A DNA stretch of 64,000 nt from Amphiscolops sp. MND2022 (Eukaryota). The translations under genes and the position numbers were made by a program. Shown here one piece after another: positions 1 through 64,000 of this stretch. The notes below the pieces were generated by a model, which ran no database searches, was not told where the DNA came from, and saw only the letters and a program-made list of their open reading frames with translations. Every line of letters starts with the position of its first letter. The first letter of the stretch is position 1. The stretch lies in the NCBI GenBank assembly GCA_964187785.1, contig OZ076412.1:63178001-63242000 (forward strand), written 5' to 3'.

Positions 1-27
1 AACATTCCTCAACAAGTTTACGAATTC

Positions 28-927
28 ATGAAAGAGCCCTCTGCCCTCTGGTGCTGCAGTAAATGCAGCATAGCAGTGAAAACCTTGATTAAAAATGAAA
101 AGAATGATAAACCGCGGAGTGAAGAGACGGAACAGATACGGAAGGATCTTGATACAACCATCAACTGCGTCAAAACCCTGATGAAAGATTTCCACTGCTT
201 TGTAAACGGTCCTAATCGAACGCAGAAAGCGAACGAATGGGCTAAAACTGAAGACATACCCGTCAAACCATTGAAAGACATAATCCTGGAGGCAAACGCA
301 GAGCAAGTAAGGGAGAAGAAAGAAGAGGAGAGACGAAAGAAAAACTTCATCATACACAGAGCAGTGGAGCAATCCACTGGAAGTGAGGAAGACCGCAAAG
401 AAGGAGACAAAAAACTTGTTCGAAGTTTCCTAGAGGAGTTGGAGCTTAGCTATGATGTTGTTGAGAAGACAAATCGTCTCGGCAAAAAGACGGACACTTC
501 GCAAGAAAAAGACACACAGTTGACTGAACATCACCGACCGCTAATGGTTACACTTAACAATAGCAGCGAGGTGGAAACTGTTATGAAAAGCCTGCGAAAG
601 TTGAAGAATGCACCAGATGAATTACGGAACCTTAGAATCAGTCCGGATCGTTCAATGAAAGAGAGAGAAGAAGTCAGAAATTTGATCCAGCGGGCAAAAA
701 AACCTAACCGAACAAGAGACTGGAGATTTGATGCACATCGTCCGAGGAACAACCATTATAAAAGTCAAAAAGAGAATGCAATGAAACAAGGAAAAGAGAT
801 GAACCTCAACATTATGTTCACCAGCGCCGACACCTTAACAAAAAACAAAATGCCGGAGCTCCTACAAACAATCTATAATCGAAGTACTTTACCGCATGTT
901 ATTGCTATCTCTGAGGCTAAACCATAA
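28..927 (+). pseudogene. CR1 ORF1 (partial) running into the APE N-terminus, ending at a premature stop
   Basis: C-terminal LNIMFTSADTL...PHVIAISEAKP is the start of an APE domain; it ends in the same TAA in all three copies. Confidence 0.8.
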
Positions 928-978
928 CACTCGAAAACAGACTTCAATCGTGTAACAGTCCAGATCCCATCGTACAAC

Positions 979-3901
979 ATGGAACCCTTAAACATGAAAC
1001 TCAGAGACAAAGGTAGAGGAATGTTACTCTTTTTGAGAGATGATCTTGACTACCGCCCCATTGACGCAAGCAGCAAAAGTGACGAGTTACCCTATGTCTC
1101 TATCAAACTACAATTGGAAACATTGTTCCTGGCATCTGTTTACCGTAGTCCAAACTCCTCTACCGAAAATAATATCATGATCAACAACTTTATCAGGCAA
1201 GAATCACAGAGAAGCATTTTCCTGAGGATCGGGGATCTCAGTCTTCCAAAAATAGATTGGGAATTCAACACCTCTAACACAGTAGTAGGAAGCAAGGAGA
1301 ACAACTTTCTTGATGCTTTAGCTGATTCTTACCTGACACAGCACACCAACAGACCAACACGTATTCGGGGCGACAATAAACCATCACTAGTTGATTTAGT
1401 CATCTTAGACACATCAACACCTGTGGAAGAGATTGAACACTTACCGCCACTCGGTGATAGTGATCATGCACTACTGCAGGTGAAAGTCTCGTTCGAGGTA
1501 GTCTCTTATGTGAAGAAACGTCTCAACTTCAGAAAAGCAAACTTCGACGCGATGAGATCATTCTTGAGAGGAACAACCATCCCGGATGAGCTAGATGTCA
1601 ATGAGAAATGGCATTTCCTAAAAAGCAAAATCACTGAAGCTGTGAAAAAATTCATCCCGGAATTGAGCATTAAGTCGAACAAAAATAGACGATATACCGC
1701 TAACAGGGACATCCTGGAGCTAGTGAGAAAGAAAAAAAAGACTCTGGAAGACTTTGGTTAATAGCAAATCCCCCGACGATCACAAAAAGTACAAAGCAAG
1801 CAGGAATTTGTTGAGGAAAGAAACCAGAAATCTTGCCCAAGAAATGAAACAGGAAATAACAAATAACCTAAAGTCCAATCCCAAAAAATTTTGGAGTTAT
1901 GTTAGCCAAAAAAAAACAAAACGAAGAGACGATTCCAGCAATCAGACGAGAAGATGGAAGCTTCACACAAACGGATTTGGAGAAAGCAGAAGAACTCTCG
2001 TTGTTTTTCAAATCCGTTTTTGAAAATGAAGGACCCGGACTCTGGCAAATAAACACCACGCACAAAAGTATGGAAGATAACATAACTTTCACTGAAAAAG
2101 AGGTGCTTGAAGAAATTAATGCCCTTAATACAGCAAAATCTGCTGGAGTGGACAACATCTCCCCAAGGATACTGAAAGAAATAGGGTCTGAAATAGCACC
2201 GTTCCTATCTCAAACCATGACGGAATCCTGGAATACTGCAATACTACCCGATGACTGGTTGCGGGCTAACATAGTGCCGATTTTCAAATCAGGGAATAAA
2301 TCAGAGGCAACCAACTATCGTCCAGTGAGCCTGACCTCAATCCCCTGCAAACTAATGGAAAGAATTATCAGAAAGAGAACAATGACATTTCTTACAGATA
2401 ATGACATCTTGAGTGATGAACAATGTGGCTTCTTGTCAAAAAGATCAACGCTTCTCCAAATGCTGAAAATATTTGATCAGTGGACTTTGGCATTGGACAA
2501 TAAGGTTGAAGTAGATGTAGTGTACCTCGATTTTTGGAAAGCGTTTGACAGCGTCCCACACAGAAGACTCATTGCTATTCTCGAACAAAATGGGGTTAAT
2601 GGAAAAACTCTGAACTGGATAAAAGCGTTCCTCTCCGGGAGACAACAGAGGGTAGTAGTCAATGGCACATTCTCAACCTGGCCGAATGTTACAACCGGGA
2701 TACCTCAAGGATCAGTATTAGGTCCAGTGCTGTTCACGATCTACATAAAGTCTATGCCGGAAGCTGTGGAGTCAGAACTTCACATGTTTGCCGATGACGC
2801 GAAACTCTACAGGGAAATACACTCAGACGCAGATCAAAAAATACTCCAAGATGACCTCCGAAAGCTGGGAAGCTGGTCGAGTAGCAGTTTACTTCAATTC
2901 AATGAGAAAAAAAGCGTGAAAATGACCCTCACAACAAAGAAAGACTCCACTGAGAGACATTACTTTATGAACACAACAAAGATGTTGGAAAATGTTAGAT
3001 GTGAGAAAGACTTGGGTGTACTAACTAATCACAAACTAAATTTTGACTCGCATATTGCTGAAAATACAAAGAAGGCGAATTCAATGCTTGCTATTATCAA
3101 AAAATGTTTCATGAAATTGAACTGCCAGTCACTGAGTGTTCTAATTAAGACGCTTGTCAGACCCCACTTGGAATATTGTAACCAAACAAGGCATATACAT
3201 TTCCAAAAACACAGAGGTAACCTCGAAAATGCCCAGAGACGAGCGACAAGACTCATCCCTTCACTCGCATCTCTCCCTCATGAACAAAGATTAATGAAAA
3301 TAGACCTACCCACCCCGGACTTCAGGAGGAAACGGGGTAGGATGATTGAAGTTTACAAGATACCCAATGGAGTGTATGATAAGAGAGTCACTGGAGGGGG
3401 TGAACGGAAATGGGTCGAAAGAAATGGGTCGAAAGAAATGGGTCGAATCGGCCTCCTGTGCCATGGGTCGAATCTTCACCGTTCGGAATTGGGTCGAATG
3501 GACTTGGGTCGACCTTGAAAAATGCCAAGTTCAAGGGAGACAACATATTGATTTCGACCCAAGTCCATTCGACCCAATTCGACCTCAGTCAATTCGACGT
3601 AAGTTATTCGACCAAAAGGGTCGACCTAATTCTTTTCGACCTATTTCATTCGACCCATTTCATGCAATCCACTGGAGGGATGCTGATGGAAAATGACAGA
3701 ATCACAAGAGGAAATCAAAGAAAACTTGTGCAGCCATCGAGAACATCAACAAGAGGAAATTTTTTCACTGTAAGAGCAGCCAATGACTGGAATAGCCTGC
3801 CTGATGATGTCACGTCGGCAGGAACCCTTGACGTTTTTAAAGCGAAATTGGACAACACCTGGAGAAATTTGACGATGGAAGGGGAACCCAAACAGCAATG
3901 A
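979..3901 (+). pseudogene. CR1 ORF2 (APE-RT), frameshifted and interrupted by a MITE
   Basis: Split into ORFs 979-1761, 1754-2023, 1899-3518 and 3410-3901; frameshifts at A-runs; C-terminal RGNFFTVRAANDWNSLP...FKAKLD typical of CR1. Confidence 0.9.
3399..3670. mobile_element. Foldback (Mutator-like) MITE, 272 bp, 9-bp TSD ACTGGAGGG
   Basis: Imperfect TIRs with shared core GAAATGGGTCGAA; GGGTCGAA repeats in the left arm and TTCGACC repeats in the right arm; TSD at 3390-3398 and 3671-3679 (8-10 bp readings also possible). Confidence 0.8.
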
Positions 3902-4690
3902 GCCAATCACCAAAGGCTTCGGCCTTAGATTGTGAAACATCTATTCTTCTTCTATTCTTATCACTAACAACGCCGTTGTTATAGAACTCAATATTTATTC
4001 TCGGAATTTTGATTCTAGTAAATATTCTAGTGACTTGTAACGTTCGAATTGGTCAAAAGGGGGGCGGAACAGCAGAGGCAATTTTCGCACTAAAATCATC
4101 GCTGTTGGAGTCTTTTGGATGGTTTTTTCAGTTTCTGCATAATTTTTTGGTTTTCTTCCGCACCTGGGAGCATGACTGTGCAACTTAGTGAGAATTTTTT
4201 GTATACTCGTAAAATTGTGGCCTCACATCGTTATGTGCAACATAGATACCAGGTGCTTGGGGTTATTCATTCAATTTGTTAGAATGACCATTGTTAAAGG
4301 TATTGCCCTCCTTTTTTGCTGATACAATTTTTCCACGGATTCGCGTTTTCTGTAGTGGTTAAGCTCCAATTGTCATTTTTCAACTCCAATTTTTCAATTT
4401 TATTCAAATCTTTTTACCCAATTTTTACTGGTCAAGAAATGATGTCGCCATAGTTTTAAATTTTATTATGAACACAGAATGATGTCGCCATAGCTTCAAG
4501 TTTTTATTTTTTATGGTGTCGTATTTCGAATTTGATTGGTCAACGAAGGGATGTCGCCATAGTTTTCAGTGTCATCATGAACTTTATTTAGAGTCGTATT
4601 TTTTATCGAGAACTTGCAATACTATTGGCGAACGAAACATTTCTGCTGTTTGGGATCATGTCTTTATTTAATTTCTAAGTTTTACTACTA

Positions 4691-4847
4691 CAGTCGAACT
4701 CGGATAAAATACTCATTGGGCAGCGAGAAAAGTGTTTCTTTTATCCATAGTTTCTTTTATCAGTTGTCTTATTAACGTAGAAAGTTTGACTTGCATAAAA
4801 TCGGAGCAATGAAAACGTTTCTTATATCCGAATGTTTATTTTATCCG
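4691..4847. mobile_element. Tc1/mariner-type MITE, truncated at the segmental-duplication junction
   Basis: Starts TA|CAGTCGAACTCGGATAAAA; matches 12902-13058 (at least one substitution) but lacks the right TIR. Confidence 0.7.
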
Positions 4848-5053
4848 CAAGCGAACTTACCCAAAAAGTTATTTACCATCACCTATGCTTGCCTATAATT
4901 GTCATATTTGATGTTACCTTATCTACTAAATTTGTTTGCATAACCTGTAATTTAATTGGTACCGACTGAGAAAGTGTCTGGCATTTGGTATAATTTCGTT
5001 TTGCGGAGTTTTAGAACTATAACAACCCAAGCTCGACATGATTGTGAGAAAAT

Positions 5054-5133
5054 CGCCATTACAGGACTCGAACTTGCATCTCAAGACAGATCTAGCTAGC
5101 AGTCAAGCGCCTTAACCCTTAGACCAAATGGCC
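5054..5133 (-). pseudogene. tRNA-Ser(GCT)-derived pseudogene or SINE head
   Basis: A-box TGGTCTAAGGG, TTAAGGCG..GACTGCTA as in Ser-GCT tRNAs, long variable arm, B-box GTTCGAGTC, 6-bp acceptor stem, then TTTT; anticodon stem pairs poorly. Confidence 0.6.
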
Positions 5134-5398
5134 TATTCAATCTCACCAATCATTCGACTTATCATGAAAAGCCTAATTGTTGTGATAAACTTATTAAATA
5201 GGAATTTCCCTTTCACCTTTTCAAATCGTGTATTTTCAGAACTTTTGAGCTAAAGGATTGAACCCATTTTTTTGACTCTCCAATCAGGTAGCTATTTGAG
5301 GTTTTGTTATCTTGGAGCGCCCTGAAAGGAGAAACAAAAAGGAACATTTTTAAAAGTCCCAAAGACCTCTAGCTTGGTGGGCGAAGGTTCCACCCTTG

Positions 5399-5914
5399 AT
5401 GTACATCATTGGAGCCAGCAATATTGCAAGAGCTTTGAAGTATTCCCCGCAGCTGAACAAAAGAGTACAATACCGAATAACAGGTATTCCCAGTCACAGC
5501 TTAAACCATAACAGTCCTAAAAACCTCAACCTCCAATATTACCTGGTGAGAAAACCACCTAACAGTACCGATATTGTCATTTGGCACGACATCTTGAGCA
5601 ATTCCCTTACTCCACATCACTCCAACAACAATAAACCTTTGACAATTGACGAATTGATCCAAGCCCTGACAACCATCAAGCATAGGGTCAAAGCGATTGT
5701 ATACACCAGAAAGTTCGGGACAAAGGAATTGTTCTAAGTTATTTGGAAATCAACCGGTATCCTAACAATTAACATCCGCACCCATCTTCTCTCTAAAAGG
5801 AAGCAGAATAGTAACAGGTACAAACACCAGTTGCTAGAAAACCACCCTGAGGTTGAAATAGAGTGCAGCTTGTTGAAAAATGTATTTGATCATCAAAAAA
5901 CTTGCGAAGACTGA
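5399..5914 (+). pseudogene. SGNH/GDSL-esterase-like ORF, possibly a LINE ORF1, with a premature stop at 5735-5737
   Basis: IIGASN (block I-like), VIWHDILSNS (block III-like), ENHP (block V-like) found by reading through the TAA in the same frame. Confidence 0.4.
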
Positions 5915-6074
5915 CTTTGAAAAAAAAGATCTCAAACACGCAAACGGCCCTCCAAAAAACGTCCTGGAAGTCAAAGAAGAAACAAATAAAGGTTAGTGTC
6001 ACTCAATTATCCTTTCTATTTTTTCTGAGGTAGCTTTTTGAGGTTTAATCATCTTGGAGCGGCCTCTAACTAAA

Positions 6075-7163
6075 ATGGTCAAGGGTAAAAACAAAAAAAG
6101 TAAACAAAAGAAAGCAAGTACTAGTCTTGAATGTAAAAATTGGACCTGTATTGGTTGCAACAAAGCATTCACAGACCCTGATGATCAAGTTATGGAATGT
6201 GACCGGTGCAGGGACCACTTCTGCATCAATTGTCTAAACATTCCTCAACAAGTTTACGAATTCATGAAAGAGCCCTCTGCCCTCTGGTGCTGCAGTAAAT
6301 GCAGCATAGCAGTGAAAACCTTGATTAAAAATGAAAAGAATGATAAACCGCGGAGTGAAGAGACGGAACAGATACGGAAGGATCTTGATTCAACCATCAA
6401 CTGCGTCAAAACCCTGATGAAAGATTTCCACTGCTTTGTAAACGGTCCTAATCGAACGCAGAAAGCGAACGAATGGGCTAAAACTGAAGACATACCCGTC
6501 AAACCATTGAAAGACATAATCCTGGAGGCAAACGCAGAGCAAGTAAGGGAGAAGAAAGAAGAGGAGAGACGAAAGAAAAACTTCATCATACACAGAGCAG
6601 TGGAGCAATCCACTGGAAGTGAGGAAGACCGCAAAGAAGGAGACAAAAAACTTGTTCGAAGTTTCCTAGAGGAGTTGGAGCTTAGCTATGATGTTGTTGA
6701 GAAGACAACTCGTCTCGGCAAAAAGACGGACACTTCGCAAGAAAAAGACACACAGTTGACTGAACATCACCGACCGCTAATGGTTACACTTAACAATAGC
6801 AGCGAGGTGGAAACTGTTATGAAAAACCTGCGAAAGTTGAAGAATGCACCAGATGAATTACGGAACCTTAGAATCAGTCCGGATCGTTCAATGAAAGAGA
6901 GAGAAGAAGTCAGAAATTTGATCCAGCGGGCAAAAAAACCTAACCGAACAAGAGACTGGAGATTTGATGCACATCGTCCGAGGAACAACCATTATAAAAG
7001 TCAAAAAGAGAACGCAATGAAACAAGGAAAAGAGATGAACCTCAACATTATGTTCACCAGCGCCGACACCTTAACAAAAGACAAAATGCTGGAGCTCCTA
7101 CAAACAATCTATAATCGAAGTACTTTACCGCATGTTATTGCTATCTCTGAGGCTAAACCATAA
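6075..7163 (+). CDS. CR1 ORF1, copy B: PHD finger + coiled coil + RRM-like, fused to the APE start
   Basis: CIGC...ECDRCRDHFCINC...WCCSKC PHD-type finger with Cys at the usual His position; basic N-terminus; first ATG at 6075. Confidence 0.85.
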   Translation: MVKGKNKKSKQKKASTSLECKNWTCIGCNKAFTDPDDQVMECDRCRDHFCINCLNIPQQVYEFMKEPSALWCCSKCSIAVKTLIKNEKNDKPRSEETEQIRKDLDSTINCVKTLMKDFHCFVNGPNRTQKANEWAKTEDIPVKPLKDIILEANAEQVREKKEEERRKKNFIIHRAVEQSTGSEEDRKEGDKKLVRSFLEELELSYDVVEKTTRLGKKTDTSQEKDTQLTEHHRPLMVTLNNSSEVETVMKNLRKLKNAPDELRNLRISPDRSMKEREEVRNLIQRAKKPNRTRDWRFDAHRPRNNHYKSQKENAMKQGKEMNLNIMFTSADTLTKDKMLELLQTIYNRSTLPHVIAISEAKP

Positions 7164-7214
7164 CACTCGAAAACAGACTTCAATCGTGTAACAGTCCAGA
7201 TCCCATCGTACAAC

Positions 7215-9152
7215 ATGGAACCCTTAAACATGAAACTCAGAGACAAAGGGAGAGGAATGTTACTCTTTTTGAGAGATGATCTTGACTACCGCCCCATTGA
7301 CGCAAGCAGCAAAAGTGACGAGTTACTCTATGTCTCTACCAAACTACAAATGGAAACATTGTTCCTGGCATCTGTTTACCGTAGTCCAAACTCCTCTACC
7401 GAAAATAATATCATGATCAACAACTTTATCAGGCAAGAATCACAGAGAAGCATTTTCCTGATGATCGGGGATCTCAATCTTCCAAAAATAGATTGGGAAT
7501 TCAACACCTCTAACACAGTAGTACGAAGCAAGGAGAACAACTTTCTTGATGCTTTAGCTGATTCTTACCTGACACAGCACACCAACAGACCAACACGTAT
7601 TCGGGGCGACGATAAACCATCACTAGTTGATTTAGTCATCTTAGACACATCAAAACCTGTGGAAGAGATTGAACACTTACCGCCACTCGGTGATAGTGAT
7701 CATGCACTACTGCAGGTGAAAGTCTCGTTCGAGGTAGTCTCTTATGTGAAGAAACGTCTCAACTTCAGAAAAACAAACTTCGACGCGATGAGATCATTCT
7801 TGAGAGGAACAACCATCCCGGATGAGCTAGATGTCAATGAGAAATGGCATTTCCTAAAAAGCAAAATCACTGAAGCTGTGAAAAAATTCATCCCGGAATT
7901 GAGCATTAAGTCGAACAAAAATAGACGATATACCGCTAACAGGGACATCCTGGAGCTAGTGAGAAAGAAAAAACTACTCTGGAAGACTTTGGTTAATAGC
8001 AAACCCCCCGACGATCACAAAAAGTACAAAGCAAGCAGGAATTTGTTGAGGAAAGAAACCAGAAATCTTGCCCAAGAAATGAAACAGGAAATAACAAATA
8101 ACCTAAAGTCCAATCCCAAAAAATTATGGGGTTATGTTAGCCAAAAAAAACAAAACGAAGAGACGATTGATGATCAAGTTATGGAATGTGACCGGTGCAG
8201 GGACCACTTCTGCATCAATTGTCTAAACATTCCTCAACAAGTTTACGAATTCATGAAAGAGCCCTCTGCCCTCTGGTGCTGCAGTAAATGCAGCATAGCA
8301 GTGAAAACCTTGATTAAAAATGAAAAGAATGATAAACCGCGGAGTGAAGAGACGGAACAGATACGGAAGGATCTTGATACAACCATCAACTGCGTCAAAA
8401 CCCTGATGAAAGATTTCCACTGCTTTGTAAACGGTCCTAATCGAACGCAGAAAGCGAACGAATGGGCTAAAACTGAAGACATACCCGTCAAACCATTGAA
8501 AGACATAATCCTGGAGGCAAACGCAGAGCAAGTAAGGGAGAAGAAAGAAGAGGAGAGACGAAAGAAAAACTTCATCATACACAGAGCAGTGGAGCAATCC
8601 ACTGGAAGTGAGGAAGACCGCAAAGAAGGAGACAAAAAACTTGTTCGAAGTTTCCTAGAGGAGTTGGAGCTTAGCTATGATGTTGTTGAGAAGACAAATC
8701 GTCTCGGCAAAAAGACGGACACTTCGCAAGAAAAAGACACACAGTTGACTGAACATCACCGACCGCTAATGGTTACACTTAACAATAGCAGCGAGGTGGA
8801 AACTGTTATGAAAAGCCTGCGAAAGTTGAAGAATGCACCAGATGAATTACGGAACCTTAGAATCAGTCCGGATCGTTCAATGAAAGAGAGAGAAGAAGTC
8901 AGAAATTTGATCCAGCGGGCAAAAAAACCTAACCGAACAAGAGACTGGAGATTTGATGCACATCGTCCGAGGAACAACCATTATAAAAGTCAAAAAGAGA
9001 ATGCAATGAAACAAGGAAAAGAGATGAACCTCAACATTATGTTCACCAGCGCCGACACCTTAACAAAAGACAAAATGCCGGAGCTCCTACAAACAATCTA
9101 TAATCGAAGTACTTTACCGCATGTTATTGCTATCTCTGAGGCTAAACCATAA
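7215..9152 (+). pseudogene. Chimeric APE-ORF1 reading frame (645 aa) created by a 1,989-bp tandem duplication
   Basis: Junction GAAGAGACGAT-T-GATGATCAAG at 8168 joins ORF2 back to ORF1 in frame. Confidence 0.8.
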
Positions 9153-12100
9153 CACTCGAAAACAGACTTCAATCGTGTAACAGTCCAGATCCCATCGTAC
9201 AACATGGAACCCTTAAACATGAAACTCAGAGACAAAGGGAGAGGAATGTTACTCTTTTTGAGAGATGATCTTGACTACCGCCCCATTGACGCAAGCAGCA
9301 AAAGTGACGAGTTACTCTATGTCTCTATCAAACTACAAATGGAAACATTGTTCCTGGCATCTGTTTACCGTAGTCCAAACTCCTCTACCGAAAATAATAT
9401 CATGATCAACAACTTTATCAGGCAAGAATCACAGAGAAGCATTTTCCTGAGGATCGGGGATCTCAGTCTTCCAAAAATAGATTGGGAATTCAACACCTCT
9501 AACACAGTAGTAGGAAGCAAGGAGAACAACTTTCTTGATGCTTTAGCTGATTCTTACCTGACACAGCACACCAACAGACCAACACGTATTCGGGGCGACA
9601 ATAAACCATCACTAGTTGATTTAGTCATCTTAGACACATCAACACCTGTGGAAGAGATTGAACACTTACCGCCACTCGGTGATAGTGATCATGCACTACT
9701 GCAGGTGAAAGTCTCGTTCGAGGTAGTCTCTTATGTGAAGAAACGTCTCAACTTCAGAAAAGCAAACTTCGACGCGATGAGATCATTCTTGAGAGGAACA
9801 ACCATCCCGGATGAGCTAGATGTCAATGAGAAATGGCTTTTCCTAAAAAGCAAAATCACTGAAGCTGTGAAAAAATTCATCCCGGAATTGAGCATTAAGT
9901 CGAACAAAAATAGACGATATACCGCTAACAGGGACATCCTGGAGCTAGTGAGAAAGAAAAAAAAGACTCTGGAAGACTTTGGTTAATAGCAAATCCCCCG
10001 ACGATCACAAAAAGTACAAAGCAAGCAGGAATTTGTTGAGGAAAGAAACCAGAAATCTTGCCCAAGAAATGAAACAGGAAATAACAAATAACCTAAAGTC
10101 CAATCCCAAAAAATTTTGGAGTTATGTTAGCCAAAAAAAAACAAAACGAAGAGACGATTCCAGCAATCAGACGAGAAGATGGAAGCTTCACACAAACGGA
10201 TTTGGAGAAAGCAGAAGAACTCTCGTTGTTTTTCAAATCCGTTTTTGAAAATGAAGGACCCGGACTCTGGCAAATAAACACCACGCACAAAAGTATGGAA
10301 GATAACATAACTTTCACTGCAAAAGAGGTGCTTGAAGAAATTAATGCCCTTAATACAGCAAAATCTGCTGGAGTGGACAACATCTCCCCAAGGATACTGA
10401 AAGAAATAGGGTCTGAAATAGCACCGTTCCTATCTCAAACCATGACGGAATCCTGGAATACTGCAATACTACCCGATGACTGGTTGCGGGCTAACATAGT
10501 GCCGATTTTCAAATCAGGGAATAAATCAGAGGCAACCAACTATCGTCCAGTGAGCCTGACCTCAATCCCCTGCAAACTAATGGAAAGAATTATCAGAAAG
10601 AGAACAATGACATTTCTTACAGATAATGACATCTTGAGTGATGAACAATGTGGCTTCTTGTCAAAAAGATCAACGCTTCTCCAAATGCTGAAAATATTTG
10701 ATCAGTGGACTTTGGCATTGGACAATAAGGTTGAAGTAGATGTAGTGTACCTCGATTTTTGGAAAGCGTTTGACAGCGTCCCACACAGAAGACTCATTGC
10801 TATTCTCGAACAAAATGGGGTTAATGTAAAAACTCTGAACTGGATAAAAGCGTTCCTCTCCGGGAGACAACAGAGGGTAGTAGTCAATGGCACATTCTCA
10901 ACCTGGCCGAATGTTACAACCGGGATACCTCAAGGATCAGTATTAGGTCCAGTGCTGTTCACGATCTACATAAAGTCTATGCCGGAAGCTGTGGAGTCAG
11001 AACTTCACATGTTTGCCGATGACGCGAAACTCTACAGGGAAATACACTCAGACGCAGATCAAAAAATACTCCAAGATGACCTCCGAAAGCTGGGAAGCTG
11101 GTCGAGTAGCAGTTTACTTCAATTCAATGAGAAAAAAAGCGTGAAAATGACCCTCACAACAAAGAAAGACTCCACTGAGAGACATTACTTTATGAACACA
11201 ACAAAGATGTTGGAAAATGTTAGATGTGAGAAAGACTTGGGTGTACTAACTAATCACAAACTAAATTTTGACTCGCATATTGCTGAAAATATGAAGAAGG
11301 CGAATTCAATGCTTGCTATTATCAAAAAATGTTTCATGAAATTGAACTGCCAGTCACTGAGTGTTCTAATTAAGACGCTTGTCAGACCCCACTTGGAATA
11401 TTGTAACCAAACAAGGCATATACATTTCCAAAAACACAGAGGTAACCTCGAAAATGCCCAGAGACGAGCGACAAGACTCATCCCTTCACTCGCATCTCTC
11501 CCTCATGAACAAAGATTAATGAAAATAGACCTACCCACCCCGGACTTCAGGAGGAAACGGGGTAGGATGATTGAAGTTTACAAGATACCCAATGGAGTGT
11601 ATGATAAGAGAGTCACTGGAGGGGGTGAACGGAAATGGGTCGAAAGAAATGGGTCGAATCGGCCTCCTGTGCCATGGGTCGAATCTTCACCGTTCGGAAT
11701 TGGGTCGAATGGACTTGGGTCGACCTTGAAAAATGCCAAGTTCAAGGGAGACAACATATTGATTTCGACCCAAGTCCATTCGACCCAATTCGACCTCAGT
11801 CAATTCGACGTAAGTTATTCGACCAAAAGGGTCGACCTAATTCTTTTCGACCTATTTCATTCGACCCATTTCATGCAATCCACTGGAGGGATGCTGATGG
11901 AAAATGACAGAATCACAAGAGGAAATCAAAGAAAACTTGTGCAGCCATCGAGAACATCAACAAGAGGAAATTTTTTCACTGTAAGAGCAGCCAATGACTG
12001 GAATAGCCTGCCTGATGATGTCACGTCGGCAGGAACCCTTGACGTTTTTAAAGCGAAATTGGACAACACCTGGAGAAATTTGACGATGGAAGGGGAACCC

Positions 12101-12171
12101 AAACAGCAATGAGCCAATCACCAAAGGCTTCGGCCTTAGATTGTGAAACATCTATTCTTCTTCTATTCTTA
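8168..12171 (+). mobile_element. CR1-clade LINE, copy C (near-identical to copy A)
   Basis: Offset of 8,225 then 8,211 bp from copy A; RT ORF 10124-12112 (662 aa); same 3' hairpin and tail. Confidence 0.9.
11624..11881. mobile_element. Foldback MITE, 258 bp, 9-bp TSD, inserted in frame in the RT ORF
   Basis: Same element as 3399-3670 minus one 14-bp repeat; 258+9=267 bp=89 codons with no stop. Confidence 0.8.
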
Positions 12172-12901
12172 TCACTAACAACGCCGTTGTTATAGAACTC
12201 AATATTTATTCTCGGAATTTTGATTCTAGTAAATATTCTAGTGACTTGTAACGTTCGAATTGGTCAAAAGGGGGGCGGAACAGCAGAGGCAATTTTCGCA
12301 CTAAAATCATCGCTGTTGGAGTCTTTTGGATGGTTTTTTCAGTTTCTGCATAATTTTTTGGTTTTCTTCCGCACCTGGGAGCATGACTGTGCAACTTAGT
12401 GAGAATTTTTTGTATACTCGTAAAATTGTGGCCTCACATCGTTATGTGCAACATAGATACCAGGTGCTTGGGGTTATTCATTCAATTTGTTAGAATGACC
12501 ATTGTTAAAGGTATTGCCCTCCTTTTTTGCTGATACAATTTTTCCACGGATTCGCGTTTTCTGTAGTGGTTAAGCTCCAATTGTCATTTTTCAACTCCAA
12601 TTTTTCAATTTTATTCAAATCTTTTTACCCAATTTTTACTGGTCAAGAAATGATGTCGCCATAGTTTTAAATTTTATTATGAACACAGAATGATGTCGCC
12701 ATAGCTTCAAGTTTTTATTTTTTATGGTGTCGTATTTCGAATTTGATTGGTCAACGAAGGGATGTCGCCATAGTTTTCAGTGTCATCATGAACTTTATTT
12801 AGAGTCGTATTTTTTATCGAGAACTTGCAATACTATTGGCGAACGAAACATTTCTGCTGTTTGGGATCATGTCTTTATTTAATTTCTAAGTTTTACTACT
12901 A

Positions 12902-13083
12902 CAGTCGAACTCGGATAAAAAACTCATTGGGCAGCGAGAAAAGTGTTTCTTTTATCCATAGTTTCTTTTATCAGTTGTCTTATTAACGTAGAAAGTTTGA
13001 CTTGCATAAAATCGGAGCAATGAAAACGTTTCTTATATCCGAATGTTTATTTTATCCGTGTTTCTTTTATCTGAGTTCGACTG
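12902..13083. mobile_element. Tc1/mariner-type MITE, complete (182 bp)
   Basis: TIRs CAGTCGAACTCGGATAAAA / TTTTATCTGAGTTCGACTG flanked by TA on both sides. Confidence 0.8.
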
Positions 13084-13487
13084 TACTATATTACTACTAC
13101 TTTTACTACGAGGATTTCTCATTCTCTTATAAAAATTCCAGCATTTTTCAGAAAGCATGACATGGAGAAGACTTTTGCTACGAATGGCATAACTCCGCTC
13201 ATTCTGTAGAATGTATTGTGCTGTGAAAAAAGGTTGGATTTTTATTGAAAGGTACTCATACTGAGTGTTCGAAGGGCTTTGAGAGGTCAAATTTGCCATC
13301 AAACATTCATGGCTCGGGTCAACTTTGAATTTCTGCAATTCTCTAAACGTTTGTTCCGTCCGAAATCTGTCAAGCCCTGTTAAACAATCCTTTTTGAGGA
13401 TTCTAGGTACCAAGTAGTTCGAGCAGATCTCAGTCGGGACTGAATTGCTTGATAACCAATTTCATCTTGATTACTTGATTTCATCTA

Positions 13488-13685
13488 AGTAGTGGGAGTA
13501 AATATGCCGGGTGATTTGAACGGGTCCGGGTCATAACCAATCTTAAAACATGGGGACCCGAGGTAAGACCGGCTCAAATTTACTAGTATCGGGTCATAAA
13601 TAATATTGAAAATTTTAGGTGATGGTGGGGCTCGAACTCGCGCCGGTGGGGTCGGAGTCAGATGGCTTACCGCTGGGCCACGGGG
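13488..13685 (+). repeat. Polinton left TIR (198 bp)
   Basis: Exact reverse complement of 40218-40415 on manual comparison. Confidence 0.95.
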
Positions 13686-13687
13686 AG
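13609..13687 (-). ncRNA. tRNA-Trp-like Pol III unit in the left TIR, pointing outward
   Basis: Mirror of 40216-40294: A-box TGGCCCAGCGG, B-box GTTCGAGCC, TTTT terminator. Confidence 0.5.
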
Positions 13688-13803
13688 CTGAAATGGAATG
13701 ATTTGTACTTTGTTTTATTGGATAAAATTGAAAACGCAGAGAAAACAAAATTTGGCTCGAAACCTCTTATGAGACTAAACATCAAACTCATTATCATCAG
13801 GAA

Positions 13804-14118
13804 ATGAATCAACGACAGTTACTTGTTCGATTTTCCATTGTCTTCGTAACTTTCATTCTAGTTGCTTTGACGTTATTTTACACCGTTACAATATTAGTAC
13901 CATCAATCCACACAGACGATTATGAACATGACTATTACCACGCAGTTGATTATTTTTCATCACCTACTCACAACGGAACCACATGCGCAAAAGACTCAGA
14001 AGGATATTGTCAAAATGGGGGATTATGTTTCATAGTTGAAGACGTAGGAGTTATAGCTTGCCAATGTCCTGATCATTACGGTGGTAAACGTTGTGAAAAA
14101 TACCTGTGGTACCATTAG
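13804..14118 (+). CDS. EGF-like growth factor (EGFR-ligand type) with an N-terminal signal/anchor, Polinton-encoded
   Basis: C-x7-C-x5-C-x10-C-x-C-x8-C spacing (CAKDSEGYCQNGGLCFIVEDVGVIACQCPDHYGGKRC); GYC, NGG and YxGxRC motifs; hydrophobic residues about 6-35; NGT sequon; no intron. Confidence 0.88.
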   Translation: MNQRQLLVRFSIVFVTFILVALTLFYTVTILVPSIHTDDYEHDYYHAVDYFSSPTHNGTTCAKDSEGYCQNGGLCFIVEDVGVIACQCPDHYGGKRCEKYLWYH

Positions 14119-14159
14119 ATTCATTTTCGTCAATCATATCGCGAGAAACAGTCGACACT

Positions 14160-14570
14160 ATGCATGGCAAGAGAATGCAAATAAAATGTTCAATCGATGA
14201 CATTAGACACTTGGAATCAAAGGCACTAGCTTGTCGAAAAGTATACACAAGAGATCGTAGCATTCGATTCCGGAATTATGTCATGGGACTTTGCAGACAA
14301 TTACAAAAACGAGGAATATTCGAATTGTTGGAAGACAAAATACAACTACCCCGATTCAACTGGCTGTACAAAAACTCAAAAATTTATAGACTGGTGAAAA
14401 TCATACAAGAAGCAACACGATTGTTGGCTGTTCATCACGGTTTGATTCTGAAGGGTGTTGATTGTGAACGGAACCATCAGTACAGAACAATTGGTTCATT
14501 GAGAGCAACATGTTTAGCATTGCGATACAGAATTCAATACTATGATGAATTCTGGTTGCTGGAATGCTGA
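14160..14570 (+). CDS. Polinton hypothetical basic protein
   Basis: Open 136-aa frame from ATG 14160 within the co-oriented gene array; no motif recognised. Confidence 0.55.
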   Translation: MHGKRMQIKCSIDDIRHLESKALACRKVYTRDRSIRFRNYVMGLCRQLQKRGIFELLEDKIQLPRFNWLYKNSKIYRLVKIIQEATRLLAVHHGLILKGVDCERNHQYRTIGSLRATCLALRYRIQYYDEFWLLEC

Positions 14571-14868
14571 ACGTTTTCCGTAACAGCAACCTTTCACCAT
14601 TGGAATATAAAAATCAACCTATGCAACATTTTTGTGACATGATTGGTTGACTCCACAGAAATAGCCCATTGGTTGATATCAATTCATTCCGAAAGCTGTA
14701 CAGAGTTTCATTCACAATCACAACTGCTGGATTCTCAAGACGAACAAAGTTCATCGATTAGCTTGTCTTTTGAAAACAACTACCCATAATCTCGGGAAAC
14801 TCGAGTCGAAAGCAATACTTTTCATTTCCAGCAAAGTTTGCTTCAACACACTGCACCTGGAGCCTAAA

Positions 14869-15468
14869 ATGTTAAAGTTGGATTATGTTGTCATCGACTT
14901 TGAAGGTTTCAAGCACAAAAACGAGCCATACTTGATAAAAGAAATTTCAGTTTTTGGTCCTTCATATCAAGATACATTACTACTGAAGCCACAGTGTCAC
15001 ATTGACCAAGTACCCGCGGAGAGAAGACGTACATACCTTTGGTGCAGCAAACATTTGCATGGTCTGGACTGGAACTCTGGAACTCACGACTACTCATTCA
15101 TTTACCAATTCTTTACCAGTTTGAAAATTCGATTCCCAAACGCAGTGTTCTATGCAAAAGGTGAAGCCAAGTGTAGCTACTTACGCAGTCATTTATTCAA
15201 CACTGTCGACTTGGAACTGGTTGGTTGTCCAAAAGTAACCGAATTCGTCAATTTTGAGAATACACTCTGTACTAACCATATCCATCTCGATTACTACTTT
15301 GATCACTGCTCAAAAAAGAAAGCTTATCTATTCTACTGTTGGTTGTTGAATCAAATTAACAAAAATGGCTGTGTCACCCTACAAAGCTCAAGTTCTCCAA
15401 CTACCTCTCTCCCAGAATCTGACACTGATCATGCAAACAACCGCTCATCCAATGGCAGTGGGAGATAA
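14869..15468 (+). CDS. DEDD-fold nuclease with a Maelstrom-like E-C-H-C signature
   Basis: VIDFEGF (ExoI DxE), IKEIS, HGLDWNSG, KGEAK, DLELVGCP, CTNH...HC; ATG at 14869. Confidence 0.65.
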   Translation: MLKLDYVVIDFEGFKHKNEPYLIKEISVFGPSYQDTLLLKPQCHIDQVPAERRRTYLWCSKHLHGLDWNSGTHDYSFIYQFFTSLKIRFPNAVFYAKGEAKCSYLRSHLFNTVDLELVGCPKVTEFVNFENTLCTNHIHLDYYFDHCSKKKAYLFYCWLLNQINKNGCVTLQSSSSPTTSLPESDTDHANNRSSNGSGR

Positions 15469-15715
15469 TGCCAGTTTACATCACGTTGAAATTAGCCTTG
15501 CGAAGGAAGAAATAGCTCAGATTGCAGGTCATAACGTTCTTAAGAAAGCAGTAATTCAGTTGACTTTAGAAGAATACAATTGCCTCAAAGCTGCATTATT
15601 GTCAACAGACACCGTATTCAATTATACTGCTACATTTAATTGTCAACATGTCAAACCAACGATTGCAAAATTTGATGAAAGAAAGAAATATTCAACCTAT
15701 TCGACTGCCCAATAA
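15365..15715 (+). CDS. Polinton hypothetical protein
   Basis: Open 116-aa frame overlapping the preceding ORF; no motif recognised. Confidence 0.45.
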   Translation: MAVSPYKAQVLQLPLSQNLTLIMQTTAHPMAVGDNASLHHVEISLAKEEIAQIAGHNVLKKAVIQLTLEEYNCLKAALLSTDTVFNYTATFNCQHVKPTIAKFDERKKYSTYSTAQ

Positions 15716-15971
15716 CATTAGCAAAGCCATCATCTTGTCAGGACTGAATGATACGCGACTACCCAAACAAATTGCAGAAGAAATTCAATGTACACTGGGA
15801 GTAACACAAATTGCAATGTAACAATCTGATGCGAAGAAAACTTGTGATTTCCGGATATCAATAAAATCTAGTGATGCTTTCAATAAATACATTTTTTATA
15901 CTTGTGATGTATGACTTGATTGTATATGTGAGAACCAACAAAATTTAAAATCAAAATCATTTTTCATCAAA

Positions 15972-16247
15972 ATGGAAGAGCAAGCGGTTGATATAGCTGA
16001 TTGCATAGCAGTAGAAGACATCATCGAAAACAGCTCAAGCGAAAATTCCTTGTGGAGGTTTTGTAATTCGGTAACTTTACCACGATCTGAAGTTGTATTT
16101 TTTACCCAGGCAGCATTAATTTTCATAATAGTAGTCACAAGTCTCTTGAAAATTGCACTTGATAAACCATCCTGTGAAGACATGTCATTTTGGGTGAGTC
16201 TGTTATCAGCAGCAGTTGGTTACGCACTACCAAACCCAAAATTATGA
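15972..16247 (+). CDS. Small two-TM membrane protein of the type commonly found before Polinton ATPases
   Basis: FFTQAALIFIIVVTSLLKIAL and FWVSLLSAAVGYALPNPKL hydrophobic segments; stop overlaps the ATPase ATG. Confidence 0.7.
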   Translation: MEEQAVDIADCIAVEDIIENSSSENSLWRFCNSVTLPRSEVVFFTQAALIFIIVVTSLLKIALDKPSCEDMSFWVSLLSAAVGYALPNPKL

Positions 16248-16972
16248 ATAAAATCATTTTCACAAACGACCGACTCTTCATGTCAGTGGTAGGACCAAGC
16301 GGTTCTGGTAAATCTCGACTGATTTTCAAAATGCTAGCTTCACCAACAACATTCAAACCAACTCTCGGGAAAATTTACTACTTTTACAAAGAGTACCAAC
16401 CACTGTTCAAAGAAATGCAAGACAAGATCGAAGATATAGAATTCCTACCATGCTTAGAGTTTGAAATGATTAAAAACCTTGAAAATTGTCTGCTGGTTTT
16501 CGATGACTCTTGCGAAGAGATCTACCAGGAGAAGGAGTTTGTGAAACTTGCAGTCTCTGGTAGACATAAAAAAGTGAATTGTATTTTCGTCAAACATAAT
16601 TTGTTTCACCAGAGCAAGTGGTCACGCACAATTGATCTCAACACAACCCATATTGTTCTCTTCAAATCACCACGGGATGTTCAGCAAATTGATGTTTTTG
16701 GAAGACAGTTGAACAATACAGAATTCATTCGAGATTGCTATAAAAAGGCCACAAGTGAACCATTTGGTCATTTCATGATTGATTTTGACCCACGAACTAG
16801 TGACTCTTTGCGTTATTGCTCCAACATTGTGGAACCGGGGCCAACTGAATTTTACATTCCATCGTCATTAGCGAAAGAAACACCTCTTACGAATGAACGG
16901 GAAAAACTTGCATATACTGAAGCATTGGCAGAAAAACAAGAGAAGCAAACATTTGCGAAAAATTTTGCATAG
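16244..16972 (+). CDS. DNA packaging ATPase (FtsK/A32-like)
   Basis: Walker A GPSGSGKS, Walker B LLVFDD, GRH motif, KHNLF. Confidence 0.93.
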   Translation: MNKIIFTNDRLFMSVVGPSGSGKSRLIFKMLASPTTFKPTLGKIYYFYKEYQPLFKEMQDKIEDIEFLPCLEFEMIKNLENCLLVFDDSCEEIYQEKEFVKLAVSGRHKKVNCIFVKHNLFHQSKWSRTIDLNTTHIVLFKSPRDVQQIDVFGRQLNNTEFIRDCYKKATSEPFGHFMIDFDPRTSDSLRYCSNIVEPGPTEFYIPSSLAKETPLTNEREKLAYTEALAEKQEKQTFAKNFA

Positions 16973-17198
16973 CTGCAGTGACAAGACAATCAAGTTTCTG
17001 TGCGAGTGTGCCGTTAACATTATTAATGGAAACATTCAATTCCCAGTTGAAAATTTATTACCCTTCGAGAAGGAATTGAAAATTTTGTGTAATCATTCAA
17101 CCAGCCGACAGAAGCGACGACAAGTTCTTTCTACAGCAAAGGGAATCAAATTAATGCAAGAGATTGGTGAATCCTGTTATTGTTATTTGACAGAATGA
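16893..17198 (+). CDS. Conserved small Polinton protein following the ATPase
   Basis: IKFLCECAVNIINGNI motif and basic C-terminal half, recalled from Polinton gene arrays. Confidence 0.65.
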   Translation: MNGKNLHILKHWQKNKRSKHLRKILHSCSDKTIKFLCECAVNIINGNIQFPVENLLPFEKELKILCNHSTSRQKRRQVLSTAKGIKLMQEIGESCYCYLTE

Positions 17199-17560
17199 GC
17201 GCTCAGGAATTTATACTGATTCCCAAAGATAGTTACATCAAGAAACAACCTAGAGCATTGGATGTGTTGGATGAACCAACAGCTGTTGAAAAGGCAAAAC
17301 TATTGACAATCCTCCAACGTGAACCTGAAAGGAAAAAGAAACTAGAGACTGTATCAAAAACTGAAACAAAGCCAGAAGACATTAAAACCAGAGTACTGAA
17401 ATCATTGTCTATGCTCAAACCCTCAAAGAAGGAAAAGTCAAAGTCGATTTTGAACAAAATTACCAGCAGCGACAAAATTTCCATTGATGATGATGGCAAA
17501 GTTAAGATCGATGACCGAACAACGGCAGTCGATGCAAACACCTTCCTTTTTGATATTCAA

Positions 17561-17880
17561 TTTCAAAACAGGTTGGGTAGGAATGAAGAACTGAATTGAG
17601 ATTGATTAGTTATGATCAGACTTGGTTTATGTATATACAATTGCAATTGATGGTGGAAATGGTTCAGCATCGGGTATATATAGCACCGCGACAGGTACTT
17701 GTCAGTAAACAAAAAGTGTGCGGTATCAATAGTTGTCTGTTGTATCGCACAAACAGGTACATCAATGTGCGACATCAAAAGTTGTGTGTGCGATGTCATC
17801 TGGCAGGTACTTGAACCTTAGGGGTCGTGGCTCATCATTTGATCGTTCCCGCCTTGCGAGGCGGATGGCAAACCTTGATA
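17561..17880 (-). repeat. Copia 3' LTR (320 bp)
   Basis: Boundaries set by three-way comparison; adjacent to the PPT. Confidence 0.93.
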
Positions 17881-20800
17881 CCCCCGCATTGCCGACAGCC
17901 GAGCAAGGTGTTGTTGCGTCTTTGTCTTACCCAGTCCCTTCGTGAAAATGTCAGCGCAATTGTCACCACTTGCAATAAACTTCAGATCAATCGACTGATT
18001 CTTCACTGTCTCCCGCACATACGCCATCCGAGTTGCAAAGTGTTTCGTCTTTGCGCTGTTGTCATCTCTGGTTGCTAATGCTAGGCACGATTGATTGTCC
18101 GTGAACAAAGTCGTCGCTATGGATTCTCCAAGAGTGTCCAGAATCCCCCGCAAATGCACCGCTTCCTTTACAGCTTCGCTCAAGGCATGAAGTTCTGCCT
18201 CAGTGGTTGAAGTCGCTACACATGTTTGTCGTCTAGCAGCCCACGATATTGCCCCACTACCCACGTTGAAGCAAAAACCAGTGATGCTTCGTCTATCGTC
18301 CTTGCAGCTGGCATAGTCTGAATCCGTGTATCCATTTAGGCCTGTATCATCGCACTTCATGAAGGTGATGCCCACGTCAGCTGTACCTCTGAGGTAGCGT
18401 AACACGTGCTTCGCTGCTTGCCAGTGAGCAAATCCAGGGTTGCTAAGAAATCGAGAAAGTAGGTGGGCCGGGAATGCCAGGTCAGGTCGAGTGGACAGTG
18501 AGAGGTAAGCAATGCTACCCACCAGGCCTCTGTAGTCATGTCTCAACATTTGCTGTTGCTCATCTGATCCGTCTTCTGGCATCTGATCCTTCGTCAGATC
18601 CAGCTTGTCTGCGAGTGGTGTTGAAGCTGCCTTGCACTCGCCCATACCGTGTTTGCGAAGTAGGTTGCTCACATACCCCTGATGCTTCATTGTCAGCGAA
18701 CCGTCACCCCACTTGAAGGAAATTCCCAAGAACCACGTTAGAGGACCGCTTTCGCCAATGTTGAACCGCTCGCTCATCTTGTCATTGAACCACGTGGTAA
18801 ATTGACTGTCGGTTGACCCGTAAATAATATCATCCACCCAGATCACTATCCAGCACTTGTGACCATTCCTCGTCAGAGTCAGCAAGCAAGGGTCGTGAAG
18901 TGATGCCTTGAAGTTGAGCTCAAACAGATGGGAAGAGAGACACTCATACCAATTGCGCCCCGATTGTTTTAGTCCATAAAGTGACCGCTTAAGCTTGCAC
19001 ACCATCTGTTTGCCCTTTTGGTACCCCTCTGGCTGCTCCATGTAGATGTCTTCTTGAATTGGTGCGTTCAGGTATGCTGTCTTTATGTCCATCTGATTGA
19101 AATGCATACCCAGCTTCACCCCACATGCCAGGACAGTTCTGAGTGTAGACAGCTTCGCCGTTGGTGAGTAGGTGTCGTGAAAATCAATGCCTGGCGTCTG
19201 AGTGAACCCCCGTGCCACGAATCGCGCCTTGTACTTCACCACGTTTCCTTCGTCATCTAGTTTATGAGCAAAATGCCACTTTCCGCTGATGATGCCTTGT
19301 CCTGATGGTGGCTTGACTAGCTCCCAGACACCATTTTCTTCCAAAGATTTGAATTCTCTGTCCATCGCTGCTTTCCAGTTGGGATCCGCCAGGGCGTCTG
19401 CTGTATTGCTTGGAAGGCCGCTTGAAATCAAAGCATCACAGTGAAGTGCCAGGTTCTCCAATTCTCTCCCTGTCACATAGTCGCCGAAACGTTGAGGCGC
19501 CCTTCGAGTCCTCCCCGAACATCTGGTTGTCGTCTGCTGCACTGCTGTTGTACTGTCTGTAACATTGGGTGTCCCATCGTCTGGATTGATGTTATCTTCT
19601 GAATCGCCCTGGATTGCACGGGTTTTCGTAGATGTGGTCTCGCATTGTTCATCTGACCCCGATTTCAGATCATCAACATCTGATTGAGATGCATCATCGT
19701 CCTCGCTCTCCCCTTGGGTGACTGCAGAACCACGTTGGTAAGGAAACACATCGTCGTTGAAGTTGACGTTTCGTGATACCCAGACCTTTGGTGCCCTTGT
19801 CTCTGACCCGTCTGTTGAGGCTACCACATATGCCTTAGAAGTTCCCGAGTATCCCAGTAGAATAGCTTCCCGTGCCTTGCTGTCCAGCTTCTTCCTGACT
19901 TCGTTGAGCACAAACGACTGGCACCCAAACACGTGAAGATGTGAAAGGTCAGGCTTACTTCCGTGAAACATCTCAAAAGGGGTCTTGCCATGCGCCGAGT
20001 GGATTGATCGATTCTTCAGGTAGATGGCAGTTGAGAGAGCAAAAGGCCAAAACTGCTTTGGGACCGCTGCAGTTGCCATCATGCATCGCGTCATGCCAGT
20101 CACAGTGCCCCATGCTCGCTCAATTTTGCCATTTTCTTCGGGTGTGTAGGGGGCAGAGAATTCCTGTTTGATGCCATTGGATGTGCACAAGTCACTGAAC
20201 TGCTTTGACTTGAACTCGAGAGCCCCGTCTGAAACCAAGGTGCCAGGCCGGCCAACATCGATGATGAATCGTTGTAACTTTGCGGTGACCTCATCCTTTG
20301 ACTTCATTGGGTATACTGCCCCGAAACGGCTGTAACTGTCGATGAAGCCCACTGCATAGCGAAAACCCTCGTGGGACTCCTGCTGAATGGGTCCGAGCAC
20401 GTCTGTGTGAACGATAGCCAGTTTCGTTTTCGCTCGAGTGCCCCACGTCTTCGGAATGGATGCCCGCTTCGCCTTCTCGGTGCAGCAGATGTTGCAGTTC
20501 GTCTTCTTTTCGGAGCCAGAGATGTTCATGCCCACGACCTCTTGTTGCAACTTTGCCACATCGTGCCAGTTGTTGTGCCCCATCACTCGATGCCAGTGCT
20601 TGATAGAGTGAGACATCATTGCCAGTGACCCCGTCTCCACAGGTTGAGCCATCACACTGAAAAGTTCGTCGTTTGTCATCATTGGCACAACAGTTCCATT
20701 GGGCATCTTGATGGTTGGGTCGTCATTGAACTGGATCATTGCCCCCTTGTCCGTCAATCGCTTGACCGACACCAGATTCCTCGCGTAGGATGGTACCCAG

Positions 20801-21900
20801 AAGGCATCCTTCAGTTCCAGTAGACAAGAACGGCCCGTATTGTCCTTCACAAAGCATCGCACTGTCCCGCGTCCTTTGATCTCTGAACGACTGCTGTTAG
20901 CGTTGCATACGTCTGCCAGAAAACCCTCGTCCAGATCAGAGAAGAGCTCTTTGTTCTTGATCATGAAGCCGTTGCACCCAGAGTCAATGAGAAGCTCAAT
21001 GCTCCCCTTGTCGTAGCAACCAGCCCTGAAAGCCCCGAAGCTGAAGAAGTCCGCTGATGAATGGTTGCTGGATTGACCCGAGCCACATCCTCCACTTGAG
21101 CTCTTTTGCTGTCCCTTCCTGCAAGTTGAAGCCAGATGCCCCTTCTGACCACAGTTGAAGCAAGTCCTCGTCTCCCGACTGTGGCAGTCCTTAGCTCGGT
21201 GCCCCATCTTTCCACACTTGAAGCACTTTGGAGGCTTCCTCCCGGCTGAGTGAAATGCTGTCATCGATGTCTCGCTTGAAACACAGAGACCCCTGGTTGC
21301 TGCGAAGTTGACCAAGTCCTGCTTCATCTCGTAGTACCCCTTTGCTGTGCCGAAGTTGAGGACTGCCACCACACTGTCGAAGTCACTTGGAAGACCCTTG
21401 AGAATCATCGCTGTGAAGAGAGCATCTGAGACCACTTCCCCCGCTTCAGCCAGATCCAGTTTGAGCCCTTCTGCTTTGGTGAGGTAGTCAGTCACCTTCT
21501 CCCCTGATGTCATCTTGAGACCAGTGAGCTGTGTCATCAGTGATTGAACACGAGGCCGTTCAGTTGATTTGTGGAGCTTCGTCAAAGCTGTCCAGGCTGC
21601 AGTCCCATTCGGCTTGTGCCCTCTGATGAAGTTGATGCTTGCCTTGTCAAGGCACTGAACCAGCTCGCACCACACCATGTACTGTAGTTTGGCTCGATCT
21701 GCTTCTTCCCCCTCTCGCTTGACACGTTCATCATTCGTCTCCACATCTTTTTGAGGTGTTGTTTTGATTCTGTCCAGAAGGCAGTCAGAAAGTCCCAGGG
21801 CATAGACTCTTGCTTCGAACTGCTCCAGAAAAGTGGGGAAGTCATCCTCTCGTCCACTAAACAGCAGCTTCTCTTGTCGAGAGTGTCGTGGTGCCGTCAT
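17818..21900 (-). CDS. gag-pol: Copia Gag-Pol polyprotein, copy 2 (1360 aa, intact)
   Basis: Two CCHC knuckles, PR LLIDSG, HHCC finger, IN D,D35E (HTDVLGP / SDGALEF / NGKIER), RT WVDD, RNase H ADIFTKGL; order PR-IN-RT-RH; stop lies inside the LTR. Confidence 0.97.
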   Translation of the reverse strand: MTAPRHSRQEKLLFSGREDDFPTFLEQFEARVYALGLSDCLLDRIKTTPQKDVETNDERVKREGEEADRAKLQYMVWCELVQCLDKASINFIRGHKPNGTAAWTALTKLHKSTERPRVQSLMTQLTGLKMTSGEKVTDYLTKAEGLKLDLAEAGEVVSDALFTAMILKGLPSDFDSVVAVLNFGTAKGYYEMKQDLVNFAATRGLCVSSETSMTAFHSAGRKPPKCFKCGKMGHRAKDCHSRETRTCFNCGQKGHLASTCRKGQQKSSSGGCGSGQSSNHSSADFFSFGAFRAGCYDKGSIELLIDSGCNGFMIKNKELFSDLDEGFLADVCNANSSRSEIKGRGTVRCFVKDNTGRSCLLELKDAFWVPSYARNLVSVKRLTDKGAMIQFNDDPTIKMPNGTVVPMMTNDELFSVMAQPVETGSLAMMSHSIKHWHRVMGHNNWHDVAKLQQEVVGMNISGSEKKTNCNICCTEKAKRASIPKTWGTRAKTKLAIVHTDVLGPIQQESHEGFRYAVGFIDSYSRFGAVYPMKSKDEVTAKLQRFIIDVGRPGTLVSDGALEFKSKQFSDLCTSNGIKQEFSAPYTPEENGKIERAWGTVTGMTRCMMATAAVPKQFWPFALSTAIYLKNRSIHSAHGKTPFEMFHGSKPDLSHLHVFGCQSFVLNEVRKKLDSKAREAILLGYSGTSKAYVVASTDGSETRAPKVWVSRNVNFNDDVFPYQRGSAVTQGESEDDDASQSDVDDLKSGSDEQCETTSTKTRAIQGDSEDNINPDDGTPNVTDSTTAVQQTTTRCSGRTRRAPQRFGDYVTGRELENLALHCDALISSGLPSNTADALADPNWKAAMDREFKSLEENGVWELVKPPSGQGIISGKWHFAHKLDDEGNVVKYKARFVARGFTQTPGIDFHDTYSPTAKLSTLRTVLACGVKLGMHFNQMDIKTAYLNAPIQEDIYMEQPEGYQKGKQMVCKLKRSLYGLKQSGRNWYECLSSHLFELNFKASLHDPCLLTLTRNGHKCWIVIWVDDIIYGSTDSQFTTWFNDKMSERFNIGESGPLTWFLGISFKWGDGSLTMKHQGYVSNLLRKHGMGECKAASTPLADKLDLTKDQMPEDGSDEQQQMLRHDYRGLVGSIAYLSLSTRPDLAFPAHLLSRFLSNPGFAHWQAAKHVLRYLRGTADVGITFMKCDDTGLNGYTDSDYASCKDDRRSITGFCFNVGSGAISWAARRQTCVATSTTEAELHALSEAVKEAVHLRGILDTLGESIATTLFTDNQSCLALATRDDNSAKTKHFATRMAYVRETVKNQSIDLKFIASGDNCADIFTKGLGKTKTQQHLARLSAMRGYQGLPSASQGGNDQMMSHDP

Positions 21901-21959
21901 CGTGATCTGCGCTGGTGAGGCTGTGATCAGCTAAGTAGATGGCGTCGTGTGGGAAGCTG

Positions 21960-21973
21960 CTGGGCCCATAACC
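21960..21973 (-). promoter_or_regulatory. Copia primer-binding site (initiator tRNA-Met half-molecule type)
   Basis: GGTTATGGGCCCAG directly after the LTR, the same PBS type as Drosophila copia; second copy at 26373-26386. Confidence 0.85.
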
Positions 21974-22293
21974 TTTCAAAACAGGTTGGGTAGGAATGAA
22001 GAACTGAATTGAGATTGATTAGTTATGATCAGACTTGGTTTATGTATATACAATTGCAATTGATGGTGGAAATGGTTCAGCATCGGGTATATATAGCACC
22101 GCGACAGGTACTTGTCAGTAAACAAAAAGTGTGCGGTATCAATAGTTGTCTGTTGTATCGCACAAACAGGTACATCAATGTGCGACATCAAAAGTTGTGT
22201 GTGCGATGTCATCTGGCAGGTACTTGAACCTTAGGGGTCGTGGCTCATCATTTGATCGTTCCCGCCTTGCGAGGCGGATGGCAAACCTTGATA
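21974..22293 (-). repeat. Copia shared middle LTR
   Basis: Flanked by a PBS on one side and a PPT on the other. Confidence 0.93.
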
Positions 22294-25200
22294 CCCCCGC
22301 ATTGCCGACAGCCGAGCAAGGTGTTGTTGCGTCTTTGTCTTACCCAGTCCCTTCGTGAAAATGTCAGCGCAATTGTCACCACTTGCAATAAACTTCAGAT
22401 CAATCGACTGATTCTTCACTGTCTCCCGCACATACGCCATCCGAGTTGCAAAGTGTTTCGTCTTTGCGCTGTTGTCATCTCTGGTTGCTAATGCTAGGCA
22501 CGATTGATTGTCCGTGAACAAAGTCGTCGCTATGGATTCTCCAAGAGTGTCCAGAATCCCCCGCAAATGCACCGCTTCCTTTACAGCTTCGCTCAAGGCA
22601 TGAAGTTCTGCCTCAGTGGTTGAAGTCGCTACACATGTTTGTCGTCTAGCAGCCCACGATATTGCCCCACTACCCACGTTGAAGCAAAAACCAGTGATGC
22701 TTCGTCTATCGTCCTTGCAGCTGGCATAGTCTGAATCCGTGTATCCATTTAGGCCTGTATCATCGCACTTCATGAAGGTGATGCCCACGTCAGCTGTACC
22801 TCTGAGGTAGCGTAACACGTGCTTCGCTGCTTGCCAGTGAGCAAATCCAGGGTTGCTAAGAAATCGAGAAAGTAGGTGGGCCGGGAATGCCAGGTCAGGT
22901 CGAGTGGACAGTGAGAGGTAAGCAATGCTACCCACCAGGCCTCTGTAGTCATGTCTCAACATTTGCTGTTGCTCATCTGATCCGTCTTCTGGCATCTGAT
23001 CCTTCGTCAGATCCAGCTTGTCTGCGAGTGGTGTTGAAGCTGCCTTGCACTCGCCCATACCGTGTTTGCGAAGTAGGTTGCTCACATACCCCTGATGCTT
23101 CATTGTCAGCGAACCGTCACCCCACTTGAAGGAAATTCCCAAGAACCACGTTAGAGGACCGCTTTCGCCAATGTTGAACCGCTCGCTCATCTTGTCATTG
23201 AACCACGTGGTAAATTGACTGTCGGTTGACCCGTAAATAATATCATCCACCCAGATCACTATCCAGCACTTGTGACCATTCCTCGTCAGAGTCAGCAAGC
23301 AAGGGTCGTGAAGTGATGCCTTGAAGTTGAGCTCAAACAGATGGGAAGAGAGACACTCATACCAATTGCGCCCCGATTGTTTTAGTCCATAAAGTGACCG
23401 CTTAAGCTTGCACACCATCTGTTTGCCCTTTTGGTACCCCTCTGGCTGCTCCATGTAGATGTCTTCTTGAATTGGTGCGTTCAGGTATGCTGTCTTTATG
23501 TCCATCTGATTGAAATGCATACCCAGCTTCACCCCACATGCCAGGACAGTTCTGAGTGTAGACAGCTTCGCCGTTGGTGAGTAGGTGTCGTGAAAATCAA
23601 TGCCTGGCGTCTGAGTGAACCCCCGTGCCACGAATCGCGCCTTGTACTTCACCACGTTTCCTTCGTCATCTAGTTTATGAGCAAAATGCCACTTTCCGCT
23701 GATGATGCCTTGTCCTGATGGTGGCTTGACTAGCTCCCAGACACCATTTTCTTCCAAAGATTTGAATTCTCTGTCCATCGCTGCTTTCCAGTTGGGATCC
23801 GCCAGGGCGTCTGCTGTATTGCTTGGAAGGCCGCTTGAAATCAAAGCATCACAGTGAAGTGCCAGGTTCTCCAATTCTCTCCCTGTCACATAGTCGCCGA
23901 AACGTTGAGGCGCCCTTCGAGTCCTCCCCGAACATCTGGTTGTCGTCTGCTGCACTGCTGTTGTACTGTCTGTAACATTGGGTGTCCCATCGTCTGGATT
24001 GATGTTATCTTCTGAATCGCCCTGGATTGCACGGGTTTTCGTAGATGTGGTCTCGCATTGTTCATCTGACCCCGATTTCAGATCATCAACATCTGATTGA
24101 GATGCATCATCGTCCTCGCTCTCCCCTTGGGTGACTGCAGAACCACGTTGGTAAGGAAACACATCGTCGTTGAAGTTGACGTTTCGTGATACCCAGACCT
24201 TTGGTGCCCTTGTCTCTGACCCGTCTGTTGAGGCTACCACATATGCCTTAGAAGTTCCCGAGTATCCCAGTAGAATAGCTTCCCGTGCCTTGCTGTCCAG
24301 CTTCTTCCTGACTTCGTTGAGCACAAACGACTGGCACCCAAACACGTGAAGATGTGAAAGGTCAGGCTTACTTCCGTGAAACATCTCAAAAGGGGTCTTG
24401 CCATGCGCCGAGTGGATTGATCGATTCTTCAGGTAGATGGCAGTTGAGAGAGCAAAAGGCCAAAACTGCTTTGGGACCGCTGCAGTTGCCATCATGCATC
24501 GCGTCATGCCAGTCACAGTGCCCCATGCTCGCTCAATTTTGCCATTTTCTTCGGGTGTGTAGGGGGCAGAGAATTCCTGTTTGATGCCATTGGATGTGCA
24601 CAAGTCACTGAACTGCTTTGACTTGAACTCGAGAGCCCCGTCTGAAACCAAGGTGCCAGGCCGGCCAACATCGATGATGAATCGTTGTAACTTTGCGGTG
24701 ACCTCATCCTTTGACTTCATTGGGTATACTGCCCCGAAACGGCTGTAACTGTCGATGAAGCCCACTGCATAGCGAAAACCCTCGTGGGACTCCTGCTGAA
24801 TGGGTCCGAGCACGTCTGTGTGAACGATAGCCAGTTTCGTTTTCGCTCGAGTGCCCCACGTCTTCGGAATGGATGCCCGCTTCGCCTTCTCGGTGCAGCA
24901 GATGTTGCAGTTCGTCTTCTTTTCGGAGCCAGAGATGTTCATGCCCACGACCTCTTGTTGCAACTTTGCCACATCGTGCCAGTTGTTGTGCCCCATCACT
25001 CGATGCCAGTGCTTGATAGAGTGAGACATCATTGCCAGTGACCCCGTCTCCACAGGTTGAGCCATCACACTGAAAAGTTCGTCGTTTGTCATCATTGGCA
25101 CAACAGTTCCATTGGGCATCTTGATGGTTGGGTCGTCATTGAACTGGATCATTGCCCCCTTGTCCGTCAATCGCTTGACCGACACCAGATTCCTCGCGTA

Positions 25201-26313
25201 GGATGGTACCCAGAAGGCATCCTTCAGTTCCAGTAGACAAGAACGGCCCGTATTGTCCTTCACAAAGCATCGCACTGTCCCGCGTCCTTTGATCTCTGAA
25301 CGACTGCTGTTAGCGTTGCATACGTCTGCCAGAAAACCCTCGTCCAGATCAGAGAAGAGCTCTTTGTTCTTGATCATGAAGCCGTTGCACCCAGAGTCAA
25401 TGAGAAGCTCAATGCTCCCCTTGTCGTAGCAACCAGCCCTGAAAGCCCCGAAGCTGAAGAAGTCCGCTGATGAATGGTTGCTGGATTGACCCGAGCCACA
25501 TCCTCCACTTGAGCTCTTTTGCTGTCCCTTCCTGCAAGTTGAAGCCAGATGCCCCTTCTGACCACAGTTGAAGCAAGTCCTCGTCTCCCGACTGTGGCAG
25601 TCCTTAGCTCGGTGCCCCATCTTTCCACACTTGAAGCACTTTGGAGGCTTCCTCCCGGCTGAGTGAAATGCTGTCATCGATGTCTCGCTTGAAACACAGA
25701 GACCCCTGGTTGCTGCGAAGTTGACCAAGTCCTGCTTCATCTCGTAGTACCCCTTTGCTGTGCCGAAGTTGAGGACTGCCACCACACTGTCGAAGTCACT
25801 TGGAAGACCCTTGAGAATCATCGCTGTGAAGAGAGCATCTGAGACCACTTCCCCCGCTTCAGCCAGATCCAGTTTGAGCCCTTCTGCTTTGGTGAGGTAG
25901 TCAGTCACCTTCTCCCCTGATGTCATCTTGAGACCAGTGAGCTGTGTCATCAGTGATTGAACACGAGGCCGTTCAGTTGATTTGTGGAGCTTCGTCAAAG
26001 CTGTCCAGGCTGCAGTCCCATTCGGCTTGTGCCCTCTGATGAAGTTGATGCTTGCCTTGTCAAGGCACTGAACCAGCTCGCACCACACCATGTACTGTAG
26101 TTTGGCTCGATCTGCTTCTTCCCCCTCTCGCTTGACACGTTCATCATTCGTCTCCACATCTTTTTGAGGTGTTGTTTTGATTCTGTCCAGAAGGCAGTCA
26201 GAAAGTCCCAGGGCATAGACTCTTGCTTCGAACTGCTCCAGAAAAGTGGGGAAGTCATCCTCTCGTCCACTAAACAGCAGCTTCTCTTGTCGAGAGTGTC
26301 GTGGTGCCGTCAT
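22231..26313 (-). CDS. gag-pol: Copia Gag-Pol polyprotein, copy 1 (1360 aa, intact)
   Basis: Translation appears identical to 17818-21900. Confidence 0.97.
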   Translation of the reverse strand: MTAPRHSRQEKLLFSGREDDFPTFLEQFEARVYALGLSDCLLDRIKTTPQKDVETNDERVKREGEEADRAKLQYMVWCELVQCLDKASINFIRGHKPNGTAAWTALTKLHKSTERPRVQSLMTQLTGLKMTSGEKVTDYLTKAEGLKLDLAEAGEVVSDALFTAMILKGLPSDFDSVVAVLNFGTAKGYYEMKQDLVNFAATRGLCVSSETSMTAFHSAGRKPPKCFKCGKMGHRAKDCHSRETRTCFNCGQKGHLASTCRKGQQKSSSGGCGSGQSSNHSSADFFSFGAFRAGCYDKGSIELLIDSGCNGFMIKNKELFSDLDEGFLADVCNANSSRSEIKGRGTVRCFVKDNTGRSCLLELKDAFWVPSYARNLVSVKRLTDKGAMIQFNDDPTIKMPNGTVVPMMTNDELFSVMAQPVETGSLAMMSHSIKHWHRVMGHNNWHDVAKLQQEVVGMNISGSEKKTNCNICCTEKAKRASIPKTWGTRAKTKLAIVHTDVLGPIQQESHEGFRYAVGFIDSYSRFGAVYPMKSKDEVTAKLQRFIIDVGRPGTLVSDGALEFKSKQFSDLCTSNGIKQEFSAPYTPEENGKIERAWGTVTGMTRCMMATAAVPKQFWPFALSTAIYLKNRSIHSAHGKTPFEMFHGSKPDLSHLHVFGCQSFVLNEVRKKLDSKAREAILLGYSGTSKAYVVASTDGSETRAPKVWVSRNVNFNDDVFPYQRGSAVTQGESEDDDASQSDVDDLKSGSDEQCETTSTKTRAIQGDSEDNINPDDGTPNVTDSTTAVQQTTTRCSGRTRRAPQRFGDYVTGRELENLALHCDALISSGLPSNTADALADPNWKAAMDREFKSLEENGVWELVKPPSGQGIISGKWHFAHKLDDEGNVVKYKARFVARGFTQTPGIDFHDTYSPTAKLSTLRTVLACGVKLGMHFNQMDIKTAYLNAPIQEDIYMEQPEGYQKGKQMVCKLKRSLYGLKQSGRNWYECLSSHLFELNFKASLHDPCLLTLTRNGHKCWIVIWVDDIIYGSTDSQFTTWFNDKMSERFNIGESGPLTWFLGISFKWGDGSLTMKHQGYVSNLLRKHGMGECKAASTPLADKLDLTKDQMPEDGSDEQQQMLRHDYRGLVGSIAYLSLSTRPDLAFPAHLLSRFLSNPGFAHWQAAKHVLRYLRGTADVGITFMKCDDTGLNGYTDSDYASCKDDRRSITGFCFNVGSGAISWAARRQTCVATSTTEAELHALSEAVKEAVHLRGILDTLGESIATTLFTDNQSCLALATRDDNSAKTKHFATRMAYVRETVKNQSIDLKFIASGDNCADIFTKGLGKTKTQQHLARLSAMRGYQGLPSASQGGNDQMMSHDP

Positions 26314-26386
26314 CGTGATCTGCGCTGGTGAGGCTGTGATCAGCTAAGTAGATGGCGTCGTGTGGGAAGCTGCTGGGCCCATAACC

Positions 26387-26706
26387 TTTCAAAACAGGTT
26401 GGGTAGGAATGAAGAACTGAATTGAGATTGATTAGTTATGATCAGACTTGGTTTATGTATATACAATTGCAATTGATGGTGGAAATGGTTCAGCATCGGG
26501 TATATATAGCACCGCGACAGGTACTTGTCAGTAAACAAAAAGTGTGCGGTATCAATAGTTGTCTGTTGTATCGCACAAACAGGTACATCAATGTGCGACA
26601 TCAAAAGTTGTGTGTGCGATGTCATCTGGCAGGTACTTGAACCTTAGGGGTCGTGGCTCATCATTTGATCGTTCCCGCCTTGCGAGGCGGATGGCAAACC
26701 TTGATA
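26387..26706 (-). repeat. Copia 5' LTR (320 bp)
   Basis: Followed on the sense strand by the PBS; TATA-like CTATATATA inside. Confidence 0.93.
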
Positions 26707-26892
26707 TTCAACAAAGCCGAACCAACCTCTTCCGTAAAGATCCCGACTATAAACGAATACTAGATAGACTGGACATATCACCTCAATTGGTGGAAAATAC
26801 CGAAGCAAAGCAGATTGTAAAACCAAAACGCCCTAGAGCTGTTTTGAAACCAAAAAGCCCAAAACCAGTATCGAAAAAAGTCAAACGACAAG

Positions 26893-27874
26893 ATGAGCAG
26901 CAACCTAGCGAAGATTCTGAAGAAGAAGAAGAAATTGAGAAAGGCTGGGAAAGTCTCTCAGAATGATTTGAGAGTGTTGGAACAATTTTACACTAAGAGC
27001 AGTGCTGCATATGGAAGTATCGACAACCTACAAAAAGCAACAAAACTACCGAGGAAAAAAATAGAGAACTTTTTACACACAAGGAATGCCCACACGAAAT
27101 ATAGACAAGTTCGGAGAAACTTTCCTCGTCTCAAAGTAATTGCTTACGACATTAACGAAATTTGGTCAATCGATGTTGCTTATGTCGACAAGCTGGCAAA
27201 ATACAACAATGGTGTGAAATATTTGCTTGTAGCAGTGGATGTTTTGTCACGATATCTCCGAGTTTCACCAATGAGGTCGAAGAGTGCCGAGGAAACAGCA
27301 CGAACCTTCAGAAAAATGATTCAAAAACAAAAGCCTCAAAAAGTTTGGACTGATAAAGGAACAGAATTCAAAGGAGGCTTCAAGAACCTTTGCGATCAAG
27401 AGGGAATAGAGACGTACACAACTCAAAGTGAAACAAAGTCAGCGTACGCTGAAAGGAACATTAGGTCGCTCAAAAACATTATTTATAAACATTTAGAACA
27501 CAAATGGACTTACCATTACATAAACAAGTTGAGTCAGTTTGTTGACACCATCAACTCACGTGTCTATCGAGTGACCAATTTGGCACCAAACTAAGTTACC
27601 AAAAAACACGTACCTCTGTTACGATCTCTTGCAGCGGAAAAATAAGCAAAATTGGTCAAAAAACCTCGATTTGAAGTTGGAGACAGTTCGGATAGCAAAG
27701 CAAGATTTACCATTCAAAAAAGGGTACAAACAAAACTTTACTGACGAGATATTCACCATCAGAAGAATTGCAACATTCAATCCACCCACATACAACTTGA
27801 CAGACGTTGACGGTGAAACTATCCAAGGCAAATTTTACGAGCCGGAACTAACCAAAACAAATGGACGAGTTTGA
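26893..27874 (+). pseudogene. int: Polinton retroviral-type integrase (two in-frame stops and a frameshift)
   Basis: WSIDVAYV, LLVAVDVLSRY, WTDKGTEF, AERNIRSLK (DDE); TAA at 27592 and about 27642; frameshift near KPRFEVGD/TVRI; C-terminal YNLTDVDGETIQGKFYEPEL. Confidence 0.9.
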
Positions 27875-28718
27875 CATTTATCTCGAGTCTACAGGCTCCA
27901 TGAACATTTACAAAGATAACACAATGTCCGTATTCAGAAACTTGCTGGCTCATCCAATCAACTTGGAAGGTGATTGGAGAGTAGCGTTGGCCGAAATTAT
28001 TCACCCAACCAATGTAAAAAACATCACGACAACTGACTACATGATTTACACTCCTAAAACTCCATACGACAGCACAGCAGTGACAATAAGGGGAGATGGA
28101 GCAGGCGTAGTAGTGAGACGAGAGGATTGGTCTGACAATGCCGAATTTGATGCCGGAGAGTATATCACTATCAAAAGTATTCTCAAGAAACTTGAAAAGG
28201 GAACTGAAACTAAAAAACCTTTAACCTCTACATTATTCGAGGATGAAAACGTTGAACTCAACTTTGCTGATGGATATGGTATAAGTGTCAGAGATAGGAG
28301 CCTTTTGGACGTCTTGGGAATTCAGGGAGTGCCAGATCCAAACCGAGGAGGGTTCTTTATTGGAAGCAACCAAAAAGTGGTTAAAATGCAACAGCCAATC
28401 AAAAACACTTATCCACCTGATCTAACAGCTGCTACGTCTATGTTTTTTGTAAACTTGAACATCATTGAACAACAACACGTTGCTGGAGTAAAGTCGCCTT
28501 TACTTCGCATTATCGACAATTCACGGCGAGTGGTTGAAGACAAACTCAAAACGTCATCAGTTACAGACCACAAGATCTTCACCGAACTGCAGTTCAAAAA
28601 GTTGATTACTACTACGATTCAAGAGATTCAGATTGAATTCATTTCAGTCACGGGGCGAAGAGTACCATTTGTTGGCACTGGAAGGGTTGCTTTGACTCTG
28701 AAATTTCGCAAATTTTGA
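27861..28718 (+). CDS. Minor capsid (penton-like, PX) protein
   Basis: N-terminal FDIYLESTGS.....NT...F...L..PINLEGDWRVALAEIIHP and C-terminal LTLKFRK pattern of Polinton mCP. Confidence 0.85.
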   Translation: MDEFDIYLESTGSMNIYKDNTMSVFRNLLAHPINLEGDWRVALAEIIHPTNVKNITTTDYMIYTPKTPYDSTAVTIRGDGAGVVVRREDWSDNAEFDAGEYITIKSILKKLEKGTETKKPLTSTLFEDENVELNFADGYGISVRDRSLLDVLGIQGVPDPNRGGFFIGSNQKVVKMQQPIKNTYPPDLTAATSMFFVNLNIIEQQHVAGVKSPLLRIIDNSRRVVEDKLKTSSVTDHKIFTELQFKKLITTTIQEIQIEFISVTGRRVPFVGTGRVALTLKFRKF

Positions 28719-28720
28719 AA

Positions 28721-29062
28721 ATGGATGCATATTATACCCGCCAAGCTGTTTTACCTCATTTTACTGGCTATTCTCGTCAACGTGGAAGTGGCATCGGTTC
28801 CTTGGCGGCAGGCGTAGGTCGTGTTGCATTACCATTCGCGAAAAAGTTTCTACTGCCCGCAGTCAAATCAATTGGTAAAGACTTGATAACAAACACTCTT
28901 CCTGAATTGGTAGAAGTTGTCTCCAAAAAAAAGTCTCCTAAACAAGCAGCAAAGTCAGCCATTAGAAAAACAATAAACAGATTGGAGGTCGCAAAAAACG
29001 ACCAGTCATTAAACGAAAAAGAAAGTCAGCGAGAAGTCGGTCCAATTTCTTTTCAAAAGTGA
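28721..29062 (+). CDS. Small basic core-like protein (QRGxG motif), C-terminus probably frameshifted
   Basis: YYTRQA..RQRGSGIGSL amphipathic region; the alternative frame near 28975 gives the highly basic tail KQIGGRKKRPVIKRKRKSARSRS. Confidence 0.7.
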   Translation: MDAYYTRQAVLPHFTGYSRQRGSGIGSLAAGVGRVALPFAKKFLLPAVKSIGKDLITNTLPELVEVVSKKKSPKQAAKSAIRKTINRLEVAKNDQSLNEKESQREVGPISFQK

Positions 29063-29065
29063 GAA

Positions 29066-30283
29066 ATGTTGCCTAACGTTCTACCAGTTGAAGCTTCACA
29101 TAGCTCTTTTGTGACCGGTGATCGAACCAATTTTATTGATTTGCAAAACATTTATCTGGAAGTGAAGTGTAACATCAAGCGCGGGAATGGCAATGCTTTG
29201 CGGTATGATGCGACGAGTGCTGCAAACACTGATTCACCAATATTCGTAAACAATGCTTTGCATTCTCTCTTCTCAGACTGCAATATTGTTGCGAATGAGG
29301 TGAGAATATCCTCTGCAAACGGATATTATGCACCAAAGGCGTTCCTGGAAACTGAGTTTTCAACAAACAAAGAGAGTAAAGACACTTGGTTGAAATGTCA
29401 AGGTTACAACTATGAAGAAGATCCTTCAGATTTTACTACCGCTGCCTTCACTAGCAGGGAGCAAGAGACGCGAACTTCAAATACAATTACCTTGATTGGA
29501 AAAATTGCTGGTGATTTCTTTACCTGTGACAAACATTTGCTCAGTGGAGTTACCCTTCGTCTAACATTTCTTCGAACAAGGCCAGAGTTTTGCGTCGTTT
29601 ATGACGATGATGCCAAAGACTATAAAGTTGAAATTACACAAGCCAATTTACATGTGCGCAAAATGACCGTATCCGAGAATGTATACACAGCGATTGAAAC
29701 AGCTCTTACGAAAACCAATGCAATGTATCGCTATACAGAAATAATTCCCAAATCGTTTTTAATGCCGCAAAACAGTAACAGTTGGAACCAAGAAAACATT
29801 TTCAACGGCGAGCCCATACGCAGATTTGCTATTGCAATGACATCAAACCGAGCATTCCTTGGTGGTAAAACACTCAACCCATTTCATTTTCAAAAGTTCA
29901 ATCTTGCAACAATAACTGTTTATCGCAATGGATACCCAGTTGCTGGCACCCCTTTGCAAACCGATGACGACAAGAAACTTTACCTAAATTCACTTGAGGC
30001 ATTAGCCTTTGGTCATCACGGACATGGAATACCGTTCAGCAAATTTACAGATCACTATTTCATGGTATTCGACATGACTAGTACCCAACAAGCGTTGCAT
30101 GATTACTTGTATCCCGAACTCACTAATGCTTCAATCTCTGTAGAACTACGGTTTACAGCAGGTTTGGCAGCAAACACTGAGATATTTTTCCTGGGGGAGA
30201 GATCATCAGTTATCTACATCAATTCGCAGAAAAAAGTCTCCAAAAATCGTCCTATAGAAACTGGAATTGAGACTAAAAAATGA
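29066..30283 (+). CDS. Major capsid protein (double jelly-roll, PY), probably with an N-terminal in-frame deletion
   Basis: IDLQNIYLEV, NNALHSLFSD, DFFTCDKHLLSGVTLRL, ANLHVRK, FQKFNL, FMVFDMT; EASHSSF runs straight into VTGDRTNF, shorter than the remembered family pattern. Confidence 0.88.
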   Translation: MLPNVLPVEASHSSFVTGDRTNFIDLQNIYLEVKCNIKRGNGNALRYDATSAANTDSPIFVNNALHSLFSDCNIVANEVRISSANGYYAPKAFLETEFSTNKESKDTWLKCQGYNYEEDPSDFTTAAFTSREQETRTSNTITLIGKIAGDFFTCDKHLLSGVTLRLTFLRTRPEFCVVYDDDAKDYKVEITQANLHVRKMTVSENVYTAIETALTKTNAMYRYTEIIPKSFLMPQNSNSWNQENIFNGEPIRRFAIAMTSNRAFLGGKTLNPFHFQKFNLATITVYRNGYPVAGTPLQTDDDKKLYLNSLEALAFGHHGHGIPFSKFTDHYFMVFDMTSTQQALHDYLYPELTNASISVELRFTAGLAANTEIFFLGERSSVIYINSQKKVSKNRPIETGIETKK

Positions 30284-30714
30284 TTGACGAGATAGAATTG
30301 TGGCGTCTAATCAACAGATGCATACATCTCAAGTACAAGTTTGCAGGTGTCTATGCAGCAGACAACTTTCCCCTTTATATTGATTGCCAATCATTCTTGA
30401 TTGTAAACTCTGACAAAGCAAATCAAAAAGGCACTCATTGGATTTTACTTGGTCGCAAAAAAGATGATGACCTAGTTTTTGCAGATCCACTTGGACTACC
30501 TATTCACTACTACAAGCATATTTGTGACCGGCTATCATTTGCGGATTTCGGAGTGAGAGAACTTATCAAGGAACCCTTGCAGAAACTATCATCAGACTTG
30601 TGCGGACTCTACTGTATACATATTGCTCATTACATTTTTAGTGGCTACTATCCTACTATACCATTCATAAGTGAAAAGGAGCTCTTTCGATTTATACATC
30701 ATTTTATCATATGA
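30280..30714 (+). CDS. pro: Adenain-like cysteine protease
   Basis: GVYAAD, IVNSD, GTHW (His), FADPLG (Asp), LQ....CGLYC (Gln, Cys). Confidence 0.92.
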   Translation: MIDEIELWRLINRCIHLKYKFAGVYAADNFPLYIDCQSFLIVNSDKANQKGTHWILLGRKKDDDLVFADPLGLPIHYYKHICDRLSFADFGVRELIKEPLQKLSSDLCGLYCIHIAHYIFSGYYPTIPFISEKELFRFIHHFII

Positions 30715-30938
30715 TACTTGAACAAAAATGTATGATCTACAATGCTGGAACTCTCAATTAACAGCTTATGCTTCACATCTTTTCAGAGAAAACGAAAAAC
30801 TACACATTCAATTAGGAGGAAGAAAAATTTGCCAATAAAGACCGTCACTCATTTGACAAAACTAAAGACTGAACGAACAAATAGATGAAATGATATTTAC
30901 AAATCACAGTCAATTTAAAAGAGACTGAACAGGAATTT

Positions 30939-31562
30939 TTACAACATGCTACAATTTAGCCAATACGGTCCACAATCAAAACGAATGTTTGCTTTCCAAC
31001 AGTTAGGGAGGGGATCAAAGACGACAAAAGTTTGAGTTTTGTCACCGTTGACAGAAACTTCTTCTTGCATGAGCGCGAAGCGCACTAATTTCTTCTCTCG
31101 GGAAGCAGCACCATCACGCTTTAGAATCGAGGGTATAGAATTGAGGTTGAATTGCATCTCCTCAGATGCTAAGCCCCAGGCTGAATACGGGTCCATGAAG
31201 AGGTTTTCATAGCCCCATAATTGTGAGGCGTCAAAATGTGGTGGTAAATTTTGGCGCCACTTCTGAAGACCCCTGGCCGCGAAGTTTGCCGGGAAGAGCC
31301 TGTAAGTCTCTTTTCGTCGGGGGTGTGGCAAGTTCTTGTACCCAGACATGTCGACGTAGGTTTCCTCAGCAGAGTAGTTGTAGATTGTGATGTAATCTGA
31401 GAAACCAACACTCTTCTTCTGAACAGGTCCGTAGCATGACTGGAGGTCATCCTCAGGTCGTAAACAGGAGTGTATCGGGATTATTTCGGGGTCGAACACA
31501 ATTCTGGTCAGTGCCTCTTCGAATTTGGACTGTTCGTAAATAACTTCTTCATAGAAGTTCAT
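30939..31562 (-). CDS. Hypothetical protein with paired PP1-docking-like motifs
   Basis: 207-aa ORF divergent from polB; SCLR(32-35)..KKSVGF(49-54)-ITIY and SILK(145-148)..KKLVRF(157-162). Confidence 0.6.
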   Translation of the reverse strand: MNFYEEVIYEQSKFEEALTRIVFDPEIIPIHSCLRPEDDLQSCYGPVQKKSVGFSDYITIYNYSAEETYVDMSGYKNLPHPRRKETYRLFPANFAARGLQKWRQNLPPHFDASQLWGYENLFMDPYSAWGLASEEMQFNLNSIPSILKRDGAASREKKLVRFALMQEEVSVNGDKTQTFVVFDPLPNCWKANIRFDCGPYWLNCSML

Positions 31563-32090
31563 GTTGAAACTTGTTTCAAAATTTCAGGGAGGAGGAGAGA
31601 GAGCGAAAATCGATGAGAAATTCAAAATATTTTGAAAATTTGAGGCTAGGGCTATCAACTTGAGAGTGGAATGTTTATACGAAAAGTGATCAGTTTCTTG
31701 TTGATTTTTGGAACGCTCAAAAAATGCAAAAGTTCTCAAGACTTGTCTGGCTTCTAGTCCTTTTATCTCAGCACCCAACCGCGGCTTGCGTTAGCCGGAG
31801 TGAATTGAACAAACAAAAGAGACGCTATACTGTCTAAACTCAAGTGAGCTAGTTCAAATTTTCTCAGTAGCGGAAGATGACAAATCTAAGAAGCGCGCGA
31901 CAAAAGTGAGCGAAAGCAAAGAAGGAGCCGCAACAAATAAAACTTCAAAAGAGAAGGAAGCGGTAAAGTCATCCAGAGAATGTTTTTTCTCTAAATTTCA
32001 GAAATTTTTTCAATATTTTTTCTAGAAAACTAGATTAGGCAGTAAAATTGATCATTACTTGAAAAAATTGTTCAGCAATCAGTTGTCAAA

Positions 32091-35000
32091 ATGTTAATTT
32101 GCGAAACTTGTGATAAACAATTTGTCAATCGGCTTGGCCTAAATAGTCACCTTCGATCGCAAATTCATCAGGGTACTTCGAAAAAACCAAGAGTTGCTTG
32201 TTCTCAATGTGATAAAACATTCTCTTGCCGACAAAATATGAATCGCCACACCCGAGAAATTCACGATTACATAGGACATAAATCAGTGAAACAGTGCTCT
32301 TTGTGTCCCTTCAAAACAAAATTCATTCTGCAAATGTCTTTACATTTCAAAAAGTGCATAGTCAACTCATCCATAGAATTTGCTCTTACTGCATTACAGC
32401 ATTCGATAACTCCGATTCTCTTTATAAGAGAATCGCCCCATTAGGGCTGAGAAGAACAGCTTGAAGAAGCCAACCACTACAGCAATAAACGGATCGCTGA
32501 AGGTCTACACAATTCTGGGTAACGAAGAAGAGGACCTGTTTAAGTTCATGATGGACAAAAAGTCAGAAATTAACAGCATTATTCTTCTAAACACAGTTAG
32601 AAATTCTCAAAAAGTACAACTGTGTGCAACAATTGATTTAGAAAAGCCAGTTCGAGATGAAGATGATGACGAAAGCCTGTCCATTTTTGTGCGTTCCAAT
32701 ATGCAAGCTGTCTACAAGGAGGGTCTAAAAGACGAACAATATTTGCAAATGGTCGAGAAAATGTTGGCCAGTCTCTATACCTTCACAGCTTCGGGAAGCG
32801 GTTGGATGGTCCTAAAAATTGTTCGGCTTGAAATTAGAATAGCACTCTTTGCCCCCATGACTGGTTCGTCATATATTGCGCTACCCAACAAACTACAGAG
32901 CAGCAATTCATTATTGAACATACGCAACCGTGAAGACCACAATTGCTTTCTGTATTGTTTCACAGCAGCCTGGCATCGAAAGTATGGACCAGCACTTACC
33001 CCACCAGGACAACATCCGCGACTAAACAGAACTGATCCCAGGACATACTCGGATGCAAACCCCGTTGCACATCAACCTAGGGGTGAATTCGACATGCCCA
33101 TGGGTCTTGGACAAATTCCACGATTCGAAGAAATCAACAGGTGCAGAATCAACATTTTTCAGTAAGTAACATTGATTATCATTCTTTTGATTTTAAAACG
33201 GAAAAGTTCAGATATGGTGTTGCAAAAACTTTTTCAAACCGATGAACATTTCATGTATTGCGAAGTTTTGTTATGTTGACAGATTCGAAGACAAATCAAT
33301 TGTACCTGTTCGAGTGTCAAGTAGAAAGGGTGATCTTCTCGACGTTGACTTACTTCTGTTGGAGGATGGCTTCACACATCACTATGTTCTGATAACAAAT
33401 CTCAAAGTCTTGATTTGCACTGTGAAAAAACGAACAAACAACTATAAGGAGATATTATGCCGCAATTGCTTCCACATTTCAGCAACCCCGGATGTGTACG
33501 AGAGACACTTGAGGAGTTGTCTCTACAATGAACCCGCAATTATAAACATGCCCAGTGAAAACAAAAACAAGGTGAAATTCAGCAAATACAAAGCACGTTG
33601 GTTTGCACCAGTGGTAATATATTTCGATTTGGAATCATTAATCCAACCACTGGCTCAATGTTGTCAAGAAAGTCAAAATACTGAGACTACAGAACTGCAC
33701 AAGCCATGTGGATTTTGTTTGGTCGGGGTAGAGCACGGAAACACAGAACCGCTTTTTGTTCAACTCGATAGATCAGAGGACTGCATGGAAAAATTGATTA
33801 AAGCTCTAGAAACCATTGCTCGCGAATTTCATGCAAGGAAACAGACTCATAGATACTTCACAGGAACAGCACCGATAGACCCAGATGAAATAATCGACTG
33901 TTGGATTTGCGAAAAACCCTTTGGCGAAGAAGCTAAAGTGCTGGACCATTGCCATTATACTGGAAAATTTCTGGGACTTGCTCACAACGAATGCAACCTA
34001 AAACGTAAAACGCTCAACTTTATTCCTGTTGTTGCACACAACCTTTCAAACTATGACTTACACCACCTTTGCAAAGACCTTCATCACTTTGCCAAAGATT
34101 GCAGAATCAATGTCATACCACAGACGAGTGAAAAGTATATTAGTCTATCTGTTGGTGTACCAGTTCGCACCTACAAAGACAAGAATGGTTTGGAGAAAAC
34201 AGTTTACGAATATCTCAGGTTTGTGGATTCATTCCGTTTCATGACAAATTCGCTGGAAAAGTTAGTGAGCAATCTTCCAGCAGAGAAATTCACCTATTTA
34301 GACAATCACTTTAGTGTTTACCCTGAAGAAAAGAGACAATTGCTCCACGGAAAAGGCTTTTATCCTTATTCCTATTTTGATAATCATTCAAAATTCCAAG
34401 AGACTACGTTACCTTCCATTGATTGCTGGACAAACTCGCTCAAAGAAGGAGAGCAGAGCATAAGCGAAGAACAATGGCACCACGCAAACATTGTATTCAA
34501 GACGTTTGGCTGTGAAAATCTTGGTGATTATCATGACCTGTACTTGAAAACTGACACGCTTCTTCTAGCTTGCGTGGTGGAAGAATTCAGAAGGGTGTGC
34601 TATGAAACGTACAAACTAGACAGCATTCAATACATATCCAGCTCCCACTTGTCAGATGCTTTCCTCCGGACTTGTAAAGCAGATCTTTGCCTCGTTACAG
34701 AGCGAGAACACCTGGAAATGGTTGAAAACATGATACGCGGAGGGGTGTCTTCAGTTTACGAAAAGCGCCATTTCAAGTGTAACAACAAATATCTCAACAA
34801 TTATGATCCAACTCAAGAGGAAACTTATGGAGTACTGTTAGATGCAAATAACCTCTATAGGGGAATCATGGAAAAACTTCCCCTACCACTAAACAACTAT
34901 GAAACTGTCAACCTCGACTTACAACATATTCTGAAAACTTCAAACGACTCATCAATTGGATATATTCTCGAAGTTGACCTGGAGTACCCTGATTGCCTCC

Positions 35001-36643
35001 ATGATTCACATCGCGATTTTCCACTGGCGCCTACCAAGGAGATCATTTCATACCATGACTTGAGCTCTTGGCAACAAGACATTCTGAAAAAAAACCATTC
35101 ATTACATTCCAGCGGCAAAACAAGGAAATTGGTTCAGACACTATCTGACAAGACGAACTATACTGTACATTATATTACTCTCAAGTTATATGTCGGTCTA
35201 GGTATGAAAGTTACAAAGGTTCACAAAGTACTTCAGTTTCATCAGGCGAAATGGTTGAAACCTTACATCCAACTGAACACAACTAAACGACAGCAAGCAA
35301 AAAACAAATTCGAAGAAGGATTCTTCAAACTTATGAACAATAGCTGTTATGGAAAGACACTCGAGAGTAAGCGAAGGAGAGTAAACTTGCGCTTTGTACG
35401 CTCTGAAGAAGAGGTGAAGAAACAAACTTCGAATCACCTTTTCCAAGCATTCAAAATCTTTGATCAAAACTTGGCAGCTTTGATTGTGAAGAAGCGAATG
35501 ATTTTGTGGAACAAACCAACAATCGTGGGTGCGAGCATTCTTGATCTCGCAAAATACTACATGTACAATTTCCATTACAATGTAATGAAGCCAAACTTTG
35601 ATTGCCGGCTGATGTACTCAGACACCGACTCATTGCTTTACGAAGTTAAAGGAAAAGATTTTTACAAGGAACTAGAGACGAACCGAGACCTGAGACAAAA
35701 CTTTGACTTGTCAAACTACCCCCTCTCCCATAATCTATACAACGATTCACAAAAGCTGGTGACATTAAAGTTCAAGGATGAGTTTGGAGGAGTTCCAATT
35801 CAAGAATTCATCGGATTGAAACCGAAAATGTACTCCATACTTTACGGTGGAAAACAAAAAATGTCAGCGAAGGGAGTCACTCAGTCTGCTCAAACCAAAC
35901 TCAAGCATGAAGTGTACCGACGAGTTCTACTCACTGGGGAATCATTCAGAGCCATCAATACCAGCATTGGTTCAGTAGACCACCAACTGCAGACAATCCG
36001 GACAAACAAACTCTCTCTCAGTTGCTTTGATGACAAGCGATACATTAAAGAAGATGGGGTTACCTGTTTGCCACTGGGACACTATGCAATCAGAGACAAG
36101 GCGCTTCTTCAAGATATTCTGGACGATGATGACTGGGGAGAAGATTCAACACCTCCTAGTCCAACTTGGAGTGAATTTCAGTCATTGGGGTGGTTGCCAA
36201 TCAATAATCAAGAAACTAACGAGCAGCGCTCTGGCACTCCTAACGTGTACGATAACACATACGATCAGATGCTGGATTGGTCGCCACCAGATCCCGGATT
36301 GCATCAGAGAAGCTATTCGGAAGAAGAGCTCAATTATTTAGCAGACTTGGAACAGTCTGATGACGAGCAGTCACTTGCATCACGAAATCCTTTCATAGAT
36401 GATGAAGCAGAAGATGTTGATCTGGAAAGCTTCATTCTATCTTGCGATGAAGATGAGAGAAGGGGATCACAGGACACCCAAAGCAGCCATTCAAGTGATA
36501 TTCAAGTGATTGCGCAGTATACAGAGGATGAGAGAAACTTGTTGTCTGATATCGAACGATACGTGGACTTCGGAAGCGACGAGGAACCGAAAAAGAGACG
36601 GAAAAGGGCTAGAATCAGTGATTCAGAGAGTGACAGCGAATAG
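32091..36643 (+). pseudogene. polB: Protein-primed DNA polymerase B with N-terminal C2H2 fingers, TP-like region and EndoVII-like finger; one intron; two N-terminal frameshifts
   Basis: C2H2 fingers at 32091-32430; SGSGW...GSSYIALP...NCF; CWIC..DHCHYTG..AHNECN; ExoI YFDLES, ExoII HNLSNYD, ExoIII YLKTD; pol motifs DANNLY, KLMNNSCYGK, YSDTDS; acidic tail with PKKRRKR. Confidence 0.93.
33162..33282 (+). other. Spliceosomal (GT-AG) phase-2 intron in polB, 121 bp
   Basis: CA|GTAAGT donor and TTGACAG|A acceptor; splicing joins 32461-33161 to the 1133-aa ORF as INIFQ-FEDKSIVPVRVS. Confidence 0.85.
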
Positions 36644-36829
36644 AAACATGATAACTATTCATCTAACTTATTGTTCATGAAAGCTCAAGTACCATTGTAA
36701 TGTTTGCTATATTATTCTTTGAGTGGGTTCAAAAGTTTTGCAAGAAATGTGTTTTTGCTTCAATTTCATTGGTTGAGCAACTGCAAATTAGATTCAGAAG
36801 TGAGAACATTGATTTGAACAGTAAATCGA

Positions 36830-38330
36830 AAAGATCTAAGATTCGATATACACAAGCATATATAAGGTATATGCAGTCTATCTTTTGATATACAGTAGCA
36901 TACAGTAGGCCAAAATAGTCTAAGACTTGATATACACAAGCATACAAAGGATATATGCAGTCTATCTTTCAATATATAGTAGCATACTACATGCCAAAAT
37001 AGTCTAAGACTTGATATACACAAGCATATATGGGATATATGCAGTCTATCTTTCATCATACACTAGCATACTACATGTCAAAACTATCTAAGATTGGTTC
37101 TACAGAAGCATATACAGGATATAAGCAGTCTATCTTTCGTTATACAGTAGCATACCGTAGGCCAAAATAGTCTAAGACTTGATATACACAAGCCTAGATA
37201 GGGTAAATGCAGTCTATCTTTCATTATACAGTAGCATACCGTAGGCCAAAACTGTCTAAGATTGGATATATATTGGCATATACGGGGTATATGCAGTCTA
37301 TCTTTTGATATACAGTAGCTTACTACATGCCAAAATATTCTAAGATTTGATATACATAAGCATATATGGGTTATATGCAGTCTATCTTTTGATATACAGT
37401 AGCATACTACATGCCAAAATATTCTAAGATTTGATATACATAAGCATATATGGGTTATATGCAGTCTATCTTCCGATATACGCTAGCATACTACATGCCA
37501 AAACTATCTAAGATTGGTTCTACAGAAGCATATACAGGATATACGCAGTCTATCTTTCGATATACAGTAGCATACTGTAGGCCAAAATTGTCTAAGGTTG
37601 GATATACATTGGCATATACGGGGTATATGCAGTCTATCTTTTGATATATAGTAGCATACTACATGCCAAAATAGTCTAAGATTTGATATACACAAGCATA
37701 TATGGGATATATGCACTCTATCTTTCATCATACACTAGCATACTACATGCCAAAACTATCTAAGATTGGTTCTACAGAAGCATATACAGGATATATGCAA
37801 TCTATCTTTCATTATACAGTAGCATACTACATGCCGAAACTCTAAGATTTGATATACACAAGCCTAGATAGGGTAAATGCAGTCTATCTTTCATTATACA
37901 GTAGCATACCGTAGGCCAAAACTGTCTAAGATTGGATATACATAGGCATATACGAGATAAATGCAGTCTATCTTTCGATATACAGTAGCATACTGTAGCC
38001 CAAAACTGTCTAAGATTGGATATACATTGGCATATACGGGGTATATGCAGTCTATCTTTTGATATACAGTAGCATACTACATGCCAAAATATTCTAAGAT
38101 TTGATATACATAAGCATATATGGGTTATATGCAGTCTATCTTTCGATATACGCTAGCATACTACATGCCAAAACTGTCTAAGATTGGATATACATTGGCA
38201 TATACGGGGTATATGCAGTCTATCTTTTGATATACAGTAGCATACTGCATGCCAAAAAAAAGTCTAAGATTTGTTACAAACAAGCATATACAGGGTATAT
38301 ACAGTCTAGCTTTCGATTTGCAGTAGCATA
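36830..38330. repeat. Tandem array of about 18 x 84 bp (each a diverged 42-bp dimer) inside the Polinton
   Basis: GCAGTCTATC recurs at 36873, 36957, 37041, 37125 and onward; halves GTCTAAGATTTGATATACACAAGCATA / GTCTATCTTTTGATATACAGTAGCATA. Confidence 0.95.
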
Positions 38331-38661
38331 AATAAAAAATTTTATTGCTCGATTGAGCAAAACGAAATCAAATGCCCTGGGCCTACGATCTCAAACGATT
38401 AACACTTTTCCGAGGAAACAAATCTCAGACTAATGCATATGTTTCATCAGGGCCGCCCTGGACCACCTGGCACTAAGGCGTAGTAAGTGAGTCCATGCAA
38501 GGATGATGAAGTTCAGTGATGCATTTCATCTGGAAACATCCGAGGATGACCGAAGGGAAAAGCTACCTAAGACCGGACGAATCCGTTATACCTATCACTC
38601 AAAGATCAAAAAGCAGTAATGCTCAAAACTCGAATTTAACAAGGTTTAAACAAAAGAAAGT

Positions 38662-39408
38662 TTAGATCAAGGACAATTTTTGAAGGGCATCCTTGACAGC
38701 TTCCACTAAAGACCAGTTAGGACGGGTTGCATTGGTCGTGACACGGACTCCAGTGATCCCCGCAACAGTCATAATTTTTTTCAGCATTGGCTCTGCGACA
38801 ACTTCGTTGCACTCCTCCATCTTCACCCAACAGTTTGCAAACTGGCCTTCAATTGGTTTCGATATCTTTCTCTGCACTCGATGCAAACACAGTTTTGCAT
38901 TCTTCACAGCACGTTCTGTTGTTGTGGCTTCTGTCCGTCCACAGCTACTGCCTATGCCCACATAGCCAGCACCATCACCAACAGCAGCGTAAACTATGAA
39001 CCTGTACTGGCCCCTTCCGATCGAACTCACTTTCAGAACAGCTGTCCTCAGTTCTTTTCTGAAGAGCCAGTCAATAATCTCGGGCTCCTTTATTGGCTTT
39101 TTGGCAGCTAGTAGAGTCATGAAATTTACGATGACTCCACGCTTGACTAGTCTGCCGATGTGTGTTTTAGGTTTCCATTTTACACTCAACGATTTCAAAC
39201 GTTCGTCGATGGGTTGTTGATTCTCTTTATCAGTAGACGACGAGGCGACATGAGGACCTAAGCGAACCCTGACCTGGATGTTCCCGGTGGATTTCACCTT
39301 CAAAACCGGGGACGAAGGTGGGGAGAAATCAGAAGATGAACTGGACTCACTGAATGAAGATGACGAAGTGGAAGACATTTCGTGAACAAAAAACACTGAA
39401 AAAACCAT
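38662..39408 (-). CDS. RPS2: Divergent 40S ribosomal protein uS5 (RPS2) homologue with a Ser-rich N-terminal extension, Polinton-encoded
   Basis: WKPKTHIGRLVK ~ WVPVTKLGRLVK; PIKEPEIIDW ~ PIKESEIIDF; RFIVYAAVGDGAGYVGIG ~ RFKAFVAIGDYNGHVGLG; AVKNAKL ~ AIILAKL; KKIMTVAGI ~ KKLLMMAGI; AVKDAL ~ ATFDAI (reference motifs recalled from eukaryotic RPS2); intronless; probable start M11 at 39378. Confidence 0.88.
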   Translation of the reverse strand: MVFSVFFVHEMSSTSSSSFSESSSSSDFSPPSSPVLKVKSTGNIQVRVRLGPHVASSSTDKENQQPIDERLKSLSVKWKPKTHIGRLVKRGVIVNFMTLLAAKKPIKEPEIIDWLFRKELRTAVLKVSSIGRGQYRFIVYAAVGDGAGYVGIGSSCGRTEATTTERAVKNAKLCLHRVQRKISKPIEGQFANCWVKMEECNEVVAEPMLKKIMTVAGITGVRVTTNATRPNWSLVEAVKDALQKLSLI

Positions 39409-39953
39409 GGTCTGATACTGATAAAATATTCAGTATATCAAATTGATATTAGCAGAAAAACAATTGATATATGAAAATGAAAACAAAATAATAATATAAA
39501 AATAGTCCTCAAGAAGTCCATCGAAATCAGTTAGATAATTACTAATTACATTCCATAGTCATTTGACATTTTTACATCATTCAATTTTTAATGTAACAAG
39601 CCATAGTGGAAATTGATCTTTTCAATTGTACAGTCTGATAATTTTACAGAATATTTGAATCTTTCATTCAAAAAATTCAAGAAGTATATTAATTTTTTGA
39701 TACAAAAGATATTCGAATTTTTTCTATAAAAACAGGGTTAACATATTCATTAAGTTCCTAAAATCTGTCTTGCGCAAAAATAGAAATTAGGCTTCCTCTG
39801 ACAGAATTTTGATATGCGGAACGATTATATAAACGATCTAAAAATGTTCATGTCTATATTATATAATTGCTCATTTATATATTATACAAATCAATTAAAG
39901 TAAATGATTTATAAAAATGAAATAATTCAACAAATTAAAAATTATAAATATCC

Positions 39954-40036
39954 GCACATGGAATGACTTGAACCCACGTGCACAAGATCAAGGGCTTCTG
40001 TGAACACTAGCATCAGCCACTGGGCTATGTGGGTGC
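39954..40036 (-). ncRNA. Degenerate tRNA-like Pol III unit just inside the right TIR, pointing inward
   Basis: A-box TAGCCCAGTGG and B-box GGTTCAAGTC; stems pair poorly; T-rich stretch downstream. Confidence 0.35.
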
Positions 40037-40215
40037 TTGTCATAGCATGTTCAAGTTGTTTATATCTGACAATTGGTTCATCTTTACTTGGAAATCAAAT
40101 CAGTGACCAACTAGTATTAAGACATCTACACGTATAAGTTTTAATTAATATAAGCTAGCCGTATTAAGTCAGCTTGAATAAAACTAATATACAATAAACT
40201 TTTAGCATTGTCAGA

Positions 40216-40294
40216 AGCCCCGTGGCCCAGCGGTAAGCCATCTGACTCCGACCCCACCGGCGCGAGTTCGAGCCCCACCATCACCTAAAATTTT
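40216..40294 (+). ncRNA. tRNA-Trp-like Pol III unit in the right TIR, pointing outward
   Basis: GCCCCGTGGCCCAGCGGTAAGCCATCTGACTCC resembles the tRNA-Trp 5' half; B-box GTTCGAGCC at 40266-40274; TTTT at 40291-40294. Confidence 0.5.
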
Positions 40295-40415
40295 CAATAT
40301 TATTTATGACCCGATACTAGTAAATTTGAGCCGGTCTTACCTCGGGTCCCCATGTTTTAAGATTGGTTATGACCCGGACCCGTTCAAATCACCCGGCATA
40401 TTTACTCCCACTACT
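40218..40415 (-). repeat. Polinton right TIR (198 bp)
   Basis: Reverse complement of 13488-13685; followed by TSD CATCTA. Confidence 0.95.
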
Positions 40416-40739
40416 CATCTATAAAGGCAATGATGATAATTCGTGAATTATTCAACATTTTTTGTTGCACTGTGTAATCCGCTTAGAAATTCAAGCCCCT
40501 CTAAACATTTGAATTCGATCTGCCCGCTCTATTTAGAGTGTATTTTCAATGCTTTCATATATCTTCCTTTTGATATATTTACATCATTTCGACCTACCCT
40601 GAGTTTATCCGGTTTATGTCGGATTATTCGGTTTTAGAATCTCATTCTTCTTTGAAAGTTATCGAGCCTTGCGCGCCAGAACAGTGAAAATGAATGTAGT
40701 GGTTTTAGCCCCTAATTTTAAGTAGTGCAACTTGCACCG

Positions 40740-41320
40740 AGGAAGTCTATGAGGCAGTGGTGTCGTTATGCTGCAGAGTTTTATCGAAGTGTCGATAACG
40801 GTTCTACTAAGATATATACAATTCTTGATATTGCCAGTTATGTTGTACGGTTTCACCTGTGTATCGGCATCAAGAGCGGGCTTACACTTATTACAGCAGT
40901 TCCAGAAAAAGGTGGTGAAATGGATCACCGGAGTGAAGAATGCGAGCTATTTAAATCAACTTCGTCTGCTAAATATATTACCTCTTCCTATGTTTATTCA
41001 ACTGAGTGATATCCTGACCATGGCCAAGATTGCCGTCGTGGGAGGTGCAGCCCCCTTCTGTGAAATTATCAGAGACCTGGTGGAAGGTCAACCGACATCT
41101 TTGTTTTGCCCAAAATACGCACTGAAAAAGAAAAAGAATTCACGTTTCGTACGTGCAAAATTATAAATCGCCTCAGCAAATTAACAGATCTCAGGAAAGT
41201 CCCAGAATTATCAGCTTGATGTGGGAATTCGCCAACAAAGGATTATCTGAAAAGGAAGTCTGCACATGGCAAATCTTTTGTGATTGCAATTTGTGCAGAA
41301 ACAAGAGGACGCTTTTCTAG
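40740..41320 (+). pseudogene. Non-LTR retrotransposon ORF2 C-terminal remnant
   Basis: PVMLYG...LLQQFQKKVVKWITG..YLNQLRLLNILPL post-RT pattern; frameshifted. Confidence 0.55.
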
Positions 41321-41663
41321 ATATCACGACCGGGACCAACGCTCTTCAGCTGTGTGCTGCAAATCTTCATAAGCAAACAAACAATGTAGAAAAAACTTCC
41401 AGTAGGTCTTTGTCATATACTTGTCAAAAACATCGAATTGACTACTGTATTTTTCACTAAAACATATGCAGACGGTCATCAGACTGCTATTTACAGCTGA
41501 CCACCCCATCACAGACTGATCATGCAGTTACGGTAGCATTCTTTCCGGAATCAACCGGAGTCTGTGGTGTGAAATATACAGAAGCAAATATTCGTGGGAG
41601 GGTGCAACCGCCTGATAGTTTGCCGAAAATTGAAAAAAGTATTAAAATAAAACTGAATTCTTT

Positions 41664-41720
41664 AACGCTGTTGCATAAATGGCACAGTGTTCCAATAGTT
41701 TTGCAAGGTTCGATTCCCCA
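41664..41720 (+). other. tRNA-derived SINE-like head fragment
   Basis: A-box-like TTGCATAAATGG and B-box GGTTCGATTCC at 41707-41717. Confidence 0.3.
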
Positions 41721-41730
41721 ATGTAAGGGA

Positions 41731-42220
41731 CCTGTACCATACTGAAACAACTCCAGTTGAGAGAGGACGAACTTTCACATACTTGGACTGATTCTTTCAA
41801 CCTTTCAAATACTTAATTTTTAAATGACATTCAATGTTTATTCTTCAAATCGGAATTTGACATTTAAATAACCTTTATACATAATGATTGGAATTACTGA
41901 ATAACAAAATCATAAGAACTATAATTGCAGTATAAAACAGCTTGGATTTGAATACTAAGGAAACTCACCAGGATTGTTGCTCACAGCACCCGATGATCCG
42001 CTCTGCCAAGACTGCTAAACAGCTGAGAAGTACTTGAAAAAGGAATCATTTCGTCAATGTTTGAAAGCGAGACATCAGGAGTTTTTGCCTCAGTTTCTAC
42101 TTCAATTTCTCGAATAGGTACTCTATCAGTTAGTTTGATTGATAAGCAAAGACTAGGGTCAGTTTGCATGCGAGACAAAAAGTCCGCAGCTGAATTAGCT
42201 TTACCAGGTATGTGCGCGAT
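41731..42220 (-). repeat. 490-bp inverted copy of 51912-52401 (pol end + cassette X)
   Basis: Reverse-complement match seen directly, including shadow ORF SRMQTDPSLCLSIK. Confidence 0.9.
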
Positions 42221-44558
42221 AAATTGCCAAATCCGTTAGCGCGTTGCAGAGGTGAACTGCCGGAATAATTCCCGGGAAAATGGTTTGCCTCATTAGGACC
42301 GAGGGAACTGAACATTTTCGGATTCGGTTTTGTATGAAAAGATGATATATCCACGGCATCAGATGTTTTGCTTGAAGATGCACACTGAAAATGATAACGG
42401 TCACCATGTTTGGATTGAAGTGACGGTATTTTGTTTTCGTGTTCTGTAGGGACATCTACCATTTGACGAAGCGGCAGTTTTCGTTTCAAATCATCGAAGA
42501 TCTTGGGAACACGAGTTGCCAAATTGTAGCGGTGATAAATGTACATGAATAACAGGTGAAGAGCCGTTGAAAAGACGAAGACAGTCAGTGTGAGCATAAA
42601 CGATACCTTGAAGGGTACATACTGATTGAATTCTTTAACAAGGGACGGCTTTAACAATTTCATATTTGATGCGAAAGGTCGCGCAATTTCCACAAGATGC
42701 TTGACTTCTCGTGGCTTCGGGCCTCTAGCAAGTTCCGTTTTAACTTGTTTCAACAACTTCACTCCTGCTTCGGTTCGGCTATTGAAAAGAGGGAGATCGT
42801 CCAATGGCGGCACTTCCATAATCAATGACTGTAGGGGATTCGGAAGAGAGACTTCCAATTTGATCGCTGGTACCTGTGTACAGCTCGATAAATCTGAACG
42901 AATTTTGATATTTGGTGTCATAATTTGCATCCCGCATTCTAACATAATCAGGCAGATGTGACAGCCTGGAAAAGATGTTGTTTTTGTAGAGGCTGATGAG
43001 GCCATTGATTCCCGAAAATTGAACTTGTTGCTTGCTGACGTGATAAGCCAAATTCCGAAGCCAAGATTCGTAGCTTGTTCGATTGTCGGTAAGTTAATAA
43101 TTTTGGTGTCACATACTGAAAGAGCTTCCATGGGCGATTCGAAATATAAAGTGGCCAGACAAGACGAATGTCCTATCTCTGTCGGAATAGTCTCGGAACA
43201 GATTCGGTAGCGTGAAGAGCCGAGGCATCGATCAACTTGACTAGCCGACAGTGGCGAAGATTCCATAAGATTTTCCGAGATTGCTAAGAAGGGAACTTCA
43301 ATATCCCACATTAAAGCAGACTCTGAATCATCTGGGAAAGGCATCGGAATAAGTTTTGCTTCGAAGAGACTGAATACTGTTTGCCGTGACGCGAGAGGAA
43401 TGTTGAGGGTTAACAATAAACCTTCAGAGACAGTAACCGCATCGGCAAGCAGACGCGAATCGTAATAAGATAAGAGATCAGACATCGGGATGGCCAACGA
43501 AAGGCGATCGCCGGCATTAGCCCTATCTCTATCTACACTCTCCAATATCACCAGTAGCGAATCGAGCGGTACTAAGGGCATCGGAAGGTGTCCCCGCAAA
43601 AGGACAGGTATAGAGTTTAAAACATTTATGCGAAAGGCAAATAGAGCTGCGCGGAAACTTTTGACACTTGCATGGATCATAGAAAGTAAGGACGACAAAG
43701 TGTCGAAGTTGAAATTTAATTGCTGGTTAGAGAAAAGCATTTGATCACAATCGCGCAAAACATGGAAATTTCTTTCAAAAACTGCAAATTGCTGTTCGAT
43801 CAGCGCCCAATTTTTATTCTTGGTGGCAATCATGTCGGCTTGTATGTCGTTGATAGCGGCAAGTTCATTTTCGATTAGAAAAAATTTGTTTTCGGTACTA
43901 CTCGAGAATTCGGTGACGTATTGAGATAGGATATCTTGGAAATCGGAGAGGCGTCGAATGTTCTCTGCATTCGCTTTGGACTGGTCCTGGCAAGTTCCAA
44001 AAATACCTTGTAGACCGCACGAGCCAGGACTTCCCAAAGCAACGCCTCCACCGAAAAGTCCTACAGCTGCAAGTGCGACCGCACCAGCACTAGCACCGCG
44101 TTTTTGGCGAGATGGTCGCTGAGGAGATGGCGGAGAAAGAAAGGTCGAAGTTTCATTTCGTAAAAGTAAAACATCGTTCGCGGCCTCGTTAATTTCGTGA
44201 TTGATTTGTACTAGGATCCAATGAACGTTGAATGAAGTCGAATTTGAATTGAAGCCTGTGGAAAAATTAAGGGGACAAAAGAGCGAAGGCAAGTCCCACA
44301 TCGAGCCAAGACGGTCGATCGTTCGTTCGATTTCATGTTTCAAAGCAAAATCGTAAGTCGGAAAAGGAATCTTAAATTCCACTGGAACAAACTTTTCGGC
44401 CAACAGGATTTTGCCACGCTCGTGAAATAGGATGCCTTTTTCTAATAATTCATCATGATTATTTGACGGTTGCAAATTGGAATCCCAATCAGGCCGAACT
44501 GAAGCCGGGGTGAAGAGTAAAAGAAAGACAAGTTGTAGAGGCTTTACTATACGAGCAT
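42221..44558 (-). CDS. env: Envelope glycoprotein (class I fusion, F-type) of a Ty3/Gypsy errantivirus-like element; probably spliced, C-terminus cut by the rearrangement
   Basis: Furin site RQKR followed by a Gly/Ala-rich fusion peptide GASAGAVALAAVGLFGGGVALG; long heptad repeat; Cys-rich region; TM VSFMLTLTVFVFSTALHLLFMYIY; upstream in-frame signal-like stretch LQLVFLLLFTPAS after a candidate acceptor TCTCTCCAG at 44559. Confidence 0.8.
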
Positions 44559-44932
44559 CTGGAGAGACTAAACGTGACGAAAGTAATTTTCCTTTTTGCG
44601 ACGATGGCGGTAGCCCGGTGGGCGTCGTTGCGGACAGTGCTCAAAATGTCAGTTATTGTATTTTGGACAGAAATGTAAATAAAAGCCTTTCGATGGAATT
44701 TGTCAGCAAACAAAACGAAAGAAAATTAAACTGTGACGAAAAGAGATTATCAAAACGTGGCCCATAAAGTGCTGGCCTGTGATTTTAGAATGTTTGCTTT
44801 AGGTTCGTGTCAGAAATACACATCCGGTTGACATTTACAGAGCACCGGTGTTTGAAAAACAACAAATGCTTATTTGATTATGTAGAATGGAAGAGCAAAA
44901 TGTCAAGCGTTGGTCGAGGTTTTTCAGCTAAA

Positions 44933-45253
44933 ATGAAAGCTACACTTGTATGTTGTGCCCTGATGAGCCTCTACATGTGCGCGACAGCCTGTGAATTGCA
45001 AATGTGGAGAGGGAACGAAATTTACTGTTGCAAAAACGGGACTGCTTTCGGAAAGGGAGCAAGTCGAGTGTGGGTGGAGCAGAGGCCCTTGCTCTGTGCA
45101 GCAAAGACAATGCATGAAAACAGCTTGAGTGGCTGGAAGATTGTAGTCATCGTGATAACTATCACAAGCATGGTGATCGGATGCTGTCAGTGCGTTTACT
45201 GTATCGCTGGAAAAGTATTGTTTGGCAATGATAAAAACAAAGAAAATGCATAA
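44933..45253 (+). CDS. Small type-I membrane protein (106 aa), function unknown
   Basis: Signal peptide MKATLVCCALMSLYMCATA; Cys-containing ectodomain with NGT; TM WKIVVIVITITSMVIG followed by CCQCVYC; short tail. Confidence 0.5.
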   Translation: MKATLVCCALMSLYMCATACELQMWRGNEIYCCKNGTAFGKGASRVWVEQRPLLCAAKTMHENSLSGWKIVVIVITITSMVIGCCQCVYCIAGKVLFGNDKNKENA

Positions 45254-45591
45254 GAAGCAGCTTACTCGTTAGTGTGAAGGAACTAGAATCATCGTTGTTA
45301 GTGTGTTAGTCCGAAGAAATGAACTACACTTTGCAGTTTGTTTATGATTTTTAGGGTTGCTGTTTTGTTTATTGTGAGTTCGTGCCAGAGTGCAGATGTT
45401 TGAAGAAATGATTTTTTTTGTTTTTTTTTGTCAGTGTGAGGTATTTTTCAAGTCCTCCTGCAGTGGCTATTTATTTACAAGCAAAGTGAAAACTAAAAGG
45501 AGGAGGTGGGTGCAAAGCGCGCCAAACCACAACATGTAGAAAACAAAAATAGGTAAACTTTTCAAATATTGTCCTTTGAACTTCAGAAAAA

Positions 45592-46190
45592 ATGGAACCG
45601 TTATTATACAATGCGCTGTGTCGAATGGCAGGCGCTGTAAGCTGTGAGGATGGCATTTTGACAGCAGAAGAAAAAAAATACTTTGGCCTGTATCTTCAAC
45701 GATTAAGTGTTAGGGAAGACGGGGGGCTCCTCTGGGACGGCCTAAAAATCCCAACAATGGATCAGTTAGAGAAAGTCCTGCAACCCGTGCATTTCAAAAG
45801 AATGGATTGGCATTGTCGCGATATGCGAACACTACGAGAAGCATTAGTGGAACGCGGATTTACAATGCCAAAATGGCTCGGAGGGCTCGGAACGAGTCTG
45901 TAAACTGTGAGTATAATAATGCTATGTCAAAATATTCTAAAGATAGGTGAATAAATGTATATCTAACGTTAAAGGTATATGCACAATTGTCCAAAATGCT
46001 TCTGGGCGTTCCACCAGGGGCATAATTGGGAGCAAGCAACAAGCGTCGCTGCCGAAAAACGAATAAAACTATGCGGACAATTGGGATGGAAACATGTCCT
46101 AGTCCCCGATGATTACCAAGGTGGCCGGCTACTAGGACTAGGAGCACCAAGTGAATTGCCTTGTAAAGCCGTCAAAGCACTAGGAGGGGG
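45592..46190 (+). pseudogene. Two-exon ORF with an integrase-type H2C2 zinc-binding domain (1-nt frameshift; cut by the inverted gag)
   Basis: VH..RMDWH...MPKWLGGL(E)RVCKL|YMHNCPKC; intron 45907-45974 with GTGAGT donor, CTAAC branch point and AAG acceptor. Confidence 0.55.
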
Positions 46191-46717
46191 GGTAGCGTCC
46201 ACGATAACCGCCGCGGTAACCACGATTTTGAGAATTTTGACCGCGTGAGTTACCAAAAGAGCCGCGTTGAGATTGTGAATTTTGATTATGGGAAACATTC
46301 TCTGTTTGTAGTTTCTGAACATTTTCAAGTTGATTAGAGAGTGCATTATTACGCTCTTCAAACTTTTTCGACATTTCGTTCAGACGGTTGTCAAGAGCTT
46401 CTTGACTTGTACTAAGTTTAGTGAGCGCGGTTACCAAGGTATCTGTTACTGTCGGTCCGATTTCACTAAAGGCGTCCATCGGAGAATCGTCAATTTTGCA
46501 TAAATTATGAATCGTTAATTGTTTCCTCGCAAAAATACAAAGATCCTCCACAGATGTGGTTTCCGGTTGTTCAAGTAGTTTCGCCCTTAGCCAACCTGGC
46601 ATATTTTTTATAAATTGTCGTCGTATCTGTATAGAACGTGCTTCTTGAGCAGATCGAAGCTGCTCTGCATTACGGGCAGTTTCTTGGTCAAAACGTGTTT
46701 GTTCAACCGCTGCATCC
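46191..46717 (-). repeat. 527-bp inverted duplicate of gag (48501-49027)
   Basis: Translation DAAVEQTRFDQ...RGGYRGRY matches gag with one substitution (T/A). Confidence 0.92.
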
Positions 46718-47055
46718 CAAATGGAATCATCCACTTCAGCTTGACTTCCCGTTTTTCATGTTTTCTTTCTAATCATAAAACTGGACTTCATTTATAATTT
46801 CTGTAAACATTCAATGCAGTATTTTTGGGCTTGCCATAAAAACAAAAAAAAATGGATTATCGACATATATTCCTCTGGGCTTTTGGATACTTGTGCTGGC
46901 TTTCTTCCTCCTATTTCATTTGGATATTCTCTTCTCACTGGACAATTTCTTTGGATATTCTTTTATTCTCAATTGGAATCTTCACTTGAAGTTGTCACTA
47001 TCTCCATCCGTATGATGGTTCTTCACAGGACCGGAAGTGTTTCGAAGGGAGGTAG

Positions 47056-47354
47056 TGTACCATACTGAAACAACTCCAGTTGAGAGAGGACGAACTTTCA
47101 CATACTTGGACTGATTCTTTCAACCTTTCAAATACTTAATTTTTAAATGACATTCAATGTTTATTCTTCAAATCGGAATTTGACATTTAAATAACCTTTA
47201 TACATAATGATTGGAATTACTGAATAACAAAATCATAAGAACTATAATTGCAGTATAAAACAGCTTGGTTTTGAATACTAAGGAAACTCACCAGGATTGT
47301 TGCTCACAGCACCCGATGATCCGCTCTGCCAAGACTGCTAAACAGCTGAGAAGT
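47056..47354 (+). repeat. Cassette X (about 300 bp), also present at 41733-42031 (+) and 52101-52399 (-)
   Basis: Near-identical sequence at three rearrangement junctions; in the orientation seen at 52101-52399 it reads exon-GTGAGT...TTTCAG-exon. Confidence 0.9.
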
Positions 47355-48099
47355 CATCACTAAGTCTCTAAAAGACAATACAGGACTTGGTGACAGGAAG
47401 GAAAACGATCCAATTGCAATCTTTCCTCGAACTACTTATCTTTTTCGTGAGGAAACATAGCACAGGCCACGCCCAGACGACCACTGCAACTCCACAGGAC
47501 TGCATCCCTGAAACAGTATACTCGACGGCAGTATCTCTGAAGACTAACAGAACTTCAAAAAAACTTCATCTTACACTATAAATTTTTCTTCCAAAAAGTG
47601 GATTTCGCACAACTACTGGAGATTTCATCACATCAACAACTTGGATGGGTATGACTTTCAAGCAGACTTGATGACTTAGATGTAACGAGACAAGACTGGA
47701 TTTTCTGAATACAACTATTCGTTTGGATAACAGACGTGAAAATGGTAAGTGCAAGCCAATTTGATGCAGTAAATTGATACGATGTTTCATAACTGTCGAA
47801 TTCATTCATGTTCATTTTCATTGCTCAACCCTAACGCTTCTTAATTCTTCTAGGCTCTTTATTCTCTCAGCTTATTTTAGACCCTTTTCTATGGGTTGTT
47901 TCATTCTTTCAATCAACGAGTTTTCGGAAACTTTTCTCTGCGTCTTTCTGTCTTAACTTTCGTTTTCTTTGACCTTTTAAACAATCGCTTTTTGCCTATA
48001 TTTTCAGTAACTTATTCGGCTCTTTCGAACACACACTGTTTTCTTTCAAATTCGTCTTCAAAGTTTCCGTACTCGTGCTCGCTCCGTCACTGAATAGAT

Positions 48100-49386
48100 A
48101 TGGCTCAAGCACAAATACAACTGAAACCTTACTCCGGGCTAGAGAAAGAAAGTTTCCGTGAATTTGAACATCTTTTGAGAAGCTATTTGGCAGTGGCTGG
48201 TATTGCAAACGCCCAACAAGCAAATTTTTTACAATTACATCTTCGAGATGCTGCGCTTCGATTTTTTCAAACTCTACCGGATGCCACACGGGCTGACCTC
48301 GATCTTTCTTTGACTGCTTTACGCGATAGGTTCTGTAATCCGCACTTACAAGAGCTACATGTACTTAACTTAGAAAATTTAAAGTTCGATTCGAAAACGG
48401 ATACTCCTGAAAATTTTTTGGTCACTTTGCAAACTAAAGCTTTGAAGGCGTATCCTGATCCAACTTTAGTTCCGGTCGCACCAATAGACGGAGCTGCACC
48501 GGATGCAGCGGTTGAACAAACACGTTTTGACCAAGAAACTGCCCGTAATGCAGAGCAGCTTCGATCTGCTCAAGAAGCACGTTCTATACAGATACGACGA
48601 CAATTTATAAAAAATATGCCAGGTTGGCTAAGGGCGAAACTACTTGAACAACCGGAAACCACATCTGTGGAGGATCTTTGTATTTTTGCGAGGAAACAAT
48701 TAACGATTCATAATTTATGCAAAATTGACGATTCTCCGATGGACGCCTTTAGTGAAATCGGACCGACAGTAACAGATACCTTGGTAACCGCGCTCACTAA
48801 ACTTAGTACAAGTCAAGAAGCTCTTGACAACCGTCTGAACGAAATGTCGAAAAAGTTTGAAGAGCGTAATAATGCACTCTCTAATCAACTTGAAAATGTT
48901 CAGAAACTACAAGCAGAGAATGTTTCCCATAATCAAAATTCACAATCTCAACGCGGCTCTTTTGGTAACTCACGCGGTCAAAATTCTCAAAATCGTGGTT
49001 ACCGCGGCGGTTATCGTGGACGCTACCGCGGAAACAATGGCAGAGGTTACCGCGGCAATCGCTCAAATTTTCAACGTCAACCATGGGGTCAGCGACCACG
49101 TTACCAATCATATAATCCAAATTACCAAAATTTCAATAATCAAGGCTGGCAAAATACTGTCGCTAATCAGGGACAACCTTCGTTCCCTACACCTAATGTG
49201 GATACACAACAGCCCACATTTGAAGTGTTTACGCCGGACCCTAACTATATGCCGTACACTCAGCAAAGTAGTGTTACGTGTCATAAGTGCGGCTATCCGA
49301 ACCATCTGGCACCTAATTGTACAGTGGTGGGTCCCGCACCGCAACGAGGTGCCCAGATGCCCTTTAATCAGTATCAAAAAAACTAA
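48100..49386 (+). CDS. gag: Ty3/Gypsy Gag
   Basis: Retrotrans-gag pattern (LQLHLRDAALRFFQTL, LTLQ.KALKAYP), RGG-rich region, CCHC knuckle CHKCGYPNHLAPNC. Confidence 0.9.
   Translation: MAQAQIQLKPYSGLEKESFREFEHLLRSYLAVAGIANAQQANFLQLHLRDAALRFFQTLPDATRADLDLSLTALRDRFCNPHLQELHVLNLENLKFDSKTDTPENFLVTLQTKALKAYPDPTLVPVAPIDGAAPDAAVEQTRFDQETARNAEQLRSAQEARSIQIRRQFIKNMPGWLRAKLLEQPETTSVEDLCIFARKQLTIHNLCKIDDSPMDAFSEIGPTVTDTLVTALTKLSTSQEALDNRLNEMSKKFEERNNALSNQLENVQKLQAENVSHNQNSQSQRGSFGNSRGQNSQNRGYRGGYRGRYRGNNGRGYRGNRSNFQRQPWGQRPRYQSYNPNYQNFNNQGWQNTVANQGQPSFPTPNVDTQQPTFEVFTPDPNYMPYTQQSSVTCHKCGYPNHLAPNCTVVGPAPQRGAQMPFNQYQKN
49377..49383 (+). promoter_or_regulatory. -1 ribosomal frameshift slippery site A AAA AAC (gag-pol)
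   Basis: Heptamer directly before the gag stop; the -1 frame is open into the protease ORF at 49470. Confidence 0.75.
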
Positions 49387-52100
49387 ATACGCCGCACAAG
49401 CAACCAGAGCCCATAAACAAGCCCGACACATATAATAACGACTTACAATCTCATGAAAAACTAGATGCAATGTGCGCCATTTTACCTTTGGAAGGTGAAA
49501 ATCTTAGTTACGTCAGACTTAAATTTTCGTCATTAACTAAACGTAGAGCTCTTATAGATACAGGATCATGCGCAAACGCTTTGCCACAAAACCTGTTTGA
49601 CGAGTTAGAAAAACAGAATCCTAACGGGATCATACTGGAAACGCCTAGCTTTACATCGGTCCGGATGGCATCTGGCCAGAAAATTGTGATCGATAAACAG
49701 GCAAAAATTTCGTTTTCTATTGGTCCGCATTTTTTGCTGATAGCTTTCTGATTCTTCCTACGATGAATAGTGTCATCTTGGGAAATCCTTTTTTCAAGAA
49801 ATTTCATATAACTATTGACCCCACAAACAATTTGTTGAAATTGCCTGATCTCACAGTTCAATTGAACGAAATTTCCGCTAAACGAGGCAAAAAACGCACA
49901 CTGACAACAAAAATCAAGCGAATACCGATTTTGTTAACGAATAAAGTTCATCTTAGCCCGCAATCGCAAAAACTCCTTGAATGTCAATTGGTTGACCAAT
50001 ATGCTTACCTGAAGAATTGTACGGGTATTGTAGTTCCCAATGAGAATATTGAGGACAAACCCCATCTTGCTTTAACATCTTCTCTGAGTAAATTGGACAA
50101 TAACAAACTTTACGTGTCAGCGCTCAATCTGTGCGACCACCAAATTACTCTTAGTAATAAAACAATTGTGGGATATTTTGAAATTGACAGAATCTCAAGC
50201 GGAACATCTTGCGGAAATTGATCCTCAACTTATTTCGCTTGCAAAACTACGCAATCCTGACAATTTTGAAAATGAATTAAATCAACTTATTCATGATGTT
50301 CATTTTAAAAAGCATGACACTCTCACTGGCAGACCTCCGCCGAATTATGAAAAACTATGGTTTCCCACGCCAGAAACGTGCTCCGATTTGTCAGACTTAA
50401 CATCATTGCAACGAGATATCTATGACCAAATTTTGCAGTTCCAACGCTTAGAAAAGATGAATCCGAAGGTTAATCCTGATGACAGGGACGCATTTTTGAA
50501 AAAATTCACATGGGATTCTTGTGTGTTGACCGCTGACCAAAAACAAAAACTAGAAGAATTTCTGATCGAATACCATGATGTGTTTGCTAAACATCGTTTC
50601 GATGTTGGTTATAATACTGAACTTAAGATCAAGTTAACGCCATCAAATCCACTTCCTGTTTATGTACAAGGTCCGCCGGCGCCAATTCATCTGCGAGATG
50701 AAATTTTGATTGAGCTAGCATTACTTCAATATTACAATATAATAACAACACTCTCGCATTCAAAGTACAGTAGTCCAATATTTGCTCACCGCAAACCATC
50801 AGGACAATTACGCCTACTCATAGATCTTCGTCGCGTTAATCATCTTTTGAGGCATGATTATTTGAACAGCAATTTTCCAATTTCAAATATGACTGATGCT
50901 ACCAACCATTTTGCGGGCAAACAACTCTTTTGTAAGTTAGATTGTTCGCAGGCCTATCATTGCGTTCAAATGGCTGATGACCTTTCGGTTCGATTGCTAG
51001 CATTTAATCTTGGTTCGCGAACATTTGCCTATAATTGCCTAGCACAAGGTCTTGATAAATCCGTCACGGGGTTTAGTTCTTTCATCAAACACTATTTGGA
51101 TAAATGCTTAGCGGCCAATGTTTGTACCCAATTTATGGACGACATTGCCGCAGGAGTAATATGTTTTGATGAACTTATCCCTACATTGACAAAAATTTTT
51201 GACTGTCTTAGAGCATCAGGTCTTAAACTTTCTGCTCACAAATGTGAGTTTGGAACCACAAAAATCGACTACCTAGGCAATACAATCACGCCTGCAGGGA
51301 TCACTCCAGAATCCGACAAAATCAAGAAATTTTTGGACAAAATTCGAATGGCTGATACTGTACGTCAAGTTAAACGTCTCATTGGTTTTGTTCAATTTTT
51401 CAGAAATTTTATCCCTGACTTGAATCAAAAACTTTTACCTTTCTATAAACTTCTCCGCAAAGACACTGAATTTATCATTAGTAATGCTCACACGGACGCG
51501 CTCGAAGCTTTGAAAATGGATTTGATAAATGCGACTAACTTAACACTCCGCCTTCCAAAACCAGGTTTACAATATGTTTTGCTCTGTGACGCAAGTTATC
51601 ACGGTACAGGTTTCGTTCTGATGATTGAGGACTACTTAATAGACCAAACAGGACAACAAAAGAAATCATACGCGCCCGTCTCCTTTGGTTCTCGACTCTT
51701 CAATGATACGCAATTGAAATTTTCAGTCTATTATAAGGAATTTCTTGCCTTATATTTTGCGTTGGACCATTTTGCTCATTTTCTTTGGGGAGCTTCGAAA
51801 CCTATCCTAGTCCTAACGGATAATCGTAGTTTAACTCAATTTTTTCAATCGAAAAGTATACATCCGTCGTTATGGAACTGTTTAGACCGTGTTTTGTCTT
51901 TTAATATTCTAATCGCGCACATACCTGGTAAAGCTAATTCAGCTGCGGACTTTTTGTCTCGCATGCAAACTGACCCTAGTCTTTGCTTATCAATCAAACT
52001 AACTGATAGAGTACCTATTCGAGAAATTGAAGTAGAAACTGAGGCAAAAACTCCTGATGTCTCGCTTTCAAACATTGACGAAATGATTCCTTTTTCAAGT
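49384..52100 (+). pseudogene. pol: Ty3/Gypsy Pol (PR, dUTPase-like spacer, RT, RNase H); two frameshifts; integrase absent
   Basis: PR ALIDTGS; RT KLDCSQAYH, QFMDDI; RNase H LCDAS, EFLAL, TDNRSL, AADFLSR; truncated by cassette X. Confidence 0.92.
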
Positions 52101-52419
52101 ACTTCTCAGCTGTTTAGCAGTCTTGGCAGAGCGGATCATCGGGTGCTGTGAGCAACAATCCTGGTGAGTTTCCTTAGTATTCAAAACCAAGCTGTTTTAT
52201 ACTGCAATTATAGTTCTTATGATTTTGTTATTCAGTAATTCCAATCATTATGTATAAAGGTTATTTAAATGTCAAATTCCGATTTGAAGAATAAACATTG
52301 AATGTCATTTAAAAATTAAGTATTTGAAAGGTTGAAAGAATCAGTCCAAGTATGTGAAAGTTCGTCCTCTCTCAACTGGAGTTGTTTCAGTATGGTACAG
52401 GACCTTTTCAAAGCTTCAA

Positions 52420-52960
52420 TTATTTCATTATGCGTTCTCCATGTTCTTTTTTGAAGGGCGGAAGGCGTCCTCTTTCCATATGAGCAATTTGGTTTTTGGT
52501 CGAAACTTTCTGAATTTTCAAAAACATAATTGAAAGCCAGATGTTTGGGGATGCTCTTCTTATCGATTGATTCCAGGCGTTATTCCAGCCTTCACAGTCG
52601 TTGATGGTCTGCAATCGAGGGTTACGTTCGAACACATTCCTCATTTTGTCGGGAACGTCAGTATCCACGTGCGATGGAAATGTCAAAAATGCACCCAATA
52701 CTGGGTACAATCTGACCGCCGCTGCGCAACTATGTTCCGATGAAAAACCGGTATGCATGTCAGGACTTGATTTTCGGGTATAAATGGTAAGGCCATGAAC
52801 TTGGAAATGAAGTTATTGACTTGGGCATCTCTCCGGCAAGGAGTAGAAAGGTCCAATTCTTGAACTTCAGCATAAAGTGCCTTCGAGTAGTGAATATAAG
52901 AGCTATGATGATATCCAAAAGATCTAAGGAGCATCCAAAGAGACCAAAAGTCTCCTTTGG
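52420..52960 (-). pseudogene. Mutator (MULE) transposase fragment
   Basis: FGYH...YSKALYAEVQELDL...FMALPFIP and RNPRLQTINDCEGWNNAWN...SPNIW patterns; broken frames. Confidence 0.65.
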
Positions 52961-53389
52961 TTTTTCGATATAATCTGTCGCGAGAGATTTTTTTTGAACT
53001 CTAAATGATCCCCTTTAAGATATTTTAGCACCGTTTTTTAGAATAATTGCAAAGTTGAGTATTTATAAAAGACTCCTGTTATCTTCAAGCGGGGCTCCGA
53101 CTTGATCAATAGTTACGATGGGTTTTCGCTGGCATTTGATGAGCAAACTATCAATTGATGTTTGTCTATTCCGCTTCTCGATTTTCGAATTGAATTAATG
53201 CTTTGAAAATGGGGCGGGTGCTGTCCTATATCAAAGCAAGCGATAACAATATGCTGGGTCTATATTCGGAGCAGGCCTTATAATAAAAGAAACAAAAAAT
53301 ACAGAATCAAATTTTCTGTCTATAGTAGTCATTGAAATGAAACTTTTGTAAAAAGTAATTGCTTAGAATGGTTCCAAAATTCTTCCAGT

Positions 53390-56184
53390 TCAGCTTGCAA
53401 GTTTTCTTCCGCAATTGTCACATATTGTTGTTTTGGGGATCTTTTCTCTGATCTTGTATTTTCTGAGCCTTGTAACTTCTGAGCTTGTTTCGTCTCCTAT
53501 TCTCTAATATGTGTCCTCCTGCCGTTCATGAAGATTCTGTACTGTTTCCGGTCATTTCAATGTCATCGGGATCTTTCCCATCGTCTTTCGGAATCGACCA
53601 CCAGCACCCTATCATTGTTTGCTTGTATTTGTTGTGGAGATTTTGGATACTGGGTGTGGGCCATCCTAGCGTCGCCTTTTTTGTTATTCGATTTTTGGGC
53701 TTTCTCAAGACATTGCCAAGTCGTCTCAGTGCCCTTTCTTCTTTTTTGCTTCTTACCGAGTCCACTTTGAGCATTTTCCTTACGCCGTACCTGTTTGTTT
53801 TTGTCTTTCATTTCCATCAGCGGTGGTTGTATGTGAAGCCCATATATATCGATATAGTTTGTCCATCTCTTTTAGAGTTTTACTTATTTCCGCCGTGTTC
53901 CGTGGTCTTGTTGCCGAGTCGAACAGTGCTATAGCCTCAACGCATGTTTGAGCTATCCTTGCTTGTGTTACTATCGACAATTTGCTTTTCTTCAGTTGTT
54001 TGTTTGATCACAAATGCTGCCTTCCTGGTTCTTTCAATTCTCTTTTTAGGTCTTCCGGTCGCAGTAAGTTCCAATTACTCTTATGTCGTTCGTGTTTCCA
54101 AGATACAGCTGTTCTTCTTTGTCTGGGTGGCATTTCTCCTCGAAACGCTTCAGGGTTTTGGTCACTGTTTCTTTCCCGTTCACTTCGTCACAGGTGTTTT
54201 CGTGTTTTCAAATTCTGAGCGCATTTGTTTCCATTCCGTACTTTTTCAACATAGGCCATTGGATTGTCTTATTGACTCTCGGATAGGCCTTCGGTATGTC
54301 TAGCAGCACAGCCATAGGTCCGTTCGTGGAATTGTTGTTCGTGTCTTTGTTCTTCATTTCCTCGTGCAGTCGTGTTATAACTTGGGATACATCAGCCGTC
54401 GATCTGCCCGTCCGGTATCCGTGTTGGTTGTCTTCCACTCTTGTGAATTTTTCGGCCCATACTGGGAGTCTTGATGCAGGTTTCAAGCACTGTTTTGTGG
54501 GTCACGTTGGCGGCTGTGGTCCATGAGCATTCATTTGAATCTTTCACTAGTTCCCGAGGTTCCTCCACGTATTATCTCTTGGTTTCTTCTTCCCCGTTTG
54601 GTTAGAATTTGGGGGTTTTGATTTGATGATCATGCTTTTTGGGCGGTGGTCGGAGAACGAGTCTTCTGGTAATGTTGCTATTTCTTCGACGAGCTCTCGG
54701 CGTTGGTTATTCTCGAGGATTAATCCAAGTTCTTACCAACTCCGTTTTCTCCTGTGGTACCATGTGACTCGTTCGTCCATCTGATAGAATGAATGAATGA
54801 GTCTGCCCAGCAGAGGTTGTGTTCTTCGCACCATAGTAGGAGATCCGTCCCGGTTTCGTCTCTTATCCGGATTCCAAATCGGCCTTTTGTTGCTGACGGA
54901 AATTTGTCAGATCACTCCGTCCCCATGTGTGCATTGTGGTCTCCTCCGGTTATGAGATATTCTCGATTGTTGAATGCTATTTGTTCGTTCCTGTAAGCTT
55001 CCTTTGCTTGTTCGCCGTGTTCCCACGGGGGTTGGTAACATGCTATTTGTCGGATTTCATTCTTTTATCTTGATCACCCGGTCGCCAAACCATTTATGTT
55101 GCCCTTCTTCAATCCATTTATGTTTCGAGGCTCGGCACAGGATTATGGCGCTTTTGCGTTAGTGAATCACCACTGCTGAGTTCTTACCTTCTAACCATTT
55201 TGTTCCGCATTCTTCGGCTGTGATTTCGCTTACTAACACATGGTGGTATTTCTTCCGTAAGCAGTAGAAGGCAAACTCCCGCAGTTTCTTTCTGTTGTTT
55301 TCTCGGGTAGACATCCTTTGCATGTTCGAATTTATGATCTTTGTTTTCTTGGCTTCTTCCATTTCCTTTTTCAATGCTTGCTATTTGCGCTTGTGTCGGT
55401 CTCTTCTTTGTTTCGTTCTTTTCTTTTTTCGTTTGGGTCTTTCGTTTTGCAGTAGGAGCAAGTTCCACATTCGATTGTCTAATTCCATTCCTTTACTCGT
55501 TTCAAGTGTGTGCACTTTTTGTATCCACCCACCTTTGTGGTACTATACACTCTTCTGCTTCCGGTCTAGGATCTGGGAGTTGCAAGGTGGGTAAGTCCAG
55601 GGGCCGGGGTTGGTTTCGTTGTCTCCTGATCTTATATCAGTTTCATTGTAGGGTATTGTTCGTGGACTTTCCCTCCCGAGGTCGGCGTCGAAGGCCAGGC
55701 CTTTGGGAAGTAGTGTTTTGCTTTCATATGGGTCAGGAAAATGAAAAGGTGCTTGGTTCTCGGAAGGGGCAGATTCACCTTGGAGGACGTTATCGAAAGC
55801 CAGGGTTCCTGGTTCTTCCACCCGCTCTGCACCTGGCGTCATAAGCACCATTTTCGTAGGATCTTTGCTATTCTACACATGTCTCTTTTGTTGAGGTGTA
55901 CGCCATCGGTTGCGTAGATGTCGCTTGAACCTAGTTCTGTCCCTATCCCAATTCATTCGTGTTGGACACTTCTCTTAACATGCAACGTTAATCTTTCAGC
56001 GTTTGGTTCATTGTTCTTATTGCCTCGTTTTCCGATGTTGCTTTGGTTCTTCTGAGGATTCCCATAATCTTCACTTTTGTTTCTTCGCCATGTTCTTTTG
56101 ATTTCGTGTGCGAGCTCGGCCTGTGCAGGGTTCGAACCCACGTCCTCCTGCTTTCCGGGCTAATACTGACCAATAGACGATCCG
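53390..56184 (-). mobile_element. Degenerate RTE-like LINE with a tRNA-like 5' head
   Basis: APE start KIINSNMQRM...LVSEI; RT QHGYRTGRSTAD...LLDIPKAYPRV; post-RT ALRRLGNVLRKPKNRITKK; A-box TCGTCTATTGG and B-box GGTTCGAACC at about 56118-56184. Confidence 0.7.
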
Positions 56185-57028
56185 GTTTACATCTGGATCA
56201 ATTGAAGAAAATGTGTCCGCTACAGTGCAGCTAGGGAAAAAACTTGCTACTGTAAGAGTGCATTTTTTCAAAGAAATTTGAACGTTTCTGACTGGGAGCG
56301 AGTTCCACTTTGTAGAAACTTCATGAGAAAAGTTATATAAGTGGGCTGAAGAATTTTTACCATGTATTTTCGATGTCTCAAATTTAAAATGGAATGCAGG
56401 TTTCTCATTTGAAAGTTATTTAGAAAAGTCAGTCAATCGCCTCATATTGTTGAATTTATGATACGAAACTCACGTGAATGCTGAGAACGAATGCATTCGT
56501 AGTGTTTACTGCTTCAAAGTATTTACTGATTCATATGGGCATTCTCAGCATATTCAGCTCTGAGCCTTCGAGATTTCAAACCGCACAAAAGACGAGGTTA
56601 AGTTCAAATACTTTTTAAACCAAATAAGTTATTTATTGCTATTAATACTTATAATGGATCACTCAATGTTGACTAAGAAACATTTCTAGTTTTTGTTGAT
56701 AACTCCGACTTTCATCATAACTTCAAAACTTTTAATCTTTAGTATTGCACTAATTTAAACCAGAGTTGTTACGTGCAAAGCTTCAAAATGAAGCTACCAA
56801 GAATTAGTTTAATGCAATGTTATTGAAAGTCTAGACTTAAAAAGTAATTTTGTATAGCTCGTAACTTGTTCGTGCTATAAATGGCAATGTTTTGGCAACT
56901 TGTTCGAGTTGAGTTGAGCGAGTTGAAGTCTAATTTGACTACGTCATTCAAATTTCGGCTGTTATTTCTTTTCTAATTACTTTCTTTACTGGCTCGGTTA
57001 TTCAAGACAACGTTCTTTTATCTTTTTA

Positions 57029-59539
57029 ATGGCATCAATTCGACAAATTGAAAAATACTTTTTCAAAAATAAGTCCCATTTTTCGGAACCTAATACTTAC
57101 CCCTTGGCTGTTTTCAATGGAGAGTTTCACAACGATGGGTTTGACCAAACGTGTGTATCTGAAACGTGCCCTAAATTGTACAGCGAAACGCCTGTTTCCA
57201 AAACGCGAAAACTCAGTGCCTTTCGTGATGGTAAGGAGAACTTGTTTTCTGCAGATGTCTCCCCTGAATTCGAGAGCTGTACAATCAACGGAGTACTGAA
57301 GAAGCACTTTGAGTGTACAAGGCGAAGAACAAATGAGGTTTTGAAAGATGTGTTTGGCTGTGAGCTCAAGTTAGTTGATGACGTGGAGGCCGCTACTACA
57401 AATGCGCCCACCCAAGAAGAGGTCAGTAGTCAAGCTACTAGTTAAGTTGCGCATTTTAGTTTATTATAAATTTTGAAAACTGTTTAAAGGAAGGGTTTGT
57501 GATTTATGAAACACTAGTCGGTATGAAACATCAGTTTAGATTTAAAATCATCAGGTTTATAAAACAGCAAAACTGAAAAGTGCAAATACAGTCATTTGCA
57601 AATTTGAAACGAAACACCAAGAACACAGCGTCATTTGCCGCTCCTGATATTTTTCTTCCAGCTTCTGGAAGTTATTGGAGTCAAAAGCCCCATAACGTAT
57701 TTCATTTGGCATTATAATCGTTTCGTATCCTTTTCTCTTTCGGTGCGTTAAAATTCATATTTTTCTATGTGCAGTAGAATCATTCTAGTCTCCGCAAGTA
57801 TTGTATTACGTGATAAATAATGCAAAAAAAAGAGAATTGTTTTCCGAGATTACCAGAAATTTCGTCGTCGGTAATTACGTTCTAAAAAACATTGTCGCAT
57901 TTCACTTATTCACTAGGAATCGTCTTTTATTATTGTGTCTACTAATCTTAATAAATATCGTTGATTGTGGAATAACTTCCATCATTGACTACTTTTTAAT
58001 TATGGTCAGGGTTACCGAAAATATTTTAGCCAAAATACATTTCTTAAATTCTATTCTCGAAAATAAATAGTTGCAAAACATTTGTTTCAAAAATAAATTA
58101 TTGCAAAGATTTCACAATATAATGTTACAATTATATGAGTTTTGAAACAGTTTCTGACGACCAGAGTTCCCTGTTATAATGGAGAAGTTGAATGGCATCC
58201 ATATGCAGTGGTGACAATGCATGACGCAAATGAGTTTGTGTCAACCAACTACGACTAAAGTCACGCAGATATAGATAACCAGAACTTGAAACAATACCGT
58301 ATATAATGCGACAAAATTCTATTGGCGGCTGACAACGCAAGTCGTTATTGCAGAATTATTTTGGCGGTTAAATAAATAATTTGTATTTCGAGATTCCAAA
58401 ATTTATTATTTTTTATTTCATTAATAAATTTTTATTTTTGATTCATTGCAGTTTTTTTCGTTGAAATAATTTTTTTGGTAACCCTGATTATGGTTTCGAG
58501 AGAAAAAGATTCGCAAGCAAAATTTTAACTTATCGTAGAAGATCTTCCATTGTCACAGATTGTCACATTTTCTGTAGTTTTTGAACATTTTTCGAAAGTT
58601 GGTTGTAAAATAGTTCAGGACTGAAAATATCCCGTTGCTGAACAAGCGATGAGTTGATTGAATGCAGTTCTTTTTTGACTCAATTTTGGTGTCAAAATCA
58701 AGCCTGTTCTTGAGATAGTATTTCAATAATAAAATTATTGAATACTTAAAATGATATCTTTTCGAGGACGCTGTTAATTCTAATCAATCCGACAAATCAG
58801 CTATTTGTAACTCACATTTTTTGTCCCAGAAAATTTTGAAAAATACTAATGTAAAGTAGATGAAATTCTAAGAATTTTTTTCACTTCTGATGTTTTTGAA
58901 AATGTTCACCCGATTTCGAGAAAATCGAGCTTAAAATCGCCTGTGGGGATGATTGATTGATCACAGTACTGTATAATAAAGTTCGATTATATGAAACAAC
59001 ACTAGTCGCTCCGCTGACGTTGGTTATATCCAGGATCCACTGTAAAACTATATCGAATCATTAAATTCAAACGCTTATACTTGGAAAAAACGTTTAAAAA
59101 TTCCCAAGTTCTTTTTCAATAATAAGTTGAAGAAATTATCGTTATTTTGCTAATTATAAAACTATTCTTCAACAGCTTTCCTAGAATATTTATTGTAATA
59201 TAATGGTGATAATGGATAGCCTAGTTTTTCTAGCTGTCCACAGACCGATGGGAAAGAGGCACCGCTACGAACAACAGTTCCACTGCGCCTGTTGCCTCTG
59301 GGGCAGTCAGCAATTTAAGCCCCGATTCCTCAAGTAACACAGCGGCGGTGGCTCCCAGCAATTTCACTGTGATCATTCGCAAGCTGAGCACCGAGAGCAG
59401 TAGAAGCAAAAGCAACAGCAGCCACTTCAATGACGAAGAACCGGTCACAGAGTGGTCGTTGCGACAACAAAAACTGTCGACCAGCAGCAAAGACAACATC
59501 CGTGCGACCGAGAGTCAAGGCGATCTGCTGAAAGCTAAG
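57029..59539 (+). CDS. Putative upstream exons of the NYN-PIN gene (57029-57421, 59234-59539)
   Basis: Phase-0 donor GAG|GTCAGT, acceptor TTTTTCTAG|, open 102-codon Ser/Thr-rich exon, phase-0 donor AAG|GTTTGT compatible with exon 61860. Confidence 0.5.
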
Positions 59540-59642
59540 GTTTGTTTGTCAGCTTGCTGCTTTTTAGTCGGCGCATTTTAGTAGAAAATGTACCCGACTA
59601 TTACAGTGGGTAGTTTTTTTTAGACACGAAAGGTCCACTATT

Positions 59643-60083
59643 TTGTTCATTTGTTCAACAACCTCAAACTTCAAACCTCAACAACTCCAACCTCAGAAGC
59701 GCGTCCAAAACGATAAGAAAAAACAAAACAGACGTCCACAACCTCGAAAACACACCTTAGCCCCACTTTTTTTCAGCACTTTTTTTGAAGTTTTTTGGAT
59801 TGCACCAGAGGGTCCCCCCTTCATTTGTTTCGATATTTTGCAACACAATGGATGTCAAAAAATCGCAAAGGGTCCCCCTTTTACATTTTTCGGCACTGTG
59901 ACACTTCAAAAATCTCATTTAAAAAATTTTTTCGGGAAATTTTTTCATGTCTCCAAAGGGTCCCCCCTTCAATTTTTTTTCAAATTTTTTGCAACCAGCT
60001 GGAGTTTCACAAAGCCCGAAGGGTCCCCCTTTTAAATTTTGAGCCTTAGATATGGCGCCGACTTTGGCCGTTCTCGGCTTGTT
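59643..60083. repeat. Interspersed non-autonomous repeat with four AGGGTCCCCC(C)TT motifs (intronic)
   Basis: Motif at about 59810, 59869, 59957 and 60020; boundaries approximate; class not assigned. Confidence 0.4.
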
Positions 60084-60112
60084 ATTCTCAGTAGCAGTAG
60101 ACACTTACTGGG

Positions 60113-60632
60113 GGGAGCGGGACAAAACAGTCGATTTTAAACGGGACAAAACAGTCGATTTTAAACGGGACAAAACAGTCGATTTTAAAAGGGACAAAAC
60201 AGCCGATTTTCAGAATAGGACAAAACAGCCGATTTTGAAACAGTACAAAATCGCCGATTGGTAAAAATAAAAATCGCCGATTTTGTCAATGCGTAAGATT
60301 AGCAGTCAATAAAATTATTATTATAACGTAGTCAGCTATGTTCACATACCCCTAGTGCCCTAAATGCTGGAGCGAAGCGAAGCGGAGCGACGTGCCATAT
60401 GGCCATGCCTCAATGTTGCTACTTGGCGAAGGGAGCGAAGCGACAGAGCCATACAACAAATATGAACCTCTTCGAATAAATCAAGTTCCATGCATATTGG
60501 CTGTAACAGCACTCATTTTGTTCCGTTTTGAAAATCAGCTGTTTTGTCCCGTTTTAAAAATCGGCTGTTTTGTCTCGTTTTGAATATCGGCTGTTTTGTC
60601 TCGTTTTAAAATCGCTGTTTTGTCCCGCATCC
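60113..60632. mobile_element. Mutator-like foldback MITE, 520 bp, 9-bp TSD CTTACTGGG
   Basis: TIRs GGGAGCGGGACAAAACAG / CTGTTTTGTCCCGCATCC; 24-bp subterminal tandem repeats in both arms; TSD at 60104-60112 and 60633-60641. Confidence 0.85.
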
Positions 60633-61859
60633 CTTACTGGGATACTCAAGTTAGGTTTAAGCTCTGAGATGAAGTGTGTCTTTTCAGGGAAATCTATATT
60701 CGCAATCAGGAACCGAAGTTTTTAAAATTTTGGTTCACTTTTTGAATGTGCGTGTTTGAAGCAAATTAATAATCCGACAGTTATTTACGTGGTGGCCAAA
60801 AATGCTGTTCAAATGCCGTTTCTGTACTTTTGAGTATTCGAGATGATTAAACATGAACGGCAACCATTGTTAGTGGAAACTATTGATGGGTTGTATTTCC
60901 TGGAATTCGGTAGCTATGCTCTTTGAATAATTGAAATTCAACTAGTTCAGAAGTGGGCTTACGCCTCTGCATCTAGTAAAAAGGTTGCTGCGTCATTCAT
61001 TGCAATGTTTGTTGTGTATCATTTCCTCATTTTTGAGGCTTCATGCTGTGCATAAGGTGCTTTGAAATATGCATACACCATGCATTTTATGCAAATGACC
61101 GCAGTTGAATTAGATTACGTCACAAATGGCGTCTGGTAAATTAATTAATGACTACCGATTTTTGAGACTATCACGAGGTGCGATCACAACTCGATCACGC
61201 GATGCTCGACTAGCCAATTGTGTTGCAAGAAATGCTCTGTCTCTCTTTGGCCAGCAGTTCAACTCTGTAATCTCGATATAATTGGTTTCTTGAATTTTTA
61301 CTTGTTTTGAGTTATTACTGCTCAACCACTGTCGCAGATTCTACCAAATTTGCAAGTTTTTCAAGTTTTGCACCTTAAGCCTCACTAAGTGTTCAAGAAA
61401 AATTGAAGAAGATTTAAATAAATACTTCACGCTCTTTTAGCCAATCGTTGTCATTTTACGGTGCTGTGAAAAAATTGGAAGTTAGAAGTAAAGACGCTGC
61501 AAAATACATAGTCTCCGTTTTTATGGTCTGGACAGTTCATATGCTCAGTACATGAAGTTTGAGTAGGATATTTTCAGCAAATGTGCTTGACTAGCAAATA
61601 AGAATATTCTATATCAGTTTCTCGAGAAAGTATCTTCCTTCGACCTGACAAAAACGCACTGTATTTTCCCACACAAATCAAAGGATACTTTGAGAAAGAG
61701 CAGTATGCGATTATGACGATTAAATGTCTTCTTTATCGAATAATGGATGCATTACAACTTCTAAGCGTTAGAAAACGCATTTCCGAAAAAGTATCTTTGT
61801 TGCGAAAGAGTTTGTGTATTAGAAATATGTACATGTAACTTGACTAAGATATGTTTCAG

Positions 61860-63742
61860 GAATTTGTGGCAAACAACTACCACTATGGGCCCTTCTATGA
61901 GAACGAATTCGTTTTTCCCGATGGCTCCCTCATAGCTTATTGCCTGAATGGCCTCATTTGGAAGTTCGGCCTGGATATAACACTCGGCAGTGAGTTGAAG
62001 GTCTTTGTAAGGTCGGCAAGTTCTGTCGAAGACAAGAACGTGGGAAAACAGAAGTATGACAAGTTCCGAGAATGTATGAAAACATTTCACCGCATGGAGA
62101 AAGAACGAGTTGCCGTTCAGCAGGTGGTGATGAAAAAGGGAGGAGCTGGCCATGGCAACATGTGGGGTGGGGAAAAAGGGACTGCTTCGTTTCCAGGGGC
62201 CTTTGCAGTCAATGACGAACACCAGTTCAAGTTCAGCGATGAATCATGTAAACATAAGTTGTACAATGACATCCTGGCTAAATACAACATCCCCCAGAGG
62301 TTTTACGTACCCGAGTTGCGCCACATAATCTTGGACGTCAGCAACATTGCAGAAACGTTAGGACAAGTTTTCAAATGTTTACTATGATGCTCGTTTTTCT
62401 TTCTGGACTAAAGCTTCCGGAAACTTTAAACATTGTGAAATTAATTTTCTTCTTTCAAAAGTTGCGTGAAATATGTCTCAATCAAAGGCTGATTTAAAAG
62501 CTTTTTATATTTTTTGACATCGGAAGTTTTGTGGATAGTTACCTAAACTCAAGATAGAATCCAGGTCAGAATACAGAACGTAAATGAAATACAGATTTTG
62601 GGAATTTTTGATTTTTTCAATTTACCATAAGTCTCATTCTGAAGACTTTTTTTCATTCAATCCGTCCGAGAATTTTTTCAAGAGTTAATTTTCAAGTTAA
62701 TAGAGTATTAATTTCATAAGTGTTCAAATGTTTATTTAATATCCAGTCTGATTCAGGGCTTAATTCTCTGCTGCTTGTATGTAAAATTATTCTGCAGATA
62801 ATGGTTAAATTGGAAAGAACGTTTGTCTGTGGATTTTCGAGGGAAAAAATCGATATCACAAGAATGCAATAACTAATTCAATCAACGATTTGTCGCAAAA
62901 AAAGATCTATATCTTTTATTTGTACCACTTTTTGTGCAAGAGTATTTTTCATCTAGTTTTATCAATGAAAACTGCTGTAATGTCTAGTGTTTTCAGTCGG
63001 ATTTTTGCAATTTTAGTCATGGGTCTCAAGAGCCGAAAAAGTTTTCGTGGCTGGGAGTCAAGATAGCTTACGATCATTTCCGCAGCTGCGGACACAAACA
63101 AATCACTCTAATTGTACCCCATTTCAAACGGCACAAAACGACAGATCCAGAAGATTTGAGAATCATTCGTTTGTTCGAGGACCATGATGTAATCAAATAC
63201 ACCCAGTCAAGGTAACTAAAACAGATTATTGTTGTGTTCGGTTGAAAATGAACATCAAAACAATAGTTGTCATTCTCACAAGGTCACAAATGCAATTGTC
63301 GACATAGAAAACTATAGCAAGAAAAAGGTTTCATGCGTATCACGAAAATTTCATATAGTTCCATTGGTATTTAAAAATGTCTACTTTCTAAATTTGTTGA
63401 TTCAAGATACTTTGAATTCCTAGACATGTAGCGTGATAACTTATCTGCAAAGATTTTTTTTCTAAATTCGATTGTTGACACTTTTTAGATAAAAATAGCT
63501 TCCCACTACGGTGCAAACAAAGCATTCATATAGTCTACTAAAAGATCTTTTAAACTAGTGTATCCTTTTGGCAGAGTGCCACAGGCCAGTGTACACGATG
63601 ACCGTATGATGCTAGAGCTGGCAGAGAAGGTGGGTGGGGTCATCGTTTCAAACGACAAGTTCTCGGACGTGGCCAGAGACAAGGCTGAGTGGAAACGCAT
63701 TTCAAGAGATTTTGTATGCACCTTCATATTCGTCAAAGATGT
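61860..63742 (+). CDS. Host Regnase-1/N4BP1/KHNYN-family NYN-PIN ribonuclease (exons 61860-62356, 63017-63211, 63575-about 63742)
   Basis: Spliced LRHIILDVSNIAET|HG...FSWLGVKIAYDHF...GH..IT..VP...YTQSR|V...HDDRMMLELAEK.GGVIVSND.FSD...EWKR matches the ZC3H12-type PIN; GT-AG junctions are phase-compatible; last donor uncertain. Confidence 0.85.
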
Positions 63743-64000
63743 GTACGTATCCTGTCTTCCTACCGACATAGAAAATAGTTCCGAAAATGTAGCAATGATG
63801 GTTTTTGAAATCAAGATACTTCAAAGATCTAGCAGTATATAAAAACATGCAAGTGGATCCGGTTTCGCGTTTTTTGGTTTGCAAAGGTAAGAAATGCGGT
63901 TTCGAAAATAGCAAATATTGCAGACGTTTAATTTGCGACTCATTATCGACTTATTGAAACGTTTTTTGGCTCTAACTCTTAAATAATCGAGGAATCTCTA

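Follow-up and report, generated by a model that had tools for sequence, protein, structure and literature searches.

How does a gene for a core protein of the 40S ribosomal subunit come to lie at the end of a Polinton, and what might its product do there? In the current study, we examined an open reading frame (ORF) derived from ribosomal protein uS5 (RPS2) in a 64,000-nt stretch of contig OZ076412.1 of Amphiscolops sp. MND2022 (positions 63,178,001 to 63,242,000; here called the window), together with its relatives in the same genome and with cellular uS5 proteins.

Polintons (Mavericks) are recognized by long terminal inverted repeats (TIRs) whose ends consist of AGT repeats and by a target duplication of 6 bp, and the element at 13488-40415 of the window has all of these. 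Its left (13488-13685) and right (40218-40415) TIRs are each 198 nt long and 100% complementary, the termini read AGTAGT/ACTACT, and the 6-bp duplication is found at 13482-13487 and 40416-40421. On the plus strand, the element encodes a retroviral-type integrase (rve; 26893-27594; Pfam E 4e-12) and, in two ORFs (32548-36643), a homologue of protein-primed DNA polymerase B (pPolB). The latter was labeled from family-B motifs read in the sequence; in this region, Pfam returned only Endonuclease_7 and no polymerase family at E 0.01. Together, the TIRs, target duplication, integrase, and polymerase motifs bear out the preliminary description of the ORF as Polinton borne. Matches to an A32-like packaging ATPase (Pox_A32; 16244-16972, plus strand; E 4e-4) and an adenain-like protease (Peptidase_C5; 30280-30714, plus strand; E 2e-3) fell below the Pfam cutoffs, and two further genes, which we take from the Polinton gene order to be capsid candidates, had no Pfam match. 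The element measures about 18 kb without its insertion. Two identical tandem copia-type LTR retrotransposon units, with three identical LTRs at a 4413-bp spacing and 1360-aa ORFs, lie inside it at 17561-26686. The product of the left-terminal gene (13804-14118) is 104 aa long, with a hydrophobic stretch in its N-terminal part and an EGF-like domain (Pfam E 4e-4) in its C-terminal part. In the backbone group of the window (which includes loci L051, L068, L070, L074, and L099), pPolB is split into two ORFs (at 33150-33242 in the window) that share a gap of ~80 nt with splice-like ends; the other group has single frames of ~1475 aa. The gap may be an intron that one lineage of Polintons has acquired.

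The uS5-derived gene (38662-39408, minus strand) is the last gene of the element; it is read inward from the right TIR and faces pPolB. Its frame is uninterrupted and specifies 248 aa, or 238 aa if counted from the second Met. An ORF had been placed at 38662..39177, and one is indeed there, but position 39177 proved to be the first base of Trp78 and is too early an end. Because that interval stopped at Trp78, a 77-residue Ser-rich N-terminal extension (residues 1-77; 39178-39408), which replaces the RG-rich/FxxxFG tail of the host protein, had been missed. There follow, on the same strand, an N-terminal subdomain of the eukaryote/archaea type (W-P-T-GR ... KEPEIID; 39070-39177), the dsRBD-like Ribosomal_S5 N-domain (38872-39033), which contains a shortened hairpin (39001-39033), and the Ribosomal_S5_C domain (38671-38802), whose last helix ends the protein.

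Pfam placed the two domains in the order found in uS5. Ribosomal_S5 (PF00333; E 1.1e-7) scored 32.2 bits, above the cutoff of 27.1, and S5_C (PF03719; E 9e-4) scored 19.1 bits, below its cutoff of 21.5. At E≤1e-3, the protein matched 114 PDB sequences, the best being a eukaryotic uS5 (E 4.9e-15). An AlphaFold2 model of residues 72-248, made from an input alignment of 49 rows, reached a pLDDT of 95.4 and a pTM of 0.89; its top Foldseek match was rabbit uS5 (TM 0.88, rmsd 2.1 A, 28% identity), and all of the 50 Foldseek matches listed were eukaryotic ribosome entries. The colinear matches to both uS5 domains that had been reported at the outset are thus borne out by Pfam, by PDB sequence matches, and by the fold of the model. 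No viral model in BFVD matched that of the window protein at E≤1e-3.

The gene is a trait of an element family and not a one-off. The window protein matched 145 of the 150 sites scored in its own genome (286 candidates) and so has at least 145 relatives there; with PF03719 and PF00333, each of the 150 sites scored lay above the cutoff (318 and 347 candidates, respectively), a few of these being host genes. We picked 56 nonhost uS5-like loci by hand for diversity and fetched 10 kb for each. A pPolB gene facing the uS5-like gene was present within 10 kb at 53 of them; the other three are tandem arrays of copies, one of which ends ~8 kb from a pPolB match. An ACTACT end, a hexamer that may also occur by chance, lay within 2.6 kb of the 5′ side of the gene in 48 of 51 loci. 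Conversely, a uS5-like gene was found downstream of, and facing, 136 of the 149 best-scoring pPolB sites, a sample biased toward backbones resembling that of the window. Here, the best 150 of 2411 pPolB candidates were scored. Of these, 115 were paired by hand with a uS5-like match from the listings that lay on the facing strand no more than 8 kb away. Among the other 35, one was excluded as a further fragment of pPolB, 2 kb from a site already counted, and the gene was present in 21 of the 34 fetched. Among the 13 sites without it are insertions, one array of greater length, and two or more groups in which other genes lie downstream. Absence from other family members, which would have spoken against the preliminary description, was therefore not what we found: most of the sampled siblings carry the gene. 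As to the exceptions, two pPolB groups (L127, L129, and L138; L134 and L137) share other ORFs downstream, and no uS5-like gene occurs in the 5.5 kb read at these loci. Tandem arrays of uS5-like genes or gene pieces, mostly decayed, reach about ten copies, and one stands at a Polinton end; they were seen at L085 (C7 42.17-42.19 Mb), L093 (C12 37.27 Mb), L110 (C3 58.05 Mb), C6 51.32 Mb, C1 4.41 Mb, and C7 0.29 Mb. Two members on short public contigs (P0006 and P0014) were at best 53% and 65% identical to any of 150 scored sites of the assembly and may stem from other individuals or species.

In a tree of 46 rows (20 Polinton, 16 eukaryotic type, and 10 archaeal type, the cellular labels being set by identity to host RPS2), the Polinton proteins formed one clade (support 99/96), to which the mutual attraction of long branches may contribute, and the Polinton and eukaryotic-type rows were split from the archaeal-type rows (100/99). 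A quick tree of 190 rows agreed on the Polinton clade (support 98). A clade of the Polinton proteins with host RPS2 was not rejected (AU p 0.074). The window ORF is 34% identical to host RPS2, against a median of 72% among eukaryotic RPS2s (18 eukaryotic-type sequences plus that of the host), a divergence far beyond that among RPS2 orthologues, as had been claimed. Median identities were 41% between eukaryotes and archaea, 35% (27-43%) between Polinton and host proteins, and 29% among Polinton proteins; therefore, the diversity of the family within this single genome exceeds that of uS5 between two domains of life. In the host itself, one contig carries a pair of canonical RPS2 genes with introns (L106 and L107; 80% identical to another RPS2); their exons are 91-94% identical, and they have different introns at the same site. 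An intron-rich, diverged host paralogue (L108; C1 84.635-84.645 Mb) is 42-58% identical to canonical RPS2, resembles a protein in metagenome record P0124, and is possibly a specialized ribosomal paralogue; L109 was taken as the mitochondrial S5 locus.

The family is under purifying selection. Nine nonoverlapping pairs with dS of 0.05-0.5, drawn from 80 distinct open stretches, gave a pooled pairwise dN/dS (Nei-Gojobori) of 0.34 (p 5e-18), and the comparison of the window gene with that of L004 gave 0.29 over 129 codons. The value at high dS, 0.13, is biased low because those pairs were selected at ≥60% identity. Fifteen near-identical pairs gave 0.65 (p 0.052), as expected if postinsertion changes dominate. 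For the one pair in which both genes were measured, dN/dS was 0.05 for pPolB and 0.19 for the uS5-like gene. No positive selection was seen, every pooled dN/dS being below 1. Taken with the single clade and the fixed position, the value of 0.34 bears out the suggestion of long selection within the element. It is extremely improbable that the gene is instead a recent host retrocopy in neutral decay; its lack of introns, the unrejected clade with host RPS2, and the ratio of near-identical copies would suit such an origin, but frames that are open at 27-43% identity to the host, a fixed position in over a hundred elements, and the dN/dS at moderate distance, along with the tree, argue against it. 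The selection and position data refute such a retrocopy, and the dN/dS of 0.34 and the distance from the host gene likewise speak against a processed RPS2 pseudogene.

What has been kept of uS5, and what has been lost? We mapped on host exon 1 the 76 positions conserved in ≥90% of 18 eukaryotic rows. Thirteen of these are retained by ≥75% of the 51 Polinton rows (the window protein retains 29), and they consist of K83, R98, and a remainder of Gly/Ala/Val/Pro core positions; K/R100 and K/R134, like K83 and R98, are conserved in the family. At E≤1, Pfam found the Ribosomal_S5 N-domain in 49/49 members, S5_C in 44/49, and a dsRBD family in 0/49. The N-terminal subdomain (W-P-T-GR/EPEIID) is nearly intact in 28 of the 51 rows and absent from the other 23. 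Net charge stays positive (median, +10, compared with +15.5 for cellular uS5), falling to +2 in some alleles.

Two loops had been described as shortened, and both losses are real. The hairpin of uS5 lines the mRNA channel. Counted from the anchor Lys to Arg, it spans 14 residues in 39/39 cellular rows and 8-18 in the Polinton family, where it has 9 residues in 25 rows (the window protein, 5 residues shorter than cellular uS5, among them) and 14 in only 4 of 51. Several subfamilies have a long and basic hairpin, and the short form retains a Gly-Gln. The GYWG..PH loop, which host RPS2 has along with a C-terminal tail, is missing from all 51 Polinton rows, and with a median of 3 residues beyond the last helix, the eukaryotic C-tail is gone. 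Neither an RG tail nor an FxxxFG motif was found in any of 50 family ORFs; Ser runs occur in 11 of these. According to passages in PMC10216425, the N-terminal tail of uS5 binds PDCD2/Tsr4 and is a PRMT3 substrate, and both uS5 domains contact 18S rRNA; the same source places uS5 in contact with mRNA at the entry channel. It had been suggested that the Polinton protein could titrate uS5 partners (Tsr4, PRMT3, and PDCD2/PDCD2L). With the binding motif and the RG tail, as those passages define the sites, absent from 50/50 ORFs, neither titration of Tsr4/PDCD2 nor a role as a PRMT3 methylation substrate is supported. The further suggestion that it remodels 40S subunits is weakened, because the hairpin of otherwise invariant length, the GYWG loop, and the C-tail have all been lost. 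The third proposal, a dsRNA-binding decoy, is a candidate role for which 49 members gave no dsRBD family match at E≤1.

The gene lies in a ~2-kb cassette that is swapped between backbones, and this exchange within a hypervariable, genome-wide family is the main feature that the preliminary description had missed. The cassette extends from a tandem array to the right TIR (38331-40217; its left border shifts by ~300 nt between comparisons), and the array, 17.8 copies of an 84-bp unit between pPolB and the uS5-like gene (36835-38330), travels with the backbone. In 89 pairs of loci with pPolBs ≥95% identical (pairs that are not independent of one another), the alleles were <60% identical in 81, <45% identical in 74, and ≥90% identical in 3, with a median of 33.5%. 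The backbones nearest to that of the window (L051, L082, and L090) are 99%, 97%, and 93% identical to it, and their alleles are 54%, 25%, and 23% identical to its own. In the pairs examined, backbone DNA was 93-99% identical up to the array end, no alignment was obtained across the gene, and the TIRs were 76-98% identical; in the window, identity returns exactly at the inner TIR edge, 40218. The reverse also occurs, with cassettes that are 94% (L076/L077) and 88% (L066/L073) identical on backbones that are 72-73% and 71-76% identical, respectively. As a control, the left arms of five close siblings were 91-99.5% identical to that of the window, accessory genes included, and the EGF-like gene was 88-98% identical in the four of five siblings where it is present (the subfamily of one sibling, L177, was inferred). 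The window allele is rare: among the 40 of 55 candidates scored, it was found in three other places at 84-91% identity, and all three copies have stops or frame breaks.

The tandem array is likely to be the crossover zone. Arrays beside the cassette (36766-37059, minus strand; L002 2951-3697; L031-L040) would translate as Cys/His-rich or Lys-rich peptide repeats in open frames of up to ~290 aa, and their repeat unit varies by backbone group. Poly(A) signals placed back to back at the edge of the cassette were considered as a family feature and rejected (1 of 51 loci; 3.8% of shuffles). Just 3′ of the gene (38405-38510), a stretch of ~85-105 nt is common to 12 of the 51 loci at 79-99% identity, some of them with distant alleles; its predicted fold was no better than chance (z -1.56). 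It is perhaps a crossover point or a 3′ untranslated region element.

How might these features have come together? As its position and single clade show, a Polinton ancestor took up an intronless eukaryotic RPS2 copy once, long ago, and the captured copy came to occupy the terminal position, where it is read from the right TIR toward pPolB. On the evidence of sequence and model, selection preserved both domains of the fold along with a basic face of the sheet, and it let go of the regions through which uS5 docks into the 40S subunit and is passed to its chaperone. Outside the ribosome, the product may act as a small, basic, uS5-shaped RNA-binding protein, putatively shielding element RNA from host RNA surveillance or blunting that surveillance. 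Many long-diverged alleles persist and move between backbones, presumably by crossover in or near the array, with the TIR staying matched to its backbone, and the slot would then be a variable counterdefense locus in which a rare allele has the advantage. We tentatively favor this interpretation, namely, an extraribosomal RNA-binding mimic of uS5 used against host defense, in which both expression and activity are presumed. Features that are invariant from archaea to animals have been released, which makes stable service in the 40S subunit unlikely. Since backbones that are 99% identical can take up alleles that are only 25% identical, the protein is also unlikely to have a matched partner within the element. 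What remains of uS5 is its basic scaffold of two domains, with a hairpin that varies, and this leads us to favor an extraribosomal RNA-binding role. Several observations count against counterdefense: the missing dsRBD family match (0/49), the missing match to viral dsRNA-binding proteins (E≤1e-3), the lack of positive selection, net charges below that of cellular uS5 (+2 in some alleles), and a weak correlation between pPolB identity and allele identity (Spearman 0.17; Mantel p 0.0055; 48 loci, 1046 of 1128 pairs), by which the two genes retain some dependence on each other.

Since 28 of 51 N-terminal subdomains are nearly intact and the short hairpin keeps its Gly-Gln, a role on the 40S subunit would also fit. 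In one form, which we regard as rather unlikely, the alleles would make up an interchangeable library of ribosome mimics, each engaging the 40S subunit or its surveillance differently and being swapped to outrun host recognition; if so, this would be a variable effector locus in a eukaryotic virus based on a ribosomal protein. In a second form, the protein would still occupy the position of uS5 on 40S or pre-40S particles, either in its stead or as a dominant-negative subunit, and would benefit the element by altering the mRNA entry channel, the choice of start codon, or the supply of ribosomes. The wholly retained fold (TM 0.88), the conserved basic residues and N-subdomain, the mRNA contact of uS5 (PMC10216425), and the entry of phage bS21 and bL12 into host ribosomes, as described in part of PMC6375957, all speak for such binding. 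Yet the host target is fixed while alleles only 23-40% identical swap freely, the hairpin that never varies in length in cellular rows does so here, the GYWG loop, C-tail, and chaperone tail are gone, and 23 of 51 rows have no N-subdomain; moreover, known viral ribosomal proteins are, in the accounts consulted, exchangeable late-assembly proteins with a pN/pS near 0.10. We consider this second form unlikely.

It is doubtful that the protein is a decoy for host factors that recognize uS5 by its globular part (PRMT3, ZNF277, importins, or the ubiquitin ligases of ribosome quality control), although passages in PMC10216425 indicate that PRMT3 and ZNF277 compete for one uS5 site and act partly without methylation, and it is the globular part that was kept and the methylated tail that was lost. 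A conserved partner should fix a surface patch, whereas the conserved positions lie mostly in the core, and the PDCD2/Tsr4 motif is absent from every ORF. Conflict among the elements themselves, by exclusion or self/nonself recognition, would have rare alleles beating other Polintons rather than the host. The many deep alleles swapped through one slot and the 2411 pPolB candidates in one genome suit this idea, but no cognate second gene travels in the cassette at the loci read, and a target matched to the backbone would sit poorly with alleles that swap freely; we find it improbable. A separate question is whether an arms race is needed at all. An old, weakly constrained end gene may simply drift and be shuffled by terminal recombination, in keeping with pooled dN/dS values that are all below 1 and with the mosaicism that the accessible text of 10.64898/2026.10.13.758929 reports as common in the Polinton virus group. 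This is possible but not what we would expect, given that the left-terminal genes of the same siblings do not swap (5/5 left arms) and that a uS5 homologue, not just any gene, occupies the slot in nearly all cases.

The finding is real and extends virus-borne ribosomal proteins to Polintons. Like eukaryotic uS5/RPS2, the Polinton protein has the domain order, N-terminal subdomain, fold, and glycine/alanine core; unlike it, the protein has a shortened or hypervariable hairpin, has neither the GYWG loop nor the RG/FxxxFG and C-terminal tails, and is carried in over a hundred copies by a mobile element. Poxvirus E3 is a viral dsRBD decoy against host RNA sensing and offers a possible working analogy, in that a small basic RNA-binding fold might be turned to the same end here; the uS5 origin and S5 C-domain set the Polinton protein apart, and such viral proteins match the model only at E 0.24-0.39, with no homology at any threshold applied. 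The first reports of eukaryotic viruses with genes for ribosomal proteins date from 2024, and the isolates described in the portions consulted are giant viruses that carry eL40 or S27a: eL40 in FloV-SA2 (PMC11499249) and eL40 plus S27a in ChrysoHV (PMC13595923). These, too, are borne by eukaryotic double-stranded DNA viruses. However, as far as those portions go, they encode small ubiquitin-fusion-type or late-assembly proteins in Nucleocytoviricota and not a core 40S protein in an integrated Polinton, nor have they radiated into alleles (median identity, 29%) swapped as a cassette. Phage bS21 and bL12 were likewise captured and are under purifying selection, but from what is described in PMC6375957 they enter ribosomes and stay near cellular forms (pN/pS about 0.10); the main text of that survey does not mention uS5. 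The element shares its core genes, host-like accessory genes, and interlineage recombination with the Polintons and adintoviruses described in parts of PMC8502044 and 10.64898/2026.10.13.758929, and differs from the mosaicism described there in that one terminal gene is exchanged between backbones that are 95-99% identical.

The term "ribosom" is absent from the main texts of PMC8502044, 10.64898/2026.10.13.758929, and PMC3597677. In its accessible part, a 2026 review (PMC13712778) lists several ribosomal-protein homologues in amoebal giant viruses and does not mention uS5; one passage of PMC7166083 deals with uS5. No Polinton ribosomal protein or viral uS5 was found in the open-access listings and main texts searched. 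Two single-protein queries of IMG/VR and a search of GenBank phages yielded no relative, and no PHROG family matched at E<0.07. The 26 metagenome matches were to ordinary cellular uS5, with Polinton genes beside none of them, and the ESM Atlas gave archaeal uS5 clusters only (0.88-0.89). A uS5 derivative in about nine in ten sampled Polintons would place such a gene in another group of viruses, involve a core protein of the 40S subunit, and show far deeper remodeling. A series of fold-preserving alleles, 20-55% identical and carried on near-identical backbones, makes the function of a viral ribosomal protein testable, as well as what uS5 does outside the ribosome, and the slot points to a locus of host-Polinton conflict of a kind little charted for Polintons.

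Other repeats share the window with this element. Positions 1-12800 hold tandem, near-identical LINE-like units with endonuclease and reverse transcriptase ORFs, one of them with a PHD-like finger. At 41722-52410, nested inverted repeats of 499-527 nt surround a reverse transcriptase/RNase H ORF and an ORF of 428 aa, and a small element at 60112-60633 has 24-bp subrepeats in its inverted ends.
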